Positions 1 through 64,000 of a DNA stretch of 64,000 nt are shown piece after piece. This DNA comes from an uncultured Bdellovibrionales bacterium. Lineage in GTDB: Bacteria > Patescibacteriota > Minisyncoccia > Moranbacterales > UBA1568. Position 1 is the stretch's first letter; the number at the start of each line of letters is the position of its first letter. Position numbers and translations under genes: made by a program. The notes beneath the pieces were generated by a model. That model ran no database searches and was not told the origin of the DNA. It was given only the letters and a program-made list of their open reading frames with translations. Where the stretch lies: contig CAZQLN010000002.1 of the NCBI GenBank assembly GCA_964594215.1, positions 105,855-169,854 of the forward strand, in the 5' to 3' direction.

Positions 1-740
1 TCAATTCGCTCACTTCCAAGATATCCATTGATTTCTGCCACGTATTCTTCTAGAGTATAGCCATCTGTATGACCACGCTTATTCACTAAGTTACAGTTAT
101 AGACCACCTTCGCTTTGGAGCGACGTATAGCGTCGCTTATGCCCCCTACGAGTAGGTTGGGGATGATACTACAAACATGGTTGCCTGGTCCAAGTACAAT
201 CAGATCCGCCTCTAAAATTTTCTCAATAGCTCGCGGATTAGCAACTGCCTTTGGTTTTAGGAAAGCTTTTTTTATCCCGACCCTTCCAAGTCGTTTAGAG
301 GTGTTGATTTCATGCTCACCCGAAAGAATAGTGCCGTCTGTAAGCTCTACTCGAAGGCTCGTGTCTGTCCCTGTAACCGGTACCACCTCACCGGTCACGT
401 TGAGTATCTGAGCAGCTTCTTGAACGCCAAGAGCAAACTTCCCAGTGACTTTTTCCAGAGCTGAAAGGAAGAGATTACCAAAACTATGGCCCTTGAGAGC
501 TCCCTCCTGAAAACGATAATTCATGAGATCTCGAAGCATATCAGAAGAACGCGAAAGAGCTACCAGACACTGACGGACATCTCCTGGTGGCAACACACCT
601 AGTTCATCACGTAATACTCCCGTTGATCCGCCATCATCAGCCATAGAGACAATGGCTGTTATCTCTACAGGATACTCACGCAAACCAGAGAGGAGCATGA
701 AACTACCTGTTCCCCCTCCGATTGTCACAATTTTTTTCAT
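1..740 (-). CDS. yvcK: YvcK/CofD-family (UPF0052) gluconeogenesis-factor-like protein; C-terminus runs off the window edge
   Basis: Minus-strand translation from the ATG at 738-740 reads MKKIVTIGGGTGSFMLLSGLREYPVEITAIVSMADDGGSTG... The GGGTG and DDGGS motifs are typical of CofD/YvcK. It is missing from the ORF track because there is no in-window stop. Confidence 0.8.
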   Translation of the reverse strand, partial: MKKIVTIGGGTGSFMLLSGLREYPVEITAIVSMADDGGSTGVLRDELGVLPPGDVRQCLVALSRSSDMLRDLMNYRFQEGALKGHSFGNLFLSALEKVTGKFALGVQEAAQILNVTGEVVPVTGTDTSLRVELTDGTILSGEHEINTSKRLGRVGIKKAFLKPKAVANPRAIEKILEADLIVLGPGNHVCSIIPNLLVGGISDAIRRSKAKVVYNCNLVNKRGHTDGYTLEEYVAEINGYLGSERI

Positions 741-773
741 AAGATATTTTGATAGCTTACCGCTATCGAACAG

Positions 774-844
774 TCGGGGCGCTGGGAATCGAACCCAGAC
801 TAAATGATCCCAAATCACTCGTACTACCACTATACTACGCCCCG
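774..844 (-). tRNA. tRNA-Pro, anticodon UGG
   Basis: Hand-folded cloverleaf on the minus strand: acceptor CGGGGCG/CGCCCCG, T-arm CTGGG-TTCGATT-CCCAG, anticodon stem AGTGA/TCATT with loop TTTGGGA (anticodon TGG), 3-bp D stem. Confidence 0.8.
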
Positions 845-926
845 ATTTTAAAACGACCCTCTATAAAACACAGTTTATTCTAGCCAAGAAACGCTCCTGA
901 GTCAACCAAATAAGCCTAAAACAAAA

Positions 927-950
927 ATCCTCTACTGGAGAGGATTTTTG
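927..950. terminator. Bidirectional intrinsic terminator hairpin downstream of hup
   Basis: Stem atcctct-actgg-agaggat flanked by A-run and T-run. Confidence 0.5.
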
Positions 951-1003
951 TTCTATCTTTTTGTTTGATAGTAAAGGATTTTTAGAAGATCCCCTACTTG
1001 GGA

Positions 1004-1285
1004 CTATTTTACAGCCTCTTTCAAAGTTTTACCAGCAGTGAACTTAGGCACTGTCATGGCTGGGATAGTGATTTTGGCCTTCGTTTGAGGGTTGATACCT
1101 TCACGTTGGGCACGTTCTGAAACCTTGAAAGTTCCAAAACCAGTCAATGTTACTTTGTTACCCTTCTGGAGTTCACCAGTGATAACATCGAGCATGCATT
1201 CGAGGACTGCTTCTATATCCTTCTTAGAAAGATCAGTTTTGTCTACGATTGCATGAACAAGCATTTCGCGATTAACGTTTTTCAT
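1004..1285 (-). CDS. hup: HU-family nucleoid DNA-binding protein
   Basis: 93 aa, MKNVNREMLVHAIVDKTDLSKKDIEAVLE...GFGTFKV...R.GINP.T; classic HU/IHF fold signature. Confidence 0.9.
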   Translation of the reverse strand: MKNVNREMLVHAIVDKTDLSKKDIEAVLECMLDVITGELQKGNKVTLTGFGTFKVSERAQREGINPQTKAKITIPAMTVPKFTAGKTLKEAVK

Positions 1286-1511
1286 GTTTGTTCACCTGCC
1301 TTTCTAGTTTAGCCTTTTCTTTTTTGTGTCCCTGCCCGAAAGAAAATTTCGTTCAGGCGGGCGTACGCACGGGAGCAAAAAAGGGAAAGTGCAAGTTAGC
1401 TTCAAGCTCCTCTAGAGAAGCTCTTTCCTCCTGCACTGATATTAAGCCTTTTTTTTGAAAGATGCAAGAGATAAGCCATTTTTTATCCACAGCCCTTTCT
1501 TAAGCCATTTT

Positions 1512-3032
1512 CTAACGAGCGTACTCTACAGCACGAGTTTCCCGGAAAACATTCACCTTGATTTCACCAGGGAATTTCAACTCTTCTTGAATTTTTTTGG
1601 CAATATCACGAGCTAATTTCATGGCTCCGTAATCATCGGTCTTTTCTGGATTGACAAAGATACGCACTTCACGGCCAGCCTGGATAGCATAAGACTTCTC
1701 GACCTCCGGAAAGGTGTTGATAAGAGCTTCAAGCTCCTGTAAACGCTTGATATACTTCTCAGCTGTTTCCTTACGAGCACCCGGACGAGCAGCTGACAAA
1801 GCATCTGCGGCGGTTACGATAAAAGCTTCAATAGTCTGATGAGGGTATTCATCGTGATGGCACTTCATGGCATCAATCACATCCTGGCCTACCCCAAATT
1901 TCTCAAGAATACGCATACCGATTTTGACATGAGTCCCCTCAATTTCATGATCAACCGCCTTACCAATATCATGGAGAAGTCCGGCCTTTTTAGCGCAACT
2001 GACATCAGCTCCCAGTTCAGCCGCCAATGCTCCGGCCAGATAGGAGACTTCTAGTGAATGGAGTAAGACATTCTGCTTATAGCTATAACGATAGCGTAGT
2101 CTCCCTAAGATATAGAGGAGTTTTGGATGAAGTCCCGGAATACCGGCATCAAAGGCAGCAGCATCGCCAGCTTCTTTGACTTTCTGGTCTAATTCTTTCT
2201 TAGCTTCTTCCACAGCTTCTTCGATACGCGCCGGATGGATACGGCCATCTGAGACAAGCTTCTCTAGAGCAATACGAGCGATCTCGCGACGCACTGGATC
2301 AAAACCAGAGATGATGACCGACTCTGGGGTGTCATCAACAATCATTTCTACACCGGTTTCCTTTTCCAGGGCACGAATATTGCGCCCTTCTTTACCGATA
2401 ATCTTACCCTTTACTTCATCAGAAGGGATAGAGACCGTAGTAGTTGTAAACTCAGAAACGTGTGAACGAGAGTACTTGTGAATGATAGTCGCCATGATGT
2501 TGAGCGAGCGTTTCTCAAGCTCTTCATGAGCATCATGCTCAAGACGGGTCATACGCTTCACCAAGGCCTCCTTACTCTCCTCTTCTACCAGACGAAGAAG
2601 TTCTGCAGCGGCCTGCTCCTTAGAAAGACTGGCGATTTCAGATAATTTCCCAGCTTCTTTCTCACGAATCTCTTCAGCTTCTTTTTGAATTTCTTTGATT
2701 TGTTCCGCTTTTTCCATTAAACGACGCTTCTCTGCATCAATACCCTGATTCTGCTCTTCAATTTGTTGTTCTTTCTTTTCGAGACGATCTTCTTGACTGT
2801 GTAGTTTCTCGAGACGCTTACTCTCTTCTTTTTTAGCGTCTTCCAAAATTTGCAATGCCTGATTTTTAGCATCCAGAGTCAATGTCTGTACTTCCTTCTC
2901 GGCTTTATCAAGAATACGAGCTGCTTGAGCCTCCGCTGTGTTCAGCTGTTTTTTAGCGAGATACTGACGTACCAAGTAACCAAAAAGCAAACCGATGCCT
3001 AAGGCCACCAGACTAATAAGTGTGTTTTCCAT
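1512..3032 (-). CDS. rny: Ribonuclease Y
   Basis: 506 aa with N-terminal TM helix, long coiled coil, KH domain (IIGKEGRNIRALE) and HD domain (LLHDIGKAVDHE). Confidence 0.9.
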   Translation of the reverse strand: MENTLISLVALGIGLLFGYLVRQYLAKKQLNTAEAQAARILDKAEKEVQTLTLDAKNQALQILEDAKKEESKRLEKLHSQEDRLEKKEQQIEEQNQGIDAEKRRLMEKAEQIKEIQKEAEEIREKEAGKLSEIASLSKEQAAAELLRLVEEESKEALVKRMTRLEHDAHEELEKRSLNIMATIIHKYSRSHVSEFTTTTVSIPSDEVKGKIIGKEGRNIRALEKETGVEMIVDDTPESVIISGFDPVRREIARIALEKLVSDGRIHPARIEEAVEEAKKELDQKVKEAGDAAAFDAGIPGLHPKLLYILGRLRYRYSYKQNVLLHSLEVSYLAGALAAELGADVSCAKKAGLLHDIGKAVDHEIEGTHVKIGMRILEKFGVGQDVIDAMKCHHDEYPHQTIEAFIVTAADALSAARPGARKETAEKYIKRLQELEALINTFPEVEKSYAIQAGREVRIFVNPEKTDDYGAMKLARDIAKKIQEELKFPGEIKVNVFRETRAVEYAR

Positions 3033-3310
3033 AGTAGAGAAACACCCGACCGAAATAATGAAGAGAGAATCTTGTAGACACCCAAACGCGACAAAAACAC
3101 CTATTTCTCTATACCTAAGCCCTTAAGTGATGATGATGCGTAAAAATGAAACTTCACAAGAATGAAAATTTTCTGATAGTTATTCCGAGCAGGTGTGATA
3201 ATAAGTAAATTACCCTGCAACCCCATGATAGCTCGCCTCATCCCCTTTTGTCAAAAGGCTCTACAAAGTGCTAAACTAGGCATACATACTAACACCCAAA
3301 ACAAATACAC

Positions 3311-4876
3311 ATGTATCGTCCGCTCGTTTTGATAGTGCTTGATGGCTGGGGTCTCAGCAACAGTACTCAGGGCAACCCTATTCGAGAGGCTACCCTTCCG
3401 ACTTTTGATACCCTCAACCGCTATTATCCCATGACCACCCTCCAGGCCTCGGGTATTTCTGTTGGTCTTCCCTGGAACACAGCCGGCAACAGCGAGGTGG
3501 GTCACATGACTATGGGGGCTGGTAGAGTTATCTACCAAAACTTACCTCGTATCTCACTAGCTATCCAGGATGAGAGCTTTTTCAAGAATCCTGTTCTTCT
3601 TGACGCTCTCGAAGCTGCCGAGAAGAAAGGTGCCAAAGTTCACCTCATGGGACTTGTGAGCTCAGGCAGCGTTCATGCTCACCGAGATCATATAAGCGCC
3701 CTCTTCCGTCTTGGCAAACAGGTAGGCGTTAGTCAGATGTTTCTCCATGCTTTTACTGATGGGCGCGATTCTGCTCCCACAGCTGGTATCCAGACTATTA
3801 AGGACGTTCTCCGTGAAATGCACACTGGTGGCATGGGCAAGCTGGCTAGTATTTCTGGACGCAACTATGCCATGGACCGTAATAACAACTGGGATCGGAT
3901 CGCCAGAACGTATAAGCTTCTTACCGAAGGTATTGGTGAACAAACCGCTGACCCCCTGCTCTATCTTGAACAAAGCTATGTCCGAGGAGTAACCGATGAG
4001 TATATCGAACCCACTCTTATCACCGAAAATAGTCGTCCCATCGCCCTGATTGAAGATGGTGATACTGTAATCTTCTTCAACTTCCGCGAAGATCGTGCTC
4101 GTGAACTCGCTAAGGCCTTTGTCTCAGATCCTTTTGATGGTTTTGCTCGCCAGAAAAAAGATCTCCACTTCGTCACCTTTACTGAATACGAACAACACCT
4201 TGGAGCCTTTGTTGCTTTTGAACCAGAAAATATCAATGGTAGTCTTGGCGAAGTTCTCTCTCAGTATGAAAAAACTCAACTTCGCTTAGCCGAAACCGAA
4301 AAATACGCTCACGTCACCTACTTTTTCAATGGAGGTAAGGAAAAGCCTTTTCCAAACGAAGACCGTATTCTGATACCTTCACCCACTGTTGCTCATTTTG
4401 ATGAGATCCCCGAGATGAGCTCCCCTCAAATTACCGAGGCCCTAGTCAAGGCGGTTCTCAGTAACAAGTATGATTTTATTCTGGTCAATTATGCCAATCC
4501 AGATATGGTTGGTCACACTGGCAATGAGCCCGCCGCTATCGAAGCAGTAGAGGCTACCGATAAAAGCCTCTCTATCGTTATTCCAGCTATTCTCAAATCT
4601 GGTGGCGCTATGATTATTACCGCCGATCATGGCAATGTAGAAGAAATCACTCGTATCGCTACTGGCGAAATAGACACTGAACACTCAAGTAATCCTATTC
4701 CCCTATGGTATCTCACTCCTGATAATCAGCGTGAAAAAACAGCTGATCAAATGATGCGTGAACAAAATCAGGTTAATGGACTCCTCTCTGATGTAGCTCC
4801 AACCATTCTTGAAATTCTTGATATTCCCAAACCGACTGTTATGAACGGTACTAGCCTTCTCGACTTATTAAAATAG
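3311..4876 (+). CDS. gpmI: 2,3-bisphosphoglycerate-independent phosphoglycerate mutase
   Basis: 521 aa, LIVLDGWGLS N-terminus and ADHGN metal-binding motif typical of iPGM. Confidence 0.9.
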   Translation: MYRPLVLIVLDGWGLSNSTQGNPIREATLPTFDTLNRYYPMTTLQASGISVGLPWNTAGNSEVGHMTMGAGRVIYQNLPRISLAIQDESFFKNPVLLDALEAAEKKGAKVHLMGLVSSGSVHAHRDHISALFRLGKQVGVSQMFLHAFTDGRDSAPTAGIQTIKDVLREMHTGGMGKLASISGRNYAMDRNNNWDRIARTYKLLTEGIGEQTADPLLYLEQSYVRGVTDEYIEPTLITENSRPIALIEDGDTVIFFNFREDRARELAKAFVSDPFDGFARQKKDLHFVTFTEYEQHLGAFVAFEPENINGSLGEVLSQYEKTQLRLAETEKYAHVTYFFNGGKEKPFPNEDRILIPSPTVAHFDEIPEMSSPQITEALVKAVLSNKYDFILVNYANPDMVGHTGNEPAAIEAVEATDKSLSIVIPAILKSGGAMIITADHGNVEEITRIATGEIDTEHSSNPIPLWYLTPDNQREKTADQMMREQNQVNGLLSDVAPTILEILDIPKPTVMNGTSLLDLLK

Positions 4877-5000
4877 CTTGCCCCGTTAGAAGTAACCGGG
4901 ATGCCTGACTTATCCTAAACTATAAAAAATAAAACCTCCTTCTTGCTTTGTGAAAGCTTAAAAAACTTCCTTACTTCTAACGGGGTAAAAAATTAAAAAG

Positions 5001-5033
5001 GCCCGGAAGAATTTCTTCTCCCGGGCTTTTTTG
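5001..5033. terminator. Bidirectional intrinsic terminator between gpmI and the GC-rich gene
   Basis: gcccgg-aagaatttcttc-ccgggc hairpin with A-run upstream and TTTTTT downstream. Confidence 0.65.
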
Positions 5034-5059
5034 TATGGTCAGTTGACCATAATGATTTA

Positions 5060-5533
5060 CTAGGCCGCCATGAGCTTCTTCGAAGCATACGATACCTGCC
5101 GCTCACGAATCTGAGTGAGCTCATAGCGCATATGCGCAGTGAGTTCACCTTCGCGACCCATGAATGTCTTTTCGAGAAGGTTGACGATCTCGTTCGAACG
5201 AGCTCCGATAGGCCGGAGCAGATCGAGCATATGCCGAGCCATCGCCAGCCGGCTCCAAGGATTGGAGTAACCGTTGCGGTCGAAACGTTCGACAATATAG
5301 TCGAGTGTCTCATCGGCGATTTCCCGACGCTCATCAGCGCCAGGCTTGCCGTCATAGGCGTACGAGTCCTGAATCTTGGCAAGGACTCCCCTGACGCGAG
5401 CGTCGAGATCAGCCCGATGTATAGTGGCCGCCTGATAGGTCGTCATCAACTTGCATTTGATCGAAACGACCTTCGCAGCCTTTGCGGCGGCAATCTTCTG
5501 AGCGCGGGTTGGGCTCTTCTCACGTTTTGCCAT
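5060..5533 (-). CDS. Hypothetical basic protein (about 157 aa from MAKREKSPTR...), GC-rich relative to surroundings
   Basis: ORF 5060..5578; an internal ATG is preceded by a gaggaagaaaaggaag Shine-Dalgarno and is the likely start. Hand-counted GC is about 57% versus about 40% in flanks. No recognisable family. Confidence 0.5.
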   Translation of the reverse strand: MAKREKSPTRAQKIAAAKAAKVVSIKCKLMTTYQAATIHRADLDARVRGVLAKIQDSYAYDGKPGADERREIADETLDYIVERFDRNGYSNPWSRLAMARHMLDLLRPIGARSNEIVNLLEKTFMGREGELTAHMRYELTQIRERQVSYASKKLMAA

Positions 5534-5642
5534 TGTATTCTTCCTTTTCTTCCTCGGTTGATACTCGGAGTCTTGCATGCCGATAAACTCTGAGTACCAC
5601 CGAAAAAGAATGAAAGATTTGATTGTTAATGTTCAACTTGCC

Positions 5643-5671
5643 ATTATACTCCTATTTCTACATTTTGTCAA
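5643..5671 (-). promoter_or_regulatory. Consensus sigma70 promoter (TTGACA-17-TATAAT) for the 5060..5533 gene
   Basis: Minus strand reads TTGACAaaatgtagaaataggagTATAAT; 25 of 29 nt identical to the promoter at 11850-11878. Confidence 0.6.
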
Positions 5672-5789
5672 TAGTATAATCTGGTTATTTGCTTTATTTA
5701 AAGCATTGAAATATAAATATCACTATCTAAGCCATTTTTAAGGTATCAAAAAACCCCTTAACAGGGGCTTTCATGCTATGCTGGTTCTT

Positions 5790-6368
5790 CTAACGAATCA
5801 CTTTGTCCACTATACCGTATTTCACGGCTTCCTCAGCAGACATATAGTAATCTCGCTCTGTATCCTGCTCTATTTTAGCCACTTTTTGACCAGTGTGTTT
5901 GACAAGAATTTTATTCAAACGATCACGAGTTTTCAGAATATGCTTGGCATGAATATCAATATCCGTAGCCTGACCCTGAACTCCTCCAAGTACCTGATGA
6001 ATCATCACTTCGGCATTTGGCAAAATCATTCGCTTCCCTTTGGTTCCGGCCGAAAGAAGGACTGAAGCCGCTGAGGCTGCCATCCCAATACAGATAGTCT
6101 GCACCGGTGATTTGACATACTGCATGGTGTCATAGATAGCCAGTGCTGATGTCACCTGACCCCCGGGTGAATTGATATACATCTTGATATCTTCTTTTTG
6201 GTTTTCTGATTCCAAGAAAAGCAACTGGGCGATCACCGCGTTAGCAACATCGTCATCTATGGGTGAACCAATAAATACGATACGATCTTTGAGGAGACGT
6301 GAGTAGATATCATAAGCTCGCTCTCCCTGAGGAGACTTCTCAACTACCATGGGAATCAAAGTGCTCAT
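5790..6368 (-). CDS. clpP: ATP-dependent Clp protease proteolytic subunit
   Basis: 192 aa, YINSPGG...S...M..H catalytic-triad context typical of ClpP. Confidence 0.9.
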
Positions 6369-6390
6369 ACTCGTAAACGTTATGATTTAG

Positions 6391-7683
6391 TTACTTCAAC
6401 TTCTCGAGAAATTCAAGGGTTTTACGATTTTGGAGTTGCTCACGTACAGCCGTATAGAGACGCGGAAGATCTATTTTCTTTTCTGCATCTTCAACATTCT
6501 TATAATACTGCATCGTCTTATTGATCTCCTCCTCAATCTCTTCGTTCTCAACGACAATCTCTTCATCCTTCGCCACGGCCTGTAAAACAAGCTCTGCAGC
6601 AATGCGCTTCTTAGCTTGTGGACTCCATTCTTTGCGAACGTCATCTTCGGTCTTGCCCATACGAGTGAGATACTCTGTAAAATCCATGCCCATCATTTCT
6701 GCCTGAGAGGCAAATTCTCGAAGCATTCGACTTTCTTCTTCGTGGACCAACACCTCAGGATACTCAAGAGTCGTACTCGCTACTAAGGCATCGAGGATTT
6801 GGACTCGACGATCTTCGAGAGCCTTCGCTTTTTGTTCCTCCTCAATACCTATCCGAATATTTTTCTTCAGTTCATCTAGAGTTTCAAACTTCCCTAGAGT
6901 TTTTACAAATTCATCAGTCAATTCAGGTACTTGTTTTTCTTGAACAGCGCGCAAAGTAACCGTGAACTCAGCCGGCTTACCGGCTAAGTGTTTTGCATGA
7001 TACTCAGTTGGAAAAACAAGACTAAACGTTTTAGTTTCTCCAGCTTCCATACCAAGTACTTCTTCCTCAAAGCCAGGAATAAAAGTGTTACTTCCCAAAA
7101 CAAGCGGATGATTATCACTCTTACCACCCTCAATAACCACTCCATCTTGCTTGACTTCGAAGTCAACGAGTGCAGTATCGCCTTCCTTAGCAGCACGCGC
7201 CACCGTGACTAATGGTGCCCTCATCTCAGTCAAACGCTTAAGTTCAGCTTCCACTTCAGCATCATCAACGCCAAGTTTCTGCTTATCAGCTTCTTGATTG
7301 ATTTTCTTGATTGTCTTTCGCCATTCCCCCAAAACCACCGTTGGCATCACATCGGTCTCTACCACATAGACCAAAGGTTCACCTTCTTTAAACTGTTCCA
7401 ATTTTACGGCTGGATGACCGATAGCTTCGATATTTTCTTGGTTCAAAACCTTTGGGTATGAATGACTCACCGCGTGCTCTGCTGCTTCAGCTAACACAGC
7501 TTCGCGACCAAAACGCTGTTCTACGACAGCTTTTGGTACTTTACCTTTACGAAAACCTGGTAACTTCACATTCTTAGCCATCTCAGTAGATGCGTGCTCA
7601 ATCTCTTTCTGCCAATCTTCCCATGGCAGAGTAATAGTAAGCTCTATTCGAGAGGCGGGGAGTTGTTTCTTAGTAATCTGCAT
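6391..7683 (-). CDS. tig: Trigger factor
   Basis: 430 aa; ribosome-binding N-domain (GFRKGKVP), FKBP-like PPIase middle domain and C-terminal domain. Confidence 0.9.
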   Translation of the reverse strand: MQITKKQLPASRIELTITLPWEDWQKEIEHASTEMAKNVKLPGFRKGKVPKAVVEQRFGREAVLAEAAEHAVSHSYPKVLNQENIEAIGHPAVKLEQFKEGEPLVYVVETDVMPTVVLGEWRKTIKKINQEADKQKLGVDDAEVEAELKRLTEMRAPLVTVARAAKEGDTALVDFEVKQDGVVIEGGKSDNHPLVLGSNTFIPGFEEEVLGMEAGETKTFSLVFPTEYHAKHLAGKPAEFTVTLRAVQEKQVPELTDEFVKTLGKFETLDELKKNIRIGIEEEQKAKALEDRRVQILDALVASTTLEYPEVLVHEEESRMLREFASQAEMMGMDFTEYLTRMGKTEDDVRKEWSPQAKKRIAAELVLQAVAKDEEIVVENEEIEEEINKTMQYYKNVEDAEKKIDLPRLYTAVREQLQNRKTLEFLEKLK

Positions 7684-7707
7684 AATTTCTAATACGTTAC
7701 AGTCTGA

Positions 7708-8241
7708 TTATTGCTGTGGGAATTTTTCGTTATAGAGAGAGCGTGAACGCACAATAGCTTCATGAGCCTGTTCTTTCTCATGGAAACCTTTTACCTCGAC
7801 TACCTTATTGTCGATAGTTTTGTAAGTTTCAAAGAAGTGACGCATCTCCTTTAAGGTATAGGGGTTAACATCTTTGAGAGTGAGTACTGCATCAAAACGA
7901 GGGTCGCTCGCTGGCACGGCGATCATCTTGTCATCACTGTCACCACCATCAATCATAGTCATGATACCGACTGGACGAGCCTCAACCAAGATGCCGGGAG
8001 CCAATGGATACGTAGTAAGAAGAACCACATCAAGGGCGTCTCCATCATCCCACAATGTTTGTGGAACAAAACCATAATCAAAAGGATAGTCCTGTGAAGT
8101 TTTCATCGCTCGATCAAGTTTGATCAGACCAGTTTCCTTGTCTATCTCATACTTGTTTTTGGTGCCTTTTGGACACTCAATGATCACATTTACGGTTTCT
8201 GGTATATTGTCACCTGCTGAAATATCGTGCCACAAGTTCAT
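7708..8241 (-). CDS. ppa: Inorganic pyrophosphatase (family I)
   Basis: 177 aa; family-I soluble PPase signature around DGDPLDVLV-like motif (DGDALDVVLL). Confidence 0.9.
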   Translation of the reverse strand: MNLWHDISAGDNIPETVNVIIECPKGTKNKYEIDKETGLIKLDRAMKTSQDYPFDYGFVPQTLWDDGDALDVVLLTTYPLAPGILVEARPVGIMTMIDGGDSDDKMIAVPASDPRFDAVLTLKDVNPYTLKEMRHFFETYKTIDNKVVEVKGFHEKEQAHEAIVRSRSLYNEKFPQQ

Positions 8242-8282
8242 ATTTTTGTTATTTAAGAATGAATAAAAATACCGAAAAGAAA

Positions 8283-9578
8283 TTATGCTTCTGTTTCTTC
8301 TGAAGCTACTTCTTCTGCAACCATTTCCGTTTCTAGAACAGCTTCATCAGCCACCCCTTCCTCAATAGACTCAGCTGATTCTTCGACAACTGGCTCGTCA
8401 CTAGTTACATCAAGTTTCCAGCCAGTGAGCTTAGCAGCCAGACGAACGTTTTGGCCGCGCTTACCAATAGCCAGAGAAAGCTGGTCATGAGGTACAGTCA
8501 CTACCGCACGCATCTCATCTTCGAAAAGTTCCACTTTAAGTACCTTGGCTGGTGATAGGGCAGCACTGATAAATTTGATAGCATCTTCGTTCCATTCGAT
8601 AATGTCAATTTTTTCGCCACCCAGTTCATCGATAATAGCCTGAACACGGGTTCCCTTTTGACCAACACAAGATCCAATCGGATCAACACCTTCTTCAGAG
8701 GTAGCCACCGCAATCTTGGTACGACTACCAGCTTCACGAGAAATAGCTTTGATCTGGACAGTTCCTGTGAAAATCTCAGGTACCTCAAGGGTGAAGAGAT
8801 GCTCTACCATTTGTGGGTGAGTACGAGACAGGAGAAGGCCAGGACCTTTGGTATCAGATTCTACACGAACAAGAAATACTTTGAGATGCTGTCCGACACG
8901 ATAGTTCTCACCTTCTATTTGCTCTGATGGAAAAAGAATTCCCACTGATTTACCAAGATCAACAAACACATTACGACCCTCAACACGCTGTACGATTCCA
9001 TTGACCACTTGACCTTCTTTTTCTTTGTATTCTTCGAACATGGTCTCCCGTTCAGCTTCTCGAATACGCTGAATGATAACTTGTTTAGCAGTCTGTGCAG
9101 CTACGCGCCCGAAAGTGTCTTGACTCTCAAGCTCCATATCAATAGTCTCGCCTACCTTAACCCCCTTCTTCAACTTTTTGGCATCAGCCAAAGTGATGTC
9201 ACGCTCACGATTAAAACGCGGGAGTTTTCCTTCTTCTACTTCATAGTCTTCACGAACACCATCTCCTTGAGCCTCTTCTCCCTCTTCCACTTCTTCAACA
9301 AATTCACGAGTAGTCTCATCAACCACTTCTTTGACCAAGAAAAAAGAAGCGCTCTTTGCTACTTCATCAAAATGAGCACGAATCACCTGACCCTTCTTAC
9401 CGTAGTCTTTCTTGTAAGCAGCTGCTAGCGCAGCCTCGACTACTTCAAGTACACGTTCTTTGGAAAGACCTTTCTCATCAGCAATTTGCATGACAGCACT
9501 TCCGAATTCGCCAAGGCGTCCCGAGAGACTTCCTTGTTCTTCGTTATTTTCTTCTGCCTGTATTTTCTTTTTCGGCAT
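8283..9578 (-). CDS. nusA: Transcription termination/antitermination factor NusA
   Basis: N-terminal NusA domain (SKERVLEVVEAALAAAYKK), S1 and two KH domains, acidic C-terminus. ORF track gives 8283..9710; the 44-aa N-terminal extension is not NusA-like, so the start is probably the MPKKKIQ ATG at about 9578. Confidence 0.85.
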   Translation of the reverse strand: MPKKKIQAEENNEEQGSLSGRLGEFGSAVMQIADEKGLSKERVLEVVEAALAAAYKKDYGKKGQVIRAHFDEVAKSASFFLVKEVVDETTREFVEEVEEGEEAQGDGVREDYEVEEGKLPRFNRERDITLADAKKLKKGVKVGETIDMELESQDTFGRVAAQTAKQVIIQRIREAERETMFEEYKEKEGQVVNGIVQRVEGRNVFVDLGKSVGILFPSEQIEGENYRVGQHLKVFLVRVESDTKGPGLLLSRTHPQMVEHLFTLEVPEIFTGTVQIKAISREAGSRTKIAVATSEEGVDPIGSCVGQKGTRVQAIIDELGGEKIDIIEWNEDAIKFISAALSPAKVLKVELFEDEMRAVVTVPHDQLSLAIGKRGQNVRLAAKLTGWKLDVTSDEPVVEESAESIEEGVADEAVLETEMVAEEVASEETEA

Positions 9579-9720
9579 AGTATTTGAGTAATAAAAATTA
9601 AGATTTCTTAAAAAACTGGGTTTTCGTAAAAGAAAAGGCTCGCTTCCGCGAACCATACTCCGATATTCCAGTAACATAGCCATCATAGCGCTTTTTAGGG
9701 CTTTCGTCAATAGCTCTATA

Positions 9721-9758
9721 AAAAGAAAAAGGGCGGGTTATCCGAAGATAAACCCGCC
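9721..9758 (-). terminator. Intrinsic terminator ending the GC-rich two-gene operon
   Basis: gggcgggtt-loop-aacccgccc stem followed on the minus strand by TTTTTCTTT. Confidence 0.55.
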
Positions 9759-9779
9759 CCTCTGAGCATTTTCGAGATG

Positions 9780-10832
9780 TTACTCGAAGGTCATATTGAG
9801 TCGCTGAGGCTGAATGTGCATGGCACGAACTGCAGCCGTCAGATTGAACGAAAGCTCGACACAGCCCGAGTCATTGACTCGTACCGATGCCTCGGATGGC
9901 CCCTTGAACTTCGCTGTTTCCACCGGAGTCCCGTTGATGACGACCACTCCCGAAAGAGTGTAGTCACCTTCGTTGAGGCGTATCTGCTGGTATGGGATAG
10001 TGACATCCCTTTCTCCGGGACGAATCCCGCAGACCAACTGGGCATCAAAAGAGGTGACATCCACCACTTTGGTGGTCGTGCGACCGCCGATGGTGTCGTA
10101 CAGGACATTTTCAGCCTGGCCGATAACACGATGATCTTCACGCTCCTTTTGGAGAGCGCTCAGTTCTTCGTATTCAGCGAAGCTCAACTTCTCACCTTGC
10201 TCGGCACGTGCTAGCAGTTCTTCTGCTCTGGCGTTTTTGACTTCATCAGCACGAACCATGAGCGCCCGTTCAATCCGGGACGTAGTCAGGTCTTGCGGAT
10301 GAAAATACATCCACGTGTAGTAGGTAACCCCCACACCTGAAACAGCAAGGACAAGCCAGATGGCTTTGAAGTAGAGCTTTGCTGGAGCCTTAGCCAAGTA
10401 GCTGATGATCGCAATCAGGCCAAGAATGACCAGAACTGCGATGACGCCGTCAGTGTGCTCAATGCGTGTGATTCCGATGACGACCAAAGCCGTCCCCAGA
10501 AACAACATCGCGTGAGCCACCTTTTTGGTGTAGGCCTCAAGCGTACTGCCCACTGTGTACCTTCTGGAAATCGTGGCGAAGCCAAGAACGCCCCAAAGCA
10601 CTGGTGGACTGTACGCCGCAAGACCGCCGAAAATGCCGACAAACAGCGCAATGAAGAAACACCAACCCGGATGACCGAGCTTATTGACAGTCACCCCCAA
10701 ATAGAGGATGGCCAAGAAGCCAAACACGCTTCCGAGGAAGAGAGTAGTATAGAATGGCTTCAGCCAATCATAGAACCCCTCAGCTTCTACCAAAGCTCGC
10801 GTTCTCAATCTTTGACGAATACCTGCATACAT
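9780..10832 (-). CDS. Hypothetical membrane protein (about 5 N-terminal TM helices plus soluble C-terminal domain), GC-rich
   Basis: 350-aa ORF with AGGAG Shine-Dalgarno; starts 18 nt after the upstream gene's stop; GC hand-counted about 50-57%. Confidence 0.6.
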   Translation of the reverse strand: MYAGIRQRLRTRALVEAEGFYDWLKPFYTTLFLGSVFGFLAILYLGVTVNKLGHPGWCFFIALFVGIFGGLAAYSPPVLWGVLGFATISRRYTVGSTLEAYTKKVAHAMLFLGTALVVIGITRIEHTDGVIAVLVILGLIAIISYLAKAPAKLYFKAIWLVLAVSGVGVTYYTWMYFHPQDLTTSRIERALMVRADEVKNARAEELLARAEQGEKLSFAEYEELSALQKEREDHRVIGQAENVLYDTIGGRTTTKVVDVTSFDAQLVCGIRPGERDVTIPYQQIRLNEGDYTLSGVVVINGTPVETAKFKGPSEASVRVNDSGCVELSFNLTAAVRAMHIQPQRLNMTFE

Positions 10833-10850
10833 ATCTAATCTCCTGTATCT

Positions 10851-11750
10851 TTAGCCGAAAGTGTTGTATCCGAGTAGGGCGAGAAAGCTCAAAATGAGCG
10901 TCAGTGGTATCCAGAAAGCATAGCTTTTACTGGTTGCCACTTTATGAGCGATGTGCTCATTTCTCATCTCAAGCGTTCTGTCCAGAAGCTCTTCGATCAA
11001 TCGTACCTTTGTCGTTTCTGTTACACGCCTAGTAAGAATATCTCCGAGCGCGTTTGAATCAACAAAGAAACTCGTAACCATGAGCAGCCCCCGCACTCCC
11101 TGCTTGCGCAGGAACTGAGGAGTCTGGGTAATCAACTTTGAAACCCAGTCAAAGAAGGGCTTGTCATCAAGTGCGGTCGCCAGTAGATACTCAGCCGCCA
11201 AAGCTACTGCTTCATCAGAATCAGCAACGATGTCCTTGCCTGAGAAATCTTTTCCGGGCTCACTCACCATATCAGCGATATTCTGCAGATAGATGATCCG
11301 CGGATCACTTGGCGTATTCTTGGCATCCACGGCGCCATGGTGAGCTGCAGGCTTACGCCCCCAGCCGCTACCAGCGGTACCATGTCCAGTCGTCTTGCGG
11401 TGAGGCAGAATGACTGGACCATGTGGATCATGCTTGAGACCTTCCACGACAATCGTCGCTACTATCATCTCCCAACGTTTCCGCTGAGCACCTGATAACA
11501 AAAGTCTCACGCGAGTAATACGTTTGCGATCTTCGAGACTGAGACGGTTGAGAGCATTGTTGAATTCTGCCTCTTCCTTGTACCCTATCCCGAAAAGATT
11601 GGGCACATCCTCTTTCATGACTTTCTGGAAGGCTTCTTGTCCTCCATTGGTCCACGCCCCTTGCAGGGTCTTGATGATGTTATTAACTACGCCTTCGGCC
11701 AAACCGTCAGCTGCACCTCTCATAAAGAGGCCTGAGAGAATACTTGGCAT
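10851..11750 (-). CDS. Hypothetical protein with C-terminal TM tail-anchor, GC-rich
   Basis: 299-aa ORF with AAGGAA Shine-Dalgarno; hydrophobic C-terminus (AFWIPLTLILSFLALLGY); no recognisable family. Confidence 0.55.
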   Translation of the reverse strand: MPSILSGLFMRGAADGLAEGVVNNIIKTLQGAWTNGGQEAFQKVMKEDVPNLFGIGYKEEAEFNNALNRLSLEDRKRITRVRLLLSGAQRKRWEMIVATIVVEGLKHDPHGPVILPHRKTTGHGTAGSGWGRKPAAHHGAVDAKNTPSDPRIIYLQNIADMVSEPGKDFSGKDIVADSDEAVALAAEYLLATALDDKPFFDWVSKLITQTPQFLRKQGVRGLLMVTSFFVDSNALGDILTRRVTETTKVRLIEELLDRTLEMRNEHIAHKVATSKSYAFWIPLTLILSFLALLGYNTFG

Positions 11751-11785
11751 TATTCGTTCCTTTCGATTGTTTCAGTTATTAAAGA

Positions 11786-11844
11786 GCCCGTCGCGACAAA
11801 GCGCGGTCACGGTCTGTCCACGACGGGCAGAAAATCACCGTAAC
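11786..11844 (-). promoter_or_regulatory. Conserved 5' leader RNA element, copy A (candidate riboswitch or attenuator)
   Basis: Transcript GUUACGGUGAUUUUCUGCCCGUCGUGGACAGACCGU... starts 6 nt after the -10 box. The first 36 nt are identical to copy B except one compensatory C/U. A downstream strand GCGACGGGC can pair with GCCCGUCGU. Confidence 0.45.
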
Positions 11845-11849
11845 CTACT

Positions 11850-11878
11850 ATTATACTCCTATTATTTGATTTTGTCAA
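11850..11878 (-). promoter_or_regulatory. Consensus sigma70 promoter TTGACA-17-TATAAT
   Basis: Minus strand reads TTGACAaaatcaaataataggagTATAAT. Confidence 0.6.
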
Positions 11879-11932
11879 TAGTAAAAACATCTGAAGATCC
11901 CTATTTAAAGCAAAAAATCCCTAAATAATTAT

Positions 11933-11970
11933 AAAAAATAGGGGGTGGAACTCAAAAAAGTCCCACCCCC
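11933..11970 (-). terminator. Intrinsic terminator after the NUDIX-like gene
   Basis: ggggtgggac...gttccacccc hairpin followed by TATTTTTT on the minus strand. Confidence 0.5.
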
Positions 11971-11992
11971 CTACCAGGTTCACACGCTCAGT

Positions 11993-12724
11993 CTAGTCGT
12001 GATGTTTATCACGCAGATGAGCCAACAAACGTGCGCAGCCCGCTACTAAAATACCATCAGGCGACTGCGCAATAAGCTCATACCAGGGCATGAAGGTGAT
12101 TTCCGCTTCTTTTTGATGAGATGAAACACCAGCCTTGAAATGTGCTCGGAGATACCGATGTTTGTCCAGCTCAATAGATTCCAGGGGAATCTCCAGTCCG
12201 CTATAACGCACCCCTTCTCCCTTACTGGAATCAGCAAGGAAAAAAAGACGGTCAACACAAACTGGCAAACCCTGAATCACCTTTGGCTTGAAGCTCGCGC
12301 CAAGACCAGCCTCCTCAGAGAGTTCTGCAGCCAAAGCTTCGTCCCTTGAGAGTTTGAGCTCATTCATCCCGCCAATAGCGCAGAAATGTCTGCCGCCCAT
12401 ATTTGGACGTTCTTCGCGGATTGCTCCGATCCAGAGAACTTCGCCCGGATCCCAGAAATACAAGAGACACACTTCACCGCCGCCACTTGGCTGAGCAATG
12501 ATAGGTCCTTGAAAATCTTCCGAACCCTTATTGCGATAACCGAGTGCGAAGACCGTATCGCGGGTCGGATTGTAGAGAATAGCCTGAGATATTTCTGTCC
12601 AATTACCCGACGTACCGACTTTCAGCCGCCATTCACGTTGAGTGTTGGAAATATCATCGGGCTTGCCTAAGAAACCCAAAACCTTTTTCAAGGCTGGTCC
12701 TATTTTGACATCCAAAGACATCAT
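11993..12724 (-). CDS. NUDIX-fold hydrolase-like protein (Nudix box partly degenerate), GC-rich
   Basis: GGMNELKLSRDEALAAELSEEAGL aligns to the Nudix box GX5EX7REUXEEXGU with R to A and E to L substitutions. Start taken at MMSLD with AAGGAG Shine-Dalgarno (ORF track start 12811 would run through the leader element). Confidence 0.5.
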   Translation of the reverse strand: MMSLDVKIGPALKKVLGFLGKPDDISNTQREWRLKVGTSGNWTEISQAILYNPTRDTVFALGYRNKGSEDFQGPIIAQPSGGGEVCLLYFWDPGEVLWIGAIREERPNMGGRHFCAIGGMNELKLSRDEALAAELSEEAGLGASFKPKVIQGLPVCVDRLFFLADSSKGEGVRYSGLEIPLESIELDKHRYLRAHFKAGVSSHQKEAEITFMPWYELIAQSPDGILVAGCARLLAHLRDKHHD

Positions 12725-12753
12725 CTTACTCCTTCTCTCTAAATTGGAAAGGT

Positions 12754-12817
12754 GCCCGTCGTAGAAAAACCTACGAGGATTACGGTCTATCCACGACGGG
12801 CAGAAAATCACCGTAAC
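12754..12817 (-). promoter_or_regulatory. Conserved 5' leader RNA element, copy B
   Basis: GUUACGGUGAUUUUCUGCCCGUCGUGGAUAGACCGU..., followed by a different internal hairpin and then ACGACGGGC; starts 6 nt after the -10 box. Confidence 0.45.
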
Positions 12818-12822
12818 GCTCT

Positions 12823-12851
12823 ATTTTAGCATAAAAAAGCAAAAAAGTCAA
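12823..12851 (-). promoter_or_regulatory. Near-consensus sigma70 promoter TTGACT-17-TAAAAT
   Basis: Minus strand reads TTGACTtttttgcttttttatgcTAAAAT. Confidence 0.55.
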
Positions 12852-12904
12852 TGGCTGGCACTGACTTCTCCTCTTTCAGCAATTTGCTTTATCTAAAGCC
12901 TTAT

Positions 12905-13981
12905 CTATTGGAAAAAGTCTGCTATCTGTCTCACAATGACTAAGGCTGAAAATGCTACAATAATACCAATAATAGCGTACTTCACAATATCCTTACCGGT
13001 ATTAGCCCGCTTCTCATCACCAGCAGAAAGGAAATACATGATGGCTCCAATCAGAAGCATGATGATAGCTAAGACGCCGATAATAGCTAGAAGAAAATTA
13101 AGCACATTGGTAGCTATCTCAGTTAAGGTCAAAGCGCTACTCGCCTGACTTGGTAGATTATTCCAACCCAATACACCTGCCAGTTCCTTGAGGAAGGATG
13201 GCGCTACCATGACAATAGCCAATCCGATAAGGGCGGCTGTGATCGCCGCTTTAGCAGCTCCGACACGCTTATCATTCCCCGCCGAGGTAATGTAAAGAAG
13301 AGCGCCAATGACCAGAAATACTAAGGCTAGTAAAACAACGATATTGCGCATGAAACCGAGAACGCTGTCGAGAAATGTTTCCACCGTGGTGTACTGTGTC
13401 GGTGAATTAAAAGTAATAAGAATAGGTGCTCCAGCTGTAGGAGAAGTTACTCCACCACCGCCAGCAGGCCCACCAGGAGAAGATGGTATACAACACTGTC
13501 CGGAGCTACAGGTACCGTTCTGAGTGCTGCCACTTGGACAAGTTGGATTACAGGTACCTCCTGCATTTGCGCAAGCCGCATCACTAGTTGGAGGTGTCCC
13601 ACTCGGAGCTGGTGGAGTAGTGGCTGGAGACGTGGATACACAACAAACGCTATTATTCCAACTAAAAGCTATTCTTTCATTAGTACCACAACTTGTCGCT
13701 CGTTGCGCCTTCAATTGAGCTACTCTACCATTAGTCCCATTAGGATTAGTACAAACAACCGTATAAGAGAGGCAACAAGACCCATTACCAGCACCAAAAC
13801 AGCCCGAACCCACCTCTTGTTCATCACTATTGCAATTATTAAAAATGCCTGTTCTACAGGTTCCCTGCGCCGCCTTACACTGCTGTGCAGTCATAGGGAT
13901 AATAGCCGAGTAACTAGAGCTCGGAAAAGCAATAACTCCCGTAATAACAAACGCCAAAGTGATGAAAAAATGTTTCTTCAT
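12905..13981 (-). CDS. Secreted Cys-rich protein with two tandem C-terminal TrbC/VirB2-like pilin modules
   Basis: Signal peptide MKKHFFITLAFVITGVIA, Cys/Pro/Thr-rich ectodomain, then two repeats of TM - YITSAGNDKR/FLSAGDEKR - TM matching the adjacent small pilin-like proteins. ORF track 12905..14020; start moved to an internal Met to avoid overlap. Confidence 0.6.
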   Translation of the reverse strand: MKKHFFITLAFVITGVIAFPSSSYSAIIPMTAQQCKAAQGTCRTGIFNNCNSDEQEVGSGCFGAGNGSCCLSYTVVCTNPNGTNGRVAQLKAQRATSCGTNERIAFSWNNSVCCVSTSPATTPPAPSGTPPTSDAACANAGGTCNPTCPSGSTQNGTCSSGQCCIPSSPGGPAGGGGVTSPTAGAPILITFNSPTQYTTVETFLDSVLGFMRNIVVLLALVFLVIGALLYITSAGNDKRVGAAKAAITAALIGLAIVMVAPSFLKELAGVLGWNNLPSQASSALTLTEIATNVLNFLLAIIGVLAIIMLLIGAIMYFLSAGDEKRANTGKDIVKYAIIGIIVAFSALVIVRQIADFFQ

Positions 13982-13982
13982 A

Positions 13983-14489
13983 TTAAAAAGTGTTGCTTTG
14001 GGCAGTAAGAAGTGTTTCAATAGCCTGCAAGATAACTAAACCACTAAGAGCGACAATAACACCAATAATAGCATTGAGCATATTTCTCTTACCCGTCTCT
14101 GCGAGCTTAGCATCCCCTACGGAAGCCAAATACTGCATACCTGAAATCACAAAAGCGATAATAGCGAGCATCCCAACAATAGCTAACAACCAAAACATAA
14201 ACGTCATAAGGATGTTCCCTAATGGCGCGCTAGAAAGGCCAGTATTAGTCGGGAAGCAAACTCCCGCTTCTATGGTTCCATTACATGGAGTTCCTGAAGT
14301 ACTCGTACTTGATCCTCCTCCATTTTGTGTGGAAGTGGCTGCTTGGGCTTGGGCTTCTTGAACAGCCTGGGCTTGTATTTGCGGAGTAATAATATTATTC
14401 AGATTACCCGTTGGAGTCTGTGCCTTTAAAGGCAGTGCCGTGACTATAAAAAAGATTCCTACGAAAAGAAACTGTAAATATTTTTTCAT
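13983..14489 (-). CDS. TrbC/VirB2-like pilin-family membrane protein with short Cys-containing N-terminal region
   Basis: 168 aa; signal peptide, then WLLAIVGMLAIIAFVISGMQYLASVGDAKLAETGKRNMLNAIIGVIVALSGLVILQAIE (two TM helices separated by a short basic loop). Confidence 0.55.
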   Translation of the reverse strand: MKKYLQFLFVGIFFIVTALPLKAQTPTGNLNNIITPQIQAQAVQEAQAQAATSTQNGGGSSTSTSGTPCNGTIEAGVCFPTNTGLSSAPLGNILMTFMFWLLAIVGMLAIIAFVISGMQYLASVGDAKLAETGKRNMLNAIIGVIVALSGLVILQAIETLLTAQSNTF

Positions 14490-14574
14490 ATTACTTTTAG
14501 TTTTTGCTAACCCAATTATACCACAAAAAAACAGCCTCTTCTTGATAAGAGACTGTTTTCATTGAAGACTAAAA

Positions 14575-14946
14575 TTAGAAGTTCGGTTGCCCTGAACCAT
14601 CTAAGAATGTATCAACTGCCTGGATAATTACGAAACCAATAAGGGCTACAATAATACCCGTAATAGCGGCTGTCATAGCGCTCTTGGCGGTACCAACCTT
14701 CTTTTCATCTCCGGCTGCGGTGAGATACAGGATACCAGCGATGACAAAGGCAATGATTCCGATGAAACCAAGAACAGCCAGAAGCCAGTTCATAGCTGTT
14801 TGGATAATACCGATGATAGAACCCTGTGGAAGTTGTGAATTCTGAGCATTGGTTTGTCCGGCTTTCCACTGTGCGTTAGCGAGAGTCGGCATCAAAAGCA
14901 ACACAAAAGCGAGCGCACTGTAGAAATAGTTTTTAACTAATGTCAT
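14575..14946 (-). CDS. TrbC/VirB2-like pilin-family membrane protein
   Basis: 123 aa; signal peptide ...TLANA, then NWLLAVLGFIGIIAFVIAGILYLTAAGDEKKVGTAKSAMTAAITGIIVALIGFVIIQAVD. Confidence 0.55.
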   Translation of the reverse strand: MTLVKNYFYSALAFVLLLMPTLANAQWKAGQTNAQNSQLPQGSIIGIIQTAMNWLLAVLGFIGIIAFVIAGILYLTAAGDEKKVGTAKSAMTAAITGIIVALIGFVIIQAVDTFLDGSGQPNF

Positions 14947-15018
14947 ATTTCTCTCACCTCCTTTCTTTTATTGAGCGTATAGCTCGTTTTTATTTTTTCT
15001 CTTCTGTTTTTTTTCTTT

Positions 15019-15300
15019 TCAGGGTGCAAAGAATGAACTCAACTGACTGACAATAACAAGCGCTCCGAGTGCTACCACTATACCAATAATGGAAAACTGG
15101 AAAGCCTTTTTAGCAAGATCTACTTGCTTCGTATTGCCTAGAGCTGTAAGGTACAAAATCCCCGCAACCACTAGTGCAATTATAGCAAGCACCCCCACGA
15201 TTGACAACAGAAACTGTAAAATATTTTCTAAGATGGTCGTGATGGGAGTGGCATTGGTAATACTTCCCGCATAAACTGTACTAATAAATAGAGCCTTCAT
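15019..15300 (-). CDS. TrbC/VirB2-like pilin-family membrane protein
   Basis: 93 aa; short signal peptide, two TM helices around YLTALGNTKQ, same module as neighbours. Confidence 0.55.
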   Translation of the reverse strand: MKALFISTVYAGSITNATPITTILENILQFLLSIVGVLAIIALVVAGILYLTALGNTKQVDLAKKAFQFSIIGIVVALGALVIVSQLSSFFAP

Positions 15301-15308
15301 TTAATTTA

Positions 15309-15869
15309 TTATTCTTCATTAGAAACTCTGTCATCTACTACATTTGAAAGATCTATCCTGTCAGGACAAAATGAGAGTCCCAGATTCTGACCAGCCAACC
15401 TTCGATTAACTGAACTATTCACTGTTACATCGACGTTGAGCTTACAAGCATCTTCATCAGTTATATTTAATTTATTTATCAGAGCTTGACTTGCTTTTAC
15501 TCTCGTTTCGAGCAAGGGATACTCGTATAGATTAATCAGAAAACGTTGCTCTGTTTTTGAATAGTCTATTGTGTATTCAGGAACAAATGACGGTGCGTCT
15601 GAGTATGGATATTTATCTATTTGGTAAATATTTTCACTTATACTCGGCGCTTGCAATAAAGCCGCATCTATTTTTTCCTGAACTGCTGGTGTTATGGAAA
15701 GCTCTGTTTTTTCCATGGGTAAACCAGTGAAAGTCGCACCCCCTTCAGTAACTCCCGCCTGATCATTTTTTGATACGTCTGCTTCCTTCTCAGTGTTACT
15801 TAAAAAAATTACTGCCAACACCCCTAATGTTAACAATGCGACCGCTGAAATAATAATGACTTTTTTCAT
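15309..15869 (-). CDS. Hypothetical secreted or signal-anchored protein
   Basis: 186 aa, N-terminal hydrophobic segment, no recognisable domain. Confidence 0.45.
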   Translation of the reverse strand: MKKVIIISAVALLTLGVLAVIFLSNTEKEADVSKNDQAGVTEGGATFTGLPMEKTELSITPAVQEKIDAALLQAPSISENIYQIDKYPYSDAPSFVPEYTIDYSKTEQRFLINLYEYPLLETRVKASQALINKLNITDEDACKLNVDVTVNSSVNRRLAGQNLGLSFCPDRIDLSNVVDDRVSNEE

Positions 15870-15875
15870 AGGATT

Positions 15876-16865
15876 TTACTTACAAAAATTGGATGTTGTC
15901 CCTCCTAAATTACAGGTATTAGCACTACAAGCCCAATCTTGCATATCACCCCCCTTGTTACTACTCGATATTTGACAAGCAATTTTTGTATTTACTGCAG
16001 GATCGAAAAGTTTCTGCATGCAAGAGTTAAAAGTGACCTGATTGTTGATTTGACAATTCCAACGAAGACAGATGTTGCGGCTATTCCTTTGAGCACAATT
16101 GCCTTTCGATCCAAGATTTGCACAGCTTGAACTAATTTTTGATCCATGGTCAAAGACATTTATCTGAAAAAGTCCCCCTGAGAAGGCAGACCCATTGGCG
16201 CATCGATCTGTACCACTGACAGCGCTGACATTTCCTCCACCACTTTCCTTATTGCAGAGTTGAGAGAAACGGTCGTTACCGAACGCTGTACAACTGGCCC
16301 CAAGACTAGTAGGGCTACAGGCATTGGTCCCAGTCAAAGCCTTACAAGTCCCCCCACTAGGAGGGGTGCCGCCAGGAGTACCAGCAGTACCAAAATTGGT
16401 TGAACTAGCTGAGCCGGCAGTCGAGTTTGGATCACAGGTAAACGAAAAAGTTCCATTCTGAAAATAACCGCTGAAATAGCCAGAAGATCCGCTAATACGA
16501 ATAATAGTATTCACAATAAGCCACGCACAGAGGATGACGGTTATTCCGATAAGAGCCGCTTTGATACCTCCCTTAGCTGTACTGAGTATTTTCTCATTCC
16601 CCACAGAGACAATATAGAGGATACCCATGGCAAAAATGACTGCGATGCCGATCACTGTCATTACCTTAATAATCCAATCAATAATAATCTTAGCCATATA
16701 GAGCACGTGACACGCGGTACATGGAGCAGTTTCATTGAATTCTGTAACGGGATCATCGGCATTTAAGGCACAGACAACTAGTCCAGCTGCACGTGATACA
16801 GTGGGAACAGTAAAACCTGTAAAAATGGTACTAACAAGAAGTACTGAGAAAAGGATTTGTCTCAT
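15876..16865 (-). CDS. Protein with N-terminal TrbC/VirB2-like pilin module fused to a C-terminal Cys-rich extracellular domain
   Basis: 329 aa; signal peptide, module IIDWIIKVMTVIGIAVIFAMGILYIVSVGNEKILSTAKGGIKAALIGITVIL, then a Cys-rich region with more than 20 Cys. Confidence 0.55.
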   Translation of the reverse strand: MRQILFSVLLVSTIFTGFTVPTVSRAAGLVVCALNADDPVTEFNETAPCTACHVLYMAKIIIDWIIKVMTVIGIAVIFAMGILYIVSVGNEKILSTAKGGIKAALIGITVILCAWLIVNTIIRISGSSGYFSGYFQNGTFSFTCDPNSTAGSASSTNFGTAGTPGGTPPSGGTCKALTGTNACSPTSLGASCTAFGNDRFSQLCNKESGGGNVSAVSGTDRCANGSAFSGGLFQINVFDHGSKISSSCANLGSKGNCAQRNSRNICLRWNCQINNQVTFNSCMQKLFDPAVNTKIACQISSSNKGGDMQDWACSANTCNLGGTTSNFCK

Positions 16866-16913
16866 AGAAACATTTTGTTTTCTTTAGAATAGCATAAAAT
16901 GAACTCCTTCTAA

Positions 16914-16940
16914 ACAAAAACCCGCCTCTCCCGAGGCGGG
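16914..16940 (-). terminator. Intrinsic terminator after typA
   Basis: cccgcctc-tccc-gaggcggg followed by TTTTTGTTT on the minus strand. Confidence 0.55.
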
Positions 16941-16959
16941 AATTGATTTATCTTAGGTC

Positions 16960-18747
16960 TTATTTTTTTCTTCCAGCTTTAGTGCGGTCGGTTTCTCTCA
17001 AAAACTGTTTTCTGAGACGGACTGATTCTGGAGTCACTTCAAGATATTCATCTTCAGCCATAGTCTCCAAACCACGCTCAATAGTAATTTCCCAGGCTGG
17101 AATGATTTTGATAGCTTCATCAGTGCCAGAAGAACGCATGTTGGTAAGTTGTTTTCCTTTAACCGGATTGACTACCATATCACTTCCCTTGGTAACATTA
17201 CCCACTACCATACCTTCATACACTTCAGCTCCCGGCCCCACGTAGAGGACGCCTCGATTTTGGAGGTTATCCAAAGCAAAAGCCAGCACCTTACCGGTGA
17301 TCATAGAGATCATAGAGCCTGTATCACGTTTCTTGATCTCACCAGCATAAGGACGGAAACCAAGTACACGGGTATAGAGAGTCCCTTCGCCACGAGTATC
17401 AATAGTAAACTCTCCACGATAACCAAGGAGACCACGAGTAGGTACTTCGATCAACATACGGGTATAACCGCCACTGCCTTCACGCATATCTGTCATAATA
17501 CCTTTGCGTTTACCCATTTTCTCAATCACGGTACCAGTAGACTCCTGAGGGCACTCGATGGTCACTTCTTCAAACGGTTCTACTTTGACTCCATCCACTT
17601 CTTTGATGATTACCTGGGGCTGAGAAACCTGTACTTCATAACCTTCACGACGCATGTTTTCAAGCAGAATAGCCACATGAAGCTCACCGCGACCAAAAAC
17701 CTTGTAAGAAGCATCTCCAAATTCAATTTTCAGTCCAACGTTAACTTCAAGCTCTTTTTCGAGACGTTCACGAATTTGCTTATTGGTAACAAACTTACCT
17801 TCTCGTCCAGCAAATGGAGAATCATTGACGAAGAAATTAAGAGAAATAGTTGGCTCATCGATAGCAATCGCTGGAAGTAGCTCGGTATCTGGGTCAGCAG
17901 AGATAGTGTCCCCGATTTCAATAGTTGGCAATCCAGCAATCATGACAATGTCACCTGCCGTCACACTCGTTGCCTCGACACGCTCTTGACCATGGAAAGT
18001 GAAAAGCTTAACTACTCTGCCAGTCTCTTTTTTGCCATCAATATTCTGAATATGTACAGGATCATTAACCTTAAGTGTTCCCTGATAGACACGAGCAATA
18101 GCGAGACGGCCAACGAAATTATCGTATCCGAGGTTAAATGGTTGAGCAATAAGAGGTTTGTCTGTTTCTTGACGAGCGGCTGGGACATGACTGATTACGG
18201 TATCAAGCAATGGATCAAGATTTGTACCCTTATCATCTAGAGTCAAACTAGCTACTCCTTCACGAGCAATGGCGTACACTACTGGAAAATCAAGCTGCTC
18301 GTCATTAGCTCCCAAATCCAAGAAAAGCTCATAGACCATCTCAGCCACTTCGTCTGGTCGAGCAGCTGGCTTATCGATTTTGTTTAAGACCACAATTGGA
18401 CGCAAACCAAGTTCAAGAGATTTTTTGAGTACAAAACGAGTCTGTGGCATTGGCCCTTCTTGAGCATCAACTACCAATACCACGCTATCAATAGAACGAA
18501 GAACTCGCTCTACTTCGGAACCAAAATCAGCGTGACCAGGGGTATCGACAATATTGATTTTCGTATCTTTATAATTCAATGAGGCATTTTTGGCATAGAT
18601 AGTAATCCCCCGCTCACGTTCAAGCTGGTTGGAGTCCATAGATCCACCCTCACCTGTAACCATACCCGTTTGACGCATCAAAGCATCAGTAAGGGTTGTC
18701 TTACCATGATCAACATGAGCAATAATCGCAATATTTAGAATTTCCAT
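16960..18747 (-). CDS. typA: Translational GTPase TypA/BipA
   Basis: 595 aa, [14 protein letters not shown]1 motif, EF-G-like domain order but short; typical BipA. Confidence 0.9.
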   Translation of the reverse strand: MEILNIAIIAHVDHGKTTLTDALMRQTGMVTGEGGSMDSNQLERERGITIYAKNASLNYKDTKINIVDTPGHADFGSEVERVLRSIDSVVLVVDAQEGPMPQTRFVLKKSLELGLRPIVVLNKIDKPAARPDEVAEMVYELFLDLGANDEQLDFPVVYAIAREGVASLTLDDKGTNLDPLLDTVISHVPAARQETDKPLIAQPFNLGYDNFVGRLAIARVYQGTLKVNDPVHIQNIDGKKETGRVVKLFTFHGQERVEATSVTAGDIVMIAGLPTIEIGDTISADPDTELLPAIAIDEPTISLNFFVNDSPFAGREGKFVTNKQIRERLEKELEVNVGLKIEFGDASYKVFGRGELHVAILLENMRREGYEVQVSQPQVIIKEVDGVKVEPFEEVTIECPQESTGTVIEKMGKRKGIMTDMREGSGGYTRMLIEVPTRGLLGYRGEFTIDTRGEGTLYTRVLGFRPYAGEIKKRDTGSMISMITGKVLAFALDNLQNRGVLYVGPGAEVYEGMVVGNVTKGSDMVVNPVKGKQLTNMRSSGTDEAIKIIPAWEITIERGLETMAEDEYLEVTPESVRLRKQFLRETDRTKAGRKK

Positions 18748-18769
18748 TTGGTTACGGATTTAGAGAATG

Positions 18770-18791
18770 AAAAAAGGCGCTTAATACGCCC
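18770..18791 (-). terminator. Intrinsic terminator after the solute-binding protein gene
   Basis: ggcg-tattaag-cgcc hairpin followed by TTTTTTC on the minus strand. Confidence 0.45.
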
Positions 18792-18863
18792 AAATAGGTA
18801 CTTACTATTCTAACCTAAAATCAGTTTCTCGTCAAATGACTAGAGTCACCAAATATCCCTTCT

Positions 18864-20246
18864 CTACTGAGAAAGTACTCTTAGTCTATTCGTAGCGATA
18901 TTGAGAGCATCTTGTACTGTCCGTTCACCGCGAACAACGCTCTCTATCATCTCAGCGAGGATAGTTTCAGCTTTATCAACATCAGCATGTTGCCACTGTT
19001 TTGCGAGCAGGTTACCACTCGCAAAAGGTCCCAAAACTACATCCTGCTGTTGATTAGAAATCAAGTCTCTTCTGGCAGCTGGTTTTCGAGTTTTTTCGAG
19101 GTATTTGGCAGCCGGATCAAATGTCTGTGGAAAATCCTTAGTAGTACCTGTGATACCGTTCTCTAGCGTAAAAGTTTTGTTTACCTGTGGATAGGTCATG
19201 TAGCGAAGTAATTGCCAAGACTCATGACGACGCAAAGCGGTGTACTTGTCTTGTGTCATCGTGTCTTTCTTCGGATCTTGAGATACATACTCCTTGTTTC
19301 TCGTCACAGCATAACCCCAATAGTTAGCCATATTACTCTGCTTACCTCCAATGAACTGAGGCAATGGAGCAATACCAAAATTTAGCTTGGCATTTTTTTG
19401 TTTGATAGTTGGATACTGCCATGAGTAGTTAATCATCATAGCAAGGTTTCCTTCATAGAAAGCATCTATGGAGTAGTGCTGACTTGTATTCCAGGTGTAG
19501 CGCGGGGAACCAATATTTGAAAACTGAGTATAAAACTCGAGAGCTTTACGGCTCTTTTCGTCTGTAATACTAACCCGACTTGGATCACCAGGCTCTACCC
19601 CGAGCTGAAACATCATGGCCGAAAGAATATCAGTTGAACGATTGATGTTGTTCGCTGTACCCAAGGCGACTCCTGACTGCTCAAACACTCCTACTCCATT
19701 AAGCTTAGTCAAAAGCGCACTGTCAGCAGACAGCTCTTCCCAGGTTGTTGGCGGTTGAGCGATACCAGCAGCATTAAAGAGATCTTTATTGTAGTAAAGA
19801 GCAAGAGAATCTGCTGATAACGGAGCTCCATAAATTTTATTATCATCTCCCATAAAATCCTCGGCAACCACATCAACAAAGGCTTCTCGATAGGTTTTCT
19901 CAGTGTACTTAGCTGGTGCTGGCTCTATCTTATCTTGGAAGGTGTCTACCCAAGCATTACGAAGCATGAAAATATCTGGCCCCTTATTAGCTGCTAGAGC
20001 CTGTAAAAGCTCTTCTTCATAATTCTCAGGCTGGAGTTTACGATAAGTGATCTTGCCTACATATGGATTCATTTCTTGATAGGCAGAAAAAATTTCTTGA
20101 TAGGCATCTGAGTCATCAAACACACCCCAAACTTCGAGATCAATCTTATAGACCTCAGGAGCTGAACCCTTAAAGCCGCACCCTCCTAACAAAACAAGGA
20201 TACTTAAACCAAAAATGATTCTGAGTGTGTGTTTCAAGATATCCAT
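18864..20246 (-). CDS. Extracellular solute-binding lipoprotein (ABC-type, family 1-like)
   Basis: 460 aa; lipoprotein signal LLGGCGF; overall resemblance to sugar/oligosaccharide-binding proteins; no adjacent permease genes. Confidence 0.55.
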   Translation of the reverse strand: MDILKHTLRIIFGLSILVLLGGCGFKGSAPEVYKIDLEVWGVFDDSDAYQEIFSAYQEMNPYVGKITYRKLQPENYEEELLQALAANKGPDIFMLRNAWVDTFQDKIEPAPAKYTEKTYREAFVDVVAEDFMGDDNKIYGAPLSADSLALYYNKDLFNAAGIAQPPTTWEELSADSALLTKLNGVGVFEQSGVALGTANNINRSTDILSAMMFQLGVEPGDPSRVSITDEKSRKALEFYTQFSNIGSPRYTWNTSQHYSIDAFYEGNLAMMINYSWQYPTIKQKNAKLNFGIAPLPQFIGGKQSNMANYWGYAVTRNKEYVSQDPKKDTMTQDKYTALRRHESWQLLRYMTYPQVNKTFTLENGITGTTKDFPQTFDPAAKYLEKTRKPAARRDLISNQQQDVVLGPFASGNLLAKQWQHADVDKAETILAEMIESVVRGERTVQDALNIATNRLRVLSQ

Positions 20247-20248
20247 AG

Positions 20249-20794
20249 TTATTTTTTAGCTAGGAAAGCGTAGTGAAATGCTCCAACGGGCAACTCTTCT
20301 ACTATCGTAAAACCGGTCTCTTCCAAGAGCTTCTTTAGTTCTTTGGGAGCAATCCGAAGTTCTGCTCCAGGACCAACAGTAGCTGCCTCTGGTTTCCATT
20401 CCATTATAAAAGCGTGCCCCAAAGGTCGTAGTATATGAAGGGCTTCTTCAAGGATTACCTTCTTGTTATTATTTTGAAAAAGCATATCTTTGATCACCAC
20501 CCAATCGGTACTCTCAGCTAATAGCTGCGAGCCTCGCTCTTTCTCAAGGTTAGCTCTCCTCGTTTCAAGGTTCTGTAACCCAAGTGTCTTAGCGCGACTC
20601 GCCACTGCCTCTAGAGCACTCGGTAAAATATCAAGGGCTATCACCTGACCCTCAGCACCTACTCTCTTAGCAAATTCTAGAGAGAAAAAGCCTGAGCCAC
20701 AACCAAAATCAACTGCTTTTTGGCCAAACTGAATCGGAAGACCGGCCAGCGCCTGTGCCGGATCAACAAACGTCATCGAAGAAGTTTTATTCAT
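20249..20794 (-). CDS. Class I SAM-dependent methyltransferase
   Basis: 181 aa; motif I VDFGCGSGFFSLEFA. Confidence 0.7.
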   Translation of the reverse strand: MNKTSSMTFVDPAQALAGLPIQFGQKAVDFGCGSGFFSLEFAKRVGAEGQVIALDILPSALEAVASRAKTLGLQNLETRRANLEKERGSQLLAESTDWVVIKDMLFQNNNKKVILEEALHILRPLGHAFIMEWKPEAATVGPGAELRIAPKELKKLLEETGFTIVEELPVGAFHYAFLAKK

Positions 20795-20920
20795 AGACTC
20801 TTTCTGTATTCGTACTCACAGTATACAACGATTATGCCTTAAACAGAAGACGTAATCTTGTTTCAAAAAGTAAAAACCGCCATACTATGGATAGTTAATC
20901 TTTCCTTCAATTTCCGTCTT

Positions 20921-21220
20921 ATGAAAAAATCTCTTATCACCAACCTAACAGGCACCCCTTTTCAGAAGTTAGTCTGGACGGAACTGACTAAAATTCCCAA
21001 AGGAAAGGTCATCACCTACCAAGAATTAGCCAAGCGCATCGGCAAGCCAGGGGCGTATCGAGCCGTCGCCAATGCTGTAGGGAAAAATCCTCTTGCTCCA
21101 ACTATTCCGTGTCATCGTGTCATTCGTGCAGATGGCAGTCTTGGCGGCTATTCGGCCAAAGGTGGTATCAAGGCTAAAAGAAAACTCCTTCTCGCTGAAG
21201 GAGTAACTCTTAAAAACTAA
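20921..21220 (+). CDS. ogt: Methylated-DNA-protein-cysteine methyltransferase (MGMT/Ogt) DNA-binding-domain protein
   Basis: PCHRV active-site motif and the upstream helix-turn-helix (YQELAKRIGKPGAYRAVANAVGKNP). Start moved from 20858 to the internal ATG at 20921. Confidence 0.75.
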   Translation: MKKSLITNLTGTPFQKLVWTELTKIPKGKVITYQELAKRIGKPGAYRAVANAVGKNPLAPTIPCHRVIRADGSLGGYSAKGGIKAKRKLLLAEGVTLKN

Positions 21221-22071
21221 CGATTCCAAAAGAAACGCACTGAAGGAGCTTGATAATTGATAAGTCTGGGATGAAAGTGCATCTTAAACTGACTGTACCC
21301 TTTCCATGAGGGTGGATCTCCAGGCATCCATACAATACCAAGATCTATGAACCGTATTTTTTTCTTCAAAGTCTCCTGAAACCAAAATTCTATTAAACCG
21401 AGAGAGGCTTGAGTTTTTTTGGCGGCCGGCATAATAAAAGCTACCGGATGAAATGTCCGATTCGTCTCAAAATCATCAACAGCCATGAGCCCTGCTACTA
21501 TTTCACTAGTCACCTTCTTCTGAACCACCAAAAATGAAACATCCTCACCATAAACATCGCTATAACGATGAATGGAATTGATAAAAAGAACCTTTAACCG
21601 AGCCTTAAGAGTGCTCTGTTGGTAAGCTGCTATAAATGTTTCCCTATCAACCTTCCTGATGACAAACTCCTTCTGTAAAAGCCATTTCTTACGATAGCGC
21701 CTGGCATGCTGCGACCAATCTTGCCAATATTCTTCTCGACAAGTAGCTGTATCAATAAGGGCTGTGGTACTCTTGCGGAAAAATCTAGGGAGCTGTATCC
21801 AGCCTCGTCCTCTCTTGCTGGCATGGATACGCTGCCAAACTTGAATACCAAATCCCCGTTCGCTACTTTTCTTAGGCTCCTCTTCACAGGTAAAATATTC
21901 TCCCCACATGAAGCCAAGGTCACATCGGACCCCAAGACAGGGTAATTCACCAATAATACGATTGTTTAGACCACTAAACGAACTCTTGAGAAATTTCTCA
22001 GAACTCGCCGGATTAATAAATCCTCGAGGCAACTCTTTGAGAAAAATGGCTTTTTGATAACGAATCTCCAT
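21217..22071 (-). CDS. Hypothetical protein (possibly GNAT/FemAB-like acyltransferase fold; weak)
   Basis: 284-aa ORF without a confident motif. Confidence 0.35.
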   Translation of the reverse strand: MEIRYQKAIFLKELPRGFINPASSEKFLKSSFSGLNNRIIGELPCLGVRCDLGFMWGEYFTCEEEPKKSSERGFGIQVWQRIHASKRGRGWIQLPRFFRKSTTALIDTATCREEYWQDWSQHARRYRKKWLLQKEFVIRKVDRETFIAAYQQSTLKARLKVLFINSIHRYSDVYGEDVSFLVVQKKVTSEIVAGLMAVDDFETNRTFHPVAFIMPAAKKTQASLGLIEFWFQETLKKKIRFIDLGIVWMPGDPPSWKGYSQFKMHFHPRLINYQAPSVRFFWNR

Positions 22072-22227
22072 GGGATATCTCCATTTATTATATTTGTCTT
22101 AATTCTAGTATAGCGCCTTTACCTGGTATACATGAAACTCTTCTCAAGAAGGCGACGGAGAGAATTGAGGCTTTACAGAAGGCAATTTCCGTGATACAGT
22201 TCCATACACAAGTAGCTACAGTGTCAT

Positions 22228-22752
22228 ATGTCTCTTGGCCATTTTTTTTCTTCATTTTCATATCTTCAGATAGGCTTTTTTGCCCTTTTTTGCCTCCTAC
22301 AAGTGTTTTTTCTTGTTGGCATCATCTATCTTATCTGGAAACAGCGTAAACAAGAGAAAAAGCTTCATGTTTTCTTTGGAAACAAAGAAGCTCGTGATCT
22401 AGAGAGTATTCTTACTGAACAGCTAGAGGAAATACGGGTGCTTGATCAAGAAATACAAGAACTCTTCGAGGTTCTTAACAAATTACGAGATCTCAGCCTG
22501 AAAACCATTCACAAAGTTGCCGTTGAACGCTTCAATCCCTTCAAAGAGGTTGGTGGCAATCAAAGTTTCTGCGTAGCACTCTTAAACGGTCAGAATACTG
22601 GCGTGATTCTTTCTTCGCTCCACACCAGAGAGGGAACGCGTGTCTATGCCAAACCTGTTGTCGATGGACACGCTAAAGAATTTCCTTTTACCGATGAAGA
22701 AAAAGAAACTGTCATCAAAGCTATACACGCCCAAAAAATAATCACTGTCTAA
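22228..22752 (+). CDS. Hypothetical membrane-anchored protein
   Basis: 174 aa; N-terminal TM, then coiled coil and a conserved-looking C-terminal domain (VERFNPF...GGNQSF). Confidence 0.45.
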   Translation: MSLGHFFSSFSYLQIGFFALFCLLQVFFLVGIIYLIWKQRKQEKKLHVFFGNKEARDLESILTEQLEEIRVLDQEIQELFEVLNKLRDLSLKTIHKVAVERFNPFKEVGGNQSFCVALLNGQNTGVILSSLHTREGTRVYAKPVVDGHAKEFPFTDEEKETVIKAIHAQKIITV

Positions 22753-22771
22753 ATAACAATTTACCCGTCTC

Positions 22772-24529
22772 ATGGAAACTCCATCTCAAAACGTTACTCT
22801 TCCTTCTTCTGTCACGGTCAAGAAACTCAGTGAGTACTTAAACGTGCCCGTTACTGCTCTTATCACGGAGTTAATGAAAAATGGTATTCTTGCCACTATC
22901 AATGAAGAAATCGATTTTGAGACAGCAAGCGTCATTGCTTCCGACCTTGGTTTCGAAACCACTTTAGCAGAAGAAGAAAGTGCTGAGGGCGTTATTACGC
23001 TTGAATCTCTCAATAAGATTCTCTCTGAAGAAAAAACTTCTGGGAAAAATCTAAGCCCCCGAGCACCCGTTGTGACTATTCTGGGTCATGTTGACCATGG
23101 TAAAACTACCCTTCTTGATACCATCCGCAAAGCGAGTGTTGCTAGTGGTGAGGCTGGCGGTATCACGCAACATATCAGTGCCTATCAGGTAAAAAAACAG
23201 AAGCAACTGATCACCTTTGTCGATACTCCTGGTCACGAAGCCTTTGCTGCTATGCGTAAACGTGGTCTTTCTATTGCTGATATTGCCATCCTCGTAGTAG
23301 CCGCTGATGACGGTGTACGCCCCCAGACCAAGGAGGTTATTACCTATCTTAAAGAACGTAAACTCCCGGTTATTGTTGCTATCAATAAAATCGATAAACC
23401 GGAGGCTAAGCCCGAGAGAGTCAAGCAAGAACTGGCTGAACACGGCATCTTATTTGAAGATTGGGGTGGAGACACTATGTCTATCGAAATTAGTGCCAAA
23501 AATAATATCAACATCGATAAACTCCTCGAAAGTATCTTGCTCGTTGCCGAGGTAGAAGATTTTCGAGCTGATCACAAACGCGATGGTCTCGCTGTGGTTC
23601 TTGAATCACATTTGGATCCGCAAAAGGGTGCTGTAGCTACGGTATTGGTTCGTACTGGATCGCTTAAGGTAGGTCAAGATATTGTTGCCGGCAAAACCTT
23701 TGGTCGTATTCGTCGCATTGAAGATTTTGCTGGTCGCAACCTTGAAGTGGCTATCCCTTCAGTTCCAGCTACTATCTATGGCTTTAATGATACTCCTCAG
23801 GTCAATGATATTGCTCATGTCGTAAGTAACAAGGGTCAGGCAAGATCCTACTCTAAAGAAGCTCTGAGTAAAGATGGACCTCGCATGATTGCTACTGGTG
23901 AAGAAGAGGAAGAGACGAAGAAGTTATATCTCGTAATTAAAGCAGACGTGCAGGGATCGCTAGAGGCTATTCTACAAATTCTTGATTCTATTCATTCTGA
24001 TGAAGTAAGCCTCCAGATAATCGCTAGCGCTGTTGGAAGTATCACTGAATCCGATATTAAAATTGCTGAGACAGCTGGTGCTCTCGTGGTCGGTTTCAAT
24101 AGTGAACCTACCTCTGTAGCGAAACGTTTAGCTGAAAAAAGTAATATCGAAATTGTCACCTACAATATTATCTACAAACTGGTTGAGTCTCTCAAGGAAA
24201 GAATGGCTGATCTTTTACCACCAGAAATTATTCGTACTGATAGCGGTAGCCTCTCTGTACTAGCTGTCTTCAAGACTGGTAAACGCGATATGATCCTCGG
24301 TGGCCGTGTGAGTGAGGGTAAGTTACTGCGTGGATCACTTATTGAGGTTGTCCGTGATGGAGAAATCCTCGGCACTGGTAAAATGACTAATCTACAGCAA
24401 AATAAGCAAAATGCTGATGAAGTTGGCCAAGGCAATGAATGTGGGGTTGTTTTTGAAGGCAACATCAAAATAGCTGTGGGTGACACCCTGGTGTGTTATA
24501 AAGAAGAAGAAAGAAAGCGCACTCTTTAG
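22772..24529 (+). CDS. infB: Translation initiation factor IF-2 (short form)
   Basis: 585 aa, [13 protein letters not shown]1 motif, [12 protein letters not shown]; C-terminal IF-2 domains. Confidence 0.9.
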
Positions 24530-24543
24530 TAGCTTCGTGTCTC

Positions 24544-26052
24544 ATGGATATACGCATTCCGCTCCCTATTTTGGAGCTACTTACCACTCTTGAAAAAAGT
24601 AACTTCCAAGCCTTTATTGTCGGAGGCTGTGTTCGCGACGTTCTACTTGGTCGTGATCCACGTGACTGGGATATTACTACCAACGCCCGGCCAGAGGAAA
24701 TTATCGCTCTTTTTCCTGATAGTTTTTATGAAAATCTTTTTGGAACAGTGAGTGTCAAAGTAGACCCCTTTCTCACAACTGGAGATCCTGAACGTGAGCA
24801 CGACATTATCGAAATCACTACCTACCGTAGCGAAAGCGGCTACGCCGACGGACGCCACCCAAATGAGATCACTTTCGAAGATACCCTTGAAGCTGACCTC
24901 TCGCGACGAGATTTCACAATCAATGCCCTCGCCTATGGCCGCATAGAAGGTACCTGGCAGCTAGTAGACCCTTTTAACGGAAAAGAGGACTTACAGCATA
25001 AGGTCCTGAAAACTGTTGGTCAGCCCGACGAGCGTTTTGGAGAGGACGCTCTTCGTCTTATGCGCTGTATTCGTCTCCTAACTGAATTACGCACTCCTCC
25101 AAAGCCAAGCGCTGATGACTTTACACTAAGTGATTGGTCACTTCATCCTGAAACAGCACTGTCATTGAAAGAACTTAGCCCAAGTATTGCTAAGATTTCT
25201 ACCGAAAGAGTGCGCGATGAGTTTTCCAAAATTATTCTTTCAGAAAATGCTGCGTATGGCATTCAGTTGCTAGAAGATTTCGGTCTTCTTACCCATATTA
25301 TGCCCGAACTTCGTGAAGGTATCGGTGTTACCCAAAATCTACATCATATCTACACCGTGTGGGAGCACAATCAGAGAGCTCTCCACACCTGCCCTTCTCG
25401 AAAGCTGTCAGTACGTCTTGCCTGTCTTCTTCATGACGTCGGCAAGCCTCGTACCAAACGTGGTAATGGTTATCGTTCGACCTTTTATAACCACGATCAC
25501 GTAGGAGCAAAAATGACTAAACAAATCCTCGAACGACTGAAATACCCTGGCTCAATTGTCAAAAAAGCCACCCTCTTAGTAGACCAACACCTTTTCTATT
25601 ACAATGTTGATGAAGTGACTGAGGCTTCGGTGCGTCGCCTAATCAAACGCGTGGGTCTTGAGAACATGCCAGACTTGATGGATGTCCGTATCGGAGATCG
25701 CCTTGGTTCTGGTGTACCAAAAGCTAAACCGTATAAGCTACGCCATCTCGAATATATGATAGAAAAGGTTTCCCATGATCCTCTTTCAGTCAAAATGCTC
25801 GCCCTCAAAGGTACTGATTTGATAGCTGAGCTCGATCTACAGCCTGGCCCAACTATTGGAGCTCTCCTCGATGTGCTCTTAGCTGAAGTACTTGAAGATC
25901 CGAAGAAAAATAGTCGCGAACTTCTCTTGGCCCGTGCACAAGAACTCAAACATGAATCTCTGGAAGAATTACGTCTCCTCGCTAAAGAACGTATAGTCGA
26001 TGAGAAAATGAAGGCCGACCAAGACATTAAGAAGAAATACTGGGTGGACTAA
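24544..26052 (+). CDS. cca: CCA-adding tRNA nucleotidyltransferase with HD domain
   Basis: 502 aa, GGCVRD...RDWD polymerase-beta head motif, HD motif LLHDVGK. Confidence 0.85.
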   Translation: MDIRIPLPILELLTTLEKSNFQAFIVGGCVRDVLLGRDPRDWDITTNARPEEIIALFPDSFYENLFGTVSVKVDPFLTTGDPEREHDIIEITTYRSESGYADGRHPNEITFEDTLEADLSRRDFTINALAYGRIEGTWQLVDPFNGKEDLQHKVLKTVGQPDERFGEDALRLMRCIRLLTELRTPPKPSADDFTLSDWSLHPETALSLKELSPSIAKISTERVRDEFSKIILSENAAYGIQLLEDFGLLTHIMPELREGIGVTQNLHHIYTVWEHNQRALHTCPSRKLSVRLACLLHDVGKPRTKRGNGYRSTFYNHDHVGAKMTKQILERLKYPGSIVKKATLLVDQHLFYYNVDEVTEASVRRLIKRVGLENMPDLMDVRIGDRLGSGVPKAKPYKLRHLEYMIEKVSHDPLSVKMLALKGTDLIAELDLQPGPTIGALLDVLLAEVLEDPKKNSRELLLARAQELKHESLEELRLLAKERIVDEKMKADQDIKKKYWVD

Positions 26053-26061
26053 ACATACACT

Positions 26062-26373
26062 ATGAAACTCAAAATCAATCCTCTTACAGATAATCCTCTT
26101 ACCCTAATGCGTCGGGCCGGTTATGCATTTCAACGAACTGAGGGTGGTGAGCAAAGTTTTACCAAAGAACTGGCCAGGGGTGGCTACCCTCGCTTTCATG
26201 TATATGTGAAAGTAGAAAAAACTACTGCCATTCTGAGTATCCATCTTGACCATAAGGGTCACACTTACGGAGAGACTACCCGACATCATGGAGAATATGA
26301 GTACACAGGAGCTCTCAAAGATGAAATAGATCGTCTGTTGACGCTCTGGGGAGATCATGCGAGCATGGTATAG
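26062..26373 (+). CDS. Hypothetical protein
   Basis: 103-aa ORF 9 nt after cca; no family recognised. Confidence 0.4.
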   Translation: MKLKINPLTDNPLTLMRRAGYAFQRTEGGEQSFTKELARGGYPRFHVYVKVEKTTAILSIHLDHKGHTYGETTRHHGEYEYTGALKDEIDRLLTLWGDHASMV

Positions 26374-26473
26374 CAACACAACTCCCAACAGCAACAAAAA
26401 TCAGCCGGGATGGTGGCCCACCTTCGTTAGTAAAAACTAACTACGGACGGATAAAAACAGTAGACAGCTCTAT

Positions 26474-26556
26474 GGGCAAGTGGCGGAATTGGTATACGCG
26501 CTAGTCTTAGGAACTAGTGTCCTTGTGAATTGAGGGTTCGAGTCCCTCCTTGCCCA
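26474..26556 (+). tRNA. tRNA-Leu, anticodon UAG (class II, long variable arm)
   Basis: Acceptor GGGCAAG/CTTGCCC, anticodon stem-loop CTAGT-CTTAGGA-ACTAG, long variable arm, T-arm GGGTTCGAGTCCC. Confidence 0.85.
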
Positions 26557-26560
26557 CATA

Positions 26561-26590
26561 AAAAACTCCCCTTAAGGGGAGTTTTATTTT
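26561..26590. terminator. Bidirectional intrinsic terminator
   Basis: ctcccc-ttaa-ggggag hairpin flanked by AAAAA and TTTTATTTTTT. Confidence 0.6.
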
Positions 26591-26601
26591 TTCTTGAAAA
26601 A

Positions 26602-29367
26602 CTATTCTTTCCTCAACGGTCGCTCCTGAGGTAAGGCTCCCATCAAGAAAGCTGTTGCAAAGAGAATCAATGCTCCTGAGAGCAGCACTCTAAAAGCGAA
26701 GATGAGTGAAGTCGGAACATAATTCACAATAGCGGCAAAGTATTTAGCGGGCCCATTGCCTTTAGCGATCGCTGCATCATCTACAATCTCTACCTGAATA
26801 TTCTTTGAAAAAGTTATCTCAGGAGAATCAAGTGGTGAGATATTCCAAATATCGTAGAGAGCCCTCCTGAGCTGGTCGCTCTGAATTACTCTTGCCACAA
26901 TCTGTAGATTCATCACATTACCGGCAATACCAGTAATATCAAAAGTGGTTTGGTTTGGGTTGGTTTCGCTGATCAGATTATTATCAATGTACCATTCTCG
27001 CTCAGCTAAGCTGGCCAGGAAACCTGGCACAAACTGAGCTTCGACACTCACGGTACTCGTTGGGTAAGCCTGCATCACGTTTTTACTATAATCATCACAA
27101 AGTCCATTAACACAACTGGTAGCCTTACTCGTAATATCTCGATATTGACCAAGAAACTTCGGCCAGATCAGATTTTGATCTAGAGAAACAATATCAATAG
27201 TTGGCTCAACCACTCGGAAAGAGCGTGCCAGATTAACGGTTTTCCCGGAAACTGTGTCATTCGCGGTTAGGTTCACCGTATATGTATCTCCTGGATTACC
27301 AGTGACTGGGAAAAAATTGATCTCATTTTGTTCACTATCCAGACAATCTGGCGAGACACGCGCCTTTGAACAGACAAGAGGATCGCCATTGATACTCCAC
27401 TGGAAATTAGAAAGGCCCTGACCATCTACCATCAACCCGATAATTTCATTTTTGATTACCCTACATAGATTACGATCCAGAGTATCTCCGTTACAGATTA
27501 TCCCGCCCTGATTAGCTGTTACTAGCATACTTTCACCCACTAAGGTTGGAGTAACCTGAGTCGCTACTATTTTCCTACCCGTAGAAATAAACTTCACAAT
27601 TACATCACTACGACCCTTACGAGTAATACCGCTTGCAAAGTTTTCACTGACGCGAGCTGAAAAGCGTAGATAACCAATATCATTCAAGAGATAGCTCGAC
27701 AAAGGCCTCCCTCCAATAGAGGCGTTTCTTGGAATATTCAAACTTAATTTAACCGTATCAAGAGCGTTACCCTTAGTAGCTCCCAATAACTCGAGGGCTT
27801 GCAAGTCCTTAGTTACATTAGCTGTTGGTCCAATAGCACTACTAAACTGAACATTGTTACTCATCTCAACGTTCCAATCAAAGAGAGAGCTTGCGATACT
27901 CTGTTTGCCATTACTGACTGCTGCTGTGACCAAAACACTGTCACCAGATCCATCACCACTTTCATCATTAAGCGGTTCATTCGGTGAAGCCGAAACACTT
28001 ACTTCGAGATTGGTGGCCTGACCTCCCTGAGCTGGATCAATGAGGTTTCTTTCCAGACATTTGTTCAAATCAATATCCGCTGTCTCTATTTCTACAGAAT
28101 AATTCTTGATACGAGCCATGTATGAACCTGTCCCATCCGCTACCGAGAGGGGGCAATCCTGTTTAGGAAAAGCCCACATAATCATCACTGATGAATTATC
28201 ATGTTTGGTTGCTATCATAGAAGAACCTTCTACAGCCACTCCCACTTGATCTCCAGCAATATAGTTCCAAGTAAAAGATGTCTGGCCGAAACCAACCACA
28301 TTAGCCTCATCTTTATTACCATTATCAGCAGTGTCGGGATCATTCGGGTCAGTTCTCCAGAAACGCTCTTCATTCTGACCAAAAACACCATCACCCGATG
28401 TCTGACCCTGAGCATTTGGAAACAAGTGTTTACAATAAGGATTTACCCCAGCTGAGGTACTCGTACTACAAGTAGTCAAAGCTGTACCACATGAGAGAGT
28501 GTTATCCGTAGCAGGCTCTGTTGCGCAACGTGGTGTTCCTACTGCACAGCTGGCTGCACCCGCGCTGTCACAAGTCGGTAAGCCAGAAATAGCACATTCA
28601 TTGGTGTCTGATACTATAAAAGTGTCGCTATCTGGACTATTACCCCCAGTGCTTCCAGTAATCGTACTCGGCTCTACTCCCTCCTCTTCTATCATACAGA
28701 CTGGCGTTTGTCCTGATGGGCAGCCAAAACTAGTATTTCCAGCGTCTGCCATTTCATAGTTGATGCCACTCTGATTGTCGTGATAGTAACAGTAGTTAGG
28801 ACTATTCGTTTTATTATCGCCTCCATAGCGAGCCTTATAACCATCGTCATCACTATCGCTACCATAGTTAGTCTGACTACTATCATAGCCATTCTGCACA
28901 ATTGTCTGTGCAGCTTCCGTCTTCCAGTCTTCTACTGTAATTCGATTATCATTATCTCGATCACACAACTGTTGTTTAGAAGCACTTGGTGAGTTATCAA
29001 GATCACAACCCTGACGCTTAATATACCAACTATAGTAGAGTGATTCTTCTTTATTACTGAAATAAACTGGGAAAGCCTTCGCTGTTATTTTTTCACCCGG
29101 CCTTGGGTCTGTTGGGGAGAAGAAGAGTGATACCTCTGGTGCTGGTTGTTTATTAGCCGCTACATTGAAAATCTCTCCTTGATCTTGGACATTTTCGAGA
29201 TCAAGATGATAACGTTTTTCTAAATCAGTGGCTATCTTAGATGCTGATGGAATTTTAAGACCCCCAAACAAAGCAAAGGCTGGCGCTGTAGCTACAAAAA
29301 ATAACTGTCCTGTAATTAAAATCAGGGCAAGAGTTTTCTTTTTGGATGAAAATGAAATCATAAACAT
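26602..29367 (-). CDS. Very large Cys-rich secreted/surface protein with C-terminal TM anchor; last gene of the T4SS-like operon
   Basis: ORF 26602..29436; signal peptide begins at an internal Met (MFMISFSSKKKTLALILITGQLFFVATAPAFA); many Cys; C-terminal hydrophobic anchor. Confidence 0.6.
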   Translation of the reverse strand: MFMISFSSKKKTLALILITGQLFFVATAPAFALFGGLKIPSASKIATDLEKRYHLDLENVQDQGEIFNVAANKQPAPEVSLFFSPTDPRPGEKITAKAFPVYFSNKEESLYYSWYIKRQGCDLDNSPSASKQQLCDRDNDNRITVEDWKTEAAQTIVQNGYDSSQTNYGSDSDDDGYKARYGGDNKTNSPNYCYYHDNQSGINYEMADAGNTSFGCPSGQTPVCMIEEEGVEPSTITGSTGGNSPDSDTFIVSDTNECAISGLPTCDSAGAASCAVGTPRCATEPATDNTLSCGTALTTCSTSTSAGVNPYCKHLFPNAQGQTSGDGVFGQNEERFWRTDPNDPDTADNGNKDEANVVGFGQTSFTWNYIAGDQVGVAVEGSSMIATKHDNSSVMIMWAFPKQDCPLSVADGTGSYMARIKNYSVEIETADIDLNKCLERNLIDPAQGGQATNLEVSVSASPNEPLNDESGDGSGDSVLVTAAVSNGKQSIASSLFDWNVEMSNNVQFSSAIGPTANVTKDLQALELLGATKGNALDTVKLSLNIPRNASIGGRPLSSYLLNDIGYLRFSARVSENFASGITRKGRSDVIVKFISTGRKIVATQVTPTLVGESMLVTANQGGIICNGDTLDRNLCRVIKNEIIGLMVDGQGLSNFQWSINGDPLVCSKARVSPDCLDSEQNEINFFPVTGNPGDTYTVNLTANDTVSGKTVNLARSFRVVEPTIDIVSLDQNLIWPKFLGQYRDITSKATSCVNGLCDDYSKNVMQAYPTSTVSVEAQFVPGFLASLAEREWYIDNNLISETNPNQTTFDITGIAGNVMNLQIVARVIQSDQLRRALYDIWNISPLDSPEITFSKNIQVEIVDDAAIAKGNGPAKYFAAIVNYVPTSLIFAFRVLLSGALILFATAFLMGALPQERPLRKE

Positions 29368-30020
29368 TAACGAAGACTTAAGAAAAGAACGTCTGTCAAA
29401 AAAACAATCAAATAGCTCGTAAGGAAAGCATACCACAAAGAACCCGTTTTCTTAGCTACCACACCTGCCATAATTGTAGCTAAGATAAGTGGCGCATCAG
29501 CGCGTGTAATTCCCTCTGTTAACTGGAGTAAAGCTACAAAAAGTATCCCTTGAGCTAATACTGCCTTCCAAGTATTATCAAGCCAAAGTATTTGAATCAT
29601 TCCCCGAAAAAATACCTCATAAATAAAGAGAGTGAATGGTAATAGTGTCAGAGTGTAGAGTGCAAACCAGACAAAGCTTGTCTCAACAAGAACCGGGAAC
29701 AGTACCTCCGAAGTAATAGCGGGATACATATAAACAAGTCCCCAACAAGACAGAAAACCTCCCATAGCCAAAAATACTGACCAGAGGATAGAAATAATGT
29801 GATTAGTGCCCTGAAAACCAAGATTTCTCAAAGGTTCGCGAAGGACGAGGCGGGTATAGGCTATCGGAAGTACCAAAAAGAAAATCAGTGCAATGATGAA
29901 ACCTTGAACAACAGCGCTCAATCCTGTTGATTGCTCGAAAAAAGCAAAAAACAACAGACAAAACACTATCAGTGCTGTCGTTCCAATAAAGCGTTTTTCT
30001 CTGTTACTAAATACACGCAT
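29367..30020 (-). CDS. Polytopic membrane protein, possibly CPBP/CAAX-protease family
   Basis: 217 aa, about 6 TM helices; YEVFFRG resembles CPBP motif 1 (EExxxR). Confidence 0.4.
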   Translation of the reverse strand: MRVFSNREKRFIGTTALIVFCLLFFAFFEQSTGLSAVVQGFIIALIFFLVLPIAYTRLVLREPLRNLGFQGTNHIISILWSVFLAMGGFLSCWGLVYMYPAITSEVLFPVLVETSFVWFALYTLTLLPFTLFIYEVFFRGMIQILWLDNTWKAVLAQGILFVALLQLTEGITRADAPLILATIMAGVVAKKTGSLWYAFLTSYLIVFLTDVLFLSLR

Positions 30021-30053
30021 ACTTACTTATATCATTATACACCTTTAGATATT

Positions 30054-30647
30054 TTAAACTATCTTTTTGAGCAAACTAGCAGCCATTTTAATCTGTTTGT
30101 CAGAAAAGTGCTTATCTATCTCATAAATGATGTACATCGTTATGGTTTGTATTGGTAAAAAGTTAAGTCCGAACATAAAACCCTCTATAGCTGTACCACA
30201 TACCAAAACAACTATTCTACCGATAACAATCTTGGCGTTAAAAAGAGAGCTATTCTTTTTTATCAGAAGTAGGAGCATGAAGATAAGAATGGCACAGAGG
30301 ATTGTAATTGCAGTACCTATAAAGGGTAATGATCCTATACCCACTAAATCAATAAGATCCTTAAAACCCGCTACAGCAAAAGGTGCAGAATAGGCAAAAA
30401 GCGATGGCTTGTCCTTCCTTAAGTCTTCCAGGTTCTGTTCAGCTTCAATTTGTGGCTGAAGTTTACGAAACCTTTTAAGAAGTATCATTTGAGAAACAGC
30501 CTCTTGTTGTTCTCTCTCTACTTCTTGATCTTCAAGAATGGCCTCTTCTTTCGCAAGTTCTCCTTGTTCTTCATCAAAAGCTCTCTGTCTTGCTATTACC
30601 TCTTCTCTCCTTGATCTCTCGCCATTAGCGTAGGTATCTACGAACAT
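30054..30647 (-). CDS. Hypothetical membrane protein with charged coiled-coil N-terminus
   Basis: 197-aa ORF inside the T4SS-like operon. Confidence 0.45.
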   Translation of the reverse strand: MFVDTYANGERSRREEVIARQRAFDEEQGELAKEEAILEDQEVEREQQEAVSQMILLKRFRKLQPQIEAEQNLEDLRKDKPSLFAYSAPFAVAGFKDLIDLVGIGSLPFIGTAITILCAILIFMLLLLIKKNSSLFNAKIVIGRIVVLVCGTAIEGFMFGLNFLPIQTITMYIIYEIDKHFSDKQIKMAASLLKKIV

Positions 30648-30652
30648 ACGCG

Positions 30653-32512
30653 TTAGTATTGATTTTCAGCATCAAAATCTCGTTTAGCATTTTCAATCTC
30701 TAACAACTGCCGTGGATCTGAAGTGATGATCTGATCTTCACTGTAAGATGCTATGACTTTAATAGCAGCGTGTTTGGTACCGGCGAAGAAAATTCCCTCA
30801 CCTACATTACTCTCGAGAAGAAGAAATTTCTCATGATCAGTCAGATAAAACATCTCTGCTACCGCATCAATAGAAGCTGGTGACTGACGGAGTAAGAGTT
30901 GAAGTGAGGAATTAGTAATAATTGGTTTTCCATAACGTGAGGCTAGAAAATCACCTATATCCTGAGTAATCGTTGTCAATCCGGTATAGTATTTGCGGCA
31001 ACGCTTAGCAATACCGAAAAGAAAAGACGCCGCATCTTCATTTTGCATCATCACCCAGGCTTCATCGACTACCACAAGACGCTTCTTAATCTCTGTGCGC
31101 ATCTGATTCCAAATAAACTGCAATACGATATACATGGCCATTGGTCGTAATTCTTCTTCAAGATCACGGATATTGAAGACTACGAGTTGATTTTTGGTCT
31201 CGATGTTCGTCGGTTGATTGAGGAAACCTCCGAAAATACCTTCCGTATAACGTTCCAACCGTAATGCTAAAGACTCTCCCCCATCCATATTTTGTAACAC
31301 TTGATGGAGGTCTGACATGGTGGGAAACATTCCGGGTTCGAGATGGCGGTAATCACTGTGCTCAGTAATATCACGAAGAGCGTACGTTTCCCGAATCGCT
31401 CGATCTAAAATTGAGTCTTCTTCTGGTGTAAGAGTCCCAAACATAATATGAAGCAACCCGATGAGGTTAGCTACTGCACTTCGAAAAACACTCTCGCTAT
31501 CCTCATCATCAACACCTTTCGGTAAATCAAAAGGATTAAGCCGGGCATCAGAATTAAGTGATATTTGGAGAAAGCTCCCTCCTACTGCCTCACAAAGGTG
31601 CTTATACTCATTTTCTGGATCAATAATGATAACGCTAGATCCAAACATCATAGAACGCAGAACTTCTAGCTTCACAGTGTAGCTTTTTCCTGCTCCAGAT
31701 TTAGCAAAAACCACCATATTGGCGTTCTCCTGACTAAAACGATCAAAAAGTACCAGACTATTGTTGTGTCGATTAATACCATATAAGATACCTTCATTAG
31801 AAGAAAGGTCTGACGAAACAAACGGGAAAGTAGTCGATAGTGGTTCTGTATTGAGGTTATTGGCCACATCAAGAACATCGAGGGCTAGGGGTCTGGTCGA
31901 ACGAAAACCCTGATCCATTCTGAGGATAGCTGGCTTAGTGTAAACCAACTGCGCCTCAAGAATTGCTTCAATGGACTGACTTTTCTCATTCAAGTCTTTC
32001 TCGCTTTCCCCATAAAGAGTGATGTACAAACCGAAACGAAAGAACCGCTCCGTCCCCTGTTGTAATTTATCACGTAGACCTTCAATGTCTTCAAGAGCTG
32101 TCTCTAAAACTGGGTTACGGATTTTTCCATCTTCTGCCTCTATCGTAATCTGCGATTGAACTTGAGTGGAAGATTTACGTAAATCCTTTAGGATATCGAC
32201 TGTCTCAATGGGATGGATAAACAAAGCTGTATCCATCGCAAAGTCTACATTGATAATAGGTGAGAACCAGTTGGTACTCAAAAAGCGTGGGTAAGCAATG
32301 ACAAAATAGGTACGCGTCATGACCTCTCCCACCTGAAGGCTATTCGAGGTAAGCTTGATAGCTGGAGGTGCAATAAGATCCTTGAGCGTAGCTAGACCCT
32401 TCTGATACAGAGCCTCATTCTCTGAAACACGCGACGAACCACCAAAGAAACTTCTCTTTGGTTTTTTTGTTTCAGTGTTCTGATTCTCAGAAAGGGAAAT
32501 ACCGGGTAACAT
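30653..32512 (-). CDS. virB4: VirB4/TrbE/CagE-family T4SS ATPase (C-terminal two-thirds)
   Basis: Walker A VVFAKSGAGKSY, Walker B RLVVVDEAW, conserved TTITQD region. Confidence 0.8.
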   Translation of the reverse strand: MLPGISLSENQNTETKKPKRSFFGGSSRVSENEALYQKGLATLKDLIAPPAIKLTSNSLQVGEVMTRTYFVIAYPRFLSTNWFSPIINVDFAMDTALFIHPIETVDILKDLRKSSTQVQSQITIEAEDGKIRNPVLETALEDIEGLRDKLQQGTERFFRFGLYITLYGESEKDLNEKSQSIEAILEAQLVYTKPAILRMDQGFRSTRPLALDVLDVANNLNTEPLSTTFPFVSSDLSSNEGILYGINRHNNSLVLFDRFSQENANMVVFAKSGAGKSYTVKLEVLRSMMFGSSVIIIDPENEYKHLCEAVGGSFLQISLNSDARLNPFDLPKGVDDEDSESVFRSAVANLIGLLHIMFGTLTPEEDSILDRAIRETYALRDITEHSDYRHLEPGMFPTMSDLHQVLQNMDGGESLALRLERYTEGIFGGFLNQPTNIETKNQLVVFNIRDLEEELRPMAMYIVLQFIWNQMRTEIKKRLVVVDEAWVMMQNEDAASFLFGIAKRCRKYYTGLTTITQDIGDFLASRYGKPIITNSSLQLLLRQSPASIDAVAEMFYLTDHEKFLLLESNVGEGIFFAGTKHAAIKVIASYSEDQIITSDPRQLLEIENAKRDFDAENQY

Positions 32513-32519
32513 GGGATTT

Positions 32520-33197
32520 TTAATTAAGTTCTAACTCGTTGACGTGAGCAATATTAGAATTGACGAAAAGAGATGGATTATAACTATCATACAGTAATTC
32601 GATAATTTCTTCCGTGTTAAGAGGGGTGGCTCTCACTCCGGTACCAGAGAGAGCTACTTCAACCTGTTCAACGCGTTGGTATAGTTGGGCTCGATAACTC
32701 TCAAAAAGCTCTCCGTGCAGACTGGTGTTTTTTTCTGGACTGAAGATACCAGAAAGACGATCCAAAAGGCCGCTCTTCTCATCTTCTGCTGGCGAAAAAG
32801 GGATGACGATATAGAAGTACTTAGACATGATATTAGAGATCTCTGCTAACTTTTTGATAAAAAGCTTGTACTCTGTGATCTGCAAACGAAGTAACTCATT
32901 TTCTTGAGTTGTTTCTTGGTCAGCCAAAAGGCCGAGGTACGGCTCAACATCAAAACGCTTAGAGCTGATCACTATCTGGACGGGAAAATCAAGAGTATTC
33001 AAAAAGTTCTGGTATTGCAGAATAATGGCGTCTTGTTCCTGACTTGACTTGAGATCAAAATTAATAGATGAAACCAGCATAATAGCTCGGATAGAGCCAT
33101 TTTTGAGAACTAAAAGACCATCTCGAATCTCTTCGACATCGACATAGCGCTGCGTACTAGCCCCAGCTGTAGTTTGTTTTGGTTTCAAAAATTCCAT
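32520..33197 (-). CDS. VirB4 N-terminal-domain-like protein (VirB4 encoded as two ORFs)
   Basis: 225-aa ORF ending 7 nt before the ATPase ORF; combined length about 840 aa matches a full VirB4; RYVDVEEIRDGLLVLKNGS resembles the VirB4/TraC N-terminus. Confidence 0.5.
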   Translation of the reverse strand: MEFLKPKQTTAGASTQRYVDVEEIRDGLLVLKNGSIRAIMLVSSINFDLKSSQEQDAIILQYQNFLNTLDFPVQIVISSKRFDVEPYLGLLADQETTQENELLRLQITEYKLFIKKLAEISNIMSKYFYIVIPFSPAEDEKSGLLDRLSGIFSPEKNTSLHGELFESYRAQLYQRVEQVEVALSGTGVRATPLNTEEIIELLYDSYNPSLFVNSNIAHVNELELN

Positions 33198-33232
33198 GTT
33201 GTTATTCTAGCATGTCCAAGTATTTGGAGCAT

Positions 33233-33637
33233 TTATTTCCTTCCATCAACTATTCCAGCTAGTTCATGGACCTGTTTAGGATCAAACCTCTTGTGCACTA
33301 CTGTTCCAGTATTCTCATTTGTTTCAGAAGAGCTGGCTTTGGGTAGGGGACTCTGTTCTAGTGGTCTTTCCCAAACAGATACTTTTGGCTGAAAAAGAAA
33401 GAAAACTCCATGCATAGCAAAGGTAATCATAGATATCCCATTCGGTCGATAGAAGGCAAAAAGAACAAAAAGAATAGTGACCGGGATAGCCAGAATAAAA
33501 AAGAGAGTCACATCAAAAATATTGTACAGGGTGAGCAAAACCGCTCCCATGCCAATCATCCAAAGAATCTGTTTCCAAGTCAGTGGGCCGGCTATCTTGT
33601 CTTCAACATCAATAAATTGGGGTACATTGAACATCAT
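33233..33637 (-). CDS. VirB3-like small membrane protein
   Basis: 134 aa, two TM helices, positioned immediately upstream of VirB4 as in other T4SS clusters. Confidence 0.4.
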   Translation of the reverse strand: MMFNVPQFIDVEDKIAGPLTWKQILWMIGMGAVLLTLYNIFDVTLFFILAIPVTILFVLFAFYRPNGISMITFAMHGVFFLFQPKVSVWERPLEQSPLPKASSSETNENTGTVVHKRFDPKQVHELAGIVDGRK

Positions 33638-33652
33638 ACACGTAAAGTATTA

Positions 33653-34987
33653 CTAATCCCTCTGACTAACCGGTCGAATGTGGAACTGACTCGCTCGAGG
33701 TCTTGGTGAAGCGATAGGTGGTACTGCTCCTTTTATTGGTCCTGATGAAACAACTGCTGGTTCTGAAGATACCGGGACCGCTGGCTTCGGAGCCTGCTCT
33801 GATATTTGCGGTGCTGTACTTTTCGGAGGCTTGACCTCCTGCTCTGCTGGTAAGGCATGGTTAAAAGAAAAACTCATACTCCCCACTGCTTTAGCAACAG
33901 GAGCAGTGTCTGGAATACTCTCTTTGGTAAATGCTCCCTTAATCCACTCTGGCTTAGGTTCACGTTTCAGTTTTTCAGCCACTTGACTAACGTCAATGCC
34001 CACATTTGATGTCCCCATACGTTCCGGAGAAAGTGGCTGTGGCGGTATGGAGATTTTCTGATACGGAGATGGCCTAGGCTGAAACTTTCTAGCTATCGCA
34101 TTTTGATCTGCTTGTTTTGAAGGAAGTGGCTGCGGTACAAAGGCTGGCGGGATTGGCAGCTCTGTTTTAAGTGGTTGTGACATTACCTGTATCTCTCCCT
34201 GAGACGGTAACACTGGTAATTGTTGTACACTTGCCTCAGTATCAATAACTGGAAAAATAACTTCTTGACGTTCTGTATCAATCTCCAATGGCAAATTTTC
34301 TTCCAATGACTTAAGAATGATGTTGACCCGCTCCCGTTCAAGAGAACTCAGTGCCTTTCCGTTTACTGAACCGAAAAGAAACTGCCCTCGCTCAACAGTA
34401 GAATGCTGACCAATACCTAACTCGTCACGATAATACTTAATCCAGTTCAAGAGAGATCCTCTCACCGGCTCCGGCTGAGATTTAATTCTAATTCTTTCGC
34501 TAGATATTATCTGGTTACCAAGATTTGGGTATTCTGCAATGGCTTTGAGAATTTGAAGCTTTGTAGTCTCAGCTAGTGGCCTCACAACATCATCTTTCTC
34601 TTCTTCAATTACTTCGTGATCAGGAGAAACCATGAAAACTTTCTGCTGAATATACGGAATAATGGCATCAATATTAACATTGGGAAGTGTGCTGAGTTTT
34701 TGCTTAATAAGATCTAGTGATTGTTGTTGAGTTATTTTCCCAAAAAAGAATTCTCTCGTTATCACTGTTACATATTCCACCAGCTGTTCTGGAAGTTGAT
34801 AGGCTTCTTCTAAACCAGCCAGTACTTCTGCTATCGTACGAGAAAGTAGCCGACTACTACGATTATCATCAAGCGCAAAAACTGCATCCCACACTTCCCG
34901 ACTTTCTTCTTCAGACTGGTTTCCTCCATTCAAATCTTTGGATGCAAACAGCGGGAAATAGATTTTTTTTTCTTCTCTCATACACAT
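33653..34987 (-). CDS. Hypothetical soluble protein with Pro-rich C-terminal half
   Basis: 444-aa ORF in the T4SS-like operon; no TM; no family recognised. Confidence 0.45.
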   Translation of the reverse strand: MCMREEKKIYFPLFASKDLNGGNQSEEESREVWDAVFALDDNRSSRLLSRTIAEVLAGLEEAYQLPEQLVEYVTVITREFFFGKITQQQSLDLIKQKLSTLPNVNIDAIIPYIQQKVFMVSPDHEVIEEEKDDVVRPLAETTKLQILKAIAEYPNLGNQIISSERIRIKSQPEPVRGSLLNWIKYYRDELGIGQHSTVERGQFLFGSVNGKALSSLERERVNIILKSLEENLPLEIDTERQEVIFPVIDTEASVQQLPVLPSQGEIQVMSQPLKTELPIPPAFVPQPLPSKQADQNAIARKFQPRPSPYQKISIPPQPLSPERMGTSNVGIDVSQVAEKLKREPKPEWIKGAFTKESIPDTAPVAKAVGSMSFSFNHALPAEQEVKPPKSTAPQISEQAPKPAVPVSSEPAVVSSGPIKGAVPPIASPRPRASQFHIRPVSQRD

Positions 34988-35018
34988 TTATTCTTCTTTT
35001 GAAATCAAAGCCTACCTC

Positions 35019-37217
35019 CTAAGACACACTACCACCCGTTGGCCCTCGTCGTTTTTTTTCTCTTGTATCTACTGCATTTTTCATTCCTTCAACTTGAACC
35101 CTCACCTCTGGATTCTTGTTGTTCTGAACAACCATCTTCGTCAACTCAGTAACTTCAGTAAGTGTGAAATTTGACTGAGCATATTCTTGGAAATTAGCAT
35201 TCTTAAGTAAAGCGGATTGTTGTGAGAGATCCTTCATAGTTAATTTATGTTGATTATACAGTCCCGCTATTTCATCAGACGACATTGTTGCTAACGGCTT
35301 ATTGCTCTGGTATTCAAAAAGTTTATCGATATCACCTCCCGTTTTCTTAATCTGCTTACCGAAATCAATGGTCATCTTATTACCAGTCTCCGCAATAGCT
35401 TTGTGTCGATCAGTTAACCCAAACTTGCCCTCAGCCTCTTCTCTCGCTTTATCCAAATCATCCCCAGTAATACCACTCGCTGCCGCTTTATTTACGGCAT
35501 CCTCAACCAGTTTCTGCCTTCTTGCTATTTTACTCATGGTATCATCAAGCTCCTTTTTGTTTGCTGGAGCAAAATCGGTTACACCCTTGCTAGCAAGTAA
35601 AGTTTGCATACCAGCCACTTGTGAATCAAAGAACTGTTGTGGCTTCATGCTAATAGCATCATCGTCCGCAGACTTAAGTACTTTCTCAAATTTCTCGTAG
35701 TCACCTGCAACCGCCTGAAGAGCAGCTGCCAAAACCTCTGGACGCTTCTTGATACCATCTTTACTCTCAGCAAGTGAGAGCGCAGCCGCTTTCTTTTCAA
35801 TATCAGTGCCTTTCTTTAGTTTTTCTTCGAGAGCATCCCGAGAGAGATTATCATCTTTGAACTCCTTCATCTTCTCGTGTAAGCGTCTGTCTTCAGCCTT
35901 TTCCTTTTCACGCTGAATACCTCGTGTACCTCCAGATATAGCGCCTGCATAAAACGCCTTGGTGTCATCTGTCCTATCATCCCAGTGCTGACCAGTAGCT
36001 AATCTACCTACATTATATTTATACTTACCAAAACCAACTTTTGCATTTCTGTACTCCCAATTTCCAAGCTGCCCTTTTTGTAGACCCTTACTCACACCCT
36101 TCTTAATGCCTTGATAACGAGTGGTGACTGGGCTGGCAGCTTTCTTACCTGCCCACTTAGCAAAATCTTTACCGTACTTGGTAGCAACTGATGCTCCAGC
36201 AACAGAAAATTTACTAGAAATACCCATCGCAAACCAGAGCATAGTAATAGGAATAAAAAATAAAACCATTGAAGCTACTGTATCTGGCTTGTCCGAAGAA
36301 ACACTAGCTAAACTAGTCACGTTTGCATAAGGATCACCAGCTCCAGAATTCGAGATAGCAGCAAAAAAGTTAGTGGCAAGCAAAAGCATAAAAATGGCTG
36401 CCGGCCCAAAAAAACAATACTTCAAAAAAGCATCCCACCAGTCCTTTCCAAATCCACGCTCCTTAAGTCCTGGTACAGAATTAGCTACAAATCCAATAGG
36501 CGAGAGGATGACCAAGATAATAAGAGCTATAAGACGAATCAAAAACTGAAAAGCGAAAACAAAAATGGTGACATTAAATATAAAAAGAAAAATAATCGCC
36601 GCTAGTAGTGCGGTGATGTCTGAACGTTCTGCTGCTGGTAAAAGAATCATGCTCAGTCGTGATGCACTCAAAGATGACTCCAGAGCCACTGCATTACTAT
36701 TATTACCGGCAATCATTTGCAAGAAGAAGTACATCGGTACATTAGCCAAATCGATAATCAATCGTGCTATAGGGAAGCTAAAATTCACTAGAAGAGCCGC
36801 GATGACAAGCTTGATGATAGACTTGGAATTGCTGTAGCTATCAATTTGAAAAACAAAAGCAAAAGCGATGAAAAGGAGCCCTAGAATAAAAAATATGTTG
36901 ATGAAATCTCTGACAAACTTCCACATATCATACACGGCCTGAAGGTTGAGTAAGCCGCTATCGCCAGAAATATATTGAGGATCTATCACGTAGGCGAAAA
37001 GTGTCACTGCCACACTCGTAAACCAACCAACAAAAACGAAGAGCATGTACAATGCCCCCTTTACCAATCCCTCGCCCCAAAAAGCCTGTGTGGTATGTAA
37101 ATTGAAAGTAAGAAATACTATAGGAAAAATTAAAAAGAAAAGCCCTATTCGTAAGCGTTTCTTCTGTAAATTCATATTTGTTTTTGATCGTAGTGAAGAC
37201 ACAGGCAAACGGTTCAA
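35019..37217 (-). CDS. VirB6/TrbL-like polytopic membrane protein with long hydrophilic C-terminal domain
   Basis: 732 aa; at least 8 TM helices in the N-terminal 380 aa; charged coiled-coil-rich C-terminus. Confidence 0.55.
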   Translation of the reverse strand: MNRLPVSSLRSKTNMNLQKKRLRIGLFFLIFPIVFLTFNLHTTQAFWGEGLVKGALYMLFVFVGWFTSVAVTLFAYVIDPQYISGDSGLLNLQAVYDMWKFVRDFINIFFILGLLFIAFAFVFQIDSYSNSKSIIKLVIAALLVNFSFPIARLIIDLANVPMYFFLQMIAGNNSNAVALESSLSASRLSMILLPAAERSDITALLAAIIFLFIFNVTIFVFAFQFLIRLIALIILVILSPIGFVANSVPGLKERGFGKDWWDAFLKYCFFGPAAIFMLLLATNFFAAISNSGAGDPYANVTSLASVSSDKPDTVASMVLFFIPITMLWFAMGISSKFSVAGASVATKYGKDFAKWAGKKAASPVTTRYQGIKKGVSKGLQKGQLGNWEYRNAKVGFGKYKYNVGRLATGQHWDDRTDDTKAFYAGAISGGTRGIQREKEKAEDRRLHEKMKEFKDDNLSRDALEEKLKKGTDIEKKAAALSLAESKDGIKKRPEVLAAALQAVAGDYEKFEKVLKSADDDAISMKPQQFFDSQVAGMQTLLASKGVTDFAPANKKELDDTMSKIARRQKLVEDAVNKAAASGITGDDLDKAREEAEGKFGLTDRHKAIAETGNKMTIDFGKQIKKTGGDIDKLFEYQSNKPLATMSSDEIAGLYNQHKLTMKDLSQQSALLKNANFQEYAQSNFTLTEVTELTKMVVQNNKNPEVRVQVEGMKNAVDTREKKRRGPTGGSVS

Positions 37218-37315
37218 GAGAACGTTGAATACACGCTTCAGTATACCACAAAAGTCTTATTTTAAGACACACAAAACCACCTTAGACTTCTCCGTGAAGC
37301 GGTCATAGGTACCTG

Positions 37316-38506
37316 TTAGTAGATATAGCCCTTGATGACACGGCTACTTGCGGGAATAGTCCTTCGTCCTACTTTACCCCATCCAATATAGTTCATATCG
37401 CTTACCGTGATACTCCCCCCACTTACCTTTTCTACTAAGGCTACATGACCATAGTATCGGTTTTCCGTAGTAACCACGATCGCCCCCACCGCTGGACTTT
37501 TACCGGTTTTATAACCCTGAGCTTTGGCGTTATAGAGCCATGTACCGGCATTGCCACCCCATGGTACATACCGTTTTGAAGCCACATACCAAGTACAGTA
37601 ACCATACGGGAAACGGTGCCCACTCCCCGCCTTACCGCTCGGGGTACGGTACCCCGAAATATCATTCACGCTCCCTATACCCGTCGTCGTATTAGCATAC
37701 TGGCGTCGTGTTAGACCCGTTTCAGTCTCTTTTTCGGCCGGCTTAGCAGTTTCTTCTTTACGGCCATCAGGAATAGTGATCGAGGCTCCCACCTCAAGCT
37801 CACCATTAGCTGGTAAAGAGTTAAATGAGATTATTTTTTCCTTATCTGCCTTATATTGCTTAGCAATGTCTTCGATAGTCTCACCACTTTTGACCACATG
37901 ATTGAGACCAGCAACTGGTAGAATGAATATCTGATCACCTGGCTTGATAGCATCCACATTATCGATATCATTGGCCCAAAGAATCGTGTTTACTGTGATA
38001 CCCATTTTAGCCGCAATACCACTCATGGTATCACCATCAAGAACTGTGTAGAGAGTCACTCCTCCACCTTCCTCTTCCGGATCTTTAGTAATATTAGCGG
38101 TAGCCTGAGAGAGAATTACCTGATTATCAAGAGACGTACTTTCCACATCAAACAATGAAAGTTCTTCTTTTTGCTCAGGGTCAACACCTACTTCGGAATC
38201 AGCTAGTGGCACTAGAGCTAGGTTTTTCTTGTTTTCATCTATAACAAAACGATGTTTAGCGCTCGTAGTCTCTTCTTGTTGAGTTTCACCCTCCCCTATA
38301 TATCCAAAAAGGAAGCTCTCTTGACCTTGTCCCTGAGCAAAATTACTAGCAGAAACCATCAAAGCACTCGAGGCAACAATAGAAAAAGCTGAGTAGTTAC
38401 GAAAAACTCGTACCACCCGATACCCCGAAACCTGCTTTACAAAAGTCAGAAAGCGATACTGCAGGGTATGTGTTTTGGTATGCAAGGAGTTCAAACGCTC
38501 TTTCAC
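37316..38506 (-). CDS. Peptidoglycan hydrolase with two LysM domains and a C-terminal CHAP domain (VirB1 functional analogue)
   Basis: LysM repeats (GDTMSGIAAKMGITVNTILWAN..., GETIEDIAKQYKADKEKIISFNS...) and a CHAP Cys...His region (YPYGYCTWYVA...GHVALVEKV). Confidence 0.75.
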   Translation of the reverse strand: MKERLNSLHTKTHTLQYRFLTFVKQVSGYRVVRVFRNYSAFSIVASSALMVSASNFAQGQGQESFLFGYIGEGETQQEETTSAKHRFVIDENKKNLALVPLADSEVGVDPEQKEELSLFDVESTSLDNQVILSQATANITKDPEEEGGGVTLYTVLDGDTMSGIAAKMGITVNTILWANDIDNVDAIKPGDQIFILPVAGLNHVVKSGETIEDIAKQYKADKEKIISFNSLPANGELEVGASITIPDGRKEETAKPAEKETETGLTRRQYANTTTGIGSVNDISGYRTPSGKAGSGHRFPYGYCTWYVASKRYVPWGGNAGTWLYNAKAQGYKTGKSPAVGAIVVTTENRYYGHVALVEKVSGGSITVSDMNYIGWGKVGRRTIPASSRVIKGYIY

Positions 38507-38802
38507 AGTGAGTGTTTGATGTTGGTCTTTATGATTTTCCTCATCTTCTCGAGATGAGGCTTTTTCTAAAGATTTTTTAGAGAAATTGCGAATATTCTTC
38601 GCGCCTTTCAGTTAGAAAAAGCTTTCAACGAGCCTGGCTTATGAAAAGCACTGGTGGCCCATCTCTTTACTTTTTCCCTAATTTTTACAATAGAAAGTAT
38701 AGCTTTAGAGGGGTCTTTGGTCAAGCGTTTTTTTGTGAAAAAGGCTTTAAAAAGGCAAAATATAGCATCTTAAAGCCATTTTCGTGGTATACTGGGGGCA
38801 CT

Positions 38803-39762
38803 ATGAACCACTTCACAAAACAGCCCAAAACAACTATTGAGACTTACGCCAAAGAGTTCTTGGAACACCTCGAAATAGAGCTCAATCGCTCCCCTAAAAC
38901 CCTCTCAAATTACAGTCTGGTTCTAAAGCAATTTTTCGAGTGGGGTAATATCAAAGAGCCCATCGAAATCACTCAAGAAAAAATTCGTGAATACCGTCTT
39001 TTTCTCAATCGTCGAGGCACTAAGCAGGGCGAGTCATTAAAGAAGAATACCCAGGCCTATCACGCCATCGTACTACGTACCTTTCTCAAGTACTTAGCAA
39101 AAAATGACTGCGAGTCAGTGCCGCCAGAAAAAATAGAAGTGGGTAAAGTTCCTGATCGTCAGGTCGATTTCCTTGAGATTGATGAAGTTATTCGTCTCCT
39201 TGAAGCCACTCATGGCAACACTCTTAAATCCTTTCGTGATCAGGCTATTATTGAACTCCTCTTCTCTGCTGGTCTCCGTGTCAGTGAACTAACGAACCTC
39301 AACCGAGATCACGTAAACCTCACTAAGGACGAATTTAGTGTTCGTGGTAAAGGCAGTAAGCTACGCATCGTATTTCTTTCAGAAGAAGCTCGAGGAGCTT
39401 TAAAACAGTATCTCGACAAACGTACCGATGTTGATCCCGCACTTTTTATTGCTCTTCCCAAAAAAGGCTTGGTCAATAAAAAAAATAGTACCCGAGAAAC
39501 TCTTCGTCTTACTCCACGGAGTATCCAACGTCTTATCAAATACTACGCCAAAAAGGCTGGCATCCTCAAAGATGTTCATCCTCACACCCTCCGTCACAGT
39601 TTTGCTACCGATCTTCTAATTAATGGTGCTGATATCCGTAGCGTCCAAGCCATGCTTGGCCACGCCTCTATTACCACAACTCAAATCTATACTCACATAA
39701 CTAATGAGCGCCTAAAGGAAGTTCACCAAAACTACCACACGAGTCGGGGCAAGAAAACCTGA
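38803..39762 (+). CDS. xerC: Tyrosine site-specific recombinase, XerC/XerD-like
   Basis: R..HTLRHSFATDLL...GHASITTTQIYTHI catalytic motifs. Start moved to the internal ATG at 38803 (ORF track 38641). Confidence 0.8.
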   Translation: MNHFTKQPKTTIETYAKEFLEHLEIELNRSPKTLSNYSLVLKQFFEWGNIKEPIEITQEKIREYRLFLNRRGTKQGESLKKNTQAYHAIVLRTFLKYLAKNDCESVPPEKIEVGKVPDRQVDFLEIDEVIRLLEATHGNTLKSFRDQAIIELLFSAGLRVSELTNLNRDHVNLTKDEFSVRGKGSKLRIVFLSEEARGALKQYLDKRTDVDPALFIALPKKGLVNKKNSTRETLRLTPRSIQRLIKYYAKKAGILKDVHPHTLRHSFATDLLINGADIRSVQAMLGHASITTTQIYTHITNERLKEVHQNYHTSRGKKT

Positions 39763-41090
39763 GCCAAACGTTGCCACCGCGCTTTAAGGGCTTCTTGATA
39801 CGTTGGTTTTTTGATCGTAGCTGTTACTGTTTCGAGCCTTTTGATAAGGTCACCCCACTCTTCCTTGTTACACAAGAACTGGTCTTCAGAAACTTCAATG
39901 CTCACATCATAGGTGTCGACTCGTTTACAAGAAGCTACCTTATCCCTCAAAAAGTCTCTTCTCTCAAGAAAGTCCGCCTCAAAAATCTCTTGTTCTGGTC
40001 TTTTGACAAAAAGAGCTCTGATACTCTTCCTTTCTTTTTCTTTATCTTTATAGAGTCTTATTTCATCTTCTAGAGTAGTTACTTCTTGTTCAAGAATTTC
40101 AAACTGAGCTCTCTTCAACTCAGCTTCTTCAAAAAGATTGTTCATCTGTTCTTCTTCTTGGAGCTCCTCTTCTGCTGATTCCTCTGGCTCAGCCGATTCT
40201 GTATCGATCACCTCTTCTGCTGATGCAGTATTACGAATACCACACTCACCATTGACCGAGCCCTTCTTATTGCCATTGAAGGTATTCCCTGAAGCCTTTA
40301 CCGAAGCTCCAAAGAAGGCTCCACCCGTACCCTGAGGATTTTTACAATCCACTCCGAAGTTACCATTGCCTGAAAATGTATTCCCTGTGAGAATGAATTT
40401 GCCCGTCTTCATTCCTCCACCCCCACCATAGGACTGAAGAGCTAGTCCACTGGCACTGTTACCACTGAAAGTGTTCCCGCTCAATGTGAAGTTACCTCCA
40501 TTGATAATCACTTCTATTCCACCTTCTTTATTATTCGTGAAAGTACTCCCTGTAATAGATCCTCCTGTCCCGGCATGCATATCCAAACCCTCTTCTTGAT
40601 TGTTAGAGACACTGGTGGCTGACATTCGTAACTGTTTGCCGCTCAACAGAAATATCCCCTTGCGATTCTGCCGAATGCGAGAATTGATTACCGTAAGCGT
40701 TCCCTCTCCCTTGGGAGCAAAAATACCAGCATCACTGGCACCGGTCACGGTTACATTTTCCAAACTAACCGTTGCCCCTTTTTCGATACTGATCGCAATT
40801 GTCTTACCATCAACGGTCACATTCTTGAGACTAGATCCATCGGCCATACTGATATCTCCTGTGATCACTGCTTTATCAGGGCTACTTCCCGTCACATGAA
40901 CCCCCTTAGGAATTCGCACTGACTCCTTCTCTTTACCAGAAAATTGGATCTCCTTCTTGCCAGATTTGAGGGCCTTGCTCAGGTTAGCACTTTCATCACC
41001 AAGAGCTATTGGTGCTCCAAAGAAAAACAAAAAAATCCCTACAAGAAGGGTTCTTCTGATAAACGCCTGGTTCTCTCTTCGGCTGTTCAT
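39732..41090 (-). CDS. Secreted right-handed beta-helix repeat protein with acidic coiled-coil C-terminal region
   Basis: Signal peptide; repeated G-N-x-F-x-G-N beta-helix turns (TGNTFSGNGNFG...); EEEE-rich coiled coil. Confidence 0.55.
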   Translation of the reverse strand: MNSRRENQAFIRRTLLVGIFLFFFGAPIALGDESANLSKALKSGKKEIQFSGKEKESVRIPKGVHVTGSSPDKAVITGDISMADGSSLKNVTVDGKTIAISIEKGATVSLENVTVTGASDAGIFAPKGEGTLTVINSRIRQNRKGIFLLSGKQLRMSATSVSNNQEEGLDMHAGTGGSITGSTFTNNKEGGIEVIINGGNFTLSGNTFSGNSASGLALQSYGGGGGMKTGKFILTGNTFSGNGNFGVDCKNPQGTGGAFFGASVKASGNTFNGNKKGSVNGECGIRNTASAEEVIDTESAEPEESAEEELQEEEQMNNLFEEAELKRAQFEILEQEVTTLEDEIRLYKDKEKERKSIRALFVKRPEQEIFEADFLERRDFLRDKVASCKRVDTYDVSIEVSEDQFLCNKEEWGDLIKRLETVTATIKKPTYQEALKARWQRLAQVFLPRLVW

Positions 41091-41130
41091 ATGGCTCTAT
41101 GGTGCCCTATCCAAAAAGAAAAAACAACCC

Positions 41131-43383
41131 CTAGATTTTCTTGAGAGGAGCCACACCCGCCATCATTTTCTTCACACCTGCCCGCTTAAAGGCAATGGTC
41201 AAAAGCGAACCCTCAAAACTGACAATGAGTCCACTGCCAAACTGGGGGTGCTCTACCATATCGCCCGGCCTCAAATCCTCTGTTCGAGTGCTCTCAAAAA
41301 CACTCTTGTCAGCTGTTTTTTCTTGATCTTGAAATTTCTGAAAACGTGCCGCTGTCTGATTGGTTGCCCCAAAAGACGTTTTGCGAGCAAAAAAAGTTTT
41401 TTTGGCACCCAACATCCCCCCCTGAAAAAAATCCTCCTCAATAATAAGATTTTCTGGAATTTCATCAATAAAGCGTGAGCGGGGATTAATTTGAGTACTC
41501 CCAAAAATCGTACGACTATCTGTATGAAGTAAGTATACCTTTTCTTTGGCGCGAGTGAGAGCGACATACATCAGTCTGCGTTCTTCTTCCATTTCCTGAG
41601 GAGAAAGGGTGCTTCGCGAATGTGGAAAGATTCCTTCTTCAAGTCCAATAATAAAGACTTGGGAAAATTCTAGTCCTTTTGCGCTATGCACGGTCATTAC
41701 CTGAACAGCGTCAGCTTCTCGATTCAATTCATCGGTATCAGAAGAAAGAGCTACCTGCTCAAGCAACATATGGAGAGCATCTACCAAGACTTCCTCTTTA
41801 AATTTTTCAGCCAGAGAGAAAAGTTCTTGCACATTATTGATTCGATCCTCACCTTCAGGGGTACCGTCTTCGAGCGTCTTAAGGTAACCACTTTCTCTCG
41901 CCACGGTATCAAGCAGTATCGAAAGGGTCAGAGCATTATCTTTTACCAATGCCTGCCATTTCAAAAAAAGATCTCTGAACTCGGCTAGAACCTTTGTTTT
42001 TGACTGCTGGATAATCCCCTCTTGCGTCAGGGTAGCAATCGTTTGAAGAAAATCTTGACCCGATTCTTCGGCGACTCTTCGCCATTTTTCTAGACTAACT
42101 TTACCTATACCTCGCTTCGGTATATTGATAATGCGCTCAAGTGCCAAAAAATCTTTAGGGTTTACCAAAAAGCGCACATAGGCCACCATGTCCTTGATTT
42201 CTTTGCGCTGATAAAACTTAATCCCTCCCACAATACGGTACTGAATCGAAAGACGTAGAAACATTTCTTCCAAAGCGCGTGATTGAGCATTGGTACGATA
42301 GAGAACAGCAAAATGGTTATACGGAATACCATTTTTCTTAGCAGTAGCGATGGTCTCTGCTACGAAACGCGCTTCTGCCTCCTCATCACTCGCCTGACAG
42401 AGCGAGACAAGCTTCCCTTCTTTTTGTTCGGTCCAAAGTTTTTTGTGGCGCTGATCTCGATTGCGCACGATTACTCCCTGCGCTGCATCTAGAATTACCT
42501 GTGTCGAACGATAGTTTTGATCAAGAGTAATCACTGTTGCTTCTGGATAGTCTTTTTCAAAATTAAGAATGTTTCTGATATCAGCCTGACGCCACCCATA
42601 AATGGACTGATAGTCATCGCCAATAACAAAAATATTTTTATTCTTTTTTGCTAACAAATGAATAAAGAGATACTGTGGCGAATTGGTATCCTGATACTCA
42701 TCTACCATGATGTACTGAAATTGCTGCTGGTAACGCGAAAGCACTTCGGGATACTTCTGAAAGATAGTCACCACAAAACGAATAAGGTCATCGAAATCAA
42801 GTGCATTATTACGTTTGAGTTCTTGTTGATACGCTTGGTATATTTTCCCAACTATTTCTTCAAAATAACTTCCTGCTTGAGCTAGATACTGTTCCTCATC
42901 AATAAAAGCATTCTTCGCTCGCGAAATAGCCTCCATCAGTGCGCGTGGACGTATCTGATCAGCATCAATATCAAGTTTTTTCATCACCTGCTTAATCAGA
43001 GACTGCTGATCCTGATCATCAAAAATCTGAAAATTCGTATCGTAACCTAACACCTGAACCTCTCTTCGAAGAATACGGGCACATAGGGTATGAAAGGTTC
43101 CCATATGTGGTGTTCCCCGTACTACTATGCCTTCGTTTCTGCCAGCCTCCAGAAGCTTCTCGATGCGTTCCTTCATTTCTTGAGCTGCTTTGTTGGTAAA
43201 AGTAACTGCTAGAATATTTGAACCCATTACCCCCTCAACAGCCATTAGATAGGCGATACGGTGAGTGAGAGTTTTTGTCTTGCCTGAGCCAGCTCCAGCC
43301 AAAATCAAAACCGGGCCCTTAGTCTGCCTGACTGCCCGTTCCTGCTCACTATTAAGACCACTTTGCCAAAAAGGTTTCTGCAT
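41131..43383 (-). CDS. pcrA: ATP-dependent DNA helicase PcrA/UvrD
   Basis: 750 aa, Walker A AGAGSGKTKTLTHRIAYL, helicase motifs II-VI. Confidence 0.9.
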   Translation of the reverse strand: MQKPFWQSGLNSEQERAVRQTKGPVLILAGAGSGKTKTLTHRIAYLMAVEGVMGSNILAVTFTNKAAQEMKERIEKLLEAGRNEGIVVRGTPHMGTFHTLCARILRREVQVLGYDTNFQIFDDQDQQSLIKQVMKKLDIDADQIRPRALMEAISRAKNAFIDEEQYLAQAGSYFEEIVGKIYQAYQQELKRNNALDFDDLIRFVVTIFQKYPEVLSRYQQQFQYIMVDEYQDTNSPQYLFIHLLAKKNKNIFVIGDDYQSIYGWRQADIRNILNFEKDYPEATVITLDQNYRSTQVILDAAQGVIVRNRDQRHKKLWTEQKEGKLVSLCQASDEEAEARFVAETIATAKKNGIPYNHFAVLYRTNAQSRALEEMFLRLSIQYRIVGGIKFYQRKEIKDMVAYVRFLVNPKDFLALERIINIPKRGIGKVSLEKWRRVAEESGQDFLQTIATLTQEGIIQQSKTKVLAEFRDLFLKWQALVKDNALTLSILLDTVARESGYLKTLEDGTPEGEDRINNVQELFSLAEKFKEEVLVDALHMLLEQVALSSDTDELNREADAVQVMTVHSAKGLEFSQVFIIGLEEGIFPHSRSTLSPQEMEEERRLMYVALTRAKEKVYLLHTDSRTIFGSTQINPRSRFIDEIPENLIIEEDFFQGGMLGAKKTFFARKTSFGATNQTAARFQKFQDQEKTADKSVFESTRTEDLRPGDMVEHPQFGSGLIVSFEGSLLTIAFKRAGVKKMMAGVAPLKKI

Positions 43384-43464
43384 ACTGCTATTTGATAACT
43401 TTGCTAGTCTAGCACACCTCTCAATTATACCCTCTTAATAAGCCTCATATGCTACTATTAAGGT

Positions 43465-45120
43465 ATGAAAATAAGTCATTCTCTCGCTAAAATACTCTCT
43501 ACGATCGAAAATACCCCTCAGACACCCTTAGGTTTTCTGGGTGCTTTTAGCATGCTCATCGTACTGCGTCTCACTGTTGAAGGAGCCCTTGGTCTTTTTG
43601 AACTTAAAAGTTTCCAGGGTCTTTTTGTTGAGTTTAGTCATACCTTTCTCTTTTTCCTATTTGCCTTTATTCTCTTTTTACCCCTCCTCTCATTCTTAAC
43701 TAAAGAGTCTATCGAGCGAACCGTCAATGTCCTCCTTTTTGGGTTTTTTATTATCCTCACCCCTCCCATTGTAGATACCCTCCTTTTTGGTCAGAATGGC
43801 TTTTGGAGCTTTTATGAATTTGATGGTTTATTTGGCCTCATCTTACGCTACTTTACTTTTTTTGGGGATACTCCGAGTATCGGTATCACCACTGGGGTAC
43901 GCTTAGAGGTTTTGTTAGTTACTCTGGGAAGCATCGTCTTGATTTACCACAAAACTCGATCCCTTCTCCGAAGCCTCGGCGGCGGTGTTTTGATGTATTC
44001 ACTTTTTTTCATCCTAGGGACCTTTCCTTCATGGATTACCATCGTTCTTGGAGTTTTTTCACCTGGTATTTTGGAGGTAACTGAAATTTCAGTAGCTCGA
44101 CTCTTCCTCACTCCGGAAAATATTCTTTCTCAACAACTCCTCGATATCCGCAGTATTCTTGGCATCAAGATGAGTCTCTGGTATGCCCTGCTCACTCTCT
44201 TAAGTATCAGCCTGTTTTTCTGGCATCATCGCAAAGAACACTGGTTAGCCCTTTACCACAATGCGCGTTTTCCACAAGTGTTTTACCACGCGGGTCTTGT
44301 GTGTGTTGGTGCCCTGCTTGCTATCCATTATGAAGACCTCTCCCTCCCAAGTGGTCACTTTTCTTACCTTGCCTTTTTTATTCTCATATTAAGCGCTGTG
44401 TTTGCCTGGTTAGCCTCGGTCGTTGTGAATGATATCTATGATACTCGGATTGATACAAAAACTAACCCCAAGAGACCCTTGGTCACCGGAGTAATCGATA
44501 TCATGAGTTATCGAGACTACGGTATTCTCTTTTTTCTAACCTCTATCCTCTTTGCTGGTCTCGTTAACACTCAAGCTCTTCTCCTGGTGATAAGCTATCA
44601 AGTTTGTGCTTGGGTATATTCAGTACCTCCTTTTCGACTCAAGCGTTTTCCCGTTATCGCCACCATCTTTGCTGCTTCTGCTAGTATGTTGCTGCTTGTG
44701 GCTGGGTACCTCAGTGTCAGTGAAGCTCATTCTCTCAACCTCATGCCTAATCACCTCCTTCTCTATCTCTTGTTCTTTTTAACACTCATGCTTCCACTTA
44801 AGGATTTCAAAGATATTGCTGGAGATAAAGCCGATAATGTCTACACTGTACCGGTAATCCTTGGTGAACTCTGGGCCAAACGAGTCCTTGGTAGCCTCCT
44901 CTTCCTTATCTTTGTTTTAAGTCCATTTATTCTTAATAGTCCCTCTCTGTTTCCCCTCGCTCTCTTTCTCGGCAGTGTTGGTTTTTGGATAATCCAAAAT
45001 GGTACAAGTGATGAAAAGAGCTTCTTCTGTTACCATCTTTTTTCTCGTCTCCTTTTTACTCTTGTCTTTATATATGGTCTACTCGCCACTCTCGGACTTT
45101 ATTTTGGTATCTTCTCCTGA
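43465..45120 (+). CDS. UbiA-family prenyltransferase fused to an extra N-terminal polytopic membrane domain
   Basis: NDIYDTRID (NDxxDxxxD) and DIAGDKAD motifs in the C-terminal roughly 280 aa; preceded by about 270 aa of additional TM helices. Confidence 0.6.
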   Translation: MKISHSLAKILSTIENTPQTPLGFLGAFSMLIVLRLTVEGALGLFELKSFQGLFVEFSHTFLFFLFAFILFLPLLSFLTKESIERTVNVLLFGFFIILTPPIVDTLLFGQNGFWSFYEFDGLFGLILRYFTFFGDTPSIGITTGVRLEVLLVTLGSIVLIYHKTRSLLRSLGGGVLMYSLFFILGTFPSWITIVLGVFSPGILEVTEISVARLFLTPENILSQQLLDIRSILGIKMSLWYALLTLLSISLFFWHHRKEHWLALYHNARFPQVFYHAGLVCVGALLAIHYEDLSLPSGHFSYLAFFILILSAVFAWLASVVVNDIYDTRIDTKTNPKRPLVTGVIDIMSYRDYGILFFLTSILFAGLVNTQALLLVISYQVCAWVYSVPPFRLKRFPVIATIFAASASMLLLVAGYLSVSEAHSLNLMPNHLLLYLLFFLTLMLPLKDFKDIAGDKADNVYTVPVILGELWAKRVLGSLLFLIFVLSPFILNSPSLFPLALFLGSVGFWIIQNGTSDEKSFFCYHLFSRLLFTLVFIYGLLATLGLYFGIFS

Positions 45121-45900
45121 GAGCTGATCAACCAGTATTTGCCATTCTGCAAGTGAAAGTGCTTGAGCACGAATATCTTGGCGTAGACCAAGTTTATCTA
45201 GCAACAGCTCCAATTCTCCTTTTGACTTTCCTGTTAGACTGATGAGGTTGTTAACCAACGTTTTACGTTTTGCTTGAAAACCGGCTTTAACAATACGGAA
45301 AAAACGCTTTTCTTCCTGAATATCCACTAAAGACTTCGGTATAATTTTAATGACCGCGCTATCTACCTTAGGGATTGGAGAAAAGGCAACGCGCGGCACA
45401 AAAAAAAGTTTCTCAACACTTGCGCTATACTGAGCCATAACGCTAAGAAGACTCATATCTCCTGGCTTAGCAGTAAGACGTTTAGCCACCTCATCCTGTA
45501 CCATCAAAATAATCTGCCGTGGCTGAATGCGTAATGCCAGTAACCTACGAATAATAGGTGCTGTTATATAGTACGGTATGTTAGCTACCACTGAGTATGT
45601 CTTGGTTTCTATGTTTTTATCTGTAAGCAGTGTGTCAAGATCGAGATCAAGAATATTTCCCTCAATAAGAGTTAGGTTCTTCCTGTTCCTACCGAGGAGT
45701 GTCTCTTTGAAACGAGGGTCTGTTTCTACGGCGATCACCTCACCCGCCCGCTCTGTCAAAGGAAAGGTGAGAGCGCCAAGACCGGGACCAATTTCTACTA
45801 CTACCTCATCCTTGTCTATGGCGGCTGATTCCAAAATACCGTCAATAAAACTTGTGTCTTCGAGGAAGTTTTGTCCAAGTGATTTTTTTGCCTGCAACAT
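45079..45900 (-). CDS. rsmA: 16S rRNA (adenine1518/1519-N6)-dimethyltransferase
   Basis: KSLGQNFL N-terminus, SAM-binding VVEIGPGLGALT. Confidence 0.9.
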   Translation of the reverse strand: MLQAKKSLGQNFLEDTSFIDGILESAAIDKDEVVVEIGPGLGALTFPLTERAGEVIAVETDPRFKETLLGRNRKNLTLIEGNILDLDLDTLLTDKNIETKTYSVVANIPYYITAPIIRRLLALRIQPRQIILMVQDEVAKRLTAKPGDMSLLSVMAQYSASVEKLFFVPRVAFSPIPKVDSAVIKIIPKSLVDIQEEKRFFRIVKAGFQAKRKTLVNNLISLTGKSKGELELLLDKLGLRQDIRAQALSLAEWQILVDQLSGEDTKIKSESGE

Positions 45901-45914
45901 AACTCTCTCTTTAC

Positions 45915-46847
45915 TTAGTTAGTAATCACTTCCATTTTGACGTTTACCACGCCTTGACCAAGAGAAGCAATTTCTTGAAAGGCCACCTTATCAAGATCAA
46001 TGATGCGTCCACCACCAAAAGGACCGCGGTCATTTATCTTCACGATAACACTTTTCCCATTAGCTGTATTGGTAACCCGTACATACGAACCTATCGGAAG
46101 CCAAGGGTTAGCAGCAGCGAGTGTTCCAGTGTGAGCATACCAGGAAGCTCCCCCTGTATGAGTTTTTCCTACCACTACTTTGGTACCTTGCTTAATGATT
46201 TCTTTAACTGGCTCCTTAGTAACCTCCTTAGAAAGGATGGTTCGGCTCACTTCTTTGCCATCATGGTGAGCGATACGAACCTTGGTAGCTAAGACTCCTT
46301 TCTCTCCTTTTTGTTCCACCTCTTTCTTCCGCCAAGAAAGATTCTCATCTTCTCTTGTCTCTGTCTTAAAAGCAATCGGGGTTTCTTCTATTTCCTCCGA
46401 GATGGTCACTCGAGTGACCTGTACAGCGGTTCCTTCGGAAAGAGCCATCTCCTTAGGTGGTGATACAATATCTGCTTCATTGAGAGTGAGTGGCAATTCT
46501 GCCAAAGCTTCACCAACACCGGCCGCCTTAGTCTTATATTTATCCGTATGACCATCTACTTCAACGCTGAAGCTCCTTTCCCTCACTATCTGGATCTGCA
46601 TACCAGATTTAAGACTCACCTCTTTAGGTGGGAGTATATCATCTCCTGGGTTTACAGAAATACCTTGTTCGTCCAAAAACTCGCTTACTGTTGAAGCTCT
46701 AGAGCTGTTATAAACATATTGATTGCCACCTTCCGAAAGGACAATGCCCGTCTTGTAAGAAAAATCTAGCTGAGCAATCTCTGGCCACCAAAAAAAGTAG
46801 GCTAAACAGCTAAGAATAAGAATAACTAGGCCCGTCTTGTAATACAT
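45915..46847 (-). CDS. YabE/RlpA-like 3D-domain (double-psi beta-barrel) cell-wall protein with DUF348-like repeats
   Basis: N-terminal TM; C-terminal GGASWY...DRGPFGGGRIIDL 3D/DPBB signature. Confidence 0.65.
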   Translation of the reverse strand: MYYKTGLVILILSCLAYFFWWPEIAQLDFSYKTGIVLSEGGNQYVYNSSRASTVSEFLDEQGISVNPGDDILPPKEVSLKSGMQIQIVRERSFSVEVDGHTDKYKTKAAGVGEALAELPLTLNEADIVSPPKEMALSEGTAVQVTRVTISEEIEETPIAFKTETREDENLSWRKKEVEQKGEKGVLATKVRIAHHDGKEVSRTILSKEVTKEPVKEIIKQGTKVVVGKTHTGGASWYAHTGTLAAANPWLPIGSYVRVTNTANGKSVIVKINDRGPFGGGRIIDLDKVAFQEIASLGQGVVNVKMEVITN

Positions 46848-46868
46848 AAGCTTCTTCGAACTGCCCTC

Positions 46869-48389
46869 CTAGTCATTAAAACGGTATTGTAATGCTTCAC
46901 CAAGGTGAAGAGCCTCTATTGTATCACTTCCTTCAAGATCTGCTATGGTACGAGCCACTTTAAGAATACGCATATACCCTCGTGCTGAGAGATGAAGGCG
47001 ATCAACTGCTAAACGAAGCATTTCTTGACCCTCTTCTGCAATCACACAAAAACGTCGCACCTGCTCACTCGACATCTCAGAATTCATATGAATACCTTCT
47101 TGTGCAAAACGTTTTTGTTGCTGTAAGCGGGCATTCTGAACCCGCGCACGAATATCTGAACTCTTCTCTCCGTGCTGATGTTCAACGAGTTTTTCAATTC
47201 TCTGACGAGGTACCTCAATATGGAGGTCAATGCGGTCAAGTAGTGGTCCGGATACTTTTTGGCGATAGCGTTCAGCCTGAAAAGGTGAACAGGCACATGT
47301 CCGCTCACTGTCTCCAGCAAAACCACAAGGGCACGGATTCATAGCTGCTACAAGCATAAAGCGGGCCGGAAACTCAAGAGCTCCTTTGACGCGTGAAACG
47401 GTTACGATACCGTCTTCAAGCGGTTGGCGTAGGCTCTCAAGAACACTTCTGGGAAACTCCGCAAATTCGTCAAGAAAGAGTACGCCCCGATGAGCCAGGC
47501 TAATCTCTCCTGGTCGAGGGTAGCTTCCGCCCCCTACCAATGAGATTGCACTGGCGGAATGATGTGGGGCTCGAAATGGCCGCTCCATAATGAGGGCATT
47601 TTTTGGTAATTTACCGGCTACTGAAAATATTTTCATCACTTCAAGACGCTCGGAAAAATCAAGCTCTGGAAGAATACTCGGCAAGGTTTTGGCCAGAAGA
47701 GTTTTACCTGAACCAGGTGGTCCCACAAAAAGAATATTATGTCCTCCTGAAGCCGCTACTTCAAGAGCCCTTTTGGCTTGTTCCTGACCACGAATATGAC
47801 TCATATCAAACCGATACTCCTTGTCATTCTCAAAGACAATCTCTGGCACATAAGGAGCTATCAATTCTATACCCTGAAGGTGCTTCACGAGCTGCAGAAG
47901 TGAACTGACTGGCACAATAGTAATACCTTCAATGAGGGCTAGCTCCTCCTGGTTATCAATAGGCACATAGAGCTCTTGATACCCTGCCTCTTTAGCAAAA
48001 ATGGCAATGGCGAGTGCGCCGCTTATTTTACGCACCGCTCCATCAAGAGCTAGCTCACCAACAAAAAGTTTTCCTTCCGGCACAAAACTCAGTTGTCCTG
48101 TTGTAAAAAGGATGCCTAGGGCAATTGGTACATCATAAATCGGTGAATTCTTAGGTAAGTCAGCTGGCGCAAGATTGACGGTAATACGTCCTTGCTGATG
48201 CGGCGGACGAAAACTTGAGTTTTTTAAAGCAGCGCTCACTCTTTCCCGTGACTCTTTAATAGCCTGATCAGGAAGTCCTACTAAGGTAAAATTGTGAAGC
48301 CCTTGAGGTAATACATCTACCTCAACTTCTACACTTTGAGCATGGATACCGATTACTGCTGCCGAATACACTCGTGCGGCCATAGGCAT
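46869..48389 (-). CDS. comM: Mg-chelatase-like AAA+ protein YifB/ComM
   Basis: 506 aa; Lon-like N-domain, Walker A GPPGSGKT, ChlI-type C-terminal domain. Confidence 0.85.
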   Translation of the reverse strand: MPMAARVYSAAVIGIHAQSVEVEVDVLPQGLHNFTLVGLPDQAIKESRERVSAALKNSSFRPPHQQGRITVNLAPADLPKNSPIYDVPIALGILFTTGQLSFVPEGKLFVGELALDGAVRKISGALAIAIFAKEAGYQELYVPIDNQEELALIEGITIVPVSSLLQLVKHLQGIELIAPYVPEIVFENDKEYRFDMSHIRGQEQAKRALEVAASGGHNILFVGPPGSGKTLLAKTLPSILPELDFSERLEVMKIFSVAGKLPKNALIMERPFRAPHHSASAISLVGGGSYPRPGEISLAHRGVLFLDEFAEFPRSVLESLRQPLEDGIVTVSRVKGALEFPARFMLVAAMNPCPCGFAGDSERTCACSPFQAERYRQKVSGPLLDRIDLHIEVPRQRIEKLVEHQHGEKSSDIRARVQNARLQQQKRFAQEGIHMNSEMSSEQVRRFCVIAEEGQEMLRLAVDRLHLSARGYMRILKVARTIADLEGSDTIEALHLGEALQYRFND

Positions 48390-48494
48390 ATTCTCTTAAT
48401 GAATGGCTTATCAACGTTTGATTTCAATTCTCAGTATACACCGAAAGATGTCTCTAGACATCCAAGTTGTAGAGTTATTTCGAGTATCCTCAGA

Positions 48495-49472
48495 TTACCT
48501 CTTATTCACTCGGAGGAGCTCTACTACTAGAGCTACTACTTTTTCTTTTTGTTTTGGATTACTCTCTGCGATAAGAAGGGTGATAGCTGTTAGCCCTGAG
48601 GGGTTGATGTTCTGTGCTCCACCTACTCGATACTTCCGAAGAAACCACACAAAAGCAAACGCTCCAGAACGTTTATTGCCATCTGTGAATGGATGATTTT
48701 TGACTACAAAATAGAGTAAATGTGCTGCTTTTTCCTCGAGCGTCGGATACACATCGGCACCGCTAAAAGCTTGCATTACGTTTCCCACGATACCCTCTAT
48801 ACTTCCTGTCTGTCGCTCATGTGCGAAAATATCAGTTGCCTCCCCTTTGCGTATCAACTCTCCTCGAAGTTCTCGTATAGATGAAAGTAATTCTTCCCCA
48901 TTAAGTTTTATTCTCTTCTTTGTTACACCGCTCGCTACAAGGGTATCACGATCATAGGCATCCAACTTCGCCCAAGTCACCGAATATTCCTTAACCAAAT
49001 CCAAAACTACTTTGGGGTCTAGTGTCACATGCGTAGGAAGAAGGGATTGGATATCGTTCACACTAATCAAAAACTGATCGTAGTTTTTGAGAATAATTTT
49101 CTTGTTGATCGTATAGCCCTTGGTCAGGTGCTCCCGAAGTGTCTTCGTCGCCCACTGACGAAACTGAGTGGCTCTCTTGGAATTGACTCTGTATCCTACG
49201 GAGATAATTATATCGAGATTATAATTCTCAATATTTCTCTCAACCCTGCGTTTTCCTTCAGTTTGAACTTGTGCAATTTTTGCACAAGTTGCTCTTTCTT
49301 GAAGCTCATTCTCTTTATAAATGTTTCGAATATGCTTTGTTACAACCGACCTTTCAATACCAAAAATTGTTCCTATCTGAGCTTGTGTCGCCCAAATAGT
49401 CTCCGCCTTGGTATCACCACAAAGCTCTAAGGCCCCACTCTTGGTCTGATAGATAAATACTTTTTCTGACAT
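48495..49472 (-). CDS. RhuM-family N-terminal domain fused to Fic (Fido) domain protein
   Basis: YNLDIIISVGYRVNSKRATQFRQWATKTL (RhuM-like) and Fic motif HPFTDGNKRSG. ORF track start 49535; MSEKVFIYQ is the likelier start. Confidence 0.7.
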   Translation of the reverse strand: MSEKVFIYQTKSGALELCGDTKAETIWATQAQIGTIFGIERSVVTKHIRNIYKENELQERATCAKIAQVQTEGKRRVERNIENYNLDIIISVGYRVNSKRATQFRQWATKTLREHLTKGYTINKKIILKNYDQFLISVNDIQSLLPTHVTLDPKVVLDLVKEYSVTWAKLDAYDRDTLVASGVTKKRIKLNGEELLSSIRELRGELIRKGEATDIFAHERQTGSIEGIVGNVMQAFSGADVYPTLEEKAAHLLYFVVKNHPFTDGNKRSGAFAFVWFLRKYRVGGAQNINPSGLTAITLLIAESNPKQKEKVVALVVELLRVNKR

Positions 49473-49599
49473 TGGTTTTTTGACTACTTTAGTCATAGTT
49501 TTATGTTTACTATACTTACATATATAAGTATACAATATCTTACGGAAAACAAAAACTGCCTTTCAGCAGTTTTTTCACCTCAAAATAAAGAAGGGGCTT

Positions 49600-49923
49600 T
49601 TATTCTATAGGAAAGTCTAACTGTTCCTCAGGGATTCCAATTGATTTTCCATAAGAAATAGCCTCCTGCCAAGTAGACTTATCGGTACTACTTATTGTAA
49701 CTATCTTATCCTTAAAGATAACTCTTATTTCATCTTTTCCAGTTTCCCAAAGGTGGATATACCATGGGCCATCATCTAAAACTTTAGATAGATCTAATAA
49801 TTTTTCTTTCTCAATTTTTACTGAATGCAAAACCCAATCCCCTTCTTGCCAAGTTTTCTCAATATCAAGATCTTTAAGAATACTCTTATCAGTGAGACTA
49901 TTTTCAATGATTATTCCTTTGAA
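49600..49923 (-). CDS. Hypothetical cytoplasmic protein
   Basis: ORF 49600..49992; start trimmed to MFKGIII to remove overlap with the upstream gene. Confidence 0.4.
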   Translation of the reverse strand, partial: FKGIIIENSLTDKSILKDLDIEKTWQEGDWVLHSVKIEKEKLLDLSKVLDDGPWYIHLWETGKDEIRVIFKDKIVTISSTDKSTWQEAISYGKSIGIPEEQLDFPIE

Positions 49924-49931
49924 CATAACTT

Positions 49932-50324
49932 CTACTCTCTTTGCTTGTTCTTGAGAAGGTACGCGACAGAAAAAAGAGCATACCCAATACAAAGAACTAG
50001 CCCGGTCATACCTTTAGTGAATCCCGCTATCTCGTCCCCTACTGACCACGGCATCAACGTAATGATGATTATATAGGCAGGTATAAAATAGTAAGTCACC
50101 CTCTTCCACTCATTGAAAGTCACATCTGAGACCTTCTGTGCAATCAATGCTGGGGTCAGAAGAGCTGGGCTCAATAATAATATCACTAAAAGCAAATTAT
50201 AATTTTCCCAACAGATGATATCACGTGAGCCACAAAAATTAGACTTTATTGTTTCTTCTAAAAGAAGAAGTCCCAGGAAGATGACTGTCATGCAAATAGT
50301 TAAAAACAAAAGATTTTTCTTCAT
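49932..50324 (-). CDS. Hypothetical membrane protein (4 TM helices)
   Basis: 130-aa ORF with hydrophobic segments. Confidence 0.4.
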   Translation of the reverse strand: MKKNLLFLTICMTVIFLGLLLLEETIKSNFCGSRDIICWENYNLLLVILLLSPALLTPALIAQKVSDVTFNEWKRVTYYFIPAYIIIITLMPWSVGDEIAGFTKGMTGLVLCIGYALFSVAYLLKNKQRE

Positions 50325-50328
50325 AATG

Positions 50329-53300
50329 CTAATACTTAATATTTATTATACCTCTATCAATCTGTATATAAGGCACTACAAGTCCCGGAAGTATTTTCCT
50401 GACCCTCCTTTTATCGCAGGTCTCCGGATCATCATCTTCATTCTCTGATTTATCCATGATGTAAGTCTGGTTCTTCTTCTTGATGTAGTGAGCTGTCAGC
50501 CTATTCTCTCCACTTCTGATATGGGAAGAAAAAGCCACAGCCTCATCCCTTCTTTTATCTTCCTTGTAGCGATACCAAAGTCTGGTATTGATGAGATTGA
50601 TAACGGCCTCTTCATTATAGCGGATACTTTCTAGGGTGGCTCCGTCTTTATTCTTTTTTTCTTTTTGCTTAGAGAAAGTGAGTACCGTAGTATTACCAGC
50701 TTCATCAACTAAACTATAGACATTGTTATCTTGAGTGACCACAATATTTTCTTCAATTCCTTGTACGAGAAGTTTCCCCGCCAATGTATCAAAACTTATT
50801 CTTGGTTCTGGAGCAACGGTATCTATCATAATTGTTTGTTCTTTGACCTCTTCTCTGTTACCCGATGTATCAGTTGAACGAAAATATACTTGTATATTAC
50901 CGTCCTTAGTGATTATAAATGGACTGTTATACGGCTGCCAAGAATCATTGCCTACCATGTATTCTGTCATGGCACCTTCTTCAGTGGTAAGAGTTACCTC
51001 TACCGCACTCTTATACCAACTATTCGTTCCTTCTGTACCAGAGAGAGTCATAGTTGTTTCTGGTGGAGTAGTATCCAATGGAGTTGGATTTTCATATTCT
51101 GTTGTTTCTCCTGAGTTAGCCTCCATCTTAGTTTCTACTATACCGTCAGCATCAAAGTCGATACTCATCTGAGCTGGTGCCGTATCCGTGCTAGGGATAA
51201 TGTCTACTATTGAACCTGAAAGTGTCGGCATGGCCTCAAACTTAGTTTCTGCGAGGACTTCTTCTCCTTGCAATTCTTCTATATCCAGAGTGAATGAACC
51301 CTCAGCATAGGCATTCAACTTAACAGTGTGTTCTATATTCTTCGGAATGAGCACCGTCTTAATCTCTCCTATCTCGAAATACTGAGCACCTTTTATATTC
51401 TCGACTATAGTATCGGTATTCGAATCCCAGCCCGTTTTATTACCCGCACTATCTGCCACGGTCAGATAGAGCGGCGAGTGAATATCGTATTTTATATATG
51501 GCTTATTAAGTGGCTCTGGCTCAAATGAAGTAACATAATCGTCATCTATATCCGTAAGATTGTTGCCAATAAGAGACTCGATAAATGGGCGAAGAGAACT
51601 AACTTCAAGAATATCCTTGTGCTTTGTGTCTGGAGTAAATCGTTGTATAAAAGCTCTACTGTTATAAGTTCCTAGATCAACCCAATACTTTTTTACTTTA
51701 CTACTCTCCGGTATATCCAAAGCACTCGGCACAAGCACTGTGGCATCGCCGTTGAGCGTCAACTTATCCTCAACTGTTATCCCATCTTTATTCTCATAAC
51801 AAAATGGCCTTCCACCAATAAGCTGATTAGCATCGAACTGACAGATCTTGTCATCTGTTACTCTCAATCCAGCTACCGTATACATCCCCCACCCAGCTAT
51901 CTGTACCACCTCTGTTTCTGGAGCAGGCGCCCAATTATCTAGAATCTGATGCACAGACTCAGCCTGACTCAAGAGATTGCTATTCAGTACCTCTGGATTA
52001 AACGTATCCATATAGTCTGGTCGCGTCCGACCATCCACTCCAGTCAAAAATTCTTGTAATTCCTGGTACGTATTGATTTTATTCCCATAATGACTTATCC
52101 AGCTCGGGTCAATGTTGTTACCCACAAATTCAATAGGTGGATTGATACTCTCAAACATTTTCTCACTTGGAAGGAGATTATACATAGTTGGCATATTATG
52201 TACCAACCCACGACTTCGTTCAGCTGATACACCAAGCCAGGCTATACCAAGCTTCGATCCATAAAGCATGCTCACCACCGCATCAGGTGTGCCTGTTTGT
52301 GGTACTGCTACTAGAATAATCTTATCAATCTGATAGTAAAGTGGGTCATTAGCATCTTTCAGTTTCTGAACAAAAGCTTTGAGAACCAATCCTCCATTAG
52401 AATGTCCTATCAGAGTCACCTTCCCTGATTTAGAACTGCTTTGCAGAGCCTTGGCTTTCTGATAGAGATAGCTCTGGGTCAGGTCTGTATTCTCCGTTGT
52501 ATAAGTAAGATTATTACCCTCTATACGCCCATTCATTACAATATCATCTAATGAAAGTCGCCAATCATAAGGAATGAAAGCGTAGTCAGTAAATAATCCT
52601 TCTGCCTTCCAATCGTGAAGATCTTCTATAAAAGATTCGTAAAGATTACTCCCATAAACATCGTCTACTAGGCCGGTTTCATCAAGTTCACTCCCTCTCT
52701 CTGTATCATTTTTGGTAAAGACTCCATTTTTACTTGTACCGTCACCATTCATTTCCATGCGTTCCTGCTTAGCATCACTACTTGATACCCAGAGCTCATT
52801 ATCATTGCTACCCGTGTTTTCATACAGTCTACTCCCCATGATTCCGGGCAAGAACATCACATTAGAAACACAGTTGTTAAAACAGTCTTTCCAGGGTTGA
52901 TAGAGAATATAGTCTGAAACTCTGTTGCCGAGCCCTGTAGGATTAGTTGTGGTATGTTTCGGCCCACTTGAGTCTCCCCACCAGGTATTTTTTGCATCTA
53001 CCACGGTATGTGCCAACGAGGTATTCATCATACCGTAATCAACATTGTTGTAAATGCTGTTTCCTTGCAGTGTAAGACTGCCGTTATGATAGCGTATTCC
53101 TACAACGTTTTCAGTAATCTCATTGTTACGTAGAGTTGTGTTGCCACTTGCAGCCAATATACCAAACTGTCCGCTCTTAGTAAGAAGTGAGTCCTCGACA
53201 GTCAAAGCTCCTCCAAAGTTATAAAGTTGACCATATACTGGCGTACATCCGCCATAGTAAATATGCGTATTTTTTACTGTAAGAGTAGCGTTTGGGTGTA

Positions 53301-53664
53301 CTCCTATATAGCACCAATCTGTTTTGGATGGGGCAGTCGCACTCCCATCATTATTGGTATCACCACCAAAACTGTCGTCTGTCTGAGTGGTGATAGTGAC
53401 TGATTCACCACTACTACCAATATTAGTAGTTCCCATCGAATACAGAGCTTGAGTGCCTCGTAATTTGACAATTGTCCCTGGTTCTATGGTCAGAGTTACC
53501 CCAACCGGTACGGTAACTTGTGTGACGATATATGGACTCCCAGCTTTGGTCCAGGTAGCGTTTCCTGATAGGGTGCCATTTACAGTAGTTGCTGCCTGTG
53601 TTTGAGGTATGAAAAAGAAAAATCCTCCGAAAAGGAACACTGTCAAGGCAAGACTTCTCTGCAT
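50329..53664 (-). CDS. Giant secreted protein: N-terminal parallel beta-helix repeats, alpha/beta-hydrolase (lipase/PGAP1-like, GHSNG), C-terminal beta-rich domains
   Basis: Signal peptide MQRSLALTVFLFGGFFFFIPQTQA; beta-helix repeat turns (NNEITENVVGIRYHNGSLTLQGNSIYNN); nucleophile elbow VTLIGHSNGGLV. Confidence 0.65.
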   Translation of the reverse strand: MQRSLALTVFLFGGFFFFIPQTQAATTVNGTLSGNATWTKAGSPYIVTQVTVPVGVTLTIEPGTIVKLRGTQALYSMGTTNIGSSGESVTITTQTDDSFGGDTNNDGSATAPSKTDWCYIGVHPNATLTVKNTHIYYGGCTPVYGQLYNFGGALTVEDSLLTKSGQFGILAASGNTTLRNNEITENVVGIRYHNGSLTLQGNSIYNNVDYGMMNTSLAHTVVDAKNTWWGDSSGPKHTTTNPTGLGNRVSDYILYQPWKDCFNNCVSNVMFLPGIMGSRLYENTGSNDNELWVSSSDAKQERMEMNGDGTSKNGVFTKNDTERGSELDETGLVDDVYGSNLYESFIEDLHDWKAEGLFTDYAFIPYDWRLSLDDIVMNGRIEGNNLTYTTENTDLTQSYLYQKAKALQSSSKSGKVTLIGHSNGGLVLKAFVQKLKDANDPLYYQIDKIILVAVPQTGTPDAVVSMLYGSKLGIAWLGVSAERSRGLVHNMPTMYNLLPSEKMFESINPPIEFVGNNIDPSWISHYGNKINTYQELQEFLTGVDGRTRPDYMDTFNPEVLNSNLLSQAESVHQILDNWAPAPETEVVQIAGWGMYTVAGLRVTDDKICQFDANQLIGGRPFCYENKDGITVEDKLTLNGDATVLVPSALDIPESSKVKKYWVDLGTYNSRAFIQRFTPDTKHKDILEVSSLRPFIESLIGNNLTDIDDDYVTSFEPEPLNKPYIKYDIHSPLYLTVADSAGNKTGWDSNTDTIVENIKGAQYFEIGEIKTVLIPKNIEHTVKLNAYAEGSFTLDIEELQGEEVLAETKFEAMPTLSGSIVDIIPSTDTAPAQMSIDFDADGIVETKMEANSGETTEYENPTPLDTTPPETTMTLSGTEGTNSWYKSAVEVTLTTEEGAMTEYMVGNDSWQPYNSPFIITKDGNIQVYFRSTDTSGNREEVKEQTIMIDTVAPEPRISFDTLAGKLLVQGIEENIVVTQDNNVYSLVDEAGNTTVLTFSKQKEKKNKDGATLESIRYNEEAVINLINTRLWYRYKEDKRRDEAVAFSSHIRSGENRLTAHYIKKKNQTYIMDKSENEDDDPETCDKRRVRKILPGLVVPYIQIDRGIINIKY

Positions 53665-53731
53665 AGTTATTTGGAAAAGGTTTTAGCTACCTTTATAGTA
53701 TCAAACTAATCTAACCAAAAACAAGGCTCTC

Positions 53732-54130
53732 TTAACTCTTTCTGCTTGAAAAAAGTAGCCCTAGGAGAGCTCCTGTAATGAGCATATCTGCTACATTAAC
53801 CTGACTCCCTATAATCGGCAGAGTGATGAAATCAGCTACACAACCATACATGAGACGTTCTAGTGTATTGGCGAGTCCTGCCCCCAAAAGGATGCTCAAG
53901 ACAACTTTATCTCGCCATTCACTGGTTCGTAGGTAGAATATAAGAAGAGCAGCTAGTATACCCCATTCAAAAAATATCAAAAATGGCCCTGGTTCCAAAA
54001 AACCAAAGCCATAGTTTGTGTTGCAAAAAAAATGAGTGGTCTCTCGAATCAGGAGATTCATGAGAAGACAAAAACCCAAAACCAGACTTGGTAAGAGAAA
54101 TGGCACTCTCTTTACCCAGGCTACAATCAT
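53732..54130 (-). CDS. lspA: Lipoprotein signal peptidase II (short form)
   Basis: 132 aa, 4 TM; GCVADFITLP...NVADMLI resembles the LspA VVDF/NxAD motifs. Confidence 0.55.
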   Translation of the reverse strand: MIVAWVKRVPFLLPSLVLGFCLLMNLLIRETTHFFCNTNYGFGFLEPGPFLIFFEWGILAALLIFYLRTSEWRDKVVLSILLGAGLANTLERLMYGCVADFITLPIIGSQVNVADMLITGALLGLLFSSRKS

Positions 54131-54135
54131 AGGGT

Positions 54136-54486
54136 CTAGCGATGAATAGCGGTACGAGCTGCCGGATAGATGCGAAGACGCTCTTCGCTGATCTCCTCTC
54201 CACTAACTTCACAAACACCATATGTCCCCGCTTCGAGCTTCTCAAGGGCATCTATGACATCTTTCAGTTGGGTTTCTAGATTTGATTCAAGGGCAATATC
54301 ATCAACATACTGCTCTACCTCTGAAGCATGTTCATCTTCATCAGTTCCCATATCCTGGAAATTGGTCTCGTAACTACCTTCTGTACCAGTAGATTTTGCG
54401 AAACGAGAAAGTTCGCCCTCAAGATTAACCTTTTCTTCGAGGAGTTTCCCCTTCATTTCTTCGAGAAATTCTTGTGTGTATGCCAT
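54136..54486 (-). CDS. DksA/TraR-family protein with zinc-finger cysteines largely absent
   Basis: 116 aa; C-terminal G.YG.CE.SGEEI.EERL...P.A motif but only one Cys. Confidence 0.55.
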   Translation of the reverse strand: MAYTQEFLEEMKGKLLEEKVNLEGELSRFAKSTGTEGSYETNFQDMGTDEDEHASEVEQYVDDIALESNLETQLKDVIDALEKLEAGTYGVCEVSGEEISEERLRIYPAARTAIHR

Positions 54487-54535
54487 AGTATTTTTATCAA
54501 TGTAGAGCTAGTATACCTAAAAAATAGTGATTTGT

Positions 54536-54919
54536 CTAAAGGAATATATCTGATAAATGTCTGACTCTCGCCTTACCATCAGTCTCATTAATAAGAACAC
54601 TGATAGCATCAAAACCATAAGCCCTATCTTGCTGTCTTGTTGATCGTAAATAGACGTTGGCAATTCGGGTAAGTTTACGGAGTTTATCTCGATTAATATT
54701 AGCCTCGGGAGGTAACTCTTCTGTGTATCTCTCTATGCGAGTTTTGACTTCAACAAAGAGTATTTTTCCTTTATATAAAGCGATAATATCGATTTCGCCA
54801 AGACGAACTCCTTCGCTATTCGTATAATTACGAGCCACAATAGTATAACCCTTCTTCTTTAGATAGTGGCAAGCAATATTCTCCCCCAACTGTCCTGTAG
54901 AAAGGTGTTTGGAAGGCAT
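54536..54919 (-). CDS. yraN: YraN-family (UPF0102) endonuclease-like protein
   Basis: GENIACHYLKKKGYTIVARNY...GEIDIIA...LFVEVKTR signature. Confidence 0.8.
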   Translation of the reverse strand: MPSKHLSTGQLGENIACHYLKKKGYTIVARNYTNSEGVRLGEIDIIALYKGKILFVEVKTRIERYTEELPPEANINRDKLRKLTRIANVYLRSTRQQDRAYGFDAISVLINETDGKARVRHLSDIFL

Positions 54920-55631
54920 AAAAAGCTATTTAAGTATGAAAAAAAGCCTCTATAAGGCCTAAATTGAATTGTTGGTGTCGGGCGCGACGAGGCCCGATAT
55001 AAAAAATATTGGCTGTGGCGCCCGACTGCATGTGCCAACAGGTATGAAGGTTACCGCATTCCGGGTGAGAGAATACTAAGTAATCCAGGACACGCCTGTA
55101 TTTTGTGCAAATGCTCCTATATAGTCATCCTAACTTTTTTGACTACTTTTCCCTCCCCATTCTCTGGCATATTTGCCTTTAGAGATTTTTTGAAAGAACT
55201 TGTTTTTATTTTGTTTTTTGTTTTTCTCCTGACATATATTATGTTTGTCTGGAGTGAATTATTAATTTTAATAATTCTTTTTTGTTTTTGTTTTGGTCTC
55301 CGTGTTAGGACGGAGCGGCTACTTTACGATGAAGTAACACTTGAACAGTGGAGGAAACTCTCCCGCAACCAATACGGTTACGAAGGTGTTCCATCCACCA
55401 TTCAACTCTAAAAAGAATGAATGTGGGAAATTGTTAAGGTTCAAACTCACTTACAAATCAATTATAGCAGAAAAAACAGCTCAAGTCAACCATCTATACA
55501 TAAAAATCCTTTGTTCTAAACGTTTTTATACTGTTCAGTCTCTTTTACTTAATAAAAAGAAAACTTTTCAAGAAAATAAAGTAAATTACTTTTTCTAAAT
55601 CAAAAAATTTTCTTTTTGTTAAGCCTTTTTT

Positions 55632-56705
55632 CTAACGCACACCTACTTCAAGTGTCTTCCTTGTCACATCTTTACTGTTTCCGAAAAAAAGTAGTTTGTT
55701 TTGCAGAATATAATCAAAAGAATAGCCCTTCTCTGGAGCAATGTTACTGTAACGCACAACGCTGTTATTGTATGATCCAGTTCCGAACTTGATACTTGTA
55801 GGTAATACTAGATCGGCCGGATAGAGAATATTACGAAAAGTGGTTGGTAAAATGGTTTCTAACTTACTTAGAAGTTCAGTTGGATTTTCCTCTTCCTCCT
55901 TGAGTTTAGTAGCTATACCTCTCCGTACCTGACCATTCTCAATAAAAAGAACCAGCGTGAAGTCCTCATCAAGAGCTGTCAAAATATCCTCCCCCGGACC
56001 AAAGTCCATGAGATACGCAAAGCGACTCATGGCGAGAGGGATATTATTTTGGTCAGTTACCTGAAAAACAATTGGTTCAGTAGTTCCAGATGTAAGCATT
56101 CGAGCCTCAAGATCGCTTATTTCAGCCAAAATACTCTCTTTAGTAGCGGTCTCCGGATCAATAGAAAAATAGTTGGAACGAGTTGTAGAAAAAGCTTCTT
56201 TCTCAAGGGCAGGTTCAGAAGTAGTTTCTTTTGTATCGGATTCAGTAGTAACTGATTCTTCTATCTTTGGCTGGTCCGCTATTTCTGCGTCACGTATTTT
56301 TTCTAAATACAGAAATATCCCGATGATAAGAATAAGACCTACTGTCAAGATAGAGCCGATGATAAGAATTTTTGAAGAATGTCCGTGAGTACCTTCTTCT
56401 GAGGCCTTCATGGTAATTGCTCCACTAGGCGGAACTAGTGGTGTTGGGCTAACTGGCGGAGCAGGAACTTGATTGACTGGTGGCAATGGAGCTTGTGCTA
56501 CCATTGGTTCATTCTGAAGAAAGGGGTTTGTAACCGGGTTAGTGGATGGTGCGGCGGCGGCAGGTGTGTTTGCTACTGGAGCAACTGGTGCTGTAGGCGC
56601 TTGTGACTTTTCTCCCATGATTCGTACCTGCGAGAGGACGTCTGGGGTAATATTTGATTCAACTACGGTATCGTTTTCTGTTTTTTTTGATCCAAAGAAG
56701 GACAT
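55632..56705 (-). CDS. Hypothetical single-pass membrane protein with Pro-rich N-terminal region
   Basis: 357-aa ORF; central TM ILIIGSILTVGLILIIGIFLY. Confidence 0.45.
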   Translation of the reverse strand: MSFFGSKKTENDTVVESNITPDVLSQVRIMGEKSQAPTAPVAPVANTPAAAAPSTNPVTNPFLQNEPMVAQAPLPPVNQVPAPPVSPTPLVPPSGAITMKASEEGTHGHSSKILIIGSILTVGLILIIGIFLYLEKIRDAEIADQPKIEESVTTESDTKETTSEPALEKEAFSTTRSNYFSIDPETATKESILAEISDLEARMLTSGTTEPIVFQVTDQNNIPLAMSRFAYLMDFGPGEDILTALDEDFTLVLFIENGQVRRGIATKLKEEEENPTELLSKLETILPTTFRNILYPADLVLPTSIKFGTGSYNNSVVRYSNIAPEKGYSFDYILQNKLLFFGNSKDVTRKTLEVGVR

Positions 56706-56776
56706 ATGTTTTTTTCACCAAAAAAGGGAGCTTCATGCTCCCTTTTAGTATACTCTATTTTTCTGAACAGACAATT

Positions 56777-58876
56777 CTATGCGTCAAGGAGTGCTTTCAT
56801 GGAAAGGTTGATCCTTCCTTGAGAATCAATTTCCTTAACCAATACTTTTACATGATCACCTACAGAAACGACATCTTCTACTTTTTCTACTCGAGCATTG
56901 GCAAGCTCTGAAATATGGATCAACCCCTCTTGATTTGGTAACACTTCAGCAAAAGCTCCAAAAGCCATAATCCGAGTGATGCGAGCCTCAAATATTTCTC
57001 CAGCCTTCACCTCACGAGTAAGACTCTCAATCCAAGCTACTGCCTTTTCGCCACCCGGCCCATCTGTGGCTGTAATAAAGACAGAACCATCATCTTCAAT
57101 ATCAATAGAAACACCCGTTTCATCGATAATCTGATTTATCATCTTACCACCCGGTCCGATAACATCACGAATTTTCTCTGGATTGATATGTAGAGTGATG
57201 ATACGAGGCGCAAAAGGTGAAAGTTCTTTACGAGGGGCTTCAATAGCCTCTAGCATCTTACCCATAATGAACATCCGACCCTCTTTAGCCTGTAAAATAG
57301 CGTCCTTAAGCATACTTGGTGTCAGCCCATCAATTTTCACATCCATCTGCAGGGCAGTAATTCCCTCTGTAGTACCAGCTACTTTAAAGTCCATGTCTCC
57401 GTAATGATCTTCAAGTCCCTGAATATCAGAAAGGACCTTGAAACGATCGTCCTTGCCAGTGATAACCCCCATAGCAATACCAGCTACTGGACGAGTGATC
57501 GGCACTCCGGCATCCATCAAAGACAGCGTTGAGCCACAGGTAGATGCCATTGATGAAGAACCATTAGATTCCAAAACCTCAGAAACTAAAAGAATCGTAT
57601 AAGGGAAATCTTCCTTACTTGGAAGAACTGGGAGAAGAGCTTTCTCAGCGAGGGCGCCGTGGCCAATTTCTCGACGACCCGGCCCACGCATAGGGCGTAC
57701 CTCACCAACTGAATATGGTGGAAAATTGTAAAAATGCATGTAACGCTTCTTGTGATCTGTTTCCATAGTATCCACTACCATTTCATCACCAGGAGCACCG
57801 AGCGTCGTCACTGTTAAAGCTTGCGTCTCTCCGCGAGTAAAGAGTCCTGTTCCATGAGTACGAGGAAGAATACCTACCTTAGTAGTAATTGGGCGAATCT
57901 CATTTAAAGCGCGACCGTCTGGACGAATATCTTCATCCAAGATCTTAGCGTGCACCACTTCATCAGCAAATTCATCACTAACCAAAGCTAAAATTTCACT
58001 AATATTCTTTTCCTCTGTAAATTTTTCAGTTGCTCGTTTTTGAAGTTCTTGATTAATCTCGGCCATTTTACTTTCTACAGCTTGTTTCGGGCGTAAGTAC
58101 AAGGCTTCAGCTAGACCAAGCTCCTGACACCATTCTCGGATAGCTCCTTCAAATTCATCACTGCCGACAAGAAGAGCTGCTTGTCTTTTCTCTTTCCCAA
58201 CTTCTTGCTTGATACTAGTAATAAACTCCGTGATTTTCTGAATAGCTTCAAAGGCAAACTCAAAAGCTGATCCCATTTGTTCTTCAGTAATTTCTTGCGC
58301 ACCCGCTTCAATCATATTGATCTTCTCATGGGTACCCGAAACCAAAAGATCGAGCTTACTCTCAGCACGATCAGCTTTTTTGGGATTCAAAGTAAAGCCA
58401 CTCTCTGTCAATCCAACACGAACAGCTCCAATAGGCCCGTTCCAAGGGATATCTGAGAGGGTAAGTGCTGCTGAAGCGGCTATCATGGCTACCAAATCAC
58501 AATCATTTTCACCGTCAAAGGAAAGCACTGTGGTAATTACCTGAACCTCATTGCGCATCCGGCTATTAAAAAGTGGGCGAATGGTGCGATCTACGGCTCG
58601 TCCTGAGAGAACAGAGTCATCAGATGGACGCCCTTCACGCTTAATAAAACGTGAACCCTTGATCTTACCGGCAGCATAGTAACGCTCCTCAAAATCCACC
58701 ATCAAAGGGAAATATCCGGTGATCCGAGACATTTCTTTACTCATGACAGCTGTTGCTAGAACAACTGTGTCCCCATAACGTACCGTCACTGAGCCATTGG
58801 CCTGTTTAGCGAGTGTTCCCGTTTCGATAACGAGATCGCGCTCCCCTAAAGGGAGCGTAAAACTTTTCTCTTGCAT
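56777..58876 (-). CDS. pnp: Polyribonucleotide nucleotidyltransferase
   Basis: 699 aa, two RNase PH domains, KH and S1 C-terminal domains. Confidence 0.9.
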   Translation of the reverse strand: MQEKSFTLPLGERDLVIETGTLAKQANGSVTVRYGDTVVLATAVMSKEMSRITGYFPLMVDFEERYYAAGKIKGSRFIKREGRPSDDSVLSGRAVDRTIRPLFNSRMRNEVQVITTVLSFDGENDCDLVAMIAASAALTLSDIPWNGPIGAVRVGLTESGFTLNPKKADRAESKLDLLVSGTHEKINMIEAGAQEITEEQMGSAFEFAFEAIQKITEFITSIKQEVGKEKRQAALLVGSDEFEGAIREWCQELGLAEALYLRPKQAVESKMAEINQELQKRATEKFTEEKNISEILALVSDEFADEVVHAKILDEDIRPDGRALNEIRPITTKVGILPRTHGTGLFTRGETQALTVTTLGAPGDEMVVDTMETDHKKRYMHFYNFPPYSVGEVRPMRGPGRREIGHGALAEKALLPVLPSKEDFPYTILLVSEVLESNGSSSMASTCGSTLSLMDAGVPITRPVAGIAMGVITGKDDRFKVLSDIQGLEDHYGDMDFKVAGTTEGITALQMDVKIDGLTPSMLKDAILQAKEGRMFIMGKMLEAIEAPRKELSPFAPRIITLHINPEKIRDVIGPGGKMINQIIDETGVSIDIEDDGSVFITATDGPGGEKAVAWIESLTREVKAGEIFEARITRIMAFGAFAEVLPNQEGLIHISELANARVEKVEDVVSVGDHVKVLVKEIDSQGRINLSMKALLDA

Positions 58877-59002
58877 ATCTTTATGCGCTCGCCATGGCCT
58901 ATATACACACGTCTCGTCACTATACCTAGTGAATAAGCGTGTAGCTACAAACCAGAGCTTACGTCTTTATTTAATTACATCTTCATCCCTTCTTTGATGA
59001 GC

Positions 59003-59500
59003 CTAAATCAAAAATTTACGCTTATCTGAAGAAAGATTGAAAAAATCATCAGCCACCTCAAGAAGTTTCTGACTTGAAGATTCAGCGAAGGCTACTACCT
59101 CCACCCGACAGGCAAAGGTGTTTTGGATATATTCAGCCAGTGATACATAGTCGCCATCACCTGACACCAAAACAATAACATCTACTTTTTGAGCCATTTT
59201 TATGGCATCAACAGCAATCCCAACATCCCAATCACCCTTCTTAGAACCATCCGGAAAGATCTGTAGATCTTTGGTTTTTACCTCGTAGCCAGCCTTTTCG
59301 AGAGCTTCAAAAAATTTATCTTCTGTAGCCTCTACTGTAGTAATGCCATAAGCAATAGCTCGAATTAACTTACGTTCAGACACGCTCGCCAATAAAACAT
59401 TCTTAAAGTTCACCTTTTTGTTGTAAAGGACACGGGCGCTGTAGTAGAGGTTGGAAATATCTACGAGTACCCCTATTCTTTGGTCGAGAAATTTTGCCAT
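59003..59500 (-). CDS. NYN-domain (LabA-like) protein
   Basis: 165 aa; VDISNL...DGDY...AFA pattern of NYN/PIN-like nucleases. Confidence 0.7.
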   Translation of the reverse strand: MAKFLDQRIGVLVDISNLYYSARVLYNKKVNFKNVLLASVSERKLIRAIAYGITTVEATEDKFFEALEKAGYEVKTKDLQIFPDGSKKGDWDVGIAVDAIKMAQKVDVIVLVSGDGDYVSLAEYIQNTFACRVEVVAFAESSSQKLLEVADDFFNLSSDKRKFLI

Positions 59501-59518
59501 AGGAAAAAAGAAAGAGGG

Positions 59519-59785
59519 CTACTTTAGCCCTAATTTCTTGATCAGTTCTTTATATGATTTTTCATTGGTAGACTTGAGATAGGTGAGAAGTTTTTTACGC
59601 TTTGCCACCATTTTCAGGAGTCCACGACGTGAATGAAAATCTTTATTATTTTTCTTGAGATGAATGGTCAATTTACGAATTTGTTCCGTAAAAAGGGCTA
59701 TTTGGTATTCTGGTGAACCAGTGTCCTTATCGTGCCGCTTTACCTCCGTCGTTACCTTATCCTTCTGCTTATGTGTCAGTGCCAT
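59519..59785 (-). CDS. rpsO: 30S ribosomal protein S15
   Basis: 88 aa; GSPEYQIALFTEQI...L..HLKKNNKDFHSRRGL. Confidence 0.9.
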   Translation of the reverse strand: MALTHKQKDKVTTEVKRHDKDTGSPEYQIALFTEQIRKLTIHLKKNNKDFHSRRGLLKMVAKRKKLLTYLKSTNEKSYKELIKKLGLK

Positions 59786-59898
59786 ACTTTATTTGACAGC
59801 GAGTTACTCGTCTTCTATGAGAAAACCAGTCCCTGCTCATATAGATTAAAATTAACAAGTTGTACTATAGCACAGATTGCTTTTTTTGCAAATCAGGC

Positions 59899-62349
59899 CT
59901 AGAGAATGGTGAAGGCCGCCACGCTATCACCAGCAGTTGGTTTCATGACACGCACACCTTGGGTGACTCGCCCAAGAAGCGGTACGCTCTTGAGAGGAAT
60001 ACGAATGATGGTTCCCTTGGTAGAGGTGAGAATGAGGTCATTATCCATACTCTCCTCATGCGTGACAAGTGCTCCCACAAGAGATCCTGTCTTTGGAGTT
60101 ACCTTCAAAGCTTTCATGCCGCTCCCTCCACGTTTCTGAACCTTGAACTGTTTAAGAAGAGTGCGTTTACCATAACCGTTTTCTGAAAGGACAAGTAATT
60201 CCATGTCTTTTGCCTCTTTGGCAATAATATCCATCGCGACCACGGCGTCCTTAGCGTCCTTAAGCTTGATACCACGCACACCCGAGGCGTTACGACCCAT
60301 AGGCCGAACATCTGATTCTTTGAAACGAATTGATTGGCCATCCGCGGTTGTCATAACTACATCATCTGATCCGTTAGTAACATTAACCCAAGAAAGGGCA
60401 TCCCCCTTCTCCAAACCAATAGCGATCAAACCGCTTCGTCTGACATTAGAGAAGTCTTCAATTTTCGTTTTTTTAATAGTTCCCTTTTCTGTCGCCATAA
60501 ACAGATACTTGGCGTCACCATTATCGGCAAACGAAATCACTGCCGTAATTCTTTCCTCTTGTGACATTTGAAGAAAATTAACAATGGCCTGACCACGAGC
60601 TGTTCTTGAAGACTCGGGTATCTCGTAAGCCTTAGTCTGGAAAACCTTGCCTGTATTAGTGAAAAACATGAGGTTATCGTGGGTATTGATAGAGAGCACC
60701 TTAGCAATACGGTCTTCTTCTTTAGTTGTGGCTCCAATTACTCCCTTACCTCCACGCTTTTGGACACGGTAGACACTTGGATTCATACGCTTGATATAAC
60801 CATCAGCGGTCAGGGTGATCATCGCTTCCTCATTGGCTATGAGGTCTTCTTGTTTAAATTCTCCAATACCTCCCTTAATCACTTTCGTGCGACGCTCATC
60901 ACCAAAACGATCCCTCACTTCAATGAGTTCACTTTTCACCAACGCCAAAATCTTCTTGCGATGCTTTAAAAGATCTTCAAGATAAGCAATCAGTTTCATT
61001 TTTTCCGCTAATTCATCTTCAATCTTCTGGCGTTCAAGACCCGAGAGTGTTTGTAGACGCATTTCCAAAATAGCCGTTGCCTGACGGTCAGAAAGCTTAA
61101 ATTTCTTCATCAAGTTAGCATGTGCCTCTTCTTTATTCGGTGATTTCTTGATAGTTGCAATAACATCATCAATATTATCCAACGCAATTTTAAGACCTTC
61201 GAGAATATGTGCTCGATCTTTGGCTTTTTGAAGATCATGCTCTGTACGACGAATAACTACCTTTTCTCGATGGACAATATAGTGTTCGAGTATGGATTTG
61301 AGTGTAAGAATTTGTGGTTCACGACCATCAACAAGCGCTAACGCATTCATGTTGAAATTCTTCTGCAAATCTGTCATTTGGTAAAGTTTGTTAAGAACTT
61401 TTTGAGGAAAAGCTTCCTTCTTGAGTTCGATTACAATACGTACACCGTCTTTATCAGATTCATCACGTAGGTCCTTAATCCCTTGAATTTTATCCTCCTT
61501 CACGAGATCGGCTATTTTCACTATCAAGGAAGCTTTGTTTGTAGCATACGTCATTTCTGTCACAACAATATGGAACTGCCCTGCCTTAGGCTCTACGATT
61601 TCCACTTTGGCACGCGCTGTGATAGGTCCACGGCCCGTAGCATAGGCTTCACGAATATCCCGCTGATTGTAAATAATACCTCCTGTCGGAAAATCTGGCC
61701 CTTTTACGAACTCCATCAGATCATCAATAGTGGCCTCGGGATGATCAATCAGATGAGAGATGGCATCCACTAATTCATTAAGGTTATGTGGTGGAATATT
61801 GGTAGCCATACCTACCGCAATACCAACAGTCCCGTTAAGTAAAAGTTGAGGCAGTTTGGCAGGCAACACCACCGGCTCCTCATGAACTCCATCGAAGTTA
61901 GGAATGAAATCTACTGTGTCCTTATCAATATCAACAAGCATTTCCTCGGCAATAGCCATCAGTTTAGCTTCGGTATAACGATATGCTGCCGCACCATCAC
62001 CATCCATAGAACCGAAGTTTCCCTGCCCCCAAATAAGCGGATAACGCAAAGAAAAATCTTGAGCCATACGTACCATGGTGTCATAGACAGCTGTGTCTCC
62101 GTGGGGATGATACTTACCAAGCACCTCACCGACCACCGTAGCTGATTTGCGGAACTTTGCCGTAGAACGAAGACCGGTGGACCACATGGAGTAAAGAATG
62201 CGACGATGTACCGGCTTTAAACCATCACGTACATCGGGAAGTGCTCGCGATACAATCACACTCATCGCATAGTCAAGATATGACTGACGCATTTCATCAG
62301 TTAGTGAACGATCTTCGATTTTCCCACCGTTATATATTTCGTCAGACAT
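59899..62349 (-). CDS. gyrA: DNA gyrase subunit A
   Basis: 816 aa, [23 protein letters not shown], active-site Tyr region, C-terminal beta-pinwheel repeats. Confidence 0.9.
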
Positions 62350-62390
62350 AGATATAGATGCAACTTAGTTCATGATTACGCAGATTCATT

Positions 62391-62687
62391 CTACTTGGGG
62401 TCTGTTTCAAAAATTTCTTGCGGCATCGTCCCTTCTGGCTTAGCCTGCAAAGCTTCGTTATTCTTGACTAGAGATTCAAGTGACTTGGCATTATCTTTTG
62501 GCAATGTGGGTAATGGAACATTAAGCCCCTCTCTTGAAATACTACTGATACTCTCTTTTAGAGAAAATGTCCAGATGATGACTACGAAAAACATTGTCAC
62601 CCCAAGACACAGAAGTAGATAGCGCATTCTCACCGCCTCTGGTTGCTCACGAATATCAAGAATTTTTTTTTCAATACGCTCAAACAT
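62391..62687 (-). CDS. Hypothetical small membrane protein
   Basis: 98 aa, one TM. Confidence 0.4.
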   Translation of the reverse strand: MFERIEKKILDIREQPEAVRMRYLLLCLGVTMFFVVIIWTFSLKESISSISREGLNVPLPTLPKDNAKSLESLVKNNEALQAKPEGTMPQEIFETDPK

Positions 62688-62692
62688 AGCTG

Positions 62693-63352
62693 TTAAGCTC
62701 CTCGTTCAAGAAAAATTACTTCCATATTTTTGCCTTCAAGATCTTTTTTCTTCAAGGTCAACTTTGTCTGAACTTCACTTTCCGACACACCTAGCGCTTC
62801 ACAAAAAGCCTTCTTCGTGCCAATGCCCGGACTTGTCAAACCATTCATAGCAAAATGCATTGGGATCACGATGCTTGGCTCTATTTTTTTCACCAGCTCT
62901 ACCGCAAGTGAAACAGATAGGGTGTCTTCACCGCCAATAGGAAGAAAAAGGATGTCTGTATGGGAAAGTTTATCTAACACTTCTGGTGAAAGCTCGTGGC
63001 CCAGAGCGCCTAGATATACCATGTGAAGCTCTTCGCTTTCAAAAGCAAAAAAAGTGTTGTGGCCACGCTTAGCCCCTGAAGCCTCATCAGCGAAACTCGG
63101 ATAAGCTTGGAAGCCGATACCCTGAGTGGAGTACTCACCTGGTATATCAAGAAGCACAGTCTCATTCTTAATTTCTGGCAGATTCTTCTCTTCTCCATGA
63201 GAAATAAGAAGGATATGGGGCGTTCCCTGTGGTGAACGAAGACCTGCCCCCTTCGGGAGTGGGTCAGTCCAAATTACAATATCGTCTGTGGCCCTTCCAC
63301 CAGGTTTTGTGGTTATTTTAAAGCAAAAATCGCCGTAATACTGAATGAGCAT
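62693..63352 (-). CDS. MBL-fold metal-dependent hydrolase
   Basis: 219 aa; beta-lactamase-fold pattern (LLISHGEE..., IPMHF). Confidence 0.6.
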   Translation of the reverse strand: MLIQYYGDFCFKITTKPGGRATDDIVIWTDPLPKGAGLRSPQGTPHILLISHGEEKNLPEIKNETVLLDIPGEYSTQGIGFQAYPSFADEASGAKRGHNTFFAFESEELHMVYLGALGHELSPEVLDKLSHTDILFLPIGGEDTLSVSLAVELVKKIEPSIVIPMHFAMNGLTSPGIGTKKAFCEALGVSESEVQTKLTLKKKDLEGKNMEVIFLERGA

Positions 63353-63707
63353 ACCGTAGAAAAAGTAGTTTACTGGCTTATTTTAGCACAAACACACACC
63401 CTCTGTCCACGGCTCAGATGCAGTATCCCTGTAACGCGCCTCTTGCCAAAATGTATATTCTCCCCTATACTAGTCACATTGTGGTTAGATAAAAAGTTAC
63501 CCTTTGGAAGACTTTCTTACCCATGACGCTCCGTAACTCAAAGTATTAAGACAACTGAAGTGAGAAATGCTTTAATTTCTCCACAATCTCCCTTATTTTA
63601 GCTTAAATAAGGTCTTGATACAGGGTTATTGGGCATCATTTCTAGGAAAATGGTGCTTTTTTCTTAATAAACCTCTTTTAATTATTAATGTTGATCATAG
63701 CAATCGT

Positions 63708-64000
63708 ATGTCAGAAACTACTCAAACATCTAAAATGGGCGCTCTTCTAGAGCAACACCTCCTAGAAATCCCTGAAATTGGTGACGTTGTTCTTGGAACA
63801 GTTATCCATGTTGCCTCATCTTCAGCTCTTATTGATCTTGGCGGCCTTGGTACTGGTATTGTTCTCGGTAAAGAAATGCGTGATGGCCTCGGTCTCGAAG
63901 GTAAACTTAAGGTAGGTTCTCAAGTGAGTGCTACTCTTATGGATTTTGAAAATGAAGATGGTTATATAGAACTCTCTATTCGTGAAGCTTCCTATGAAAA
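63708..64000 (+). CDS. rpsA: 30S ribosomal protein S1 (N-terminal part; continues beyond window)
   Basis: First S1 domain GDVVLGTVIHVASSSALIDLGGLGTGIV. Confidence 0.8.
   Translation, partial: MSETTQTSKMGALLEQHLLEIPEIGDVVLGTVIHVASSSALIDLGGLGTGIVLGKEMRDGLGLEGKLKVGSQVSATLMDFENEDGYIELSIREASYE

Follow-up and report, generated by a model that had tools for sequence, protein, structure and literature searches.

The window analysed here, a stretch of DNA of 64,000 nucleotides, contains three genes at positions 9780-12724 that differ in composition from their surroundings, which raises the question of whether they were recently imported or have long belonged to the chromosome that carries them. An earlier note on this DNA had described a GC-anomalous island whose pattern was consistent with horizontal acquisition of self-contained, strongly expressed cassettes. 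In this study we favour, at somewhat better than even confidence, the explanation that the genes occupy a fixed-position, content-variable accessory locus of Ca. Moraniibacteriota-type genomes, the units of which are co-regulated by a new cis-acting RNA leader. In the same explanation, and with the same confidence, their raised synonymous G+C is a long-standing trait of the genes at this locus and not the scar of a recent import.

The genes, promoters, terminators and leaders described below are all on the minus strand. As had been proposed, there are two self-contained transcription units, each with its own promoter and terminator. Unit 1 has a promoter at 12823-12851 (TTGACT-17-TAAAAT, with TG ahead of the -10 box; a 10/12 match), carries the gene for a Nudix-like protein (11993-12724), and ends in an intrinsic terminator at 11930-11971, where a stem of 14 pairs, 8 of them G-C (11971-11940), is followed by the T run ATTTTTTAT. 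Unit 2 has a perfect promoter at 11850-11878 (TTGACA-17-TATAAT; 12/12), carries ORF-B (10851-11750) and ORF-A (9780-10832), and ends in an intrinsic terminator at 9721-9759; read directly, its stem (9759-9731) is GGGCGGGUUUAUC-UUCG-GAUAACCCGCCC and its U run (9730-9721) UUUUUCUUUU. The near-perfect sigma70 promoters and bracketing terminators of the earlier note were thus all confirmed. Only two perfect 12/12 sites were found in the 64 kb, against approximately 0.02 expected by our own estimate, and both drive GC3-rich genes. The nusA promoter (9710-9682) follows directly after the unit 2 terminator. At the other end, a terminator-like hairpin of the upstream T4SS-pilin gene (12841-12871; a 13-pair stem, then a T run) shares bases with the -35 box of the unit 1 promoter, and its sequence is conserved in four relatives. 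The architecture of the unit 1 promoter recurs ahead of every leader copy found elsewhere.

The product of unit 1 (243 aa) carries the degenerate Nudix box G-x5-L-x7-A-E-L-x-E-E-x-G-L (GGMNELKLSRDEALAAELSEEAGL), in which, as previously described, REUxEE has become AELSEE, Ala standing where Arg is canonical. Relative to GX5EX7REUXEEXGU, the first E is replaced by L, M or T and the R by A, H, Q, M or K in the close clade; both positions are canonical in P0009, the most distant relative. Residues G119, E134, E137, E138 and G140 are invariant in the family alignment, and the Pro positions downstream of the box are not conserved. No Pfam or NCBIfam model, the Nudix model PF00293 included, matched the window protein at E <= 0.1, and PADLOC and PHROGs gave no match; a precomputed PF00293 match, marked weak, was present only in P0009. 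A profile search against PDB sequences returned Nudix proteins only, at E about 0.01. The AF2 model (pLDDT 77.8) has the Nudix alpha/beta/alpha fold, and Foldseek gave 156 matches in the PDB at E <= 1e-3, of which the top 50 listed were all Nudix enzymes (TM 0.36-0.58) and the highest-ranking all ADPRases (NUDT5, NudF, Mt-ADPRase and YffH; E 1e-7 to 1e-6). The protein, which contains no hydrophobic 19-aa segment, is accordingly described here as ADP-ribose/NDP-sugar pyrophosphatase-like, its predicted fold resembling that of an ADP-ribose pyrophosphatase.

The products of unit 2 are lineage-specific membrane proteins, in agreement with the two uncharacterised membrane-associated proteins reported earlier. 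ORF-B (299 aa) has a soluble body and one hydrophobic 19-aa segment, a C-terminal TM anchor; it is the type I allele of a fast-evolving orphan family. ORF-A (350 aa), a member of a small lineage-specific family, has at least four such segments, followed by an HPQD..IER motif, a helical stretch and, at the C-terminus, a beta-rich domain. Searches of both against Pfam, NCBIfam, PADLOC and PHROGs yielded nothing usable; a PDB profile search with ORF-A gave no match, and its AF2 model (pLDDT 43.6) was too poor for a fold search. Two other genes considered, encoding 228 aa in relative L023 and 191 aa in relative L012, are unrelated to the three window proteins.

Both units open, five bases past the -10 box, with one shared leader of ~60-65 nt, detected as a 47-nt repeat that occurs twice in the window and nowhere else there. 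The structured core of copy 1, found by repeat search, covariance model (89.3 bits, E about 1e-18) and pair counts, spans 12754-12817 and consists of the P1 5' arm (12817-12810), L1 (12809-12802), the P2 5' arm (12801-12794), L2 (12793-12787), the P1 3' arm (12786-12779) and the P2 3' arm (12761-12754), followed by an unstructured tail with the SD AAGGAG to 12725. Copy 2 (11786-11844; repeat search; 80.6 bits, E about 3e-16) has its P1 arms at 11844-11837 and 11813-11806, its P2 arms at 11828-11821 and 11793-11786, and a tail to 11751. No further degenerate copies were detected in the window, including with filters off. This shared structured leader, the most informative feature of the stretch, was not mentioned in the earlier note. 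Fifteen distinct versions, about 11 of them independent and four being near-duplicates from the window lineage, were recovered from 11 Moraniibacteriota-type contigs, all with the spacing TAnAAT-AGNNN-GTTAC. Several copies occur per genome, ahead of different genes, and the two in L003 are identical over about 130 nt. The leader behaves like a regulon element, since an unrelated secreted-protein gene in L012 is preceded by it too. The motif was absent from viral contigs and gave one chance match only in metagenome contigs; among the Rfam 15 covariance models no family was matched at gathering thresholds, and at E <= 10 only unrelated families appeared, at chance level.

The pattern of pairing suggests that the leader folds as an H-type pseudoknot of two interleaved helices, P1 (GUUACrGU:rCyGUrAy, 8 bp), which takes in the predicted 5'-terminal nucleotides, and P2 (GCCCrUyr:yrAyGGGy, 8-12 bp). 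Under this model 98.1% of 264 cells are paired, compared with 28-48% when partners are slid, and for P1 the figure is 100%. Two-sided changes affect five pairs (9 cells), a level reached by at most 1/500 shuffles; they represent roughly 4-6 independent events among 15 closely related sequences, some of them copies homogenised by gene conversion. Paralogous leaders within one MAG (L012 and L018) show compensatory G-C versus A-U pairs at columns 30-78, many cells in the helices are G-U and compatible with sense-strand RNA only, and RNAalifold returned the same P2 from the unfitted alignment. A variable hairpin, P3, is usually present and is missing from both window copies. The loops GAUUUUCU and UGGACAG are invariant. 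A single long hairpin that leaves the 5' end free is the predicted alternative fold. The conservation of the leader could in part stem from its service as a recombination arm.

A search of the leader for an expression platform found none: no U tract follows P2, and the SD is unpaired in all folds. An intrinsic-terminator attenuator was ruled out by the missing U tract. An anti-SD role of the 5' arm and L1 was rejected, as duplex energies were no better than shuffled (z -1.3 to +1.1), and so was a leader peptide: the frame that opens with GTG in leader 1 lacks conservation, being shifted by 1-nt indels in L1 and starting with GTA instead in L003.

The conserved, structured and covarying aptamer-like element in the 5' UTR of several genes is what a riboswitch would present, and the leader might belong to a new class of small-molecule riboswitches, its H-type pseudoknot aptamer being stabilised by a ligand tied to the Nudix substrate (e.g. 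ADP-ribose or another NDP-X). Invariant loops, covarying helices, pseudoknot topology, recurrence before different genes of one genome, linkage to a nucleotide-sugar pyrophosphatase-like gene and absence from Rfam all agree with this. We nevertheless regard it as unlikely, as most leader-associated genes encode orphan membrane or secreted proteins without a metabolic link, most genomes that keep the leader have no Nudix gene at the locus, no expression platform is recognisable, and the phylogenetic range so far is very narrow.

In all the related genomes that were recovered (NusA identity 73-100%), the locus itself is flanked by the T4SS-pilin cluster on one side and nusA-ppa-tig-clpP on the other; the contigs of L014 and L020 stop short of the pilins. 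The leader-driven ORF-B/ORF-A operon was identified at the pilin-nusA site in seven relatives. Variation is limited to the allele type and to the Nudix gene, which only some relatives possess. In L020/L021, nucleotide identity to window positions 10302-7773 is 95.7% and NusA is 99% identical, but from 10302 to about 12710 there is no nucleotide similarity and ORF-B is 23% identical, and the cassette is therefore concluded to have been exchanged by recombination. The 3' junction, at 10301..10302, lies in ORF-A at the HPQD motif, exactly where blastn similarity to five relatives begins; the 5' junction, placed by blastn and an identity table, falls at about 12710-12724, in the first codons after leader 1. 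The window lineage has swapped the Nudix gene, ORF-B and the 5' half of ORF-A (about 12710 to 10302), probably by homologous recombination in which the leader and the 3' half of ORF-A, which is conserved, served as arms. No integrase gene or tRNA was observed beside the locus, the tRNAs of the window being at 774-844 and 26474-26556, nor were direct repeats observed at its flanks, and tblastn detected no phage homologues, so that a phage origin was discarded.

The compositional anomaly is real. The GC content of 9780-12724 was 49.8%, against 43.0% for the whole window and a mean of 42.6% (sd 1.6, maximum 45.9) for non-overlapping 2945-nt intervals (z = 4.6), and the tetranucleotide distance was the largest in the window (z = 3.4). 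The 50-57% against about 40% given earlier was somewhat overstated: 300-nt windows in the stretch peak at 55%, flanks lie at 42-44%, and 61% of 60-mers have at least 50% GC. GC3 was 0.587 in ORF-A (z 4.05), 0.510 in ORF-B (z 2.57) and 0.467 in the Nudix-like gene (z 1.75), relative to 0.376 +/- 0.052 for the 48 other ORFs of the window; GC1 and GC2 did not deviate, the excess being confined to third codon positions, with G-ending and C-ending codons both raised. In composition the stretch thus deviates as a genomic island does. Within ORF-A, the non-exchanged 3' half has a GC3 of 0.58 and the exchanged 5' half 0.60; because these are equal, GC does not mark the imported piece. The genes at the locus are also GC3-rich relative to their own flanks in most related genomes (0.62/0.74 against 0.28-0.42 in L017, 0.61/0.72 in L018, 0.61 in L012), and lineages span 0.42-0.74. 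Biased gene conversion, selection or repeated import from GC-richer relatives are possible sources of the high GC3.

That the three genes are recently acquired foreign cassettes, with high GC and strong promoters left over from a GC-richer donor, would account for the anomaly in GC and tetranucleotides, for the segment, some 2.4 kb long (about 12710 to 10302), that has been replaced in comparison with a strain-level relative, and for the patchiness of the Nudix gene. What the earlier note got right is that DNA at this locus has moved horizontally; the stretch as a whole is, in our reading, no fresh import. An insert lacking in related genomes, for which it had proposed a check, was not found: the leader-ORF-B-ORF-A operon is found at this position in all relatives, including those whose NusA is only 73% identical, and this form of the proposal is largely refuted. 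GC3 is equally high in the non-exchanged part of ORF-A and in the orthologues of distant relatives, its range among lineages misfits a single import followed by amelioration, mobility genes, tRNAs and flanking repeats were not found beside the locus, nor were phage homologues, and promoter and leader are native to the lineage. Recent import is accordingly considered quite improbable.

A still smaller probability is given to the proposal that the repeat works as DNA, either as a +1-overlapping repressor operator or as an integron-like recombination site that mobilises promoter-gene cassettes, the RNA structure being incidental. It stands directly after the -10 box, a typical repressor position, coincides with the 5' recombination junction, is homogenised within genomes (the L003 pair) and ends GTTAC...GTAAC. 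Against this, the two inverted repeats interleave and their arms are separated by 32 and about 40 nt, which is not the layout of an operator; the G-U pairs would turn into C-A mismatches if read on the opposite strand, which makes the pairing strand-specific, as in RNA; and compensatory changes keep the pairing, not the sequence. An attC site or integron cassette was rejected: the core-like sequences run in the order opposite to that of attC (RYYYAAC...GTTRRRY), and no integrase was seen nearby or among the window ORFs. Equally doubtful is that the anomaly reflects codon adaptation of very highly expressed genes and that the leader is a passive 5' stabiliser or translation enhancer without switching, for although the perfect promoters, the inclusion of the 5' end in P1 and the strong, throughout accessible SD would suit this, raised G- and C-ending codons together are unlike the usual translational selection, the likely highly expressed tig, ppa, nusA and pilin genes have ordinary GC3 (0.33-0.44), and invariant loops would not be needed.

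We therefore return to the variable accessory locus with a co-regulating RNA leader. In both units the leader starts no more than one base away from the predicted transcription start, and it would act as a cis-acting regulatory RNA that places them under common control. A trans factor, protein or metabolite, may bind the invariant loops GAUUUUCU and UGGACAG and pick between the two conformers; hiding or exposing the 5' end would then set the stability, and hence the yield, of these very strongly transcribed mRNAs. This output step is speculative because no expression platform was found, there being no U tract, no sequestered SD and no SD complementarity in the 5' segment. In a bolder and rather unlikely form, the leader would serve as aptamer in a new class of riboswitches or ribo-regulators limited to Moraniibacteriota-type CPR, gating access to the mRNA 5' end instead of termination or SD hiding, and coordinating hypervariable envelope proteins and a Nudix enzyme beside pilus genes, possibly on a signal sent by the host cell of these episymbionts.

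To our knowledge, almost nothing is known of gene regulation in CPR/Patescibacteria, and few structured regulatory RNAs are known there; a literature search found no paper describing one for this lineage. By connecting the genes of orphan membrane proteins with those of a secreted protein and of a divergent Nudix enzyme, the leader offers a handle on a regulon in uncultivated, host-dependent bacteria, and it is small enough for direct biochemical tests. That a compositional 'island' can be a stable trait of a recombination-prone site calls for caution in GC-based island calling in small genomes.

Among known systems, the ADPRase-type Nudix hydrolases (NudF/ADPRase, NUDT5, Mt-ADPRase, YffH) resemble the unit 1 protein in predicted fold, including an N-terminal beta domain, and its family keeps the ExxEExGU half with all three metal-binding Glu; in contrast to them, identity is only 14-18%, PF00293 does not match the window protein, Leu is found where Gx5E has the first Glu and Ala where REUxEE has Arg, and only 9 clusters at 90% identity make up this very rare family. 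Like H-type pseudoknot riboswitches (SAM-II, preQ1-II, fluoride, guanidine-III), the leader is compact (about 60-85 nt), lies in the 5' UTR and has two helices that interleave; its loop nucleotides are highly conserved, L1 being rich in pyrimidines, and genomes carry it several times, before different genes. It differs in matching no Rfam model, in having its SD outside the helices, no terminator and P1 at the very 5' end, and in its orphan genes. Conserved loops are absent from the 5'-terminal stabiliser stem-loops of the E. coli ompA 5' UTR and the B. subtilis aprE and ermC leaders, which are simple hairpins. The leader resembles them in placing a helix at or beside the predicted +1 of an mRNA that is strongly transcribed and in having a strong SD, accessible, after it; it differs in its pseudoknot, its invariant loops and its competing conformer, and in being common to several genes. 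Variable or replacement islands at conserved chromosomal positions are exemplified by O-antigen and capsule loci. The locus described here is tiny by comparison (2-3 genes), its families are uncharacterised, and its breakpoints lie one inside a gene and one at a regulatory RNA; like those islands, however, it has conserved flanks, atypical composition and membrane or surface products, and the alleles it contains diverge deeply and are exchanged through homologous recombination.

The Nudix-like gene, which forms one transcription unit, and ORF-B with ORF-A, which form the other, open with the same RNA leader, whose core measures ~60-65 nt here and up to about 85 nt in versions with an additional hairpin (P3), and we report here that this leader is a new structured 5' element, a predicted pseudoknot, the notable result of the analysis. 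Every gene of the area lies on a single strand (-), namely tig (6391-7683), ppa (7708-8241), nusA (8283 to about 9575), ORF-A (9780-10832, 350 aa), ORF-B (10851-11750, 299 aa), the Nudix-like gene (11993-12724, 243 aa) and a run of T4SS-pilin genes (12905-15300, PF18895). Both promoters agree with their description in the earlier note, the one at 11878-11850 (TTGACA-17-TATAAT) being one of only two perfect sites of this type in 64 kb, and the terminators it had described are present at 11971-11930 and, by direct reading of the sequence, at 9759-9721.

The leader starts identically in both units, five bases 3' of each -10 box, and reads GUUACGGUGAUUUUCUGCCCGUCGUGGAyAGACCGUrAyC...CGACGGGC. The two window copies (W1 and W2) share a 47-nt repeat at 89% identity, and a 25-nt leader core has exactly two exact occurrences in the window against 0 expected; no third copy was found in the window, also with filters off. 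Helix P1 pairs GUUACGGU with ACCGUAAy and helix P2 pairs GCCCGUCG with CGACGGGC, the segment order a-b-a'-b' thus being that of an H-type pseudoknot. Homologues of ORF-A and of the Nudix-like protein, and then their contigs, led to related loci in other genomes (L numbers), and the leader was also sought by a degenerate DNA pattern across 185,579 species genomes. It was found in L003 (twice), L009, L010, L012, L014, L016, L017, L018, L020, L023/L024 and L026-L028. L012 and L018 belong to one Ca. Moraniibacteriota MAG, L017 to a different Moraniibacteriota MAG, and L014 and L016 to MAGs labelled Bdellovibrionales with CPR-type gene content. The 15 distinct leader sequences represent about 11 independent versions, because W1, W2, two L026 copies and a truncated L025 copy are near-identical. 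Upstream of every version lies TTGAC(A/T)-17-TAnAAT with invariant spacing (TAnAAT-AGNNN-GTTAC), which places the predicted transcript 5' end within P1 or immediately next to it.

Pairs were counted on a covariance-model alignment of the leader versions, and a 10-sequence version was also run. The pseudoknot model left 98.1% of 264 cells paired, compared with 28-48% when partners were slid, and P1 was 100% paired across versions. Both-sided changes occurred in five pairs (9 cells), a number reached in at most 1/500 shuffles; P1 column 6-43 varies between A-U, G-C and G-U, as do P2 columns 30-78 and 33-75 between G-C, A-U and G-U, and a compensatory change separates the two leader copies of one MAG (L012, L018). 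G-U pairs are numerous and would turn into C-A mismatches on the opposite strand, which points to a sense-strand RNA and not a DNA element. The same eight P2 pairs were recovered by RNAalifold on an unfitted MAFFT alignment. Between the 3' arms of P1 and P2 most versions carry a hairpin, P3, often GGC-UUCG-GCC; it is absent from both window copies, where P2 is longer. No family in Rfam 15 matched the leader, even at E <= 10. The covariation is real but thin, with roughly 4-6 independent events in a set of closely related sequences.

The two L003 copies (L003:1384-1498 and L003:2327-2441) are identical over about 130 nt, a stretch that takes in the SD and the opening codons (AUGGCAG) of two genes unrelated to each other; this indicates recent gene conversion between the copies. 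In most versions the leader tail from P2 to the SD, for example 'ACAUUAACAAUUGAGAG' (L014, L017), contains YUUAACAA, a semi-conserved element rich in A and U. The gene at 5060-5533, whose leader is unrelated, has this element too, as ACAUUAACAAUC (window about 5632-5621), and it may serve more generally in the lineage to enhance translation or as a standby site. That gene (-) encodes a 157-aa Lys/Ala-rich orphan, has the highest GC3 of the window ORFs (0.63), the window's only other perfect TTGACA-17-TATAAT promoter (5671-5643), and its own hairpin leader and terminator (about 5030-4995). Counterparts are syntenic after clpP in L003 (8713-9201) and L025 (6306-6779), and it forms a further unit with strong promoter and high GC3, without the pseudoknot leader.

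Among the proteins, the Nudix-like family is very rare (9 clusters among 5.8 billion proteins). The degenerate Nudix box reported previously is present as LAAELSEEAGL; the ExxEExGU half is invariant in the family, and members of the close clade have neither the first Glu nor the Arg. Nudix enzymes were the only matches, weak ones, in a PDB profile search, and the AF2 model (pLDDT 77.8) best matched ADP-ribose and NDP-sugar pyrophosphatases (E 1e-7 to 1e-6, TM 0.36-0.58). Since the three metal-binding Glu are kept, the predicted Nudix-like enzyme activity is plausible. Distant homologues (36-38% identity; L004:8001-8705, L005:3525-4229 and L008:1921-2619) are located after a KhpA-like KH-domain gene, with strong TTGAC-17-TAAAAT/TAATAT promoters, short leaders with different hairpins, and a GC3 (0.55-0.66) raised relative to their flanks. 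ORF-A has at least 4 TM segments, and its family is small, with 58 clusters (50% identity) in a set of 1.84 billion proteins; the protein gave no structural or family match, and its AF2 model was unusable. ORF-B is tail-anchored and so fast-evolving that a homologue search returned only a 95%-identical cluster, its homology to the syntenic genes being seen by pairwise comparison and alignment.

Comparison of the related loci revealed a constant order of pilins, leader, ORF-B homologue, ORF-A homologue and nusA(-ppa-tig-clpP) in L003, L016, L017, L018, L023/L024 and L026; the L014 and L020 contigs begin at or near the leader, and synteny there is readable only on the nusA side. Identities to the window's NusA, ORF-B and ORF-A are 100%, 95% and 99% in L026 (Nudix-like 97%) and 73%, 35% and 30% in L003 (Nudix-like 48%). 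In L020 they are 99%, 23% and 60%, in L023 90%, 26% and 52%, and in L017 87%, 27% and 35%, the Nudix-like protein being absent from all three; its gene is restricted to the window/L026, L003, L009 and L010 lineages. At the nucleotide level, window 10302-7773 is 95.7% identical to L020/L021, no similarity to these is present from 10302 to about 12710, and similarity returns at the unit-1 promoter and leader (83%). The 10302/10301 junction, which falls where ORF-A has its conserved HPQD motif, is also found in L023, L016 and L018, and ORF-B alleles are of two types, deep yet homologous. On these alignments, the window lineage carries a replaced cassette, comprising the Nudix gene, the second promoter-leader, a type-I ORF-B and the TM half of ORF-A, which recombination placed between the leader and the ORF-A 3' half, the conserved part. 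Joint replacement of ORF-B and the N-terminal TM half of ORF-A suggests that the two interact, and would predict binding specific to the allele. Further evidence that the pilin-to-leader slot is a swap site is that an unrelated 228-aa orphan gene fills it in L023:4001-4687 and L024:3225-3911, in place of the window's Nudix-like unit.

Two MAGs with 'uncultured Bdellovibrionales' as their title, L014 (CAYLMF010000001.1) and L016 (CAZLQC010000001.1), contain the pilin, leader, ORF-B/A and nusA block of CPR type, near the window version (77-90% protein identity for pilin and NusA, L016/L023 type), which points to a wrong taxonomic label or a contaminated bin. The 371-aa pilin-like protein at 12905-14020 (-) has two C-terminal T4SS_pilin repeats and a Cys-rich N-terminal region with a sub-threshold beta-defensin Pfam match (E 5.5e-4, below cutoff), and the terminator hairpin of its gene (12871-12841) shares sequence with the -35 box of the promoter that follows. 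About 20 nt past the nusA promoter (TTGACG-17-TATGAT, 9710-9682, -) lies a hairpin resembling a terminator, GGUUCGC-GGAA-GCGAGCC plus UUUUCUUUU (9654-9628). Its position in the nusA leader, well upstream of the probable NusA start (ATG at 9577), makes it a candidate attenuator. This leader stretch (9710-9576) is 90% conserved in L023, and automatic nusA calls (467 aa) starting upstream of the promoter are probably too long.

The earlier note described the three genes as GC-anomalous and judged the pattern compatible with horizontally acquired, self-contained cassettes. The anomaly is real, with a contrast somewhat below its hand count: 9780-12724 has 49.8% GC against 43.0% for the whole window, z = 4.6 relative to all non-overlapping intervals of equal length (42.6 +/- 1.6%, maximum 45.9%), and the most deviant tetranucleotide profile in the window (z = 3.4). 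Its excess lies at synonymous sites, GC1 and GC2 being ordinary; GC3 is 0.587 in ORF-A, 0.510 in ORF-B and 0.467 in the Nudix-like gene versus 0.376 +/- 0.052 in other window ORFs, and C-ending and G-ending codons are both enriched. Cassette exchange within the lineage upholds part of that reading, which fails on two points, since the locus is no foreign insert and the GC excess does not mark imported DNA: no integrase, tRNA, flanking repeat or phage homologue was found at the locus, and ORF-A GC3 is 0.58 in the non-exchanged 3' half versus 0.60 in the exchanged 5' half. In L017 (0.62/0.74 vs 0.28-0.42), L018 (0.61/0.72), L016, L020 and L023 the orthologous operons exceed their own flanks in GC3, as do the L012 leader-driven gene (0.61) and distant Nudix-like homologues (L004 0.66, L008 0.55); the L003 operon has no such contrast. 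The anomaly is a lasting feature of these genes that varies between lineages; candidate explanations are repeated exchange with GC-richer relatives, selection on the mRNAs, or a recombination hot spot with GC-biased gene conversion.

The leader is common to both units and to other genes in related genomes, which predicts a co-regulated, hypervariable, envelope-associated CPR locus; no description of it was found within the reach of the literature search. No conventional expression platform was found in the leader and no U tract lies 3' of P2; the SD, 20-30 nt downstream, is unpaired in all folds and has no complementarity to the leader 5' segment (z -1.3 to +1.1). Indels that shift the frame between versions rule out a leader peptide. 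The nested MFE fold favours one long hairpin, P2 extended by AGGCUG:CGGCCU, an inner helix that takes in the 3' arm of P1 and the 3' strand of P3, with GUUACAGU left unpaired. Its pairing amounts to 82% over the leader sequences, with some double changes, and RNAalifold predicts it in part, in a region where the alignment is less reliable. As this hairpin frees the 5' segment, the leader may toggle between 5'-end-sequestered and 5'-end-free states. In the mechanism we prefer, a trans factor would recognise the invariant leader loops and control 5'-end accessibility, and with it mRNA stability. This proposal draws on the protection that helices at the 5' terminus are known to give.

Follow-up and report, generated by a model that had tools for sequence, protein, structure and literature searches.

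Genes and leaders at the locus

The locus lies on the minus strand of the window, that is, the whole 64,000-nucleotide stretch of DNA that was analysed, and contains two transcription units that begin with the same leader sequence, one (copy B) ahead of a gene for a NUDIX-like protein and the other (copy A) ahead of an operon encoding two membrane proteins. The promoters, leaders and genes are as follows:

12823..12851, minus strand: copy B promoter, with -35 box TTGACT (12851-12846), 17-nt spacer and TG-extended -10 box TAAAAT (12828-12823); 10/12 consensus matches
12725..12817, minus strand: copy B leader RNA, from the predicted +1 G (12817) up to the base preceding the ATG of the NUDIX-like gene; covariance model (CM) score 75.1 bits
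11993..12724, minus strand: NUDIX-like gene downstream of copy B, 243 aa, ADP-ribose-pyrophosphatase-like fold, degenerate NUDIX box GGMNELKLSRDEALAAELSEEAGL
11940..11971, minus strand: intrinsic terminator past the NUDIX-like gene, a 14-bp stem followed by AUUUUUUAUA
11850..11878, minus strand: copy A promoter, with -35 box TTGACA (11878-11873), 17-nt spacer and -10 box TATAAT (11855-11850); 12/12 consensus matches
11751..11844, minus strand: copy A leader RNA, from the predicted +1 G (11844) up to the base preceding the start codon of the 299-aa gene; CM score 75.4 bits
11758..11763, minus strand: Shine-Dalgarno sequence AAAGGA of copy A, read from the sequence, 7 nt upstream of the ATG at 11750
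9780..11750, minus strand: two-gene operon behind copy A, encoding a 299-aa protein (11750-10851) and a 350-aa protein (10832-9780)

Regarding the repeated sequence, the 64-kb window contains exactly two copies of a 28-nt core, GTTACGGTGATTTTCTGCCCGTCGTGGA, both on the minus strand (11844-11817 and 12817-12790), and 100 shuffles gave none. Nucleotides 1-36 of copies A and B are the same save for position 29, which is C in copy A and U in copy B (35/36 shared); outside nt 1-36 and the 3' strand of helix P2 (see below), comparison within the window found the two copies unrelated, the variable region P3 included. The distance from the -10 box to the first G is 5 nt in copy A, in copy B and at all homologous loci, and this invariant spacing suggests that the G of GUUAC (11844 in copy A, 12817 in copy B) is probably the transcription start. 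The initial annotation had described a repeated 5' leader behind two consensus promoters, heading two separate transcription units, and both points are borne out: each copy lies 5 nt downstream of a promoter-like site, and the intrinsic terminator divides the two units, whose starts are predicted. It had further read the C/U difference at nt 29 as preserving a pair with G, which does not hold in general, as this U is unpaired in the predicted fold of copy B; the position falls in the junction UGGAYAG, and in a 95%-identical strain copy B carries C at this site.

The downstream genes agree with their earlier description as a NUDIX-like gene and a two-gene membrane operon. The NUDIX-like protein matches NUDIX hydrolases in profile searches and its AF2 model resembles ADP-ribose pyrophosphatases. 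The 299-aa protein has a C-terminal membrane anchor (tail-anchored) and the 350-aa protein an N-terminal multi-helix membrane part, the structure model of the latter being too poor to use (pLDDT 48.6). The membrane pair is encoded at the end of a type-IV-secretion-pilin cluster.

Distribution and conservation in related genomes

The element was detected in about eight related organisms, as 10 distinct sequences, with two of the MAGs titled Candidatus Moraniibacteriota. The loci bearing it are L001 (two copies), L009, L010, L013, L014, L015, L016/L017 and L018, and near-identical strains bearing it are L007, L008 and L021-L024, so that the leader is kept at homologous loci of related genomes, in support of the initial annotation. 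Strains of this near-identical kind are present in SRR16481183, SRR14126297 and ERZ27258550. Each genome has only one or two copies. In all relatives a promoter of the form TTGAC-17-TAnAAT is found at constant distance from the element. Between organisms, nt 1-40 of the leader are 80-88% identical, whereas identity is 53-71% in the promoter region, 58-69% in the pair of downstream genes and 69-79% in nusA; judged by these identities, the leader is under purifying selection.

Regarding the genes that follow the element, the membrane operon is syntenic in L001, L014, L015, L016 and L018, while in L013 (one MAG) the leader precedes a gene for a secreted 191-aa protein. The same leader thus heads non-homologous genes (NUDIX-like gene, membrane pair and secreted protein), a regulon-like use, and the associated genes have no known pathway in common. 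The element is absent from more distant NUDIX-like homologues, of 30-38% identity (L002-L006, L011, L025 and L026), and so does not accompany the NUDIX family in general. Few loci were available because homologue searches with the two downstream proteins gave only 1 and 4 cluster matches.

Searches of the window and all loci with nhmmer (--max) and with the covariance model (filters off) detected no copies beyond the known instances. Viral contigs gave 0 matches to either the exact 21-mer or the degenerate pattern, and plasmids gave no blastn match to the element. A single phage blastn match was rejected as chance, spanning the AT-rich promoter part only. The sole match of a metagenome scan (L012), in a collection that evidently lies outside the JGI, ENA and Logan contigs bearing the element, was likewise rejected as chance, having neither the promoter nor P2 and P3.

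Structure of the leader RNA

The strands of the RNA, numbered from the predicted first nucleotide, are as follows, beginning with copy A:

11837..11844, minus strand: P1 5' strand, GUUACGGU, nt 1-8, pairing with 11813-11806
11829..11836, minus strand: J1/2, GAUUUUCU, nt 9-16, a U-rich linker of 8-17 nt among organisms
11821..11828, minus strand: P2 5' strand, GCCCGUCG, nt 17-24, pairing with 11793-11786
11814..11820, minus strand: J2/1, UGGACAG, nt 25-31, a nearly invariant junction
11806..11813, minus strand: P1 3' strand, ACCGUGAC, nt 32-39; duplex -10.0 kcal/mol
11794..11805, minus strand: variable P3 region, C followed by GCGCUUUGUCG, nt 40-51, a weak hairpin (-1.2 kcal/mol)
11786..11793, minus strand: P2 3' strand, CGACGGGC, nt 52-59, pairing with GCCCGUCG

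The corresponding strands of copy B are:

12810..12817, minus strand: P1 5' strand, GUUACGGU, pairing with 12786-12779; duplex -8.6 kcal/mol
12794..12801, minus strand: P2 5' strand, GCCCGUCG, the same strand as in copy A
12787..12793, minus strand: J2/1, UGGAUAG, junction
12779..12786, minus strand: P1 3' strand, ACCGUAAU, partner of GUUACGGU
12762..12778, minus strand: variable P3 hairpin region, CCUCGUAGGUUUUUCUA, nt 40-56; z = -3.3 against shuffles
12754..12761, minus strand: P2 3' strand, CGACGGGC, partner of GCCCGUCG

P1 crosses P2, so that the fold is an H-type pseudoknot in which the hairpin P3 is embedded. The P1 pairing (nt 1-8 with nt 32-39) is 100% intact in the 10 distinct sequences, with four variable pairs (GC/GU, UA/UG, AU/GC/GU and UG/UA), and for P2 the paired share is 95-97%: in L001 two of its pairs have switched from G-C to A-U on both sides, and L010 has three mismatches. 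P3 is a hairpin in every sequence, although the sequences themselves are unrelated; its z-scores against shuffles range from -1.8 to -5.3, except in copy A (-0.6), where the energy is also -1.2 kcal/mol compared with -2.8 to -9.5 in the other sequences. The J2/1 junction reads UGGACAG in nine of the 11 leaders, the others being copy B (UGGAUAG) and L009 (AGAACAG). P3 and P2 adjoin directly (0 nt apart), and P3 could stack on P2; the UGGACAG junction and the U-rich J1/2 would be positioned to line the helix grooves.

In the alignment fitted to the model, 94.4% of cells were paired and eight pairs had compensatory changes, values reached by none of 500 shuffles, and slid controls on the same alignment gave 27-42% paired. 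With an unfitted MAFFT alignment and P1 and P2 alone, the observed values were reached by 33-36 of 500 shuffles, a marginal result; RNAalifold independently predicts P2. The independent compensatory events are few and the alignment is shallow (about eight organisms and 10 distinct sequences of a single clade, effective sequence number 2.43). Regarding the strand, covariance model scores were 71-95 bits for the sense strand and 8-16 bits for the reverse strand, and P1 and P2 together contain 17 G·U cells as against one A·C cell; as the G·U pairs indicate, the transcribed strand is the functional one.

Most of the fold had been anticipated in the initial annotation. The pairing of nt 1-8 with nt 32-39 holds in both copies, which differ at positions 37 and 39 as U-G/G-C versus U-A/G-U; the middle hairpin is locus-specific, its sequence being unrelated between copies A and B; and the downstream strand CGACGGGC does pair with GCCCGUCG within the first helix, the two helices being pseudoknotted. 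The covariation suggested there is present as well, with pairing-preserving and compensatory changes in both proposed helices among the homologous loci, at the effective sequence number given above. The element shows some of the features by which riboswitches are recognized, namely a conserved structured sense-strand domain in the predicted 5' UTR, paired elements with covariation (on this shallow alignment) and conserved junction nucleotides.

Comparison with known RNA families

A scan of the whole window with Rfam 15 (4227 models) at the gathering score detected two tRNAs only and nothing on the element. For the region 11600-13000, four weak chance matches were obtained at E<=10, none of them on the element's own strand; HPnc0260 (plus strand, 25.7 bits compared with a gathering score of 59) overlaps the first 6 nt of the element from the opposite strand. 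Five homologous loci had no match on the element at E<=5. The statement that the sequence fits no recognized riboswitch is therefore sustained for both elements by these scans, and the literature searched also contained no match. The element is a candidate for a new orphan riboswitch-type RNA, with a known range limited so far to a few related genomes and contigs of Patescibacteria.

Other types of element were also considered. A small ORF or leader peptide was rejected, as a conserved reading frame is ruled out by the 1-nt J1/2 indels that separate the otherwise near-identical L014 and L018 (and likewise L015), and the GUG at nt 7 is GUA in L001. An integron attC site or CRISPR repeat was rejected because the element occurs only twice, behind a promoter each time, and has the topology of a pseudoknot and not of a hairpin.

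The preQ1-II riboswitch (with a hairpin embedded in loop 3) and the SAM-II and SAM-V riboswitches have a similar strand order, in which the 5' strand of helix 1 is followed by the 5' strand of helix 2, the 3' strand of helix 1, an optional hairpin and the 3' strand of helix 2. They also share with the element, which is 60-85 nt long, a short aptamer, a site in the 5' UTR and a pyrimidine-rich groove loop. There is, however, no sequence or covariance model similarity and no Rfam match at E<=10. Furthermore, the Shine-Dalgarno sequence of the element is found 12-30 nt beyond the last helix, outside the pseudoknot, unlike in these riboswitches, and the element also differs in its long, 7-nt junction from helix 2 to helix 1 (UGGACAG) and in an aptamer that begins at the first transcribed nucleotide. 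Membership in these families was thus rejected, on the missing Rfam match and the Shine-Dalgarno sequence outside the helix, the topology alone being common.

Regarding function, ykkC subtype 2c (nucleoside-diphosphate) riboswitches control genes of NUDIX-family hydrolases, a precedent that shows riboswitch control of NUDIX genes to be possible and suggests nucleotide-derived ligands (PMC7266159). The architecture of that subtype is entirely unlike that of the element, for which there was no ykkC match in Rfam and which also precedes genes for membrane and secreted proteins.

Mode of action

The leader hairpins were not called in a terminator scan that did call the real terminator at 11971-11940, and the 8 nt past P2 contain 2-5 scattered U and no terminator-like U-run. 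The suggestion of an attenuator is not upheld, since the hairpin has no U-run like those of the genuine terminators nearby and escaped the terminator scan, and control by termination is unlikely.

Masking of the Shine-Dalgarno sequence was not found consistently, the modelled accessibility of the RBS region differing between states in only three of the 11 leaders. Masking by the CUCUUU tract past P2 or by J1/2 likewise gained no support: the hand-drawn pairings of 4-5 bp shift among organisms and the partition-function accessibilities are inconsistent. An alternative closing helix, between nt 1-12 and the UUrACAAyU tract, which is conserved among leaders, was set aside, since among the minimum-energy folds only those of copy A, L013 and L015 contain it.

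Regarding competition between folds, the minimum-energy hairpin pairs 3-5 of the eight nucleotides of the P1 3' strand in all nine sequences (9/9). Freeing this strand costs 1.4-13.2 kcal/mol, compared with a gain of 8-10 kcal/mol from the P1 duplex. Masking of the P1 3' strand was clearly above shuffled-insert controls in only three of eight sequences, which do not include L001 and L009. Of the alternative folds that the initial annotation had likened to a riboswitch expression platform, the pseudoknot is supported and the competing hairpin is kept as a putative state; neither a terminator-like U-run nor consistent Shine-Dalgarno masking was found. Of its new riboswitch, the conserved structured leader without an Rfam match stands, with ligand binding as a candidate role only.

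Interpretation and alternative explanations

The element is likely a functional structured leader RNA. Our preferred reading, to which we give a probability of roughly 0.45 as a whole mechanism, is that of a cis-acting, pseudoknotted 5' leader that is stabilised by a ligand. In this mechanism the P1 5' strand (first 8 nt) pairs with nt 32-39, with the P2 5' strand between the two P1 strands, and GCCCGUCG of P2 pairs with CGACGGGC beyond the variable P3, forming the H-type pseudoknot with its embedded hairpin. In the putative competing state a longer P2 hairpin would capture 3-5 nucleotides of the P1 3' strand, with nt 1-16 left single-stranded, and the ligand would stabilise the pseudoknot over this hairpin. 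The stabilised pseudoknot may make the 5' end and the pyrimidine-rich linker inaccessible, which would alter translation initiation and/or the 5'-end-dependent decay of the mRNA of the downstream genes. The best guess for the ligand, because of the ADP-ribose-pyrophosphatase-like gene downstream, would be a small nucleotide-derived metabolite, with a protein as the main alternative. That the element is a metabolite-binding riboswitch we hold as a tentative candidate assignment. Somewhat doubtful is the more specific possibility of a new riboswitch class unique to this host-dependent ultrasmall lineage, which would sense a nucleotide-derived metabolite (possibly ADP-ribose, an NDP-sugar, an NDP or a signalling nucleotide) and co-regulate the hydrolase and the membrane pair via 5'-end accessibility; the 5'-terminal pseudoknot would then govern the accessibility of the mRNA 5' end and would not act as a terminator or Shine-Dalgarno-masking platform.

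Alternatively, a lineage-specific RNA-binding protein may recognise the pseudoknot or UGGACAG and repress or activate a small regulon. The sequence of the helices, not their pairing alone, is highly conserved, the element is confined to a narrow clade with 1-2 copies per genome and the downstream genes are functionally unrelated, all of which would suit a protein-binding leader, as would the GGA of the conserved junction together with the GGA-containing Shine-Dalgarno sequence 55-65 nt downstream; two GGA sites are reminiscent of two-site binding by CsrA-type proteins. Pseudoknot leaders near the mRNA 5' end also control translation in Escherichia coli rpsO, which is bound by S15, and in phage T4 gene 32. 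These are, however, autoregulated by the encoded protein, and autoregulation is unlikely here, given the lack of homology among the downstream genes. No candidate binding protein was identified, and a variable peripheral hairpin, conserved junctions and a pseudoknot are equally typical of metabolite aptamers; on balance we consider binding of a protein rather unlikely.

Less probable still is a constitutive 5' stabiliser or translation enhancer, in which a 5'-terminal helix would shield the mRNA from 5'-end-dependent RNases without sensing. This would fit with P1, which in all instances begins at the predicted first nucleotide, with the distant NUDIX-like homologues L002 and L011, which have a hairpin of different sequence just past a consensus promoter, and with no expression platform having been found by the terminator scan or the modelling of RBS accessibility. 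A protective hairpin, however, needs no invariant 7-nt junction, no pseudoknot and no conservation of 80-88%, above that of nusA, and the same sequence is retained ahead of unrelated genes.

It is very improbable that the conserved feature is a DNA operator, i.e., the inverted repeat GTTACRG...CYGTAAC (+1 to +39), at which a transcription factor would bind and obstruct RNA polymerase. The repeat does overlap the transcription start, its half-sites change together (GTTACGG/CCGT versus GTTACAG/CTGT) and the spacer of L009 is 9 nt longer, about one helical turn. Against this, every one-sided change in P1 is a G·U pair on the transcribed strand and would make asymmetric half-sites on DNA, the preponderance of G·U over A·C cells (17 to one) in P1 and P2 points to RNA, and an operator leaves the conserved P2 3' strand and the sequence-independent P3 hairpin 10-25 nt further on unexplained; a half-site spacing of 23-32 bp is also atypical.

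Equally remote are a neutral remnant left by duplication of promoter and leader (a 'mobile promoter' cassette), for which direct repeats of the promoter-leader region flanking the NUDIX-like gene (identical over about 125 nt in L001, with repeats also in L009 and L010) could speak but which fails to explain the compensatory changes and a cross-species conservation above that of coding genes, and a self-cleaving ribozyme of HDV-like topology. HDV-like ribozymes share with the element the nested and crossing strand order P1-P2-P1'-hairpin-P2' with P1 from nt 1, and copy B has G1·U, while the element has G1-C in most sequences, no P3/L3 segment (only 7-8 nt separate the P2 5' strand from the P1 3' strand), no P1.1, no J4/2 linker for the catalytic C, because P3 abuts P2 directly, no Rfam ribozyme match, and a promoter directly upstream, which leaves nothing to cleave off.

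Significance for Patescibacteria

Gene regulation in the Patescibacteria (Candidate Phyla Radiation) is almost unexplored, and the literature searched describes no riboswitch or structured leader for this group. Patescibacteria obtain nucleotides from the hosts on which they depend. No role is known for the type-IV-secretion-like pilin clusters of these bacteria (PMC11665869). As a candidate sensor, the leader would join an ADP-ribose-pyrophosphatase-like enzyme, two uncharacterised membrane proteins encoded next to such a pilin cluster and a secreted protein. Should the leader turn out only to bind a protein or to act as a stabiliser, it would remain an RNA family new to Rfam and worth entering there, of modest general interest. 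The RNA is small (about 60-85 nt), so that its study in vitro would be possible without culturing the organism, and the identity of a ligand would hint at the function of the orphan genes downstream.

Two leaders with a common 5' end

The 28-mer GTTACGGTGATTTTCTGCCCGTCGTGGA occurs at two sites only in the 64 kb, both on the minus strand (11844-11817 and 12817-12790), and in none of 100 dinucleotide-preserving shuffles. Each site opens a leader placed as follows:

11844, minus strand: start of copy A; promoter TTGACA-17-TATAAT (12/12 consensus matches), 5 nt from -10 box to leader start
12817, minus strand: start of copy B; promoter TTGACT-17-TAAAAT with TG extension (10/12 matches), 5 nt from -10 box to leader start
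11971-11940: strong terminator between the copy A unit and the copy B unit

The initial annotation had described two minus-strand leaders of the same sequence behind consensus promoters, in separate transcription units; these are real, with 35 of the first 36 nt shared, starts 5 nt past the -10 boxes and the terminator lying between them. The sole difference in nt 1-36 is at position 29, C in copy A and U in copy B, after which the copies diverge fully up to a common CGACGGGC. The reading that this C/U difference preserves pairing with a G does not hold, as the predicted fold of copy B leaves U29 without a partner and the position is C in copy B of a 95%-identical strain; it is better described as a polymorphism within the junction. 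Both leaders fold far more stably than shuffled sequences (z = -3.4 to -5.2).

Structure and covariation

The first helix, P1, pairs nt 1-8 with nt 32-39 in 80/80 cells of 10 distinct sequences, and the four variable pairs (G-C/G·U, U-A/U·G, A-U/G-C/G·U and U·G/U-A) bear out the pairing-preserving differences first noted between the two copies. The second helix, P2, joins GCCCGUCG to CGACGGGC and is 95-97% paired; two of its pairs show double changes from G-C to A-U in the related locus L001, and G·U intermediates occur in others. RNAalifold predicted this helix independently, in line with the second pairing proposed initially. As the P2 5' strand sits between both P1 strands, the helices cross and by strand order would make an H-type pseudoknot, one of the two arrangements that had been suspected, with P1 and P2 presumably formed simultaneously. 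The linker from P1 to P2 (J1/2) is U-rich and 8-17 nt long, and the junction UGGACAG, from the P2 5' strand to the P1 3' strand, is almost invariant. The locus-specific internal hairpin, P3, lies between the P1 and P2 3' strands, embedded in the third loop of the pseudoknot, and is present in every sequence despite unrelated sequences, with UUCG or GUAA loops in some and energies of -1.2 to -9.5 kcal/mol (copy A weakest); it abuts P2 without a linker, and the two could stack on each other.

In a model-fitted alignment, fitted to P2 and P3 and not to P1, 94.4% of cells were paired with compensatory changes at 8 pairs, reached by 0/500 shuffles, and slid controls gave 27-42% paired. For P1 and P2 alone in a plain MAFFT alignment the observed values were reached by 33-36 of 500 shuffles, which is marginal support; the alignment is shallow and comes from a single clade. 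The P1 and P2 cells hold 17 G·U against 1 A·C, and covariance model scores were 71-95 bits in sense and 8-16 bits in antisense, so the sense strand is the functional one. A conserved ORF through the leader was ruled out by one-nucleotide indels in the linker. One related sequence (L010, 68-146) has three P2 mismatches (G·A, A·C and A·A) with P1 and P3 intact, which may reflect decay of the copy, a variant form or an error in the assembly of its 971-nt contig.

Genomic context and downstream genes

In the window, a run of T4SS_pilin (PF18895) genes is followed by the two leader-driven units and, beyond them, by nusA, a gene for inorganic pyrophosphatase and an ORF of 430 aa that corresponds to trigger factor in the near-identical strain L021. 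The window looks like part of a Patescibacteria genome, and two related loci are from MAGs titled Candidatus Moraniibacteriota, Parcubacteria group. The pilin cluster comprises five genes (12905-16865, minus strand) directly upstream of the leader-controlled units, the first with Cys-rich defensin-like repeats and the last with a lysozyme-like SLT_3 domain, and its synteny is kept in L014, L015 and L016.

Regarding copy B, the 243-aa protein encoded behind it had no Pfam hit when searched alone. In the PDB, a profile of its 8-member family picked up NUDIX hydrolase 1 along with ADP-ribose pyrophosphatases (E ~0.01), and one distant member reached Pfam NUDIX. The best matches of its AlphaFold model (pLDDT 77.8) were NUDT5, the ADP-ribose pyrophosphatases of E. 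coli, Klebsiella and M. tuberculosis, and a GDP-mannose hydrolase (E 1e-7 to 1e-6, TM-scores ~0.4-0.55). The NUDIX box is degenerate (GGMNELKLSRDEALAAELSEEAGL). On the profile, the distant Pfam member and the structure matches, the original label "NUDIX-like" is correct, and more specifically the protein is ADPRase-like. The operon behind copy A, annotated as two membrane-protein genes, does encode a 299-aa protein with a hydrophobic C-terminal anchor and a 350-aa protein with a bundle of hydrophobic helices as its N-terminal half; family searches gave no informative match for either, and the structure prediction for the 350-aa protein was too poor to use (pLDDT 48.6).

Distribution in relatives

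Among 5.8 billion sequences, homologues were rare both for the NUDIX-like protein (9 clusters) and for the 350-aa protein (4 clusters). Loci with the element came from the homologues' contigs and from one degenerate-pattern scan of species-representative genomes:

L001: two copies, arranged as in the window
L009, L010: in front of the NUDIX-like gene
L014, L015, L016/L017, L018: one copy each, in front of the membrane pair; the NUDIX-like gene is absent
L013: in front of the gene for a secreted 191-aa protein, with other genes around it
L007, L008, L021-L024: near-identical strains of the window organism

The element is conserved in related genomes, in homologous loci (L001, L009, L010, L014-L018) and in L013. 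All instances start with GTTAC exactly 5 nt past TAnAAT, itself 17 nt from TTGAC, and this invariant spacing suggests that transcription starts at the leader's first nucleotide. No additional copies were found in the window or any fetched locus, and the element is absent from more distant NUDIX-like homologues (30-38% identity). Two loci of such homologues in a KhpA neighbourhood (L002, 3421-3506; L011, 1851-1901) have a different short structured leader, with a GTCAA start directly after a consensus promoter and a 5'-proximal hairpin; this leader could represent a second type or an unrelated element that stabilises the 5' end.

Direct repeats comprising upstream region, promoter and leader lie on both sides of the NUDIX-like gene:

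L001: 1379-1502 and 2322-2446
L009: 9-70 and 1005-1071
L010: 1-35 and 940-971

Those of L001 are identical from ~-15 to +110, a stretch that takes in 7 nt at the start of either coding sequence. Together with the single leader of the gene-less L014, L015 and L018, the repeats suggest that the gene may be gained or lost via recombination between leader copies, or that gene conversion is ongoing. In L016 (4001-4800; the same in L017), a 228-aa ORF without family match separates the last pilin gene from the promoter of the leader, and a duplicate of the pilin gene's 3' end (~4725-4778) indicates a second insertion event at the same locus. The title of L014 (CAZLQC010000001.1) reads "uncultured Bdellovibrionales", yet the contig shows synteny with the window (TypA/BipA, pilin cluster, leader, membrane pair), and over its C-terminal half the contig's 378-aa protein is almost identical to the window's 350-aa protein; the label is probably a binning or classification error.

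Conservation and alternative explanations

Table. Nucleotide identity of the window to L001, L013, L014 and L015
Leader nt 1-40: 80-88%
Promoter region: 53-71%
Two downstream genes: 58-69%
nusA: 69-79%

Conserved helix sequence and narrow distribution would also fit a protein-binding leader, which is rather unlikely: no candidate protein was found, and autoregulation is improbable because the downstream genes are unrelated. A constitutive 5' stabiliser, improbable as a full account, would explain the 5'-terminal helix but leave the invariant junction, the pseudoknot and the conservation above nusA unexplained. A DNA operator is contradicted by the G·U asymmetry, P2 and P3, and is very improbable. 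Hardly any weight falls, even jointly, on a neutral duplicated promoter cassette, which fails on cross-species conservation, or an HDV-like ribozyme, whose P3/L3 and J4/2 elements are missing.

Downstream of the P2 3' strand and ahead of the Shine-Dalgarno, nearly all leaders also have a conserved linear tract, UUrACAAyU (e.g., UUGACAAU, UUAACAAC; window 11766-11785 and 12735-12753, and equivalent positions in other loci); weak pairing with nt 1-4 (GUUA) is possible in some sequences, inconsistently.

Known families and possible function

The initial annotation matched no known riboswitch, and in agreement Rfam 15 gave no family for any instance at gathering score, E<=10 or E<=5. Searches of phages, plasmids and viral contigs returned nothing relevant to the element, and full-text literature searches on riboswitches and RNA motifs in CPR, Patescibacteria, Parcubacteria and Moranbacteria turned up no account of such an element. 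The topology is akin to small pseudoknot riboswitches, nearest to preQ1-II, which also embeds a hairpin in loop 3, then to SAM-II and SAM-V; membership in these was rejected, as no model matched, the leader's Shine-Dalgarno lies outside the pseudoknot, and its junction is long and conserved.

Regarding switching, the nested fold of lowest energy is invariably an extended P2 hairpin, in which 3-5 nt of the P1 3' strand are paired and nt 1-16 stay single-stranded. Releasing the P1 3' strand takes 1.4-13.2 kcal/mol, an amount similar to the 8-10 kcal/mol that P1 formation yields, so the two states are roughly balanced and switch-like; masking of the strand was clearly above shuffled-insert controls in just 3/8 sequences. 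No leader hairpin is followed by a terminator-like U-run, which speaks against the attenuator initially considered, and modelled accessibility of Shine-Dalgarno and start codon was state-dependent in only 3 of 11 leaders. In the best-supported mechanism, a ligand or factor would stabilise the pseudoknot, which would sequester the 5' end of the mRNA together with the pyrimidine-rich linker and so influence the initiation of translation, decay that depends on the 5' end, or both. That the ligand is nucleotide-derived is a reasonable, if speculative, guess, given the ADPRase-like enzyme encoded downstream and the precedent of riboswitches that control NUDIX genes, namely ykkC subtype 2c (PMC7266159), with which the leader has the NUDIX association in common but not the architecture.

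Several unrelated mRNAs carry, at their predicted 5' end, a conserved, strand-specific, pseudoknot-capable RNA. The probability that this RNA structure is functional is about 80%, and that it is a metabolite riboswitch is tentative, at somewhat less than even odds. It is a real, conserved and previously undescribed structured leader RNA and a credible orphan riboswitch candidate.

Follow-up and report, generated by a model that had tools for sequence, protein, structure and literature searches.

Six copies of a two-helix module are encoded by five minus-strand genes between positions 12905 and 16865 of the window, the 64-kb stretch of DNA that we analysed (Table 1). The gene order is E-X-D-C-B-A. 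An earlier note on this DNA had described the five pilin genes as adjacent, but gene X, which encodes an N-terminal TM segment and no module, intervenes between E and D. The products of the operon are four single-hairpin VirB2-like proteins (E, D, C and B), a covalently duplicated double hairpin (A) and the membrane-anchored non-pilin X. The probable start codon of A is not the TTG at 14020 but the ATG at 13981, one base past the B stop. Canonical signal peptides were recognized by eye in four proteins (...SRA↓AG, ...ANA↓QW, ...LKA↓QT and ...SYS↓A). D has a leader of only about 11 aa with a conserved (A/V)(H/Q/Y)A↓G at its end, and the signal peptide previously ascribed to every protein therefore holds for four of them but not for D.

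The terminator-like hairpin that follows C has a predicted folding energy of −18.3 kcal/mol (z −4.5), and equally good folds were obtained in 0 of 200 shuffles; the promoter before B was read by eye. The array lies 13.8 kb from the VirB4 gene, in agreement with the distance of about 14 kb given earlier. The split ATPase encoded there matches NF045971 (356 bits versus a cutoff of 325), with additional matches to TrsD, VirB4 N-terminal and PF19044. Hydropathy analysis places approximately 7–8 TM segments within residues 20–335 of the 732-aa protein, and from this topology we infer that it is VirB6-like. That the array does not adjoin virB4 is an observation that speaks against reading it as a pilus operon.

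Table 1. Features of the array and of the VirB4 cluster (positions in the window).
Feature	Position	Strand	Description or basis
Terminator-like hairpin after bipA	16921..16940	-	GC-rich, with U-run; separates array from bipA
Gene E, 329 aa	15876..16865	-	ORF; signal peptide, CxxCH segment, one pilin hairpin, G/S/T linker, lysozyme-like domain
E N-terminal extracellular segment	16707..16787	-	Motif G-L-V-x-C-[GA]...P-C-T-x-C-H (C32, C49, C52, H53); alignment
E pilin hairpin, residues ~54-127	16485..16706	-	Module HMM, alignment, hydropathy
E lysozyme / lytic-transglycosylase-like domain, residues 172-329	15879..16352	-	Putative catalytic Glu207 codon 16245-16247
Gene X, 186 aa	15309..15869	-	Non-pilin; N-terminal membrane anchor, conserved ~90-aa C-terminal domain, two conserved Cys
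Gene D, 93 aa	15019..15300	-	Bare hairpin pilin; short leader 15268-15300
Gene C, 123 aa	14575..14946	-	Signal peptide, short N-terminal segment, one hairpin
Terminator-like hairpin after C and extended -10 element before B	14515..14555	-	Hairpin 14525-14555; TGgTATAAT 14515-14523; fold and sequence
Gene B, 168 aa	13983..14489	-	Signal peptide, Q/A-rich insert, conserved C-x8-C loop, one hairpin
Gene A, 358 aa from ATG	12905..13981	-	Signal peptide, three Cys knots with P/T linkers, two tandem hairpins (four TM helices)
A, three beta-defensin-like Cys knots	13484..13888	-	Pfam, knot profile, AF2 model
A knot 1	13766..13888	-	6 Cys
A knot 2	13634..13765	-	4 Cys; C2 and C4 absent
A knot 3	13484..13582	-	6 Cys, C-x6-C-x3-C-x9-C-x4-CC
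A hairpin module 1	13172..13384	-	Module HMM, alignment, AF2 model
A hairpin module 2	12911..13126	-	Module HMM, alignment, AF2 model
Terminator-like hairpin after A	12841..12871	-	Marks array end
VirB4-like ATPase, split	30653..33197	-	TrsD-like, 225 aa (32520-33197); CD1110-family ATPase, 619 aa (30653-32512)
PrgI/VirB3-like, 444-aa and putative VirB6-like proteins	33233..37217	-	PrgI/VirB3-like 33233-33637 (PF12666); 732-aa polytopic 35019-37217
LysM+CHAP cell-wall hydrolase	37316..38506	-	PF01476 and PF05257; end of VirB4 cluster

The hairpin module and its family

A module HMM trained solely on orthologs of D, C and B, and searched against the whole window, recovered precisely six modules in five ORFs, the number counted by the earlier note. 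Modules that had not been used in training were found at 2.5e-12 (A1), 3.5e-24 (A2) and 8.5e-10 (E), and no module was detected in the VirB4 cluster. Aligned in register, the six modules show pairwise identities of 20–45%. At the DNA level the repeats are only 60–73% alike, which indicates that the paralogs are old. Hydropathy analysis shows two TM helices in each module, separated by a short loop containing K/R, and AF2 models the hairpins as helical: helices 51–86 and 91–126 in E (pLDDT 83–93), and four long helices in A (200–232, 237–270, 286–318 and 323–357). As a fold, the helical hairpin is non-specific. Neither sequence profiles nor Foldseek linked the hairpins to solved VirB2/TraA pilus subunits.

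A, B, C and D pass the cutoff of PF18895 (T4SS_pilin), with scores of 79 bits in two stretches for A, 35 bits for B, 26.9 bits for C (cutoff 26.6) and 47 bits for D. D alone passes PF04956 TrbC/VirB2 (34 bits versus a cutoff of 27.9), a match that recurs for D orthologs in five other genomes. E falls below the Pfam cutoffs (PF18895, 18 bits; PF18896 SLT_3, 24 bits). Weak NCBIfam matches were to a Mycoplasma ICE 'pilin-like conjugal transfer protein'. Homology extends across all the hairpins and to the TrbC/VirB2-like pilin families, and the membership of the module in this superfamily, as first proposed, is borne out. No holin or other membrane-protein family was matched above cutoff. A lysis or bacteriocin cassette, in which holin-like two-TM proteins act with a muramidase, might be suggested by the small two-TM proteins adjoining a lysozyme-like domain and by weak matches to Saf_2TM and other TM families, all of them below cutoff. 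We consider this very unlikely, almost negligibly probable: besides the signal peptides and the profile results, the chromosomal bipA-nusA position is fixed across the whole phylum and phage genes are absent.

Fusions to a lysozyme-like domain and to cysteine knots

The earlier note had credited E with a domain of about 230 aa containing more than 20 Cys, and had suggested that such fusions could act as tips or adhesins. The structured C-terminal domain is in fact about 158 aa long (residues 172–329) and is preceded by some 45 aa of disordered linker; the whole protein contains 19 Cys, 15 of them after residue 140. This domain is not an anonymous adhesin but resembles a lysozyme / lytic transglycosylase, and it has the catalytic Glu-Ser and GLxQ motifs. 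Among E homologs (n=81) the architectures PF18895+PF18896 or PF18895+PF01464 recur, and E-type hairpins carry many unrelated ectodomains. The CxxCH motif is present in 33 of 45 E homologs; it occurs in 21 of 22 single-hairpin pilins that are extended at the C terminus by 100 aa or more, in 14 of 227 short single pilins and in none of 87 double pilins. Gene X has no relatives in Pfam, NCBIfam or PDB and just five database homologs, and it co-varies with the E ectodomain.

NCBI gives the name 'pilin [Ca. Moranbacteria]' to the homologs of A, of which there are more than 270. The Cys/Pro/Thr-rich ectodomain noted earlier in front of its two modules is indeed present, and can now be described as beta-defensin-like six-Cys knots. 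In isolation, knot 3 matches PF00711 Defensin_beta (26.8 bits, cutoff 21), and 23 of the 24 PDB matches to a profile of 45 knots were beta-defensin chains. The analysis of the knots also included a shuffle control. Each knot is modelled by AF2 as a helix and three strands. The knots are not cationic, their net charge being mostly −1 to −2. The knots share their six-cysteine framework, a number of non-Cys positions and their predicted topology with vertebrate beta-defensins, and the resemblance could reflect either homology or convergence.

Conservation, strain variation and possible function

The operon, with bipA on one side and nusA on the other, is a fixed locus of Ca. Moraniibacteriota. 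Five relatives keep the order E-X-D-C-B-A between bipA and nusA (their E proteins are 43–75% identical to that of the window), and the best match of each gene is the gene at the same position in those relatives. The double pilin is encoded by 147 GTDB species representatives, nearly all Moraniibacteriota. Four single pilins plus one double pilin is the modal make-up (18 of the 32 loci with both flanks present), and copy number across the phylum ranges from 0 to 6 single pilins with 1–2 double pilins. Copy-number variation, which had been envisaged earlier, is not a feature of this lineage, in which the composition and order of the array are fixed and each gene has its positional ortholog. C is the most conserved paralog (orthologs 46–91% identical), and D orthologs are 42–86% identical; in one case (L089) the D leader is replaced and the mature part is almost identical. 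C69 and C78 are kept in all B orthologs, in which the Q/A-rich insert is missing.

The suggestion that the ectodomains are variable was well founded. The A ectodomain is 30–47% identical while the hairpins are 75–81% identical, and in E a sharp breakpoint falls in the linker. One strain has BipA and pilin C at 99% identity, the E domain at 38% and X at 36%. Hence the E ectodomain and X are swapped jointly between strains with 99% identical flanking proteins, and ectodomains evolve or recombine far faster than hairpins. Since this variability sits in the E ectodomain, X and the A knots and spares the hairpins, it argues against the paralogs being interchangeable alternative major pilins for antigenic or host-range variation, as suggested for Patescibacteria (PMC12102498) and proposed for Bartonella and Anaplasma VirB2 arrays. 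The low identity between paralogs (20–45%) and the range of copy number in the phylum are in keeping with such variation, and the terminator and promoter between C and B would permit separate expression. However, positional orthologs are far closer than any paralog (C 46–91%, D 42–86%; five genomes) and the paralogs differ in architecture, beyond sequence alone. Overall, we regard interchangeable pilins as unlikely.

We consider it reasonably probable that the locus is the pilin operon of a chromosomal monoderm-type (MPF-FATA-like) T4SS of an ultra-small bacterium of Candidatus Moraniibacteriota (Patescibacteria/CPR). Most likely, its products serve the T4SS encoded 14 kb away as subunits of a pilus or stalk and show an enzyme and knots at the surface. 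Sec would insert the proteins so that the K/R loop lies in the cytoplasm and both termini outside; the disulfide-rich domains would then face outward. The split VirB4, PrgI/VirB3-like and VirB6-like proteins might pull the pilins from the membrane and build a pilus or short stalk. We infer this polymerisation and the subunit roles, with size, conservation and analogy as the guides to major, minor and tip positions. D, the smallest protein and the sole direct TrbC match, is a candidate major subunit; C and B would be minor subunits, and A, with its variable knots, could be a tip or base element touching the partner cell. E may deliver its muramidase to the assembly site or tip, for the VirB1 function, reported absent from most of these genomes, or for attack on the host cell wall; since a LysM+CHAP hydrolase is already present in the VirB4 cluster, E need not be the VirB1 equivalent. 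X may be a cognate partner of the E enzyme domain, either an inhibitor/immunity protein or an adaptor.

It is possible, if somewhat doubtful, that the hairpins do not polymerise and are two-helix anchors or fixed-stoichiometry channel or stalk parts of the T4SS, holding surface enzymes or binding domains with no extended pilus. A fixed set of five distinct paralogs, each conserved as an ortholog, resembles a hetero-oligomeric complex more closely than it does a homopolymer that has variants. The double hairpin and large fusions fit poorly in a tightly packed pilus lattice, and the diverse ectodomains of E-type hairpins and the weak matches to proteins of Mycoplasma, organisms without walls or known pili, point the same way. 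Both termini face outward in solved conjugative pili, however, and terminal fusions are therefore sterically possible. D, moreover, passes the TrbC/VirB2 cutoff and, as a bare 93-aa hairpin, has nothing to anchor. Homologous series have been read as pilins by Wang (2023) and in a 2025 review; on the other side, monoderm T4SSs lack pili, no patescibacterium has been observed with a T4SS pilus and VirB2 is normally missing from T4SSs of the Gram-positive type (PMC12857230).

Comparison with known systems

VirB2 arrays in Patescibacteria, some away from virB4, have already been published (PMC12102498, PMC10633639, PMC12857230), so the array itself is not new (Wang 2023; Quinonero-Coronel 2025). 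A catalogue holds 441 arrays of 2–11 pilins with an average identity of about 25%, compared with 20–45% here (PMC12102498; Quinonero-Coronel et al. 2025), and the Southlakia pilin series is essential (PMC10633639). As in Ca. Southlakia epibionticum ML1 (SEML1_0006-0019 region) and TM7x, we find tandem divergent PF18895/PF04956 genes, sometimes with a non-pilin interruption, and a chromosomal, relaxase-less monoderm-type T4SS (split VirB4/TrsD, PrgI, VirB6). The present array differs in its place, a bipA-nusA locus that is conserved in Moraniibacteriota and lies 14 kb from virB4. In the literature we found no report of a 4+1 composition that is fixed and keeps positional orthologs, of a double hairpin, of an E-X cassette, of a strain-swappable lysozyme-like enzyme fused to one pilin or of beta-defensin-like knots on another.

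The proteins resemble VirB2/TrbC/TraA of Gram-negative T4SSs in their signal or leader peptide, two hydrophobic helices and short basic loop, and in the TrbC match of D. They differ in belonging to a monoderm host without VirB5/7/9/10, and in their five paralogs, terminal fusions of up to ~200 aa and tandem duplication, with no evidence of cyclisation here. E shares the ES...GLxQ motifs and lysozyme-like fold with VirB1-type lytic transglycosylases (VirB1, pIP501 TraG, PrgK, TcpG) and with family-1 LTs such as EmtA/MltE and Slt70, and its genomic link to a T4SS suggests local peptidoglycan opening. Antibacterial muramidases also occur in effector-immunity pairs, such as X-Tfe/X-Tfi of the Xanthomonas T4SS and the Tse3/Tsi3-type pairs of T6SSs. 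Like these, E-X comprises a hydrolase domain followed by a small, exported, fast-evolving gene, swapped as a unit between close strains. Unlike X-Tfe, E has no X-Tfe-type secretion signal and its enzyme is tethered to a pilin, and X is without a known homolog.

The A knots share with vertebrate beta-defensins and invertebrate big defensins (trans-defensins) the pattern C-x6-C-x3/4-C-x9-C-x4-6-CC, the GxC and G(T)C positions and a predicted helix and three-stranded sheet with Cys in matching elements. They differ in being bacterial and non-cationic N-terminal domains of a membrane pilin, in 0–3 copies, with putative disulfides; in the literature surveyed, trans-defensins are placed only in animals, bacteria having cis-defensins only (PMC11561630). 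Finally, and by analogy only, type IV pili and T2SS pseudopili combine a small abundant subunit with conserved, non-interchangeable minor subunits, one with a large tip domain. The proteins described here belong to an unrelated fold family, with neither the prepilin GFxxxE motif nor PilD-type processing.

Gene order and conservation of the pilin operon

The array comprises six closely packed genes on the minus strand, extending from bipA to the unknown genes that precede nusA. Five of these encode pilins, four with a single two-helix hairpin (E, D, C and B) and one with two (A). The remaining gene, X, lies inside the array and was omitted by the earlier note, which had described five adjacent pilin genes. 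The intergenic gaps are 6 nt between E and X, 8 nt between X and D, 72 nt between D and C, 85 nt between C and B and 1 nt between B and A, and the neighbouring housekeeping genes encode BipA, a solute-binding protein, NusA, pyrophosphatase, trigger factor and ClpP. A GC-rich hairpin with a U-run is found downstream of bipA, and a further hairpin lies downstream of A. Within the array, a strong hairpin with a U-run (−18.3 kcal/mol, z −4.5) follows C, and directly after it, ahead of B, is the extended −10 element TGgTATAAT. Read at the level of consensus, the terminator-like hairpin after C and the −10 element before B suggest two predicted transcription units, E-X-D-C and B-A.

Features of the pilin array, its surroundings and the T4SS cluster (window positions)
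Feature	Position	Strand	Description
bipA	16960-18747	-	one flank of the six-gene array
E	15876-16865	-	329 aa
CxxCH motif of E	16707-16787	-	immediately ahead of the first helix
Exchanged lysozyme-like domain of E with X	15309-16352	-	compared with L089:1235-2733 and P0005
X	15309-15869	-	186 aa
D	15019-15300	-	93 aa
C	14575-14946	-	123 aa
Hairpin after C with −10 element	14515-14555	-	
B	13983-14489	-	168 aa
Insert in B	14280-14400	-	residues ~30-65
A	12905-13981	-	358 aa from ATG; a TTG-start ORF reaches 14020
Ectodomain of A	13484-13888	-	small Cys knots with P/T-rich linkers between them
Gene between A and conserved downstream genes	11993-12811	-	272 aa, no family match
tRNA-Leu	26474-26557	+	
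Cys-containing protein gene	26602-29436	-	944 aa
CAAX/CPBP protease gene	29367-30020	-	Rce1-like, intramembrane
Split VirB4	30653-33197	-	TrsD-like 225-aa protein and 619-aa ATPase
Tyrosine-recombinase/integrase gene	38641-39762	+	

The six modules, each about 80 aa long, can be aligned in register at 20-45% pairwise identity, and hydropathy places in each of them two hydrophobic helices flanking a short loop that bears K/R. An HMM trained exclusively on the D, C and B proteins of the window and of five related genomes found exactly six modules in five ORFs and none elsewhere in the 64-kb window; these included the modules outside the training set, namely the first and second hairpins of A (2.5e-12 and 3.5e-24) and that of E (8.5e-10). 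The claim of a module repeated across five genes is therefore borne out by an independent model. Since the copies are merely 60-73% alike at the DNA level, the paralogs of the array are old, and recent gene duplication was rejected on this ground together with the presence of a positional ortholog for every paralog.

The operon is conserved and ordered. In five related genomes the order bipA, E, X, D, C, B, A, two unknown genes and nusA is identical to that of the window, and the best window match of every gene is the gene in the same position (identities of 43-75% for E, 42-86% for D, 46-91% for C, 43-83% for B and 39-78% for A), as against about 30-50% for non-positional paralogs. In its own lineage, the window thus holds an ordered, non-redundant set of five pilins, which argues against interchangeable or simple antigenic variants. 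When one genome was scanned for each GTDB species, 147 species, nearly all of them Moraniibacteriota, proved to encode relatives of the double pilin A. Four single pilins and one double, as in the window, were found at 18 of the 32 fetched loci that have both flanks, the range in fetched loci being 0-6 single and 1-2 double. From these results we conclude that the pilin locus is fixed in the phylum and that the window has its modal composition. Exact copies of E, D, X and BipA are present on an NCBI contig and on Logan contigs, and the relatives bear the names Ca. Moranbacteria or Moraniibacteriota. Many MAG records titled 'uncultured Bdellovibrionales bacterium' (L009, L012-L014, L023 and others) carry a Moraniibacteriota-type locus of the same synteny, and their titles look taxonomically wrong.

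The B protein of the window has a Q/A/S/T-rich low-complexity insert (…QIQAQAVQEAQAQAATSTQNGGGSSTSTSG…) that none of the five B orthologs has; those are 131-147 aa long, compared with 168 aa in the window. The gene that separates A from the conserved downstream genes has no counterpart at the same position in any of the five related loci and so appears to be an insertion in the genome to which the window belongs.

Pilin family assignment and the probable partner secretion system

The hairpins are homologous to VirB2-like pilins. Against PF18895 (T4SS_pilin, gathering cutoff 26.6 bits), A scored 79 bits over two stretches, D 47.2, B 35.1 and C 26.9; E fell under the cutoff with 18.2 bits, and many E homologs carry this domain in the precomputed table. 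PF04956 (TrbC/VirB2, cutoff 27.9 bits) was passed by D (34.0 bits, E-value 3.5e-8) and gave no match in A, B, C or E, and in precomputed tables the D orthologs of the five other genomes gave three strong and two weak matches to it. The matches in NCBIfam were all sub-threshold, to the Mycoplasma ICE "pilin-like conjugal transfer protein". Hydropathy, alignment and the AF2 hairpins agree on a TrbC/VirB2-type build, with a leader, two hydrophobic helices and a short basic loop, the consensus of which is AG(D/N)xK...AK with an invariant Lys. The pilin interpretation is thus supported by PF18895 in A, B, C and D and by PF04956 in D and its orthologs in five genomes; the earlier note had named an absence of pilin similarity as a result that would refute it. 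Readings as type IV (GFxxxE) pilins and as a holin or lysis cassette were both rejected.

At the level of fold, the models indicate helical hairpins and nothing more specific. An 18-sequence profile of D, C and B searched against all PDB sequences matched none of the solved pilus subunits (VirB2, TraA or TrbC-type), and Foldseek searches with the hairpins returned non-significant helical hairpins, including an archaeal conjugation pilin (8dfu) at E 4.7. The main rival explanation is that the hairpins are non-polymerising anchors or parts of a channel. We consider it unlikely, and we judge it probable that the hairpins belong to a VirB2-like pilus or stalk assembled by a T4SS.

A monoderm-type T4SS is encoded in the same genome 13.8 kb from the array, with split VirB4, PrgI and VirB6-like genes 13.8-20 kb away in the same window. 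The 619-aa VirB4 falls in the CD1110 family (356 bits, cutoff 325), and the cluster also encodes PrgI/VirB3 and a LysM+CHAP hydrolase. A 732-aa protein with about 7-8 TM segments is inferred from its topology to be VirB6-like. The cluster matches the published component list of the Patescibacteria T4SS, including the arrangement of TrsD with VirB4 (PMC12102498). It is bracketed by a tRNA-Leu and a tyrosine-recombinase/integrase gene; no att-like direct repeats were found between the tRNA and the integrase side, so the T4SS bears no sign of recent integration. At the edge of the cluster is a protein that contains 22 Cys and both begins and ends with a TM segment; it has no match in Pfam or NCBIfam and may be a surface protein. 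An Rce1-like CAAX/CPBP protease gene adjoins the cluster, and its product is a possible processing enzyme for D's short conserved leader (...A|G).

Ectodomains of E and A and the neighbour gene X

The pilin E carries a lysozyme-like domain. Searches gave 81 homologs of E, many of which combine PF18895 with SLT_3 (PF18896) or SLT (PF01464), and window E itself scored 24.0 bits on PF18896 (cutoff 27). Across 45 aligned homologs, E207, S208, G231 and Q234 are the residues that never vary outside the hairpin, L232 is kept in at least 90% and several Cys are almost invariant; the domain thus bears the E-S ... G-L-x-Q motifs characteristic of family-1 lytic transglycosylases and lysozymes. The motifs of the E profile align to those of human lysozyme C and EmtA, with weak E-values of 0.008-0.06, and an AF2 model of E, with pLDDT >90 across residues 172-329, has a lysozyme-like fold. 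Although GH22 (C-type lysozyme) provides the best structural match, assignment to this family calls for a second catalytic carboxylate (Asp52/53) two residues ahead of the G in GI(L/F)QIN, and E has Ser229 at that site, where the consensus of the E family is S-x-G-L-F-Q. Since Ser replaces the second catalytic Asp, we file the domain as lysozyme-like or lytic-transglycosylase-like, not GH22. The Cys count of E is 19, of which 15 lie beyond residue 140, lower than first estimated.

E-type pilins occupy the first position in many arrays and their C-terminal domains are modular, being SLT_3-like, canonical SLT (as in the positional equivalent of E at locus L031, 41.8 bits on PF01464), a third, Cys-rich type, or Ig-like or InlB B-repeat. 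The Cys-rich type (L010:6375-7343, L035:5013-5936 and L038:3207-5327) has the motifs ...IIDGGEGCNK...CGYSQ(A/V)(L/M)P..., which by eye mimic the ES/GLxQ pattern; hhalign of this type against the SLT_3 type paired GE with ES and GYSQ with GLFQ and was not significant. Ahead of its first helix, E has a conserved G-L-V-x-C-[GA]...P-C-T-x-C-H motif. Among single-hairpin pilins, the CxxCH element is present in 21 of the 22 whose C-terminal extension is long and in 14 of the 227 short ones, and all 87 double pilins lack it. It marks ectodomain-carrying first-position pilins and occurs almost exclusively in them. It resembles a heme-c attachment site.

X has a membrane anchor at its N-terminus, and its C-terminal part is a conserved domain of about 90 aa containing two Cys. 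A homolog search gave five proteins, and the resulting profile found no relative in PDB, Pfam or NCBIfam. Over residues 1-153 the E homolog P0005 differs from window E in two signal-peptide residues only, and beyond a sharp breakpoint in the G/S linker the identity is about 33%. On contig L089, BipA and pilin C are 99% identical to those of the window and mature D is nearly identical; the E hairpin is 82%, the E enzyme domain 38% and X 36% identical, and the short leader of D is replaced too. These comparisons show that the enzyme domain of E and X are exchanged together between near-identical strains, and X, which co-varies with E, looks like its partner. Joint exchange is the pattern of peptidoglycan-hydrolase effectors and their immunity proteins, and for the E-X pair this comparison may serve as a lead.

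The ectodomain of A carries beta-defensin-like knots. The strict pattern is C-x6-C-x3-C-x9-C-x4-CC; among the double pilins of 80 loci, an N-terminal CC is present in 62 of 87 and the strict six-Cys pattern in 42, at 0-3 copies per protein, and knots were also seen across loci L009-L088. Of the 38 ORFs with knots in the DNA of the fetched loci, 37 encode pilins. When isolated, the third knot of A, with a six-Cys framework and terminal CC, scored 26.8 bits on Defensin_beta (PF00711, cutoff 21 bits), full-length A being slightly below the cutoff at 20.3; 11 of 45 knots matched PF00711 and 4 of 45 PF13841 (E up to 0.1). A 45-knot profile searched against every PDB sequence gave 24 matches, 23 of which were vertebrate beta-defensins (hBD-1, 1.2e-4), with alignments running end to end and including the GGxC, CP, GTC and CCK positions. 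As a control, the non-Cys residues of five defensins were shuffled 500 times with Cys fixed. With four of them, scores of 21-25 bits dropped to 3-5 (z 3.4-4.2; 0-1 of 500 shuffles equalled the real score), a collapse indicating that for these four the match exceeds cysteine spacing. The fifth was not separated from its shuffles (z 1.1; real score reached by 68 of 500); three of the five sequences, this one among them, were entered by hand and may be inexact.

In the AF2 model each knot is a short helix with three strands, and the Cys lie in the elements expected of a beta-defensin (pLDDT 84-89 for the third knot). In four-Cys variants, such as the middle knot of the window, C2 and C4 are missing together, which fits the C2-C4 disulfide of the beta-defensin scheme C1-C5, C2-C4, C3-C6; this joint loss is the usable result of a Cys-column tally from local HMM alignments, which are mostly fragments. 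Beta-defensins are small, free, cationic peptides secreted by animals, whereas the knots of A are bacterial, fused to a pilin and anionic or neutral (net charge −5 to +1, mode −1). An exhaustive phmmer search with the A ectodomain against 1.84 billion representatives returned one protein, and the ectodomain is too divergent for single-sequence search. Among relatives the hairpins and inter-hairpin linker of A are 75-81% identical where the ectodomains are 30-47% identical; like that of E, this is a fast-evolving or recombining ectodomain. The resemblance to beta-defensins may reflect either homology or convergence. In the papers searched, bacteria are credited with cis-defensins only, trans-defensins being confined to animals (PMC11561630), and no paper listed there tied defensins to Patescibacteria. 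A bacterial beta-defensin-like domain would bear on the origin of trans-defensins.

Proposed assembly and relation to known systems

In the T4SS-assembled pilus or stalk that we judge probable, Sec would insert the pilins with both termini outside, and a VirB4/VirB3/VirB6 machine would pull the subunits out to build the structure. D would be the major subunit and C and B minor ones, E would deliver a muramidase to the assembly site or tip with X as its partner, and A would form a tip or base element. Within this picture, the subunit roles are less certain than the family assignments. The earlier suggestion of an adhesin tip is partly supported and can be refined, the ectodomain of E being a lysozyme-like enzyme and that of A a set of beta-defensin-like knots. 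A joint reading of these elements, a host-wall-breaching pilus or stalk with an effector, its immunity protein and trans-defensin-fold knots at the tip, is quite doubtful as a whole. It would make E a hairpin-tethered, polymorphic muramidase effector and X its cognate immunity protein or inhibitor, swapped as one cassette; the knots would be true bacterial members of the trans-defensin fold or an independent invention, and would form a stable host-binding tip rather than act as antimicrobial peptides.

VirB1 is undetectable in most VirB2-bearing genomes (PMC12102498). The pilin-tethered domain of E is a candidate for this function, beside the LysM+CHAP enzyme of the VirB4 cluster, so that E may represent the "missing VirB1" (PMC12102498) or serve to attack the wall of the host.

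Since pilin arrays have been published for Patescibacteria, the array by itself is no novelty, and its basic classification is unaffected by the findings on E, X and the knots. A series of predicted pilins in the T4SS cluster of Ca. Southlakia was reported to be essential (Wang et al. 2023, PMC10633639). In the only patescibacterium open to genetic manipulation, the epibiotic way of life depends on the T4SS and its pilin series, whose function has been called completely unknown (PMC11665869, PMC10633639). Quinonero-Coronel et al. (2025) scanned 3,035 genomes with PF18895 and PF04956 and found a pilin gene near virB4 in only 1,135 of 1,948 assemblies (PMC12102498), and a 2025 FEMS review notes that Gram-positive-type systems lack VirB2, with the Patescibacteria arrays as the one exception (PMC12857230). 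Against this background, the array of the window is a well-conserved Moraniibacteriota variant of a known Patescibacteria feature, in which the pilin-tethered lysozyme-like domain, the E-X cassette and the double pilin with beta-defensin-like knots appear to be undescribed.
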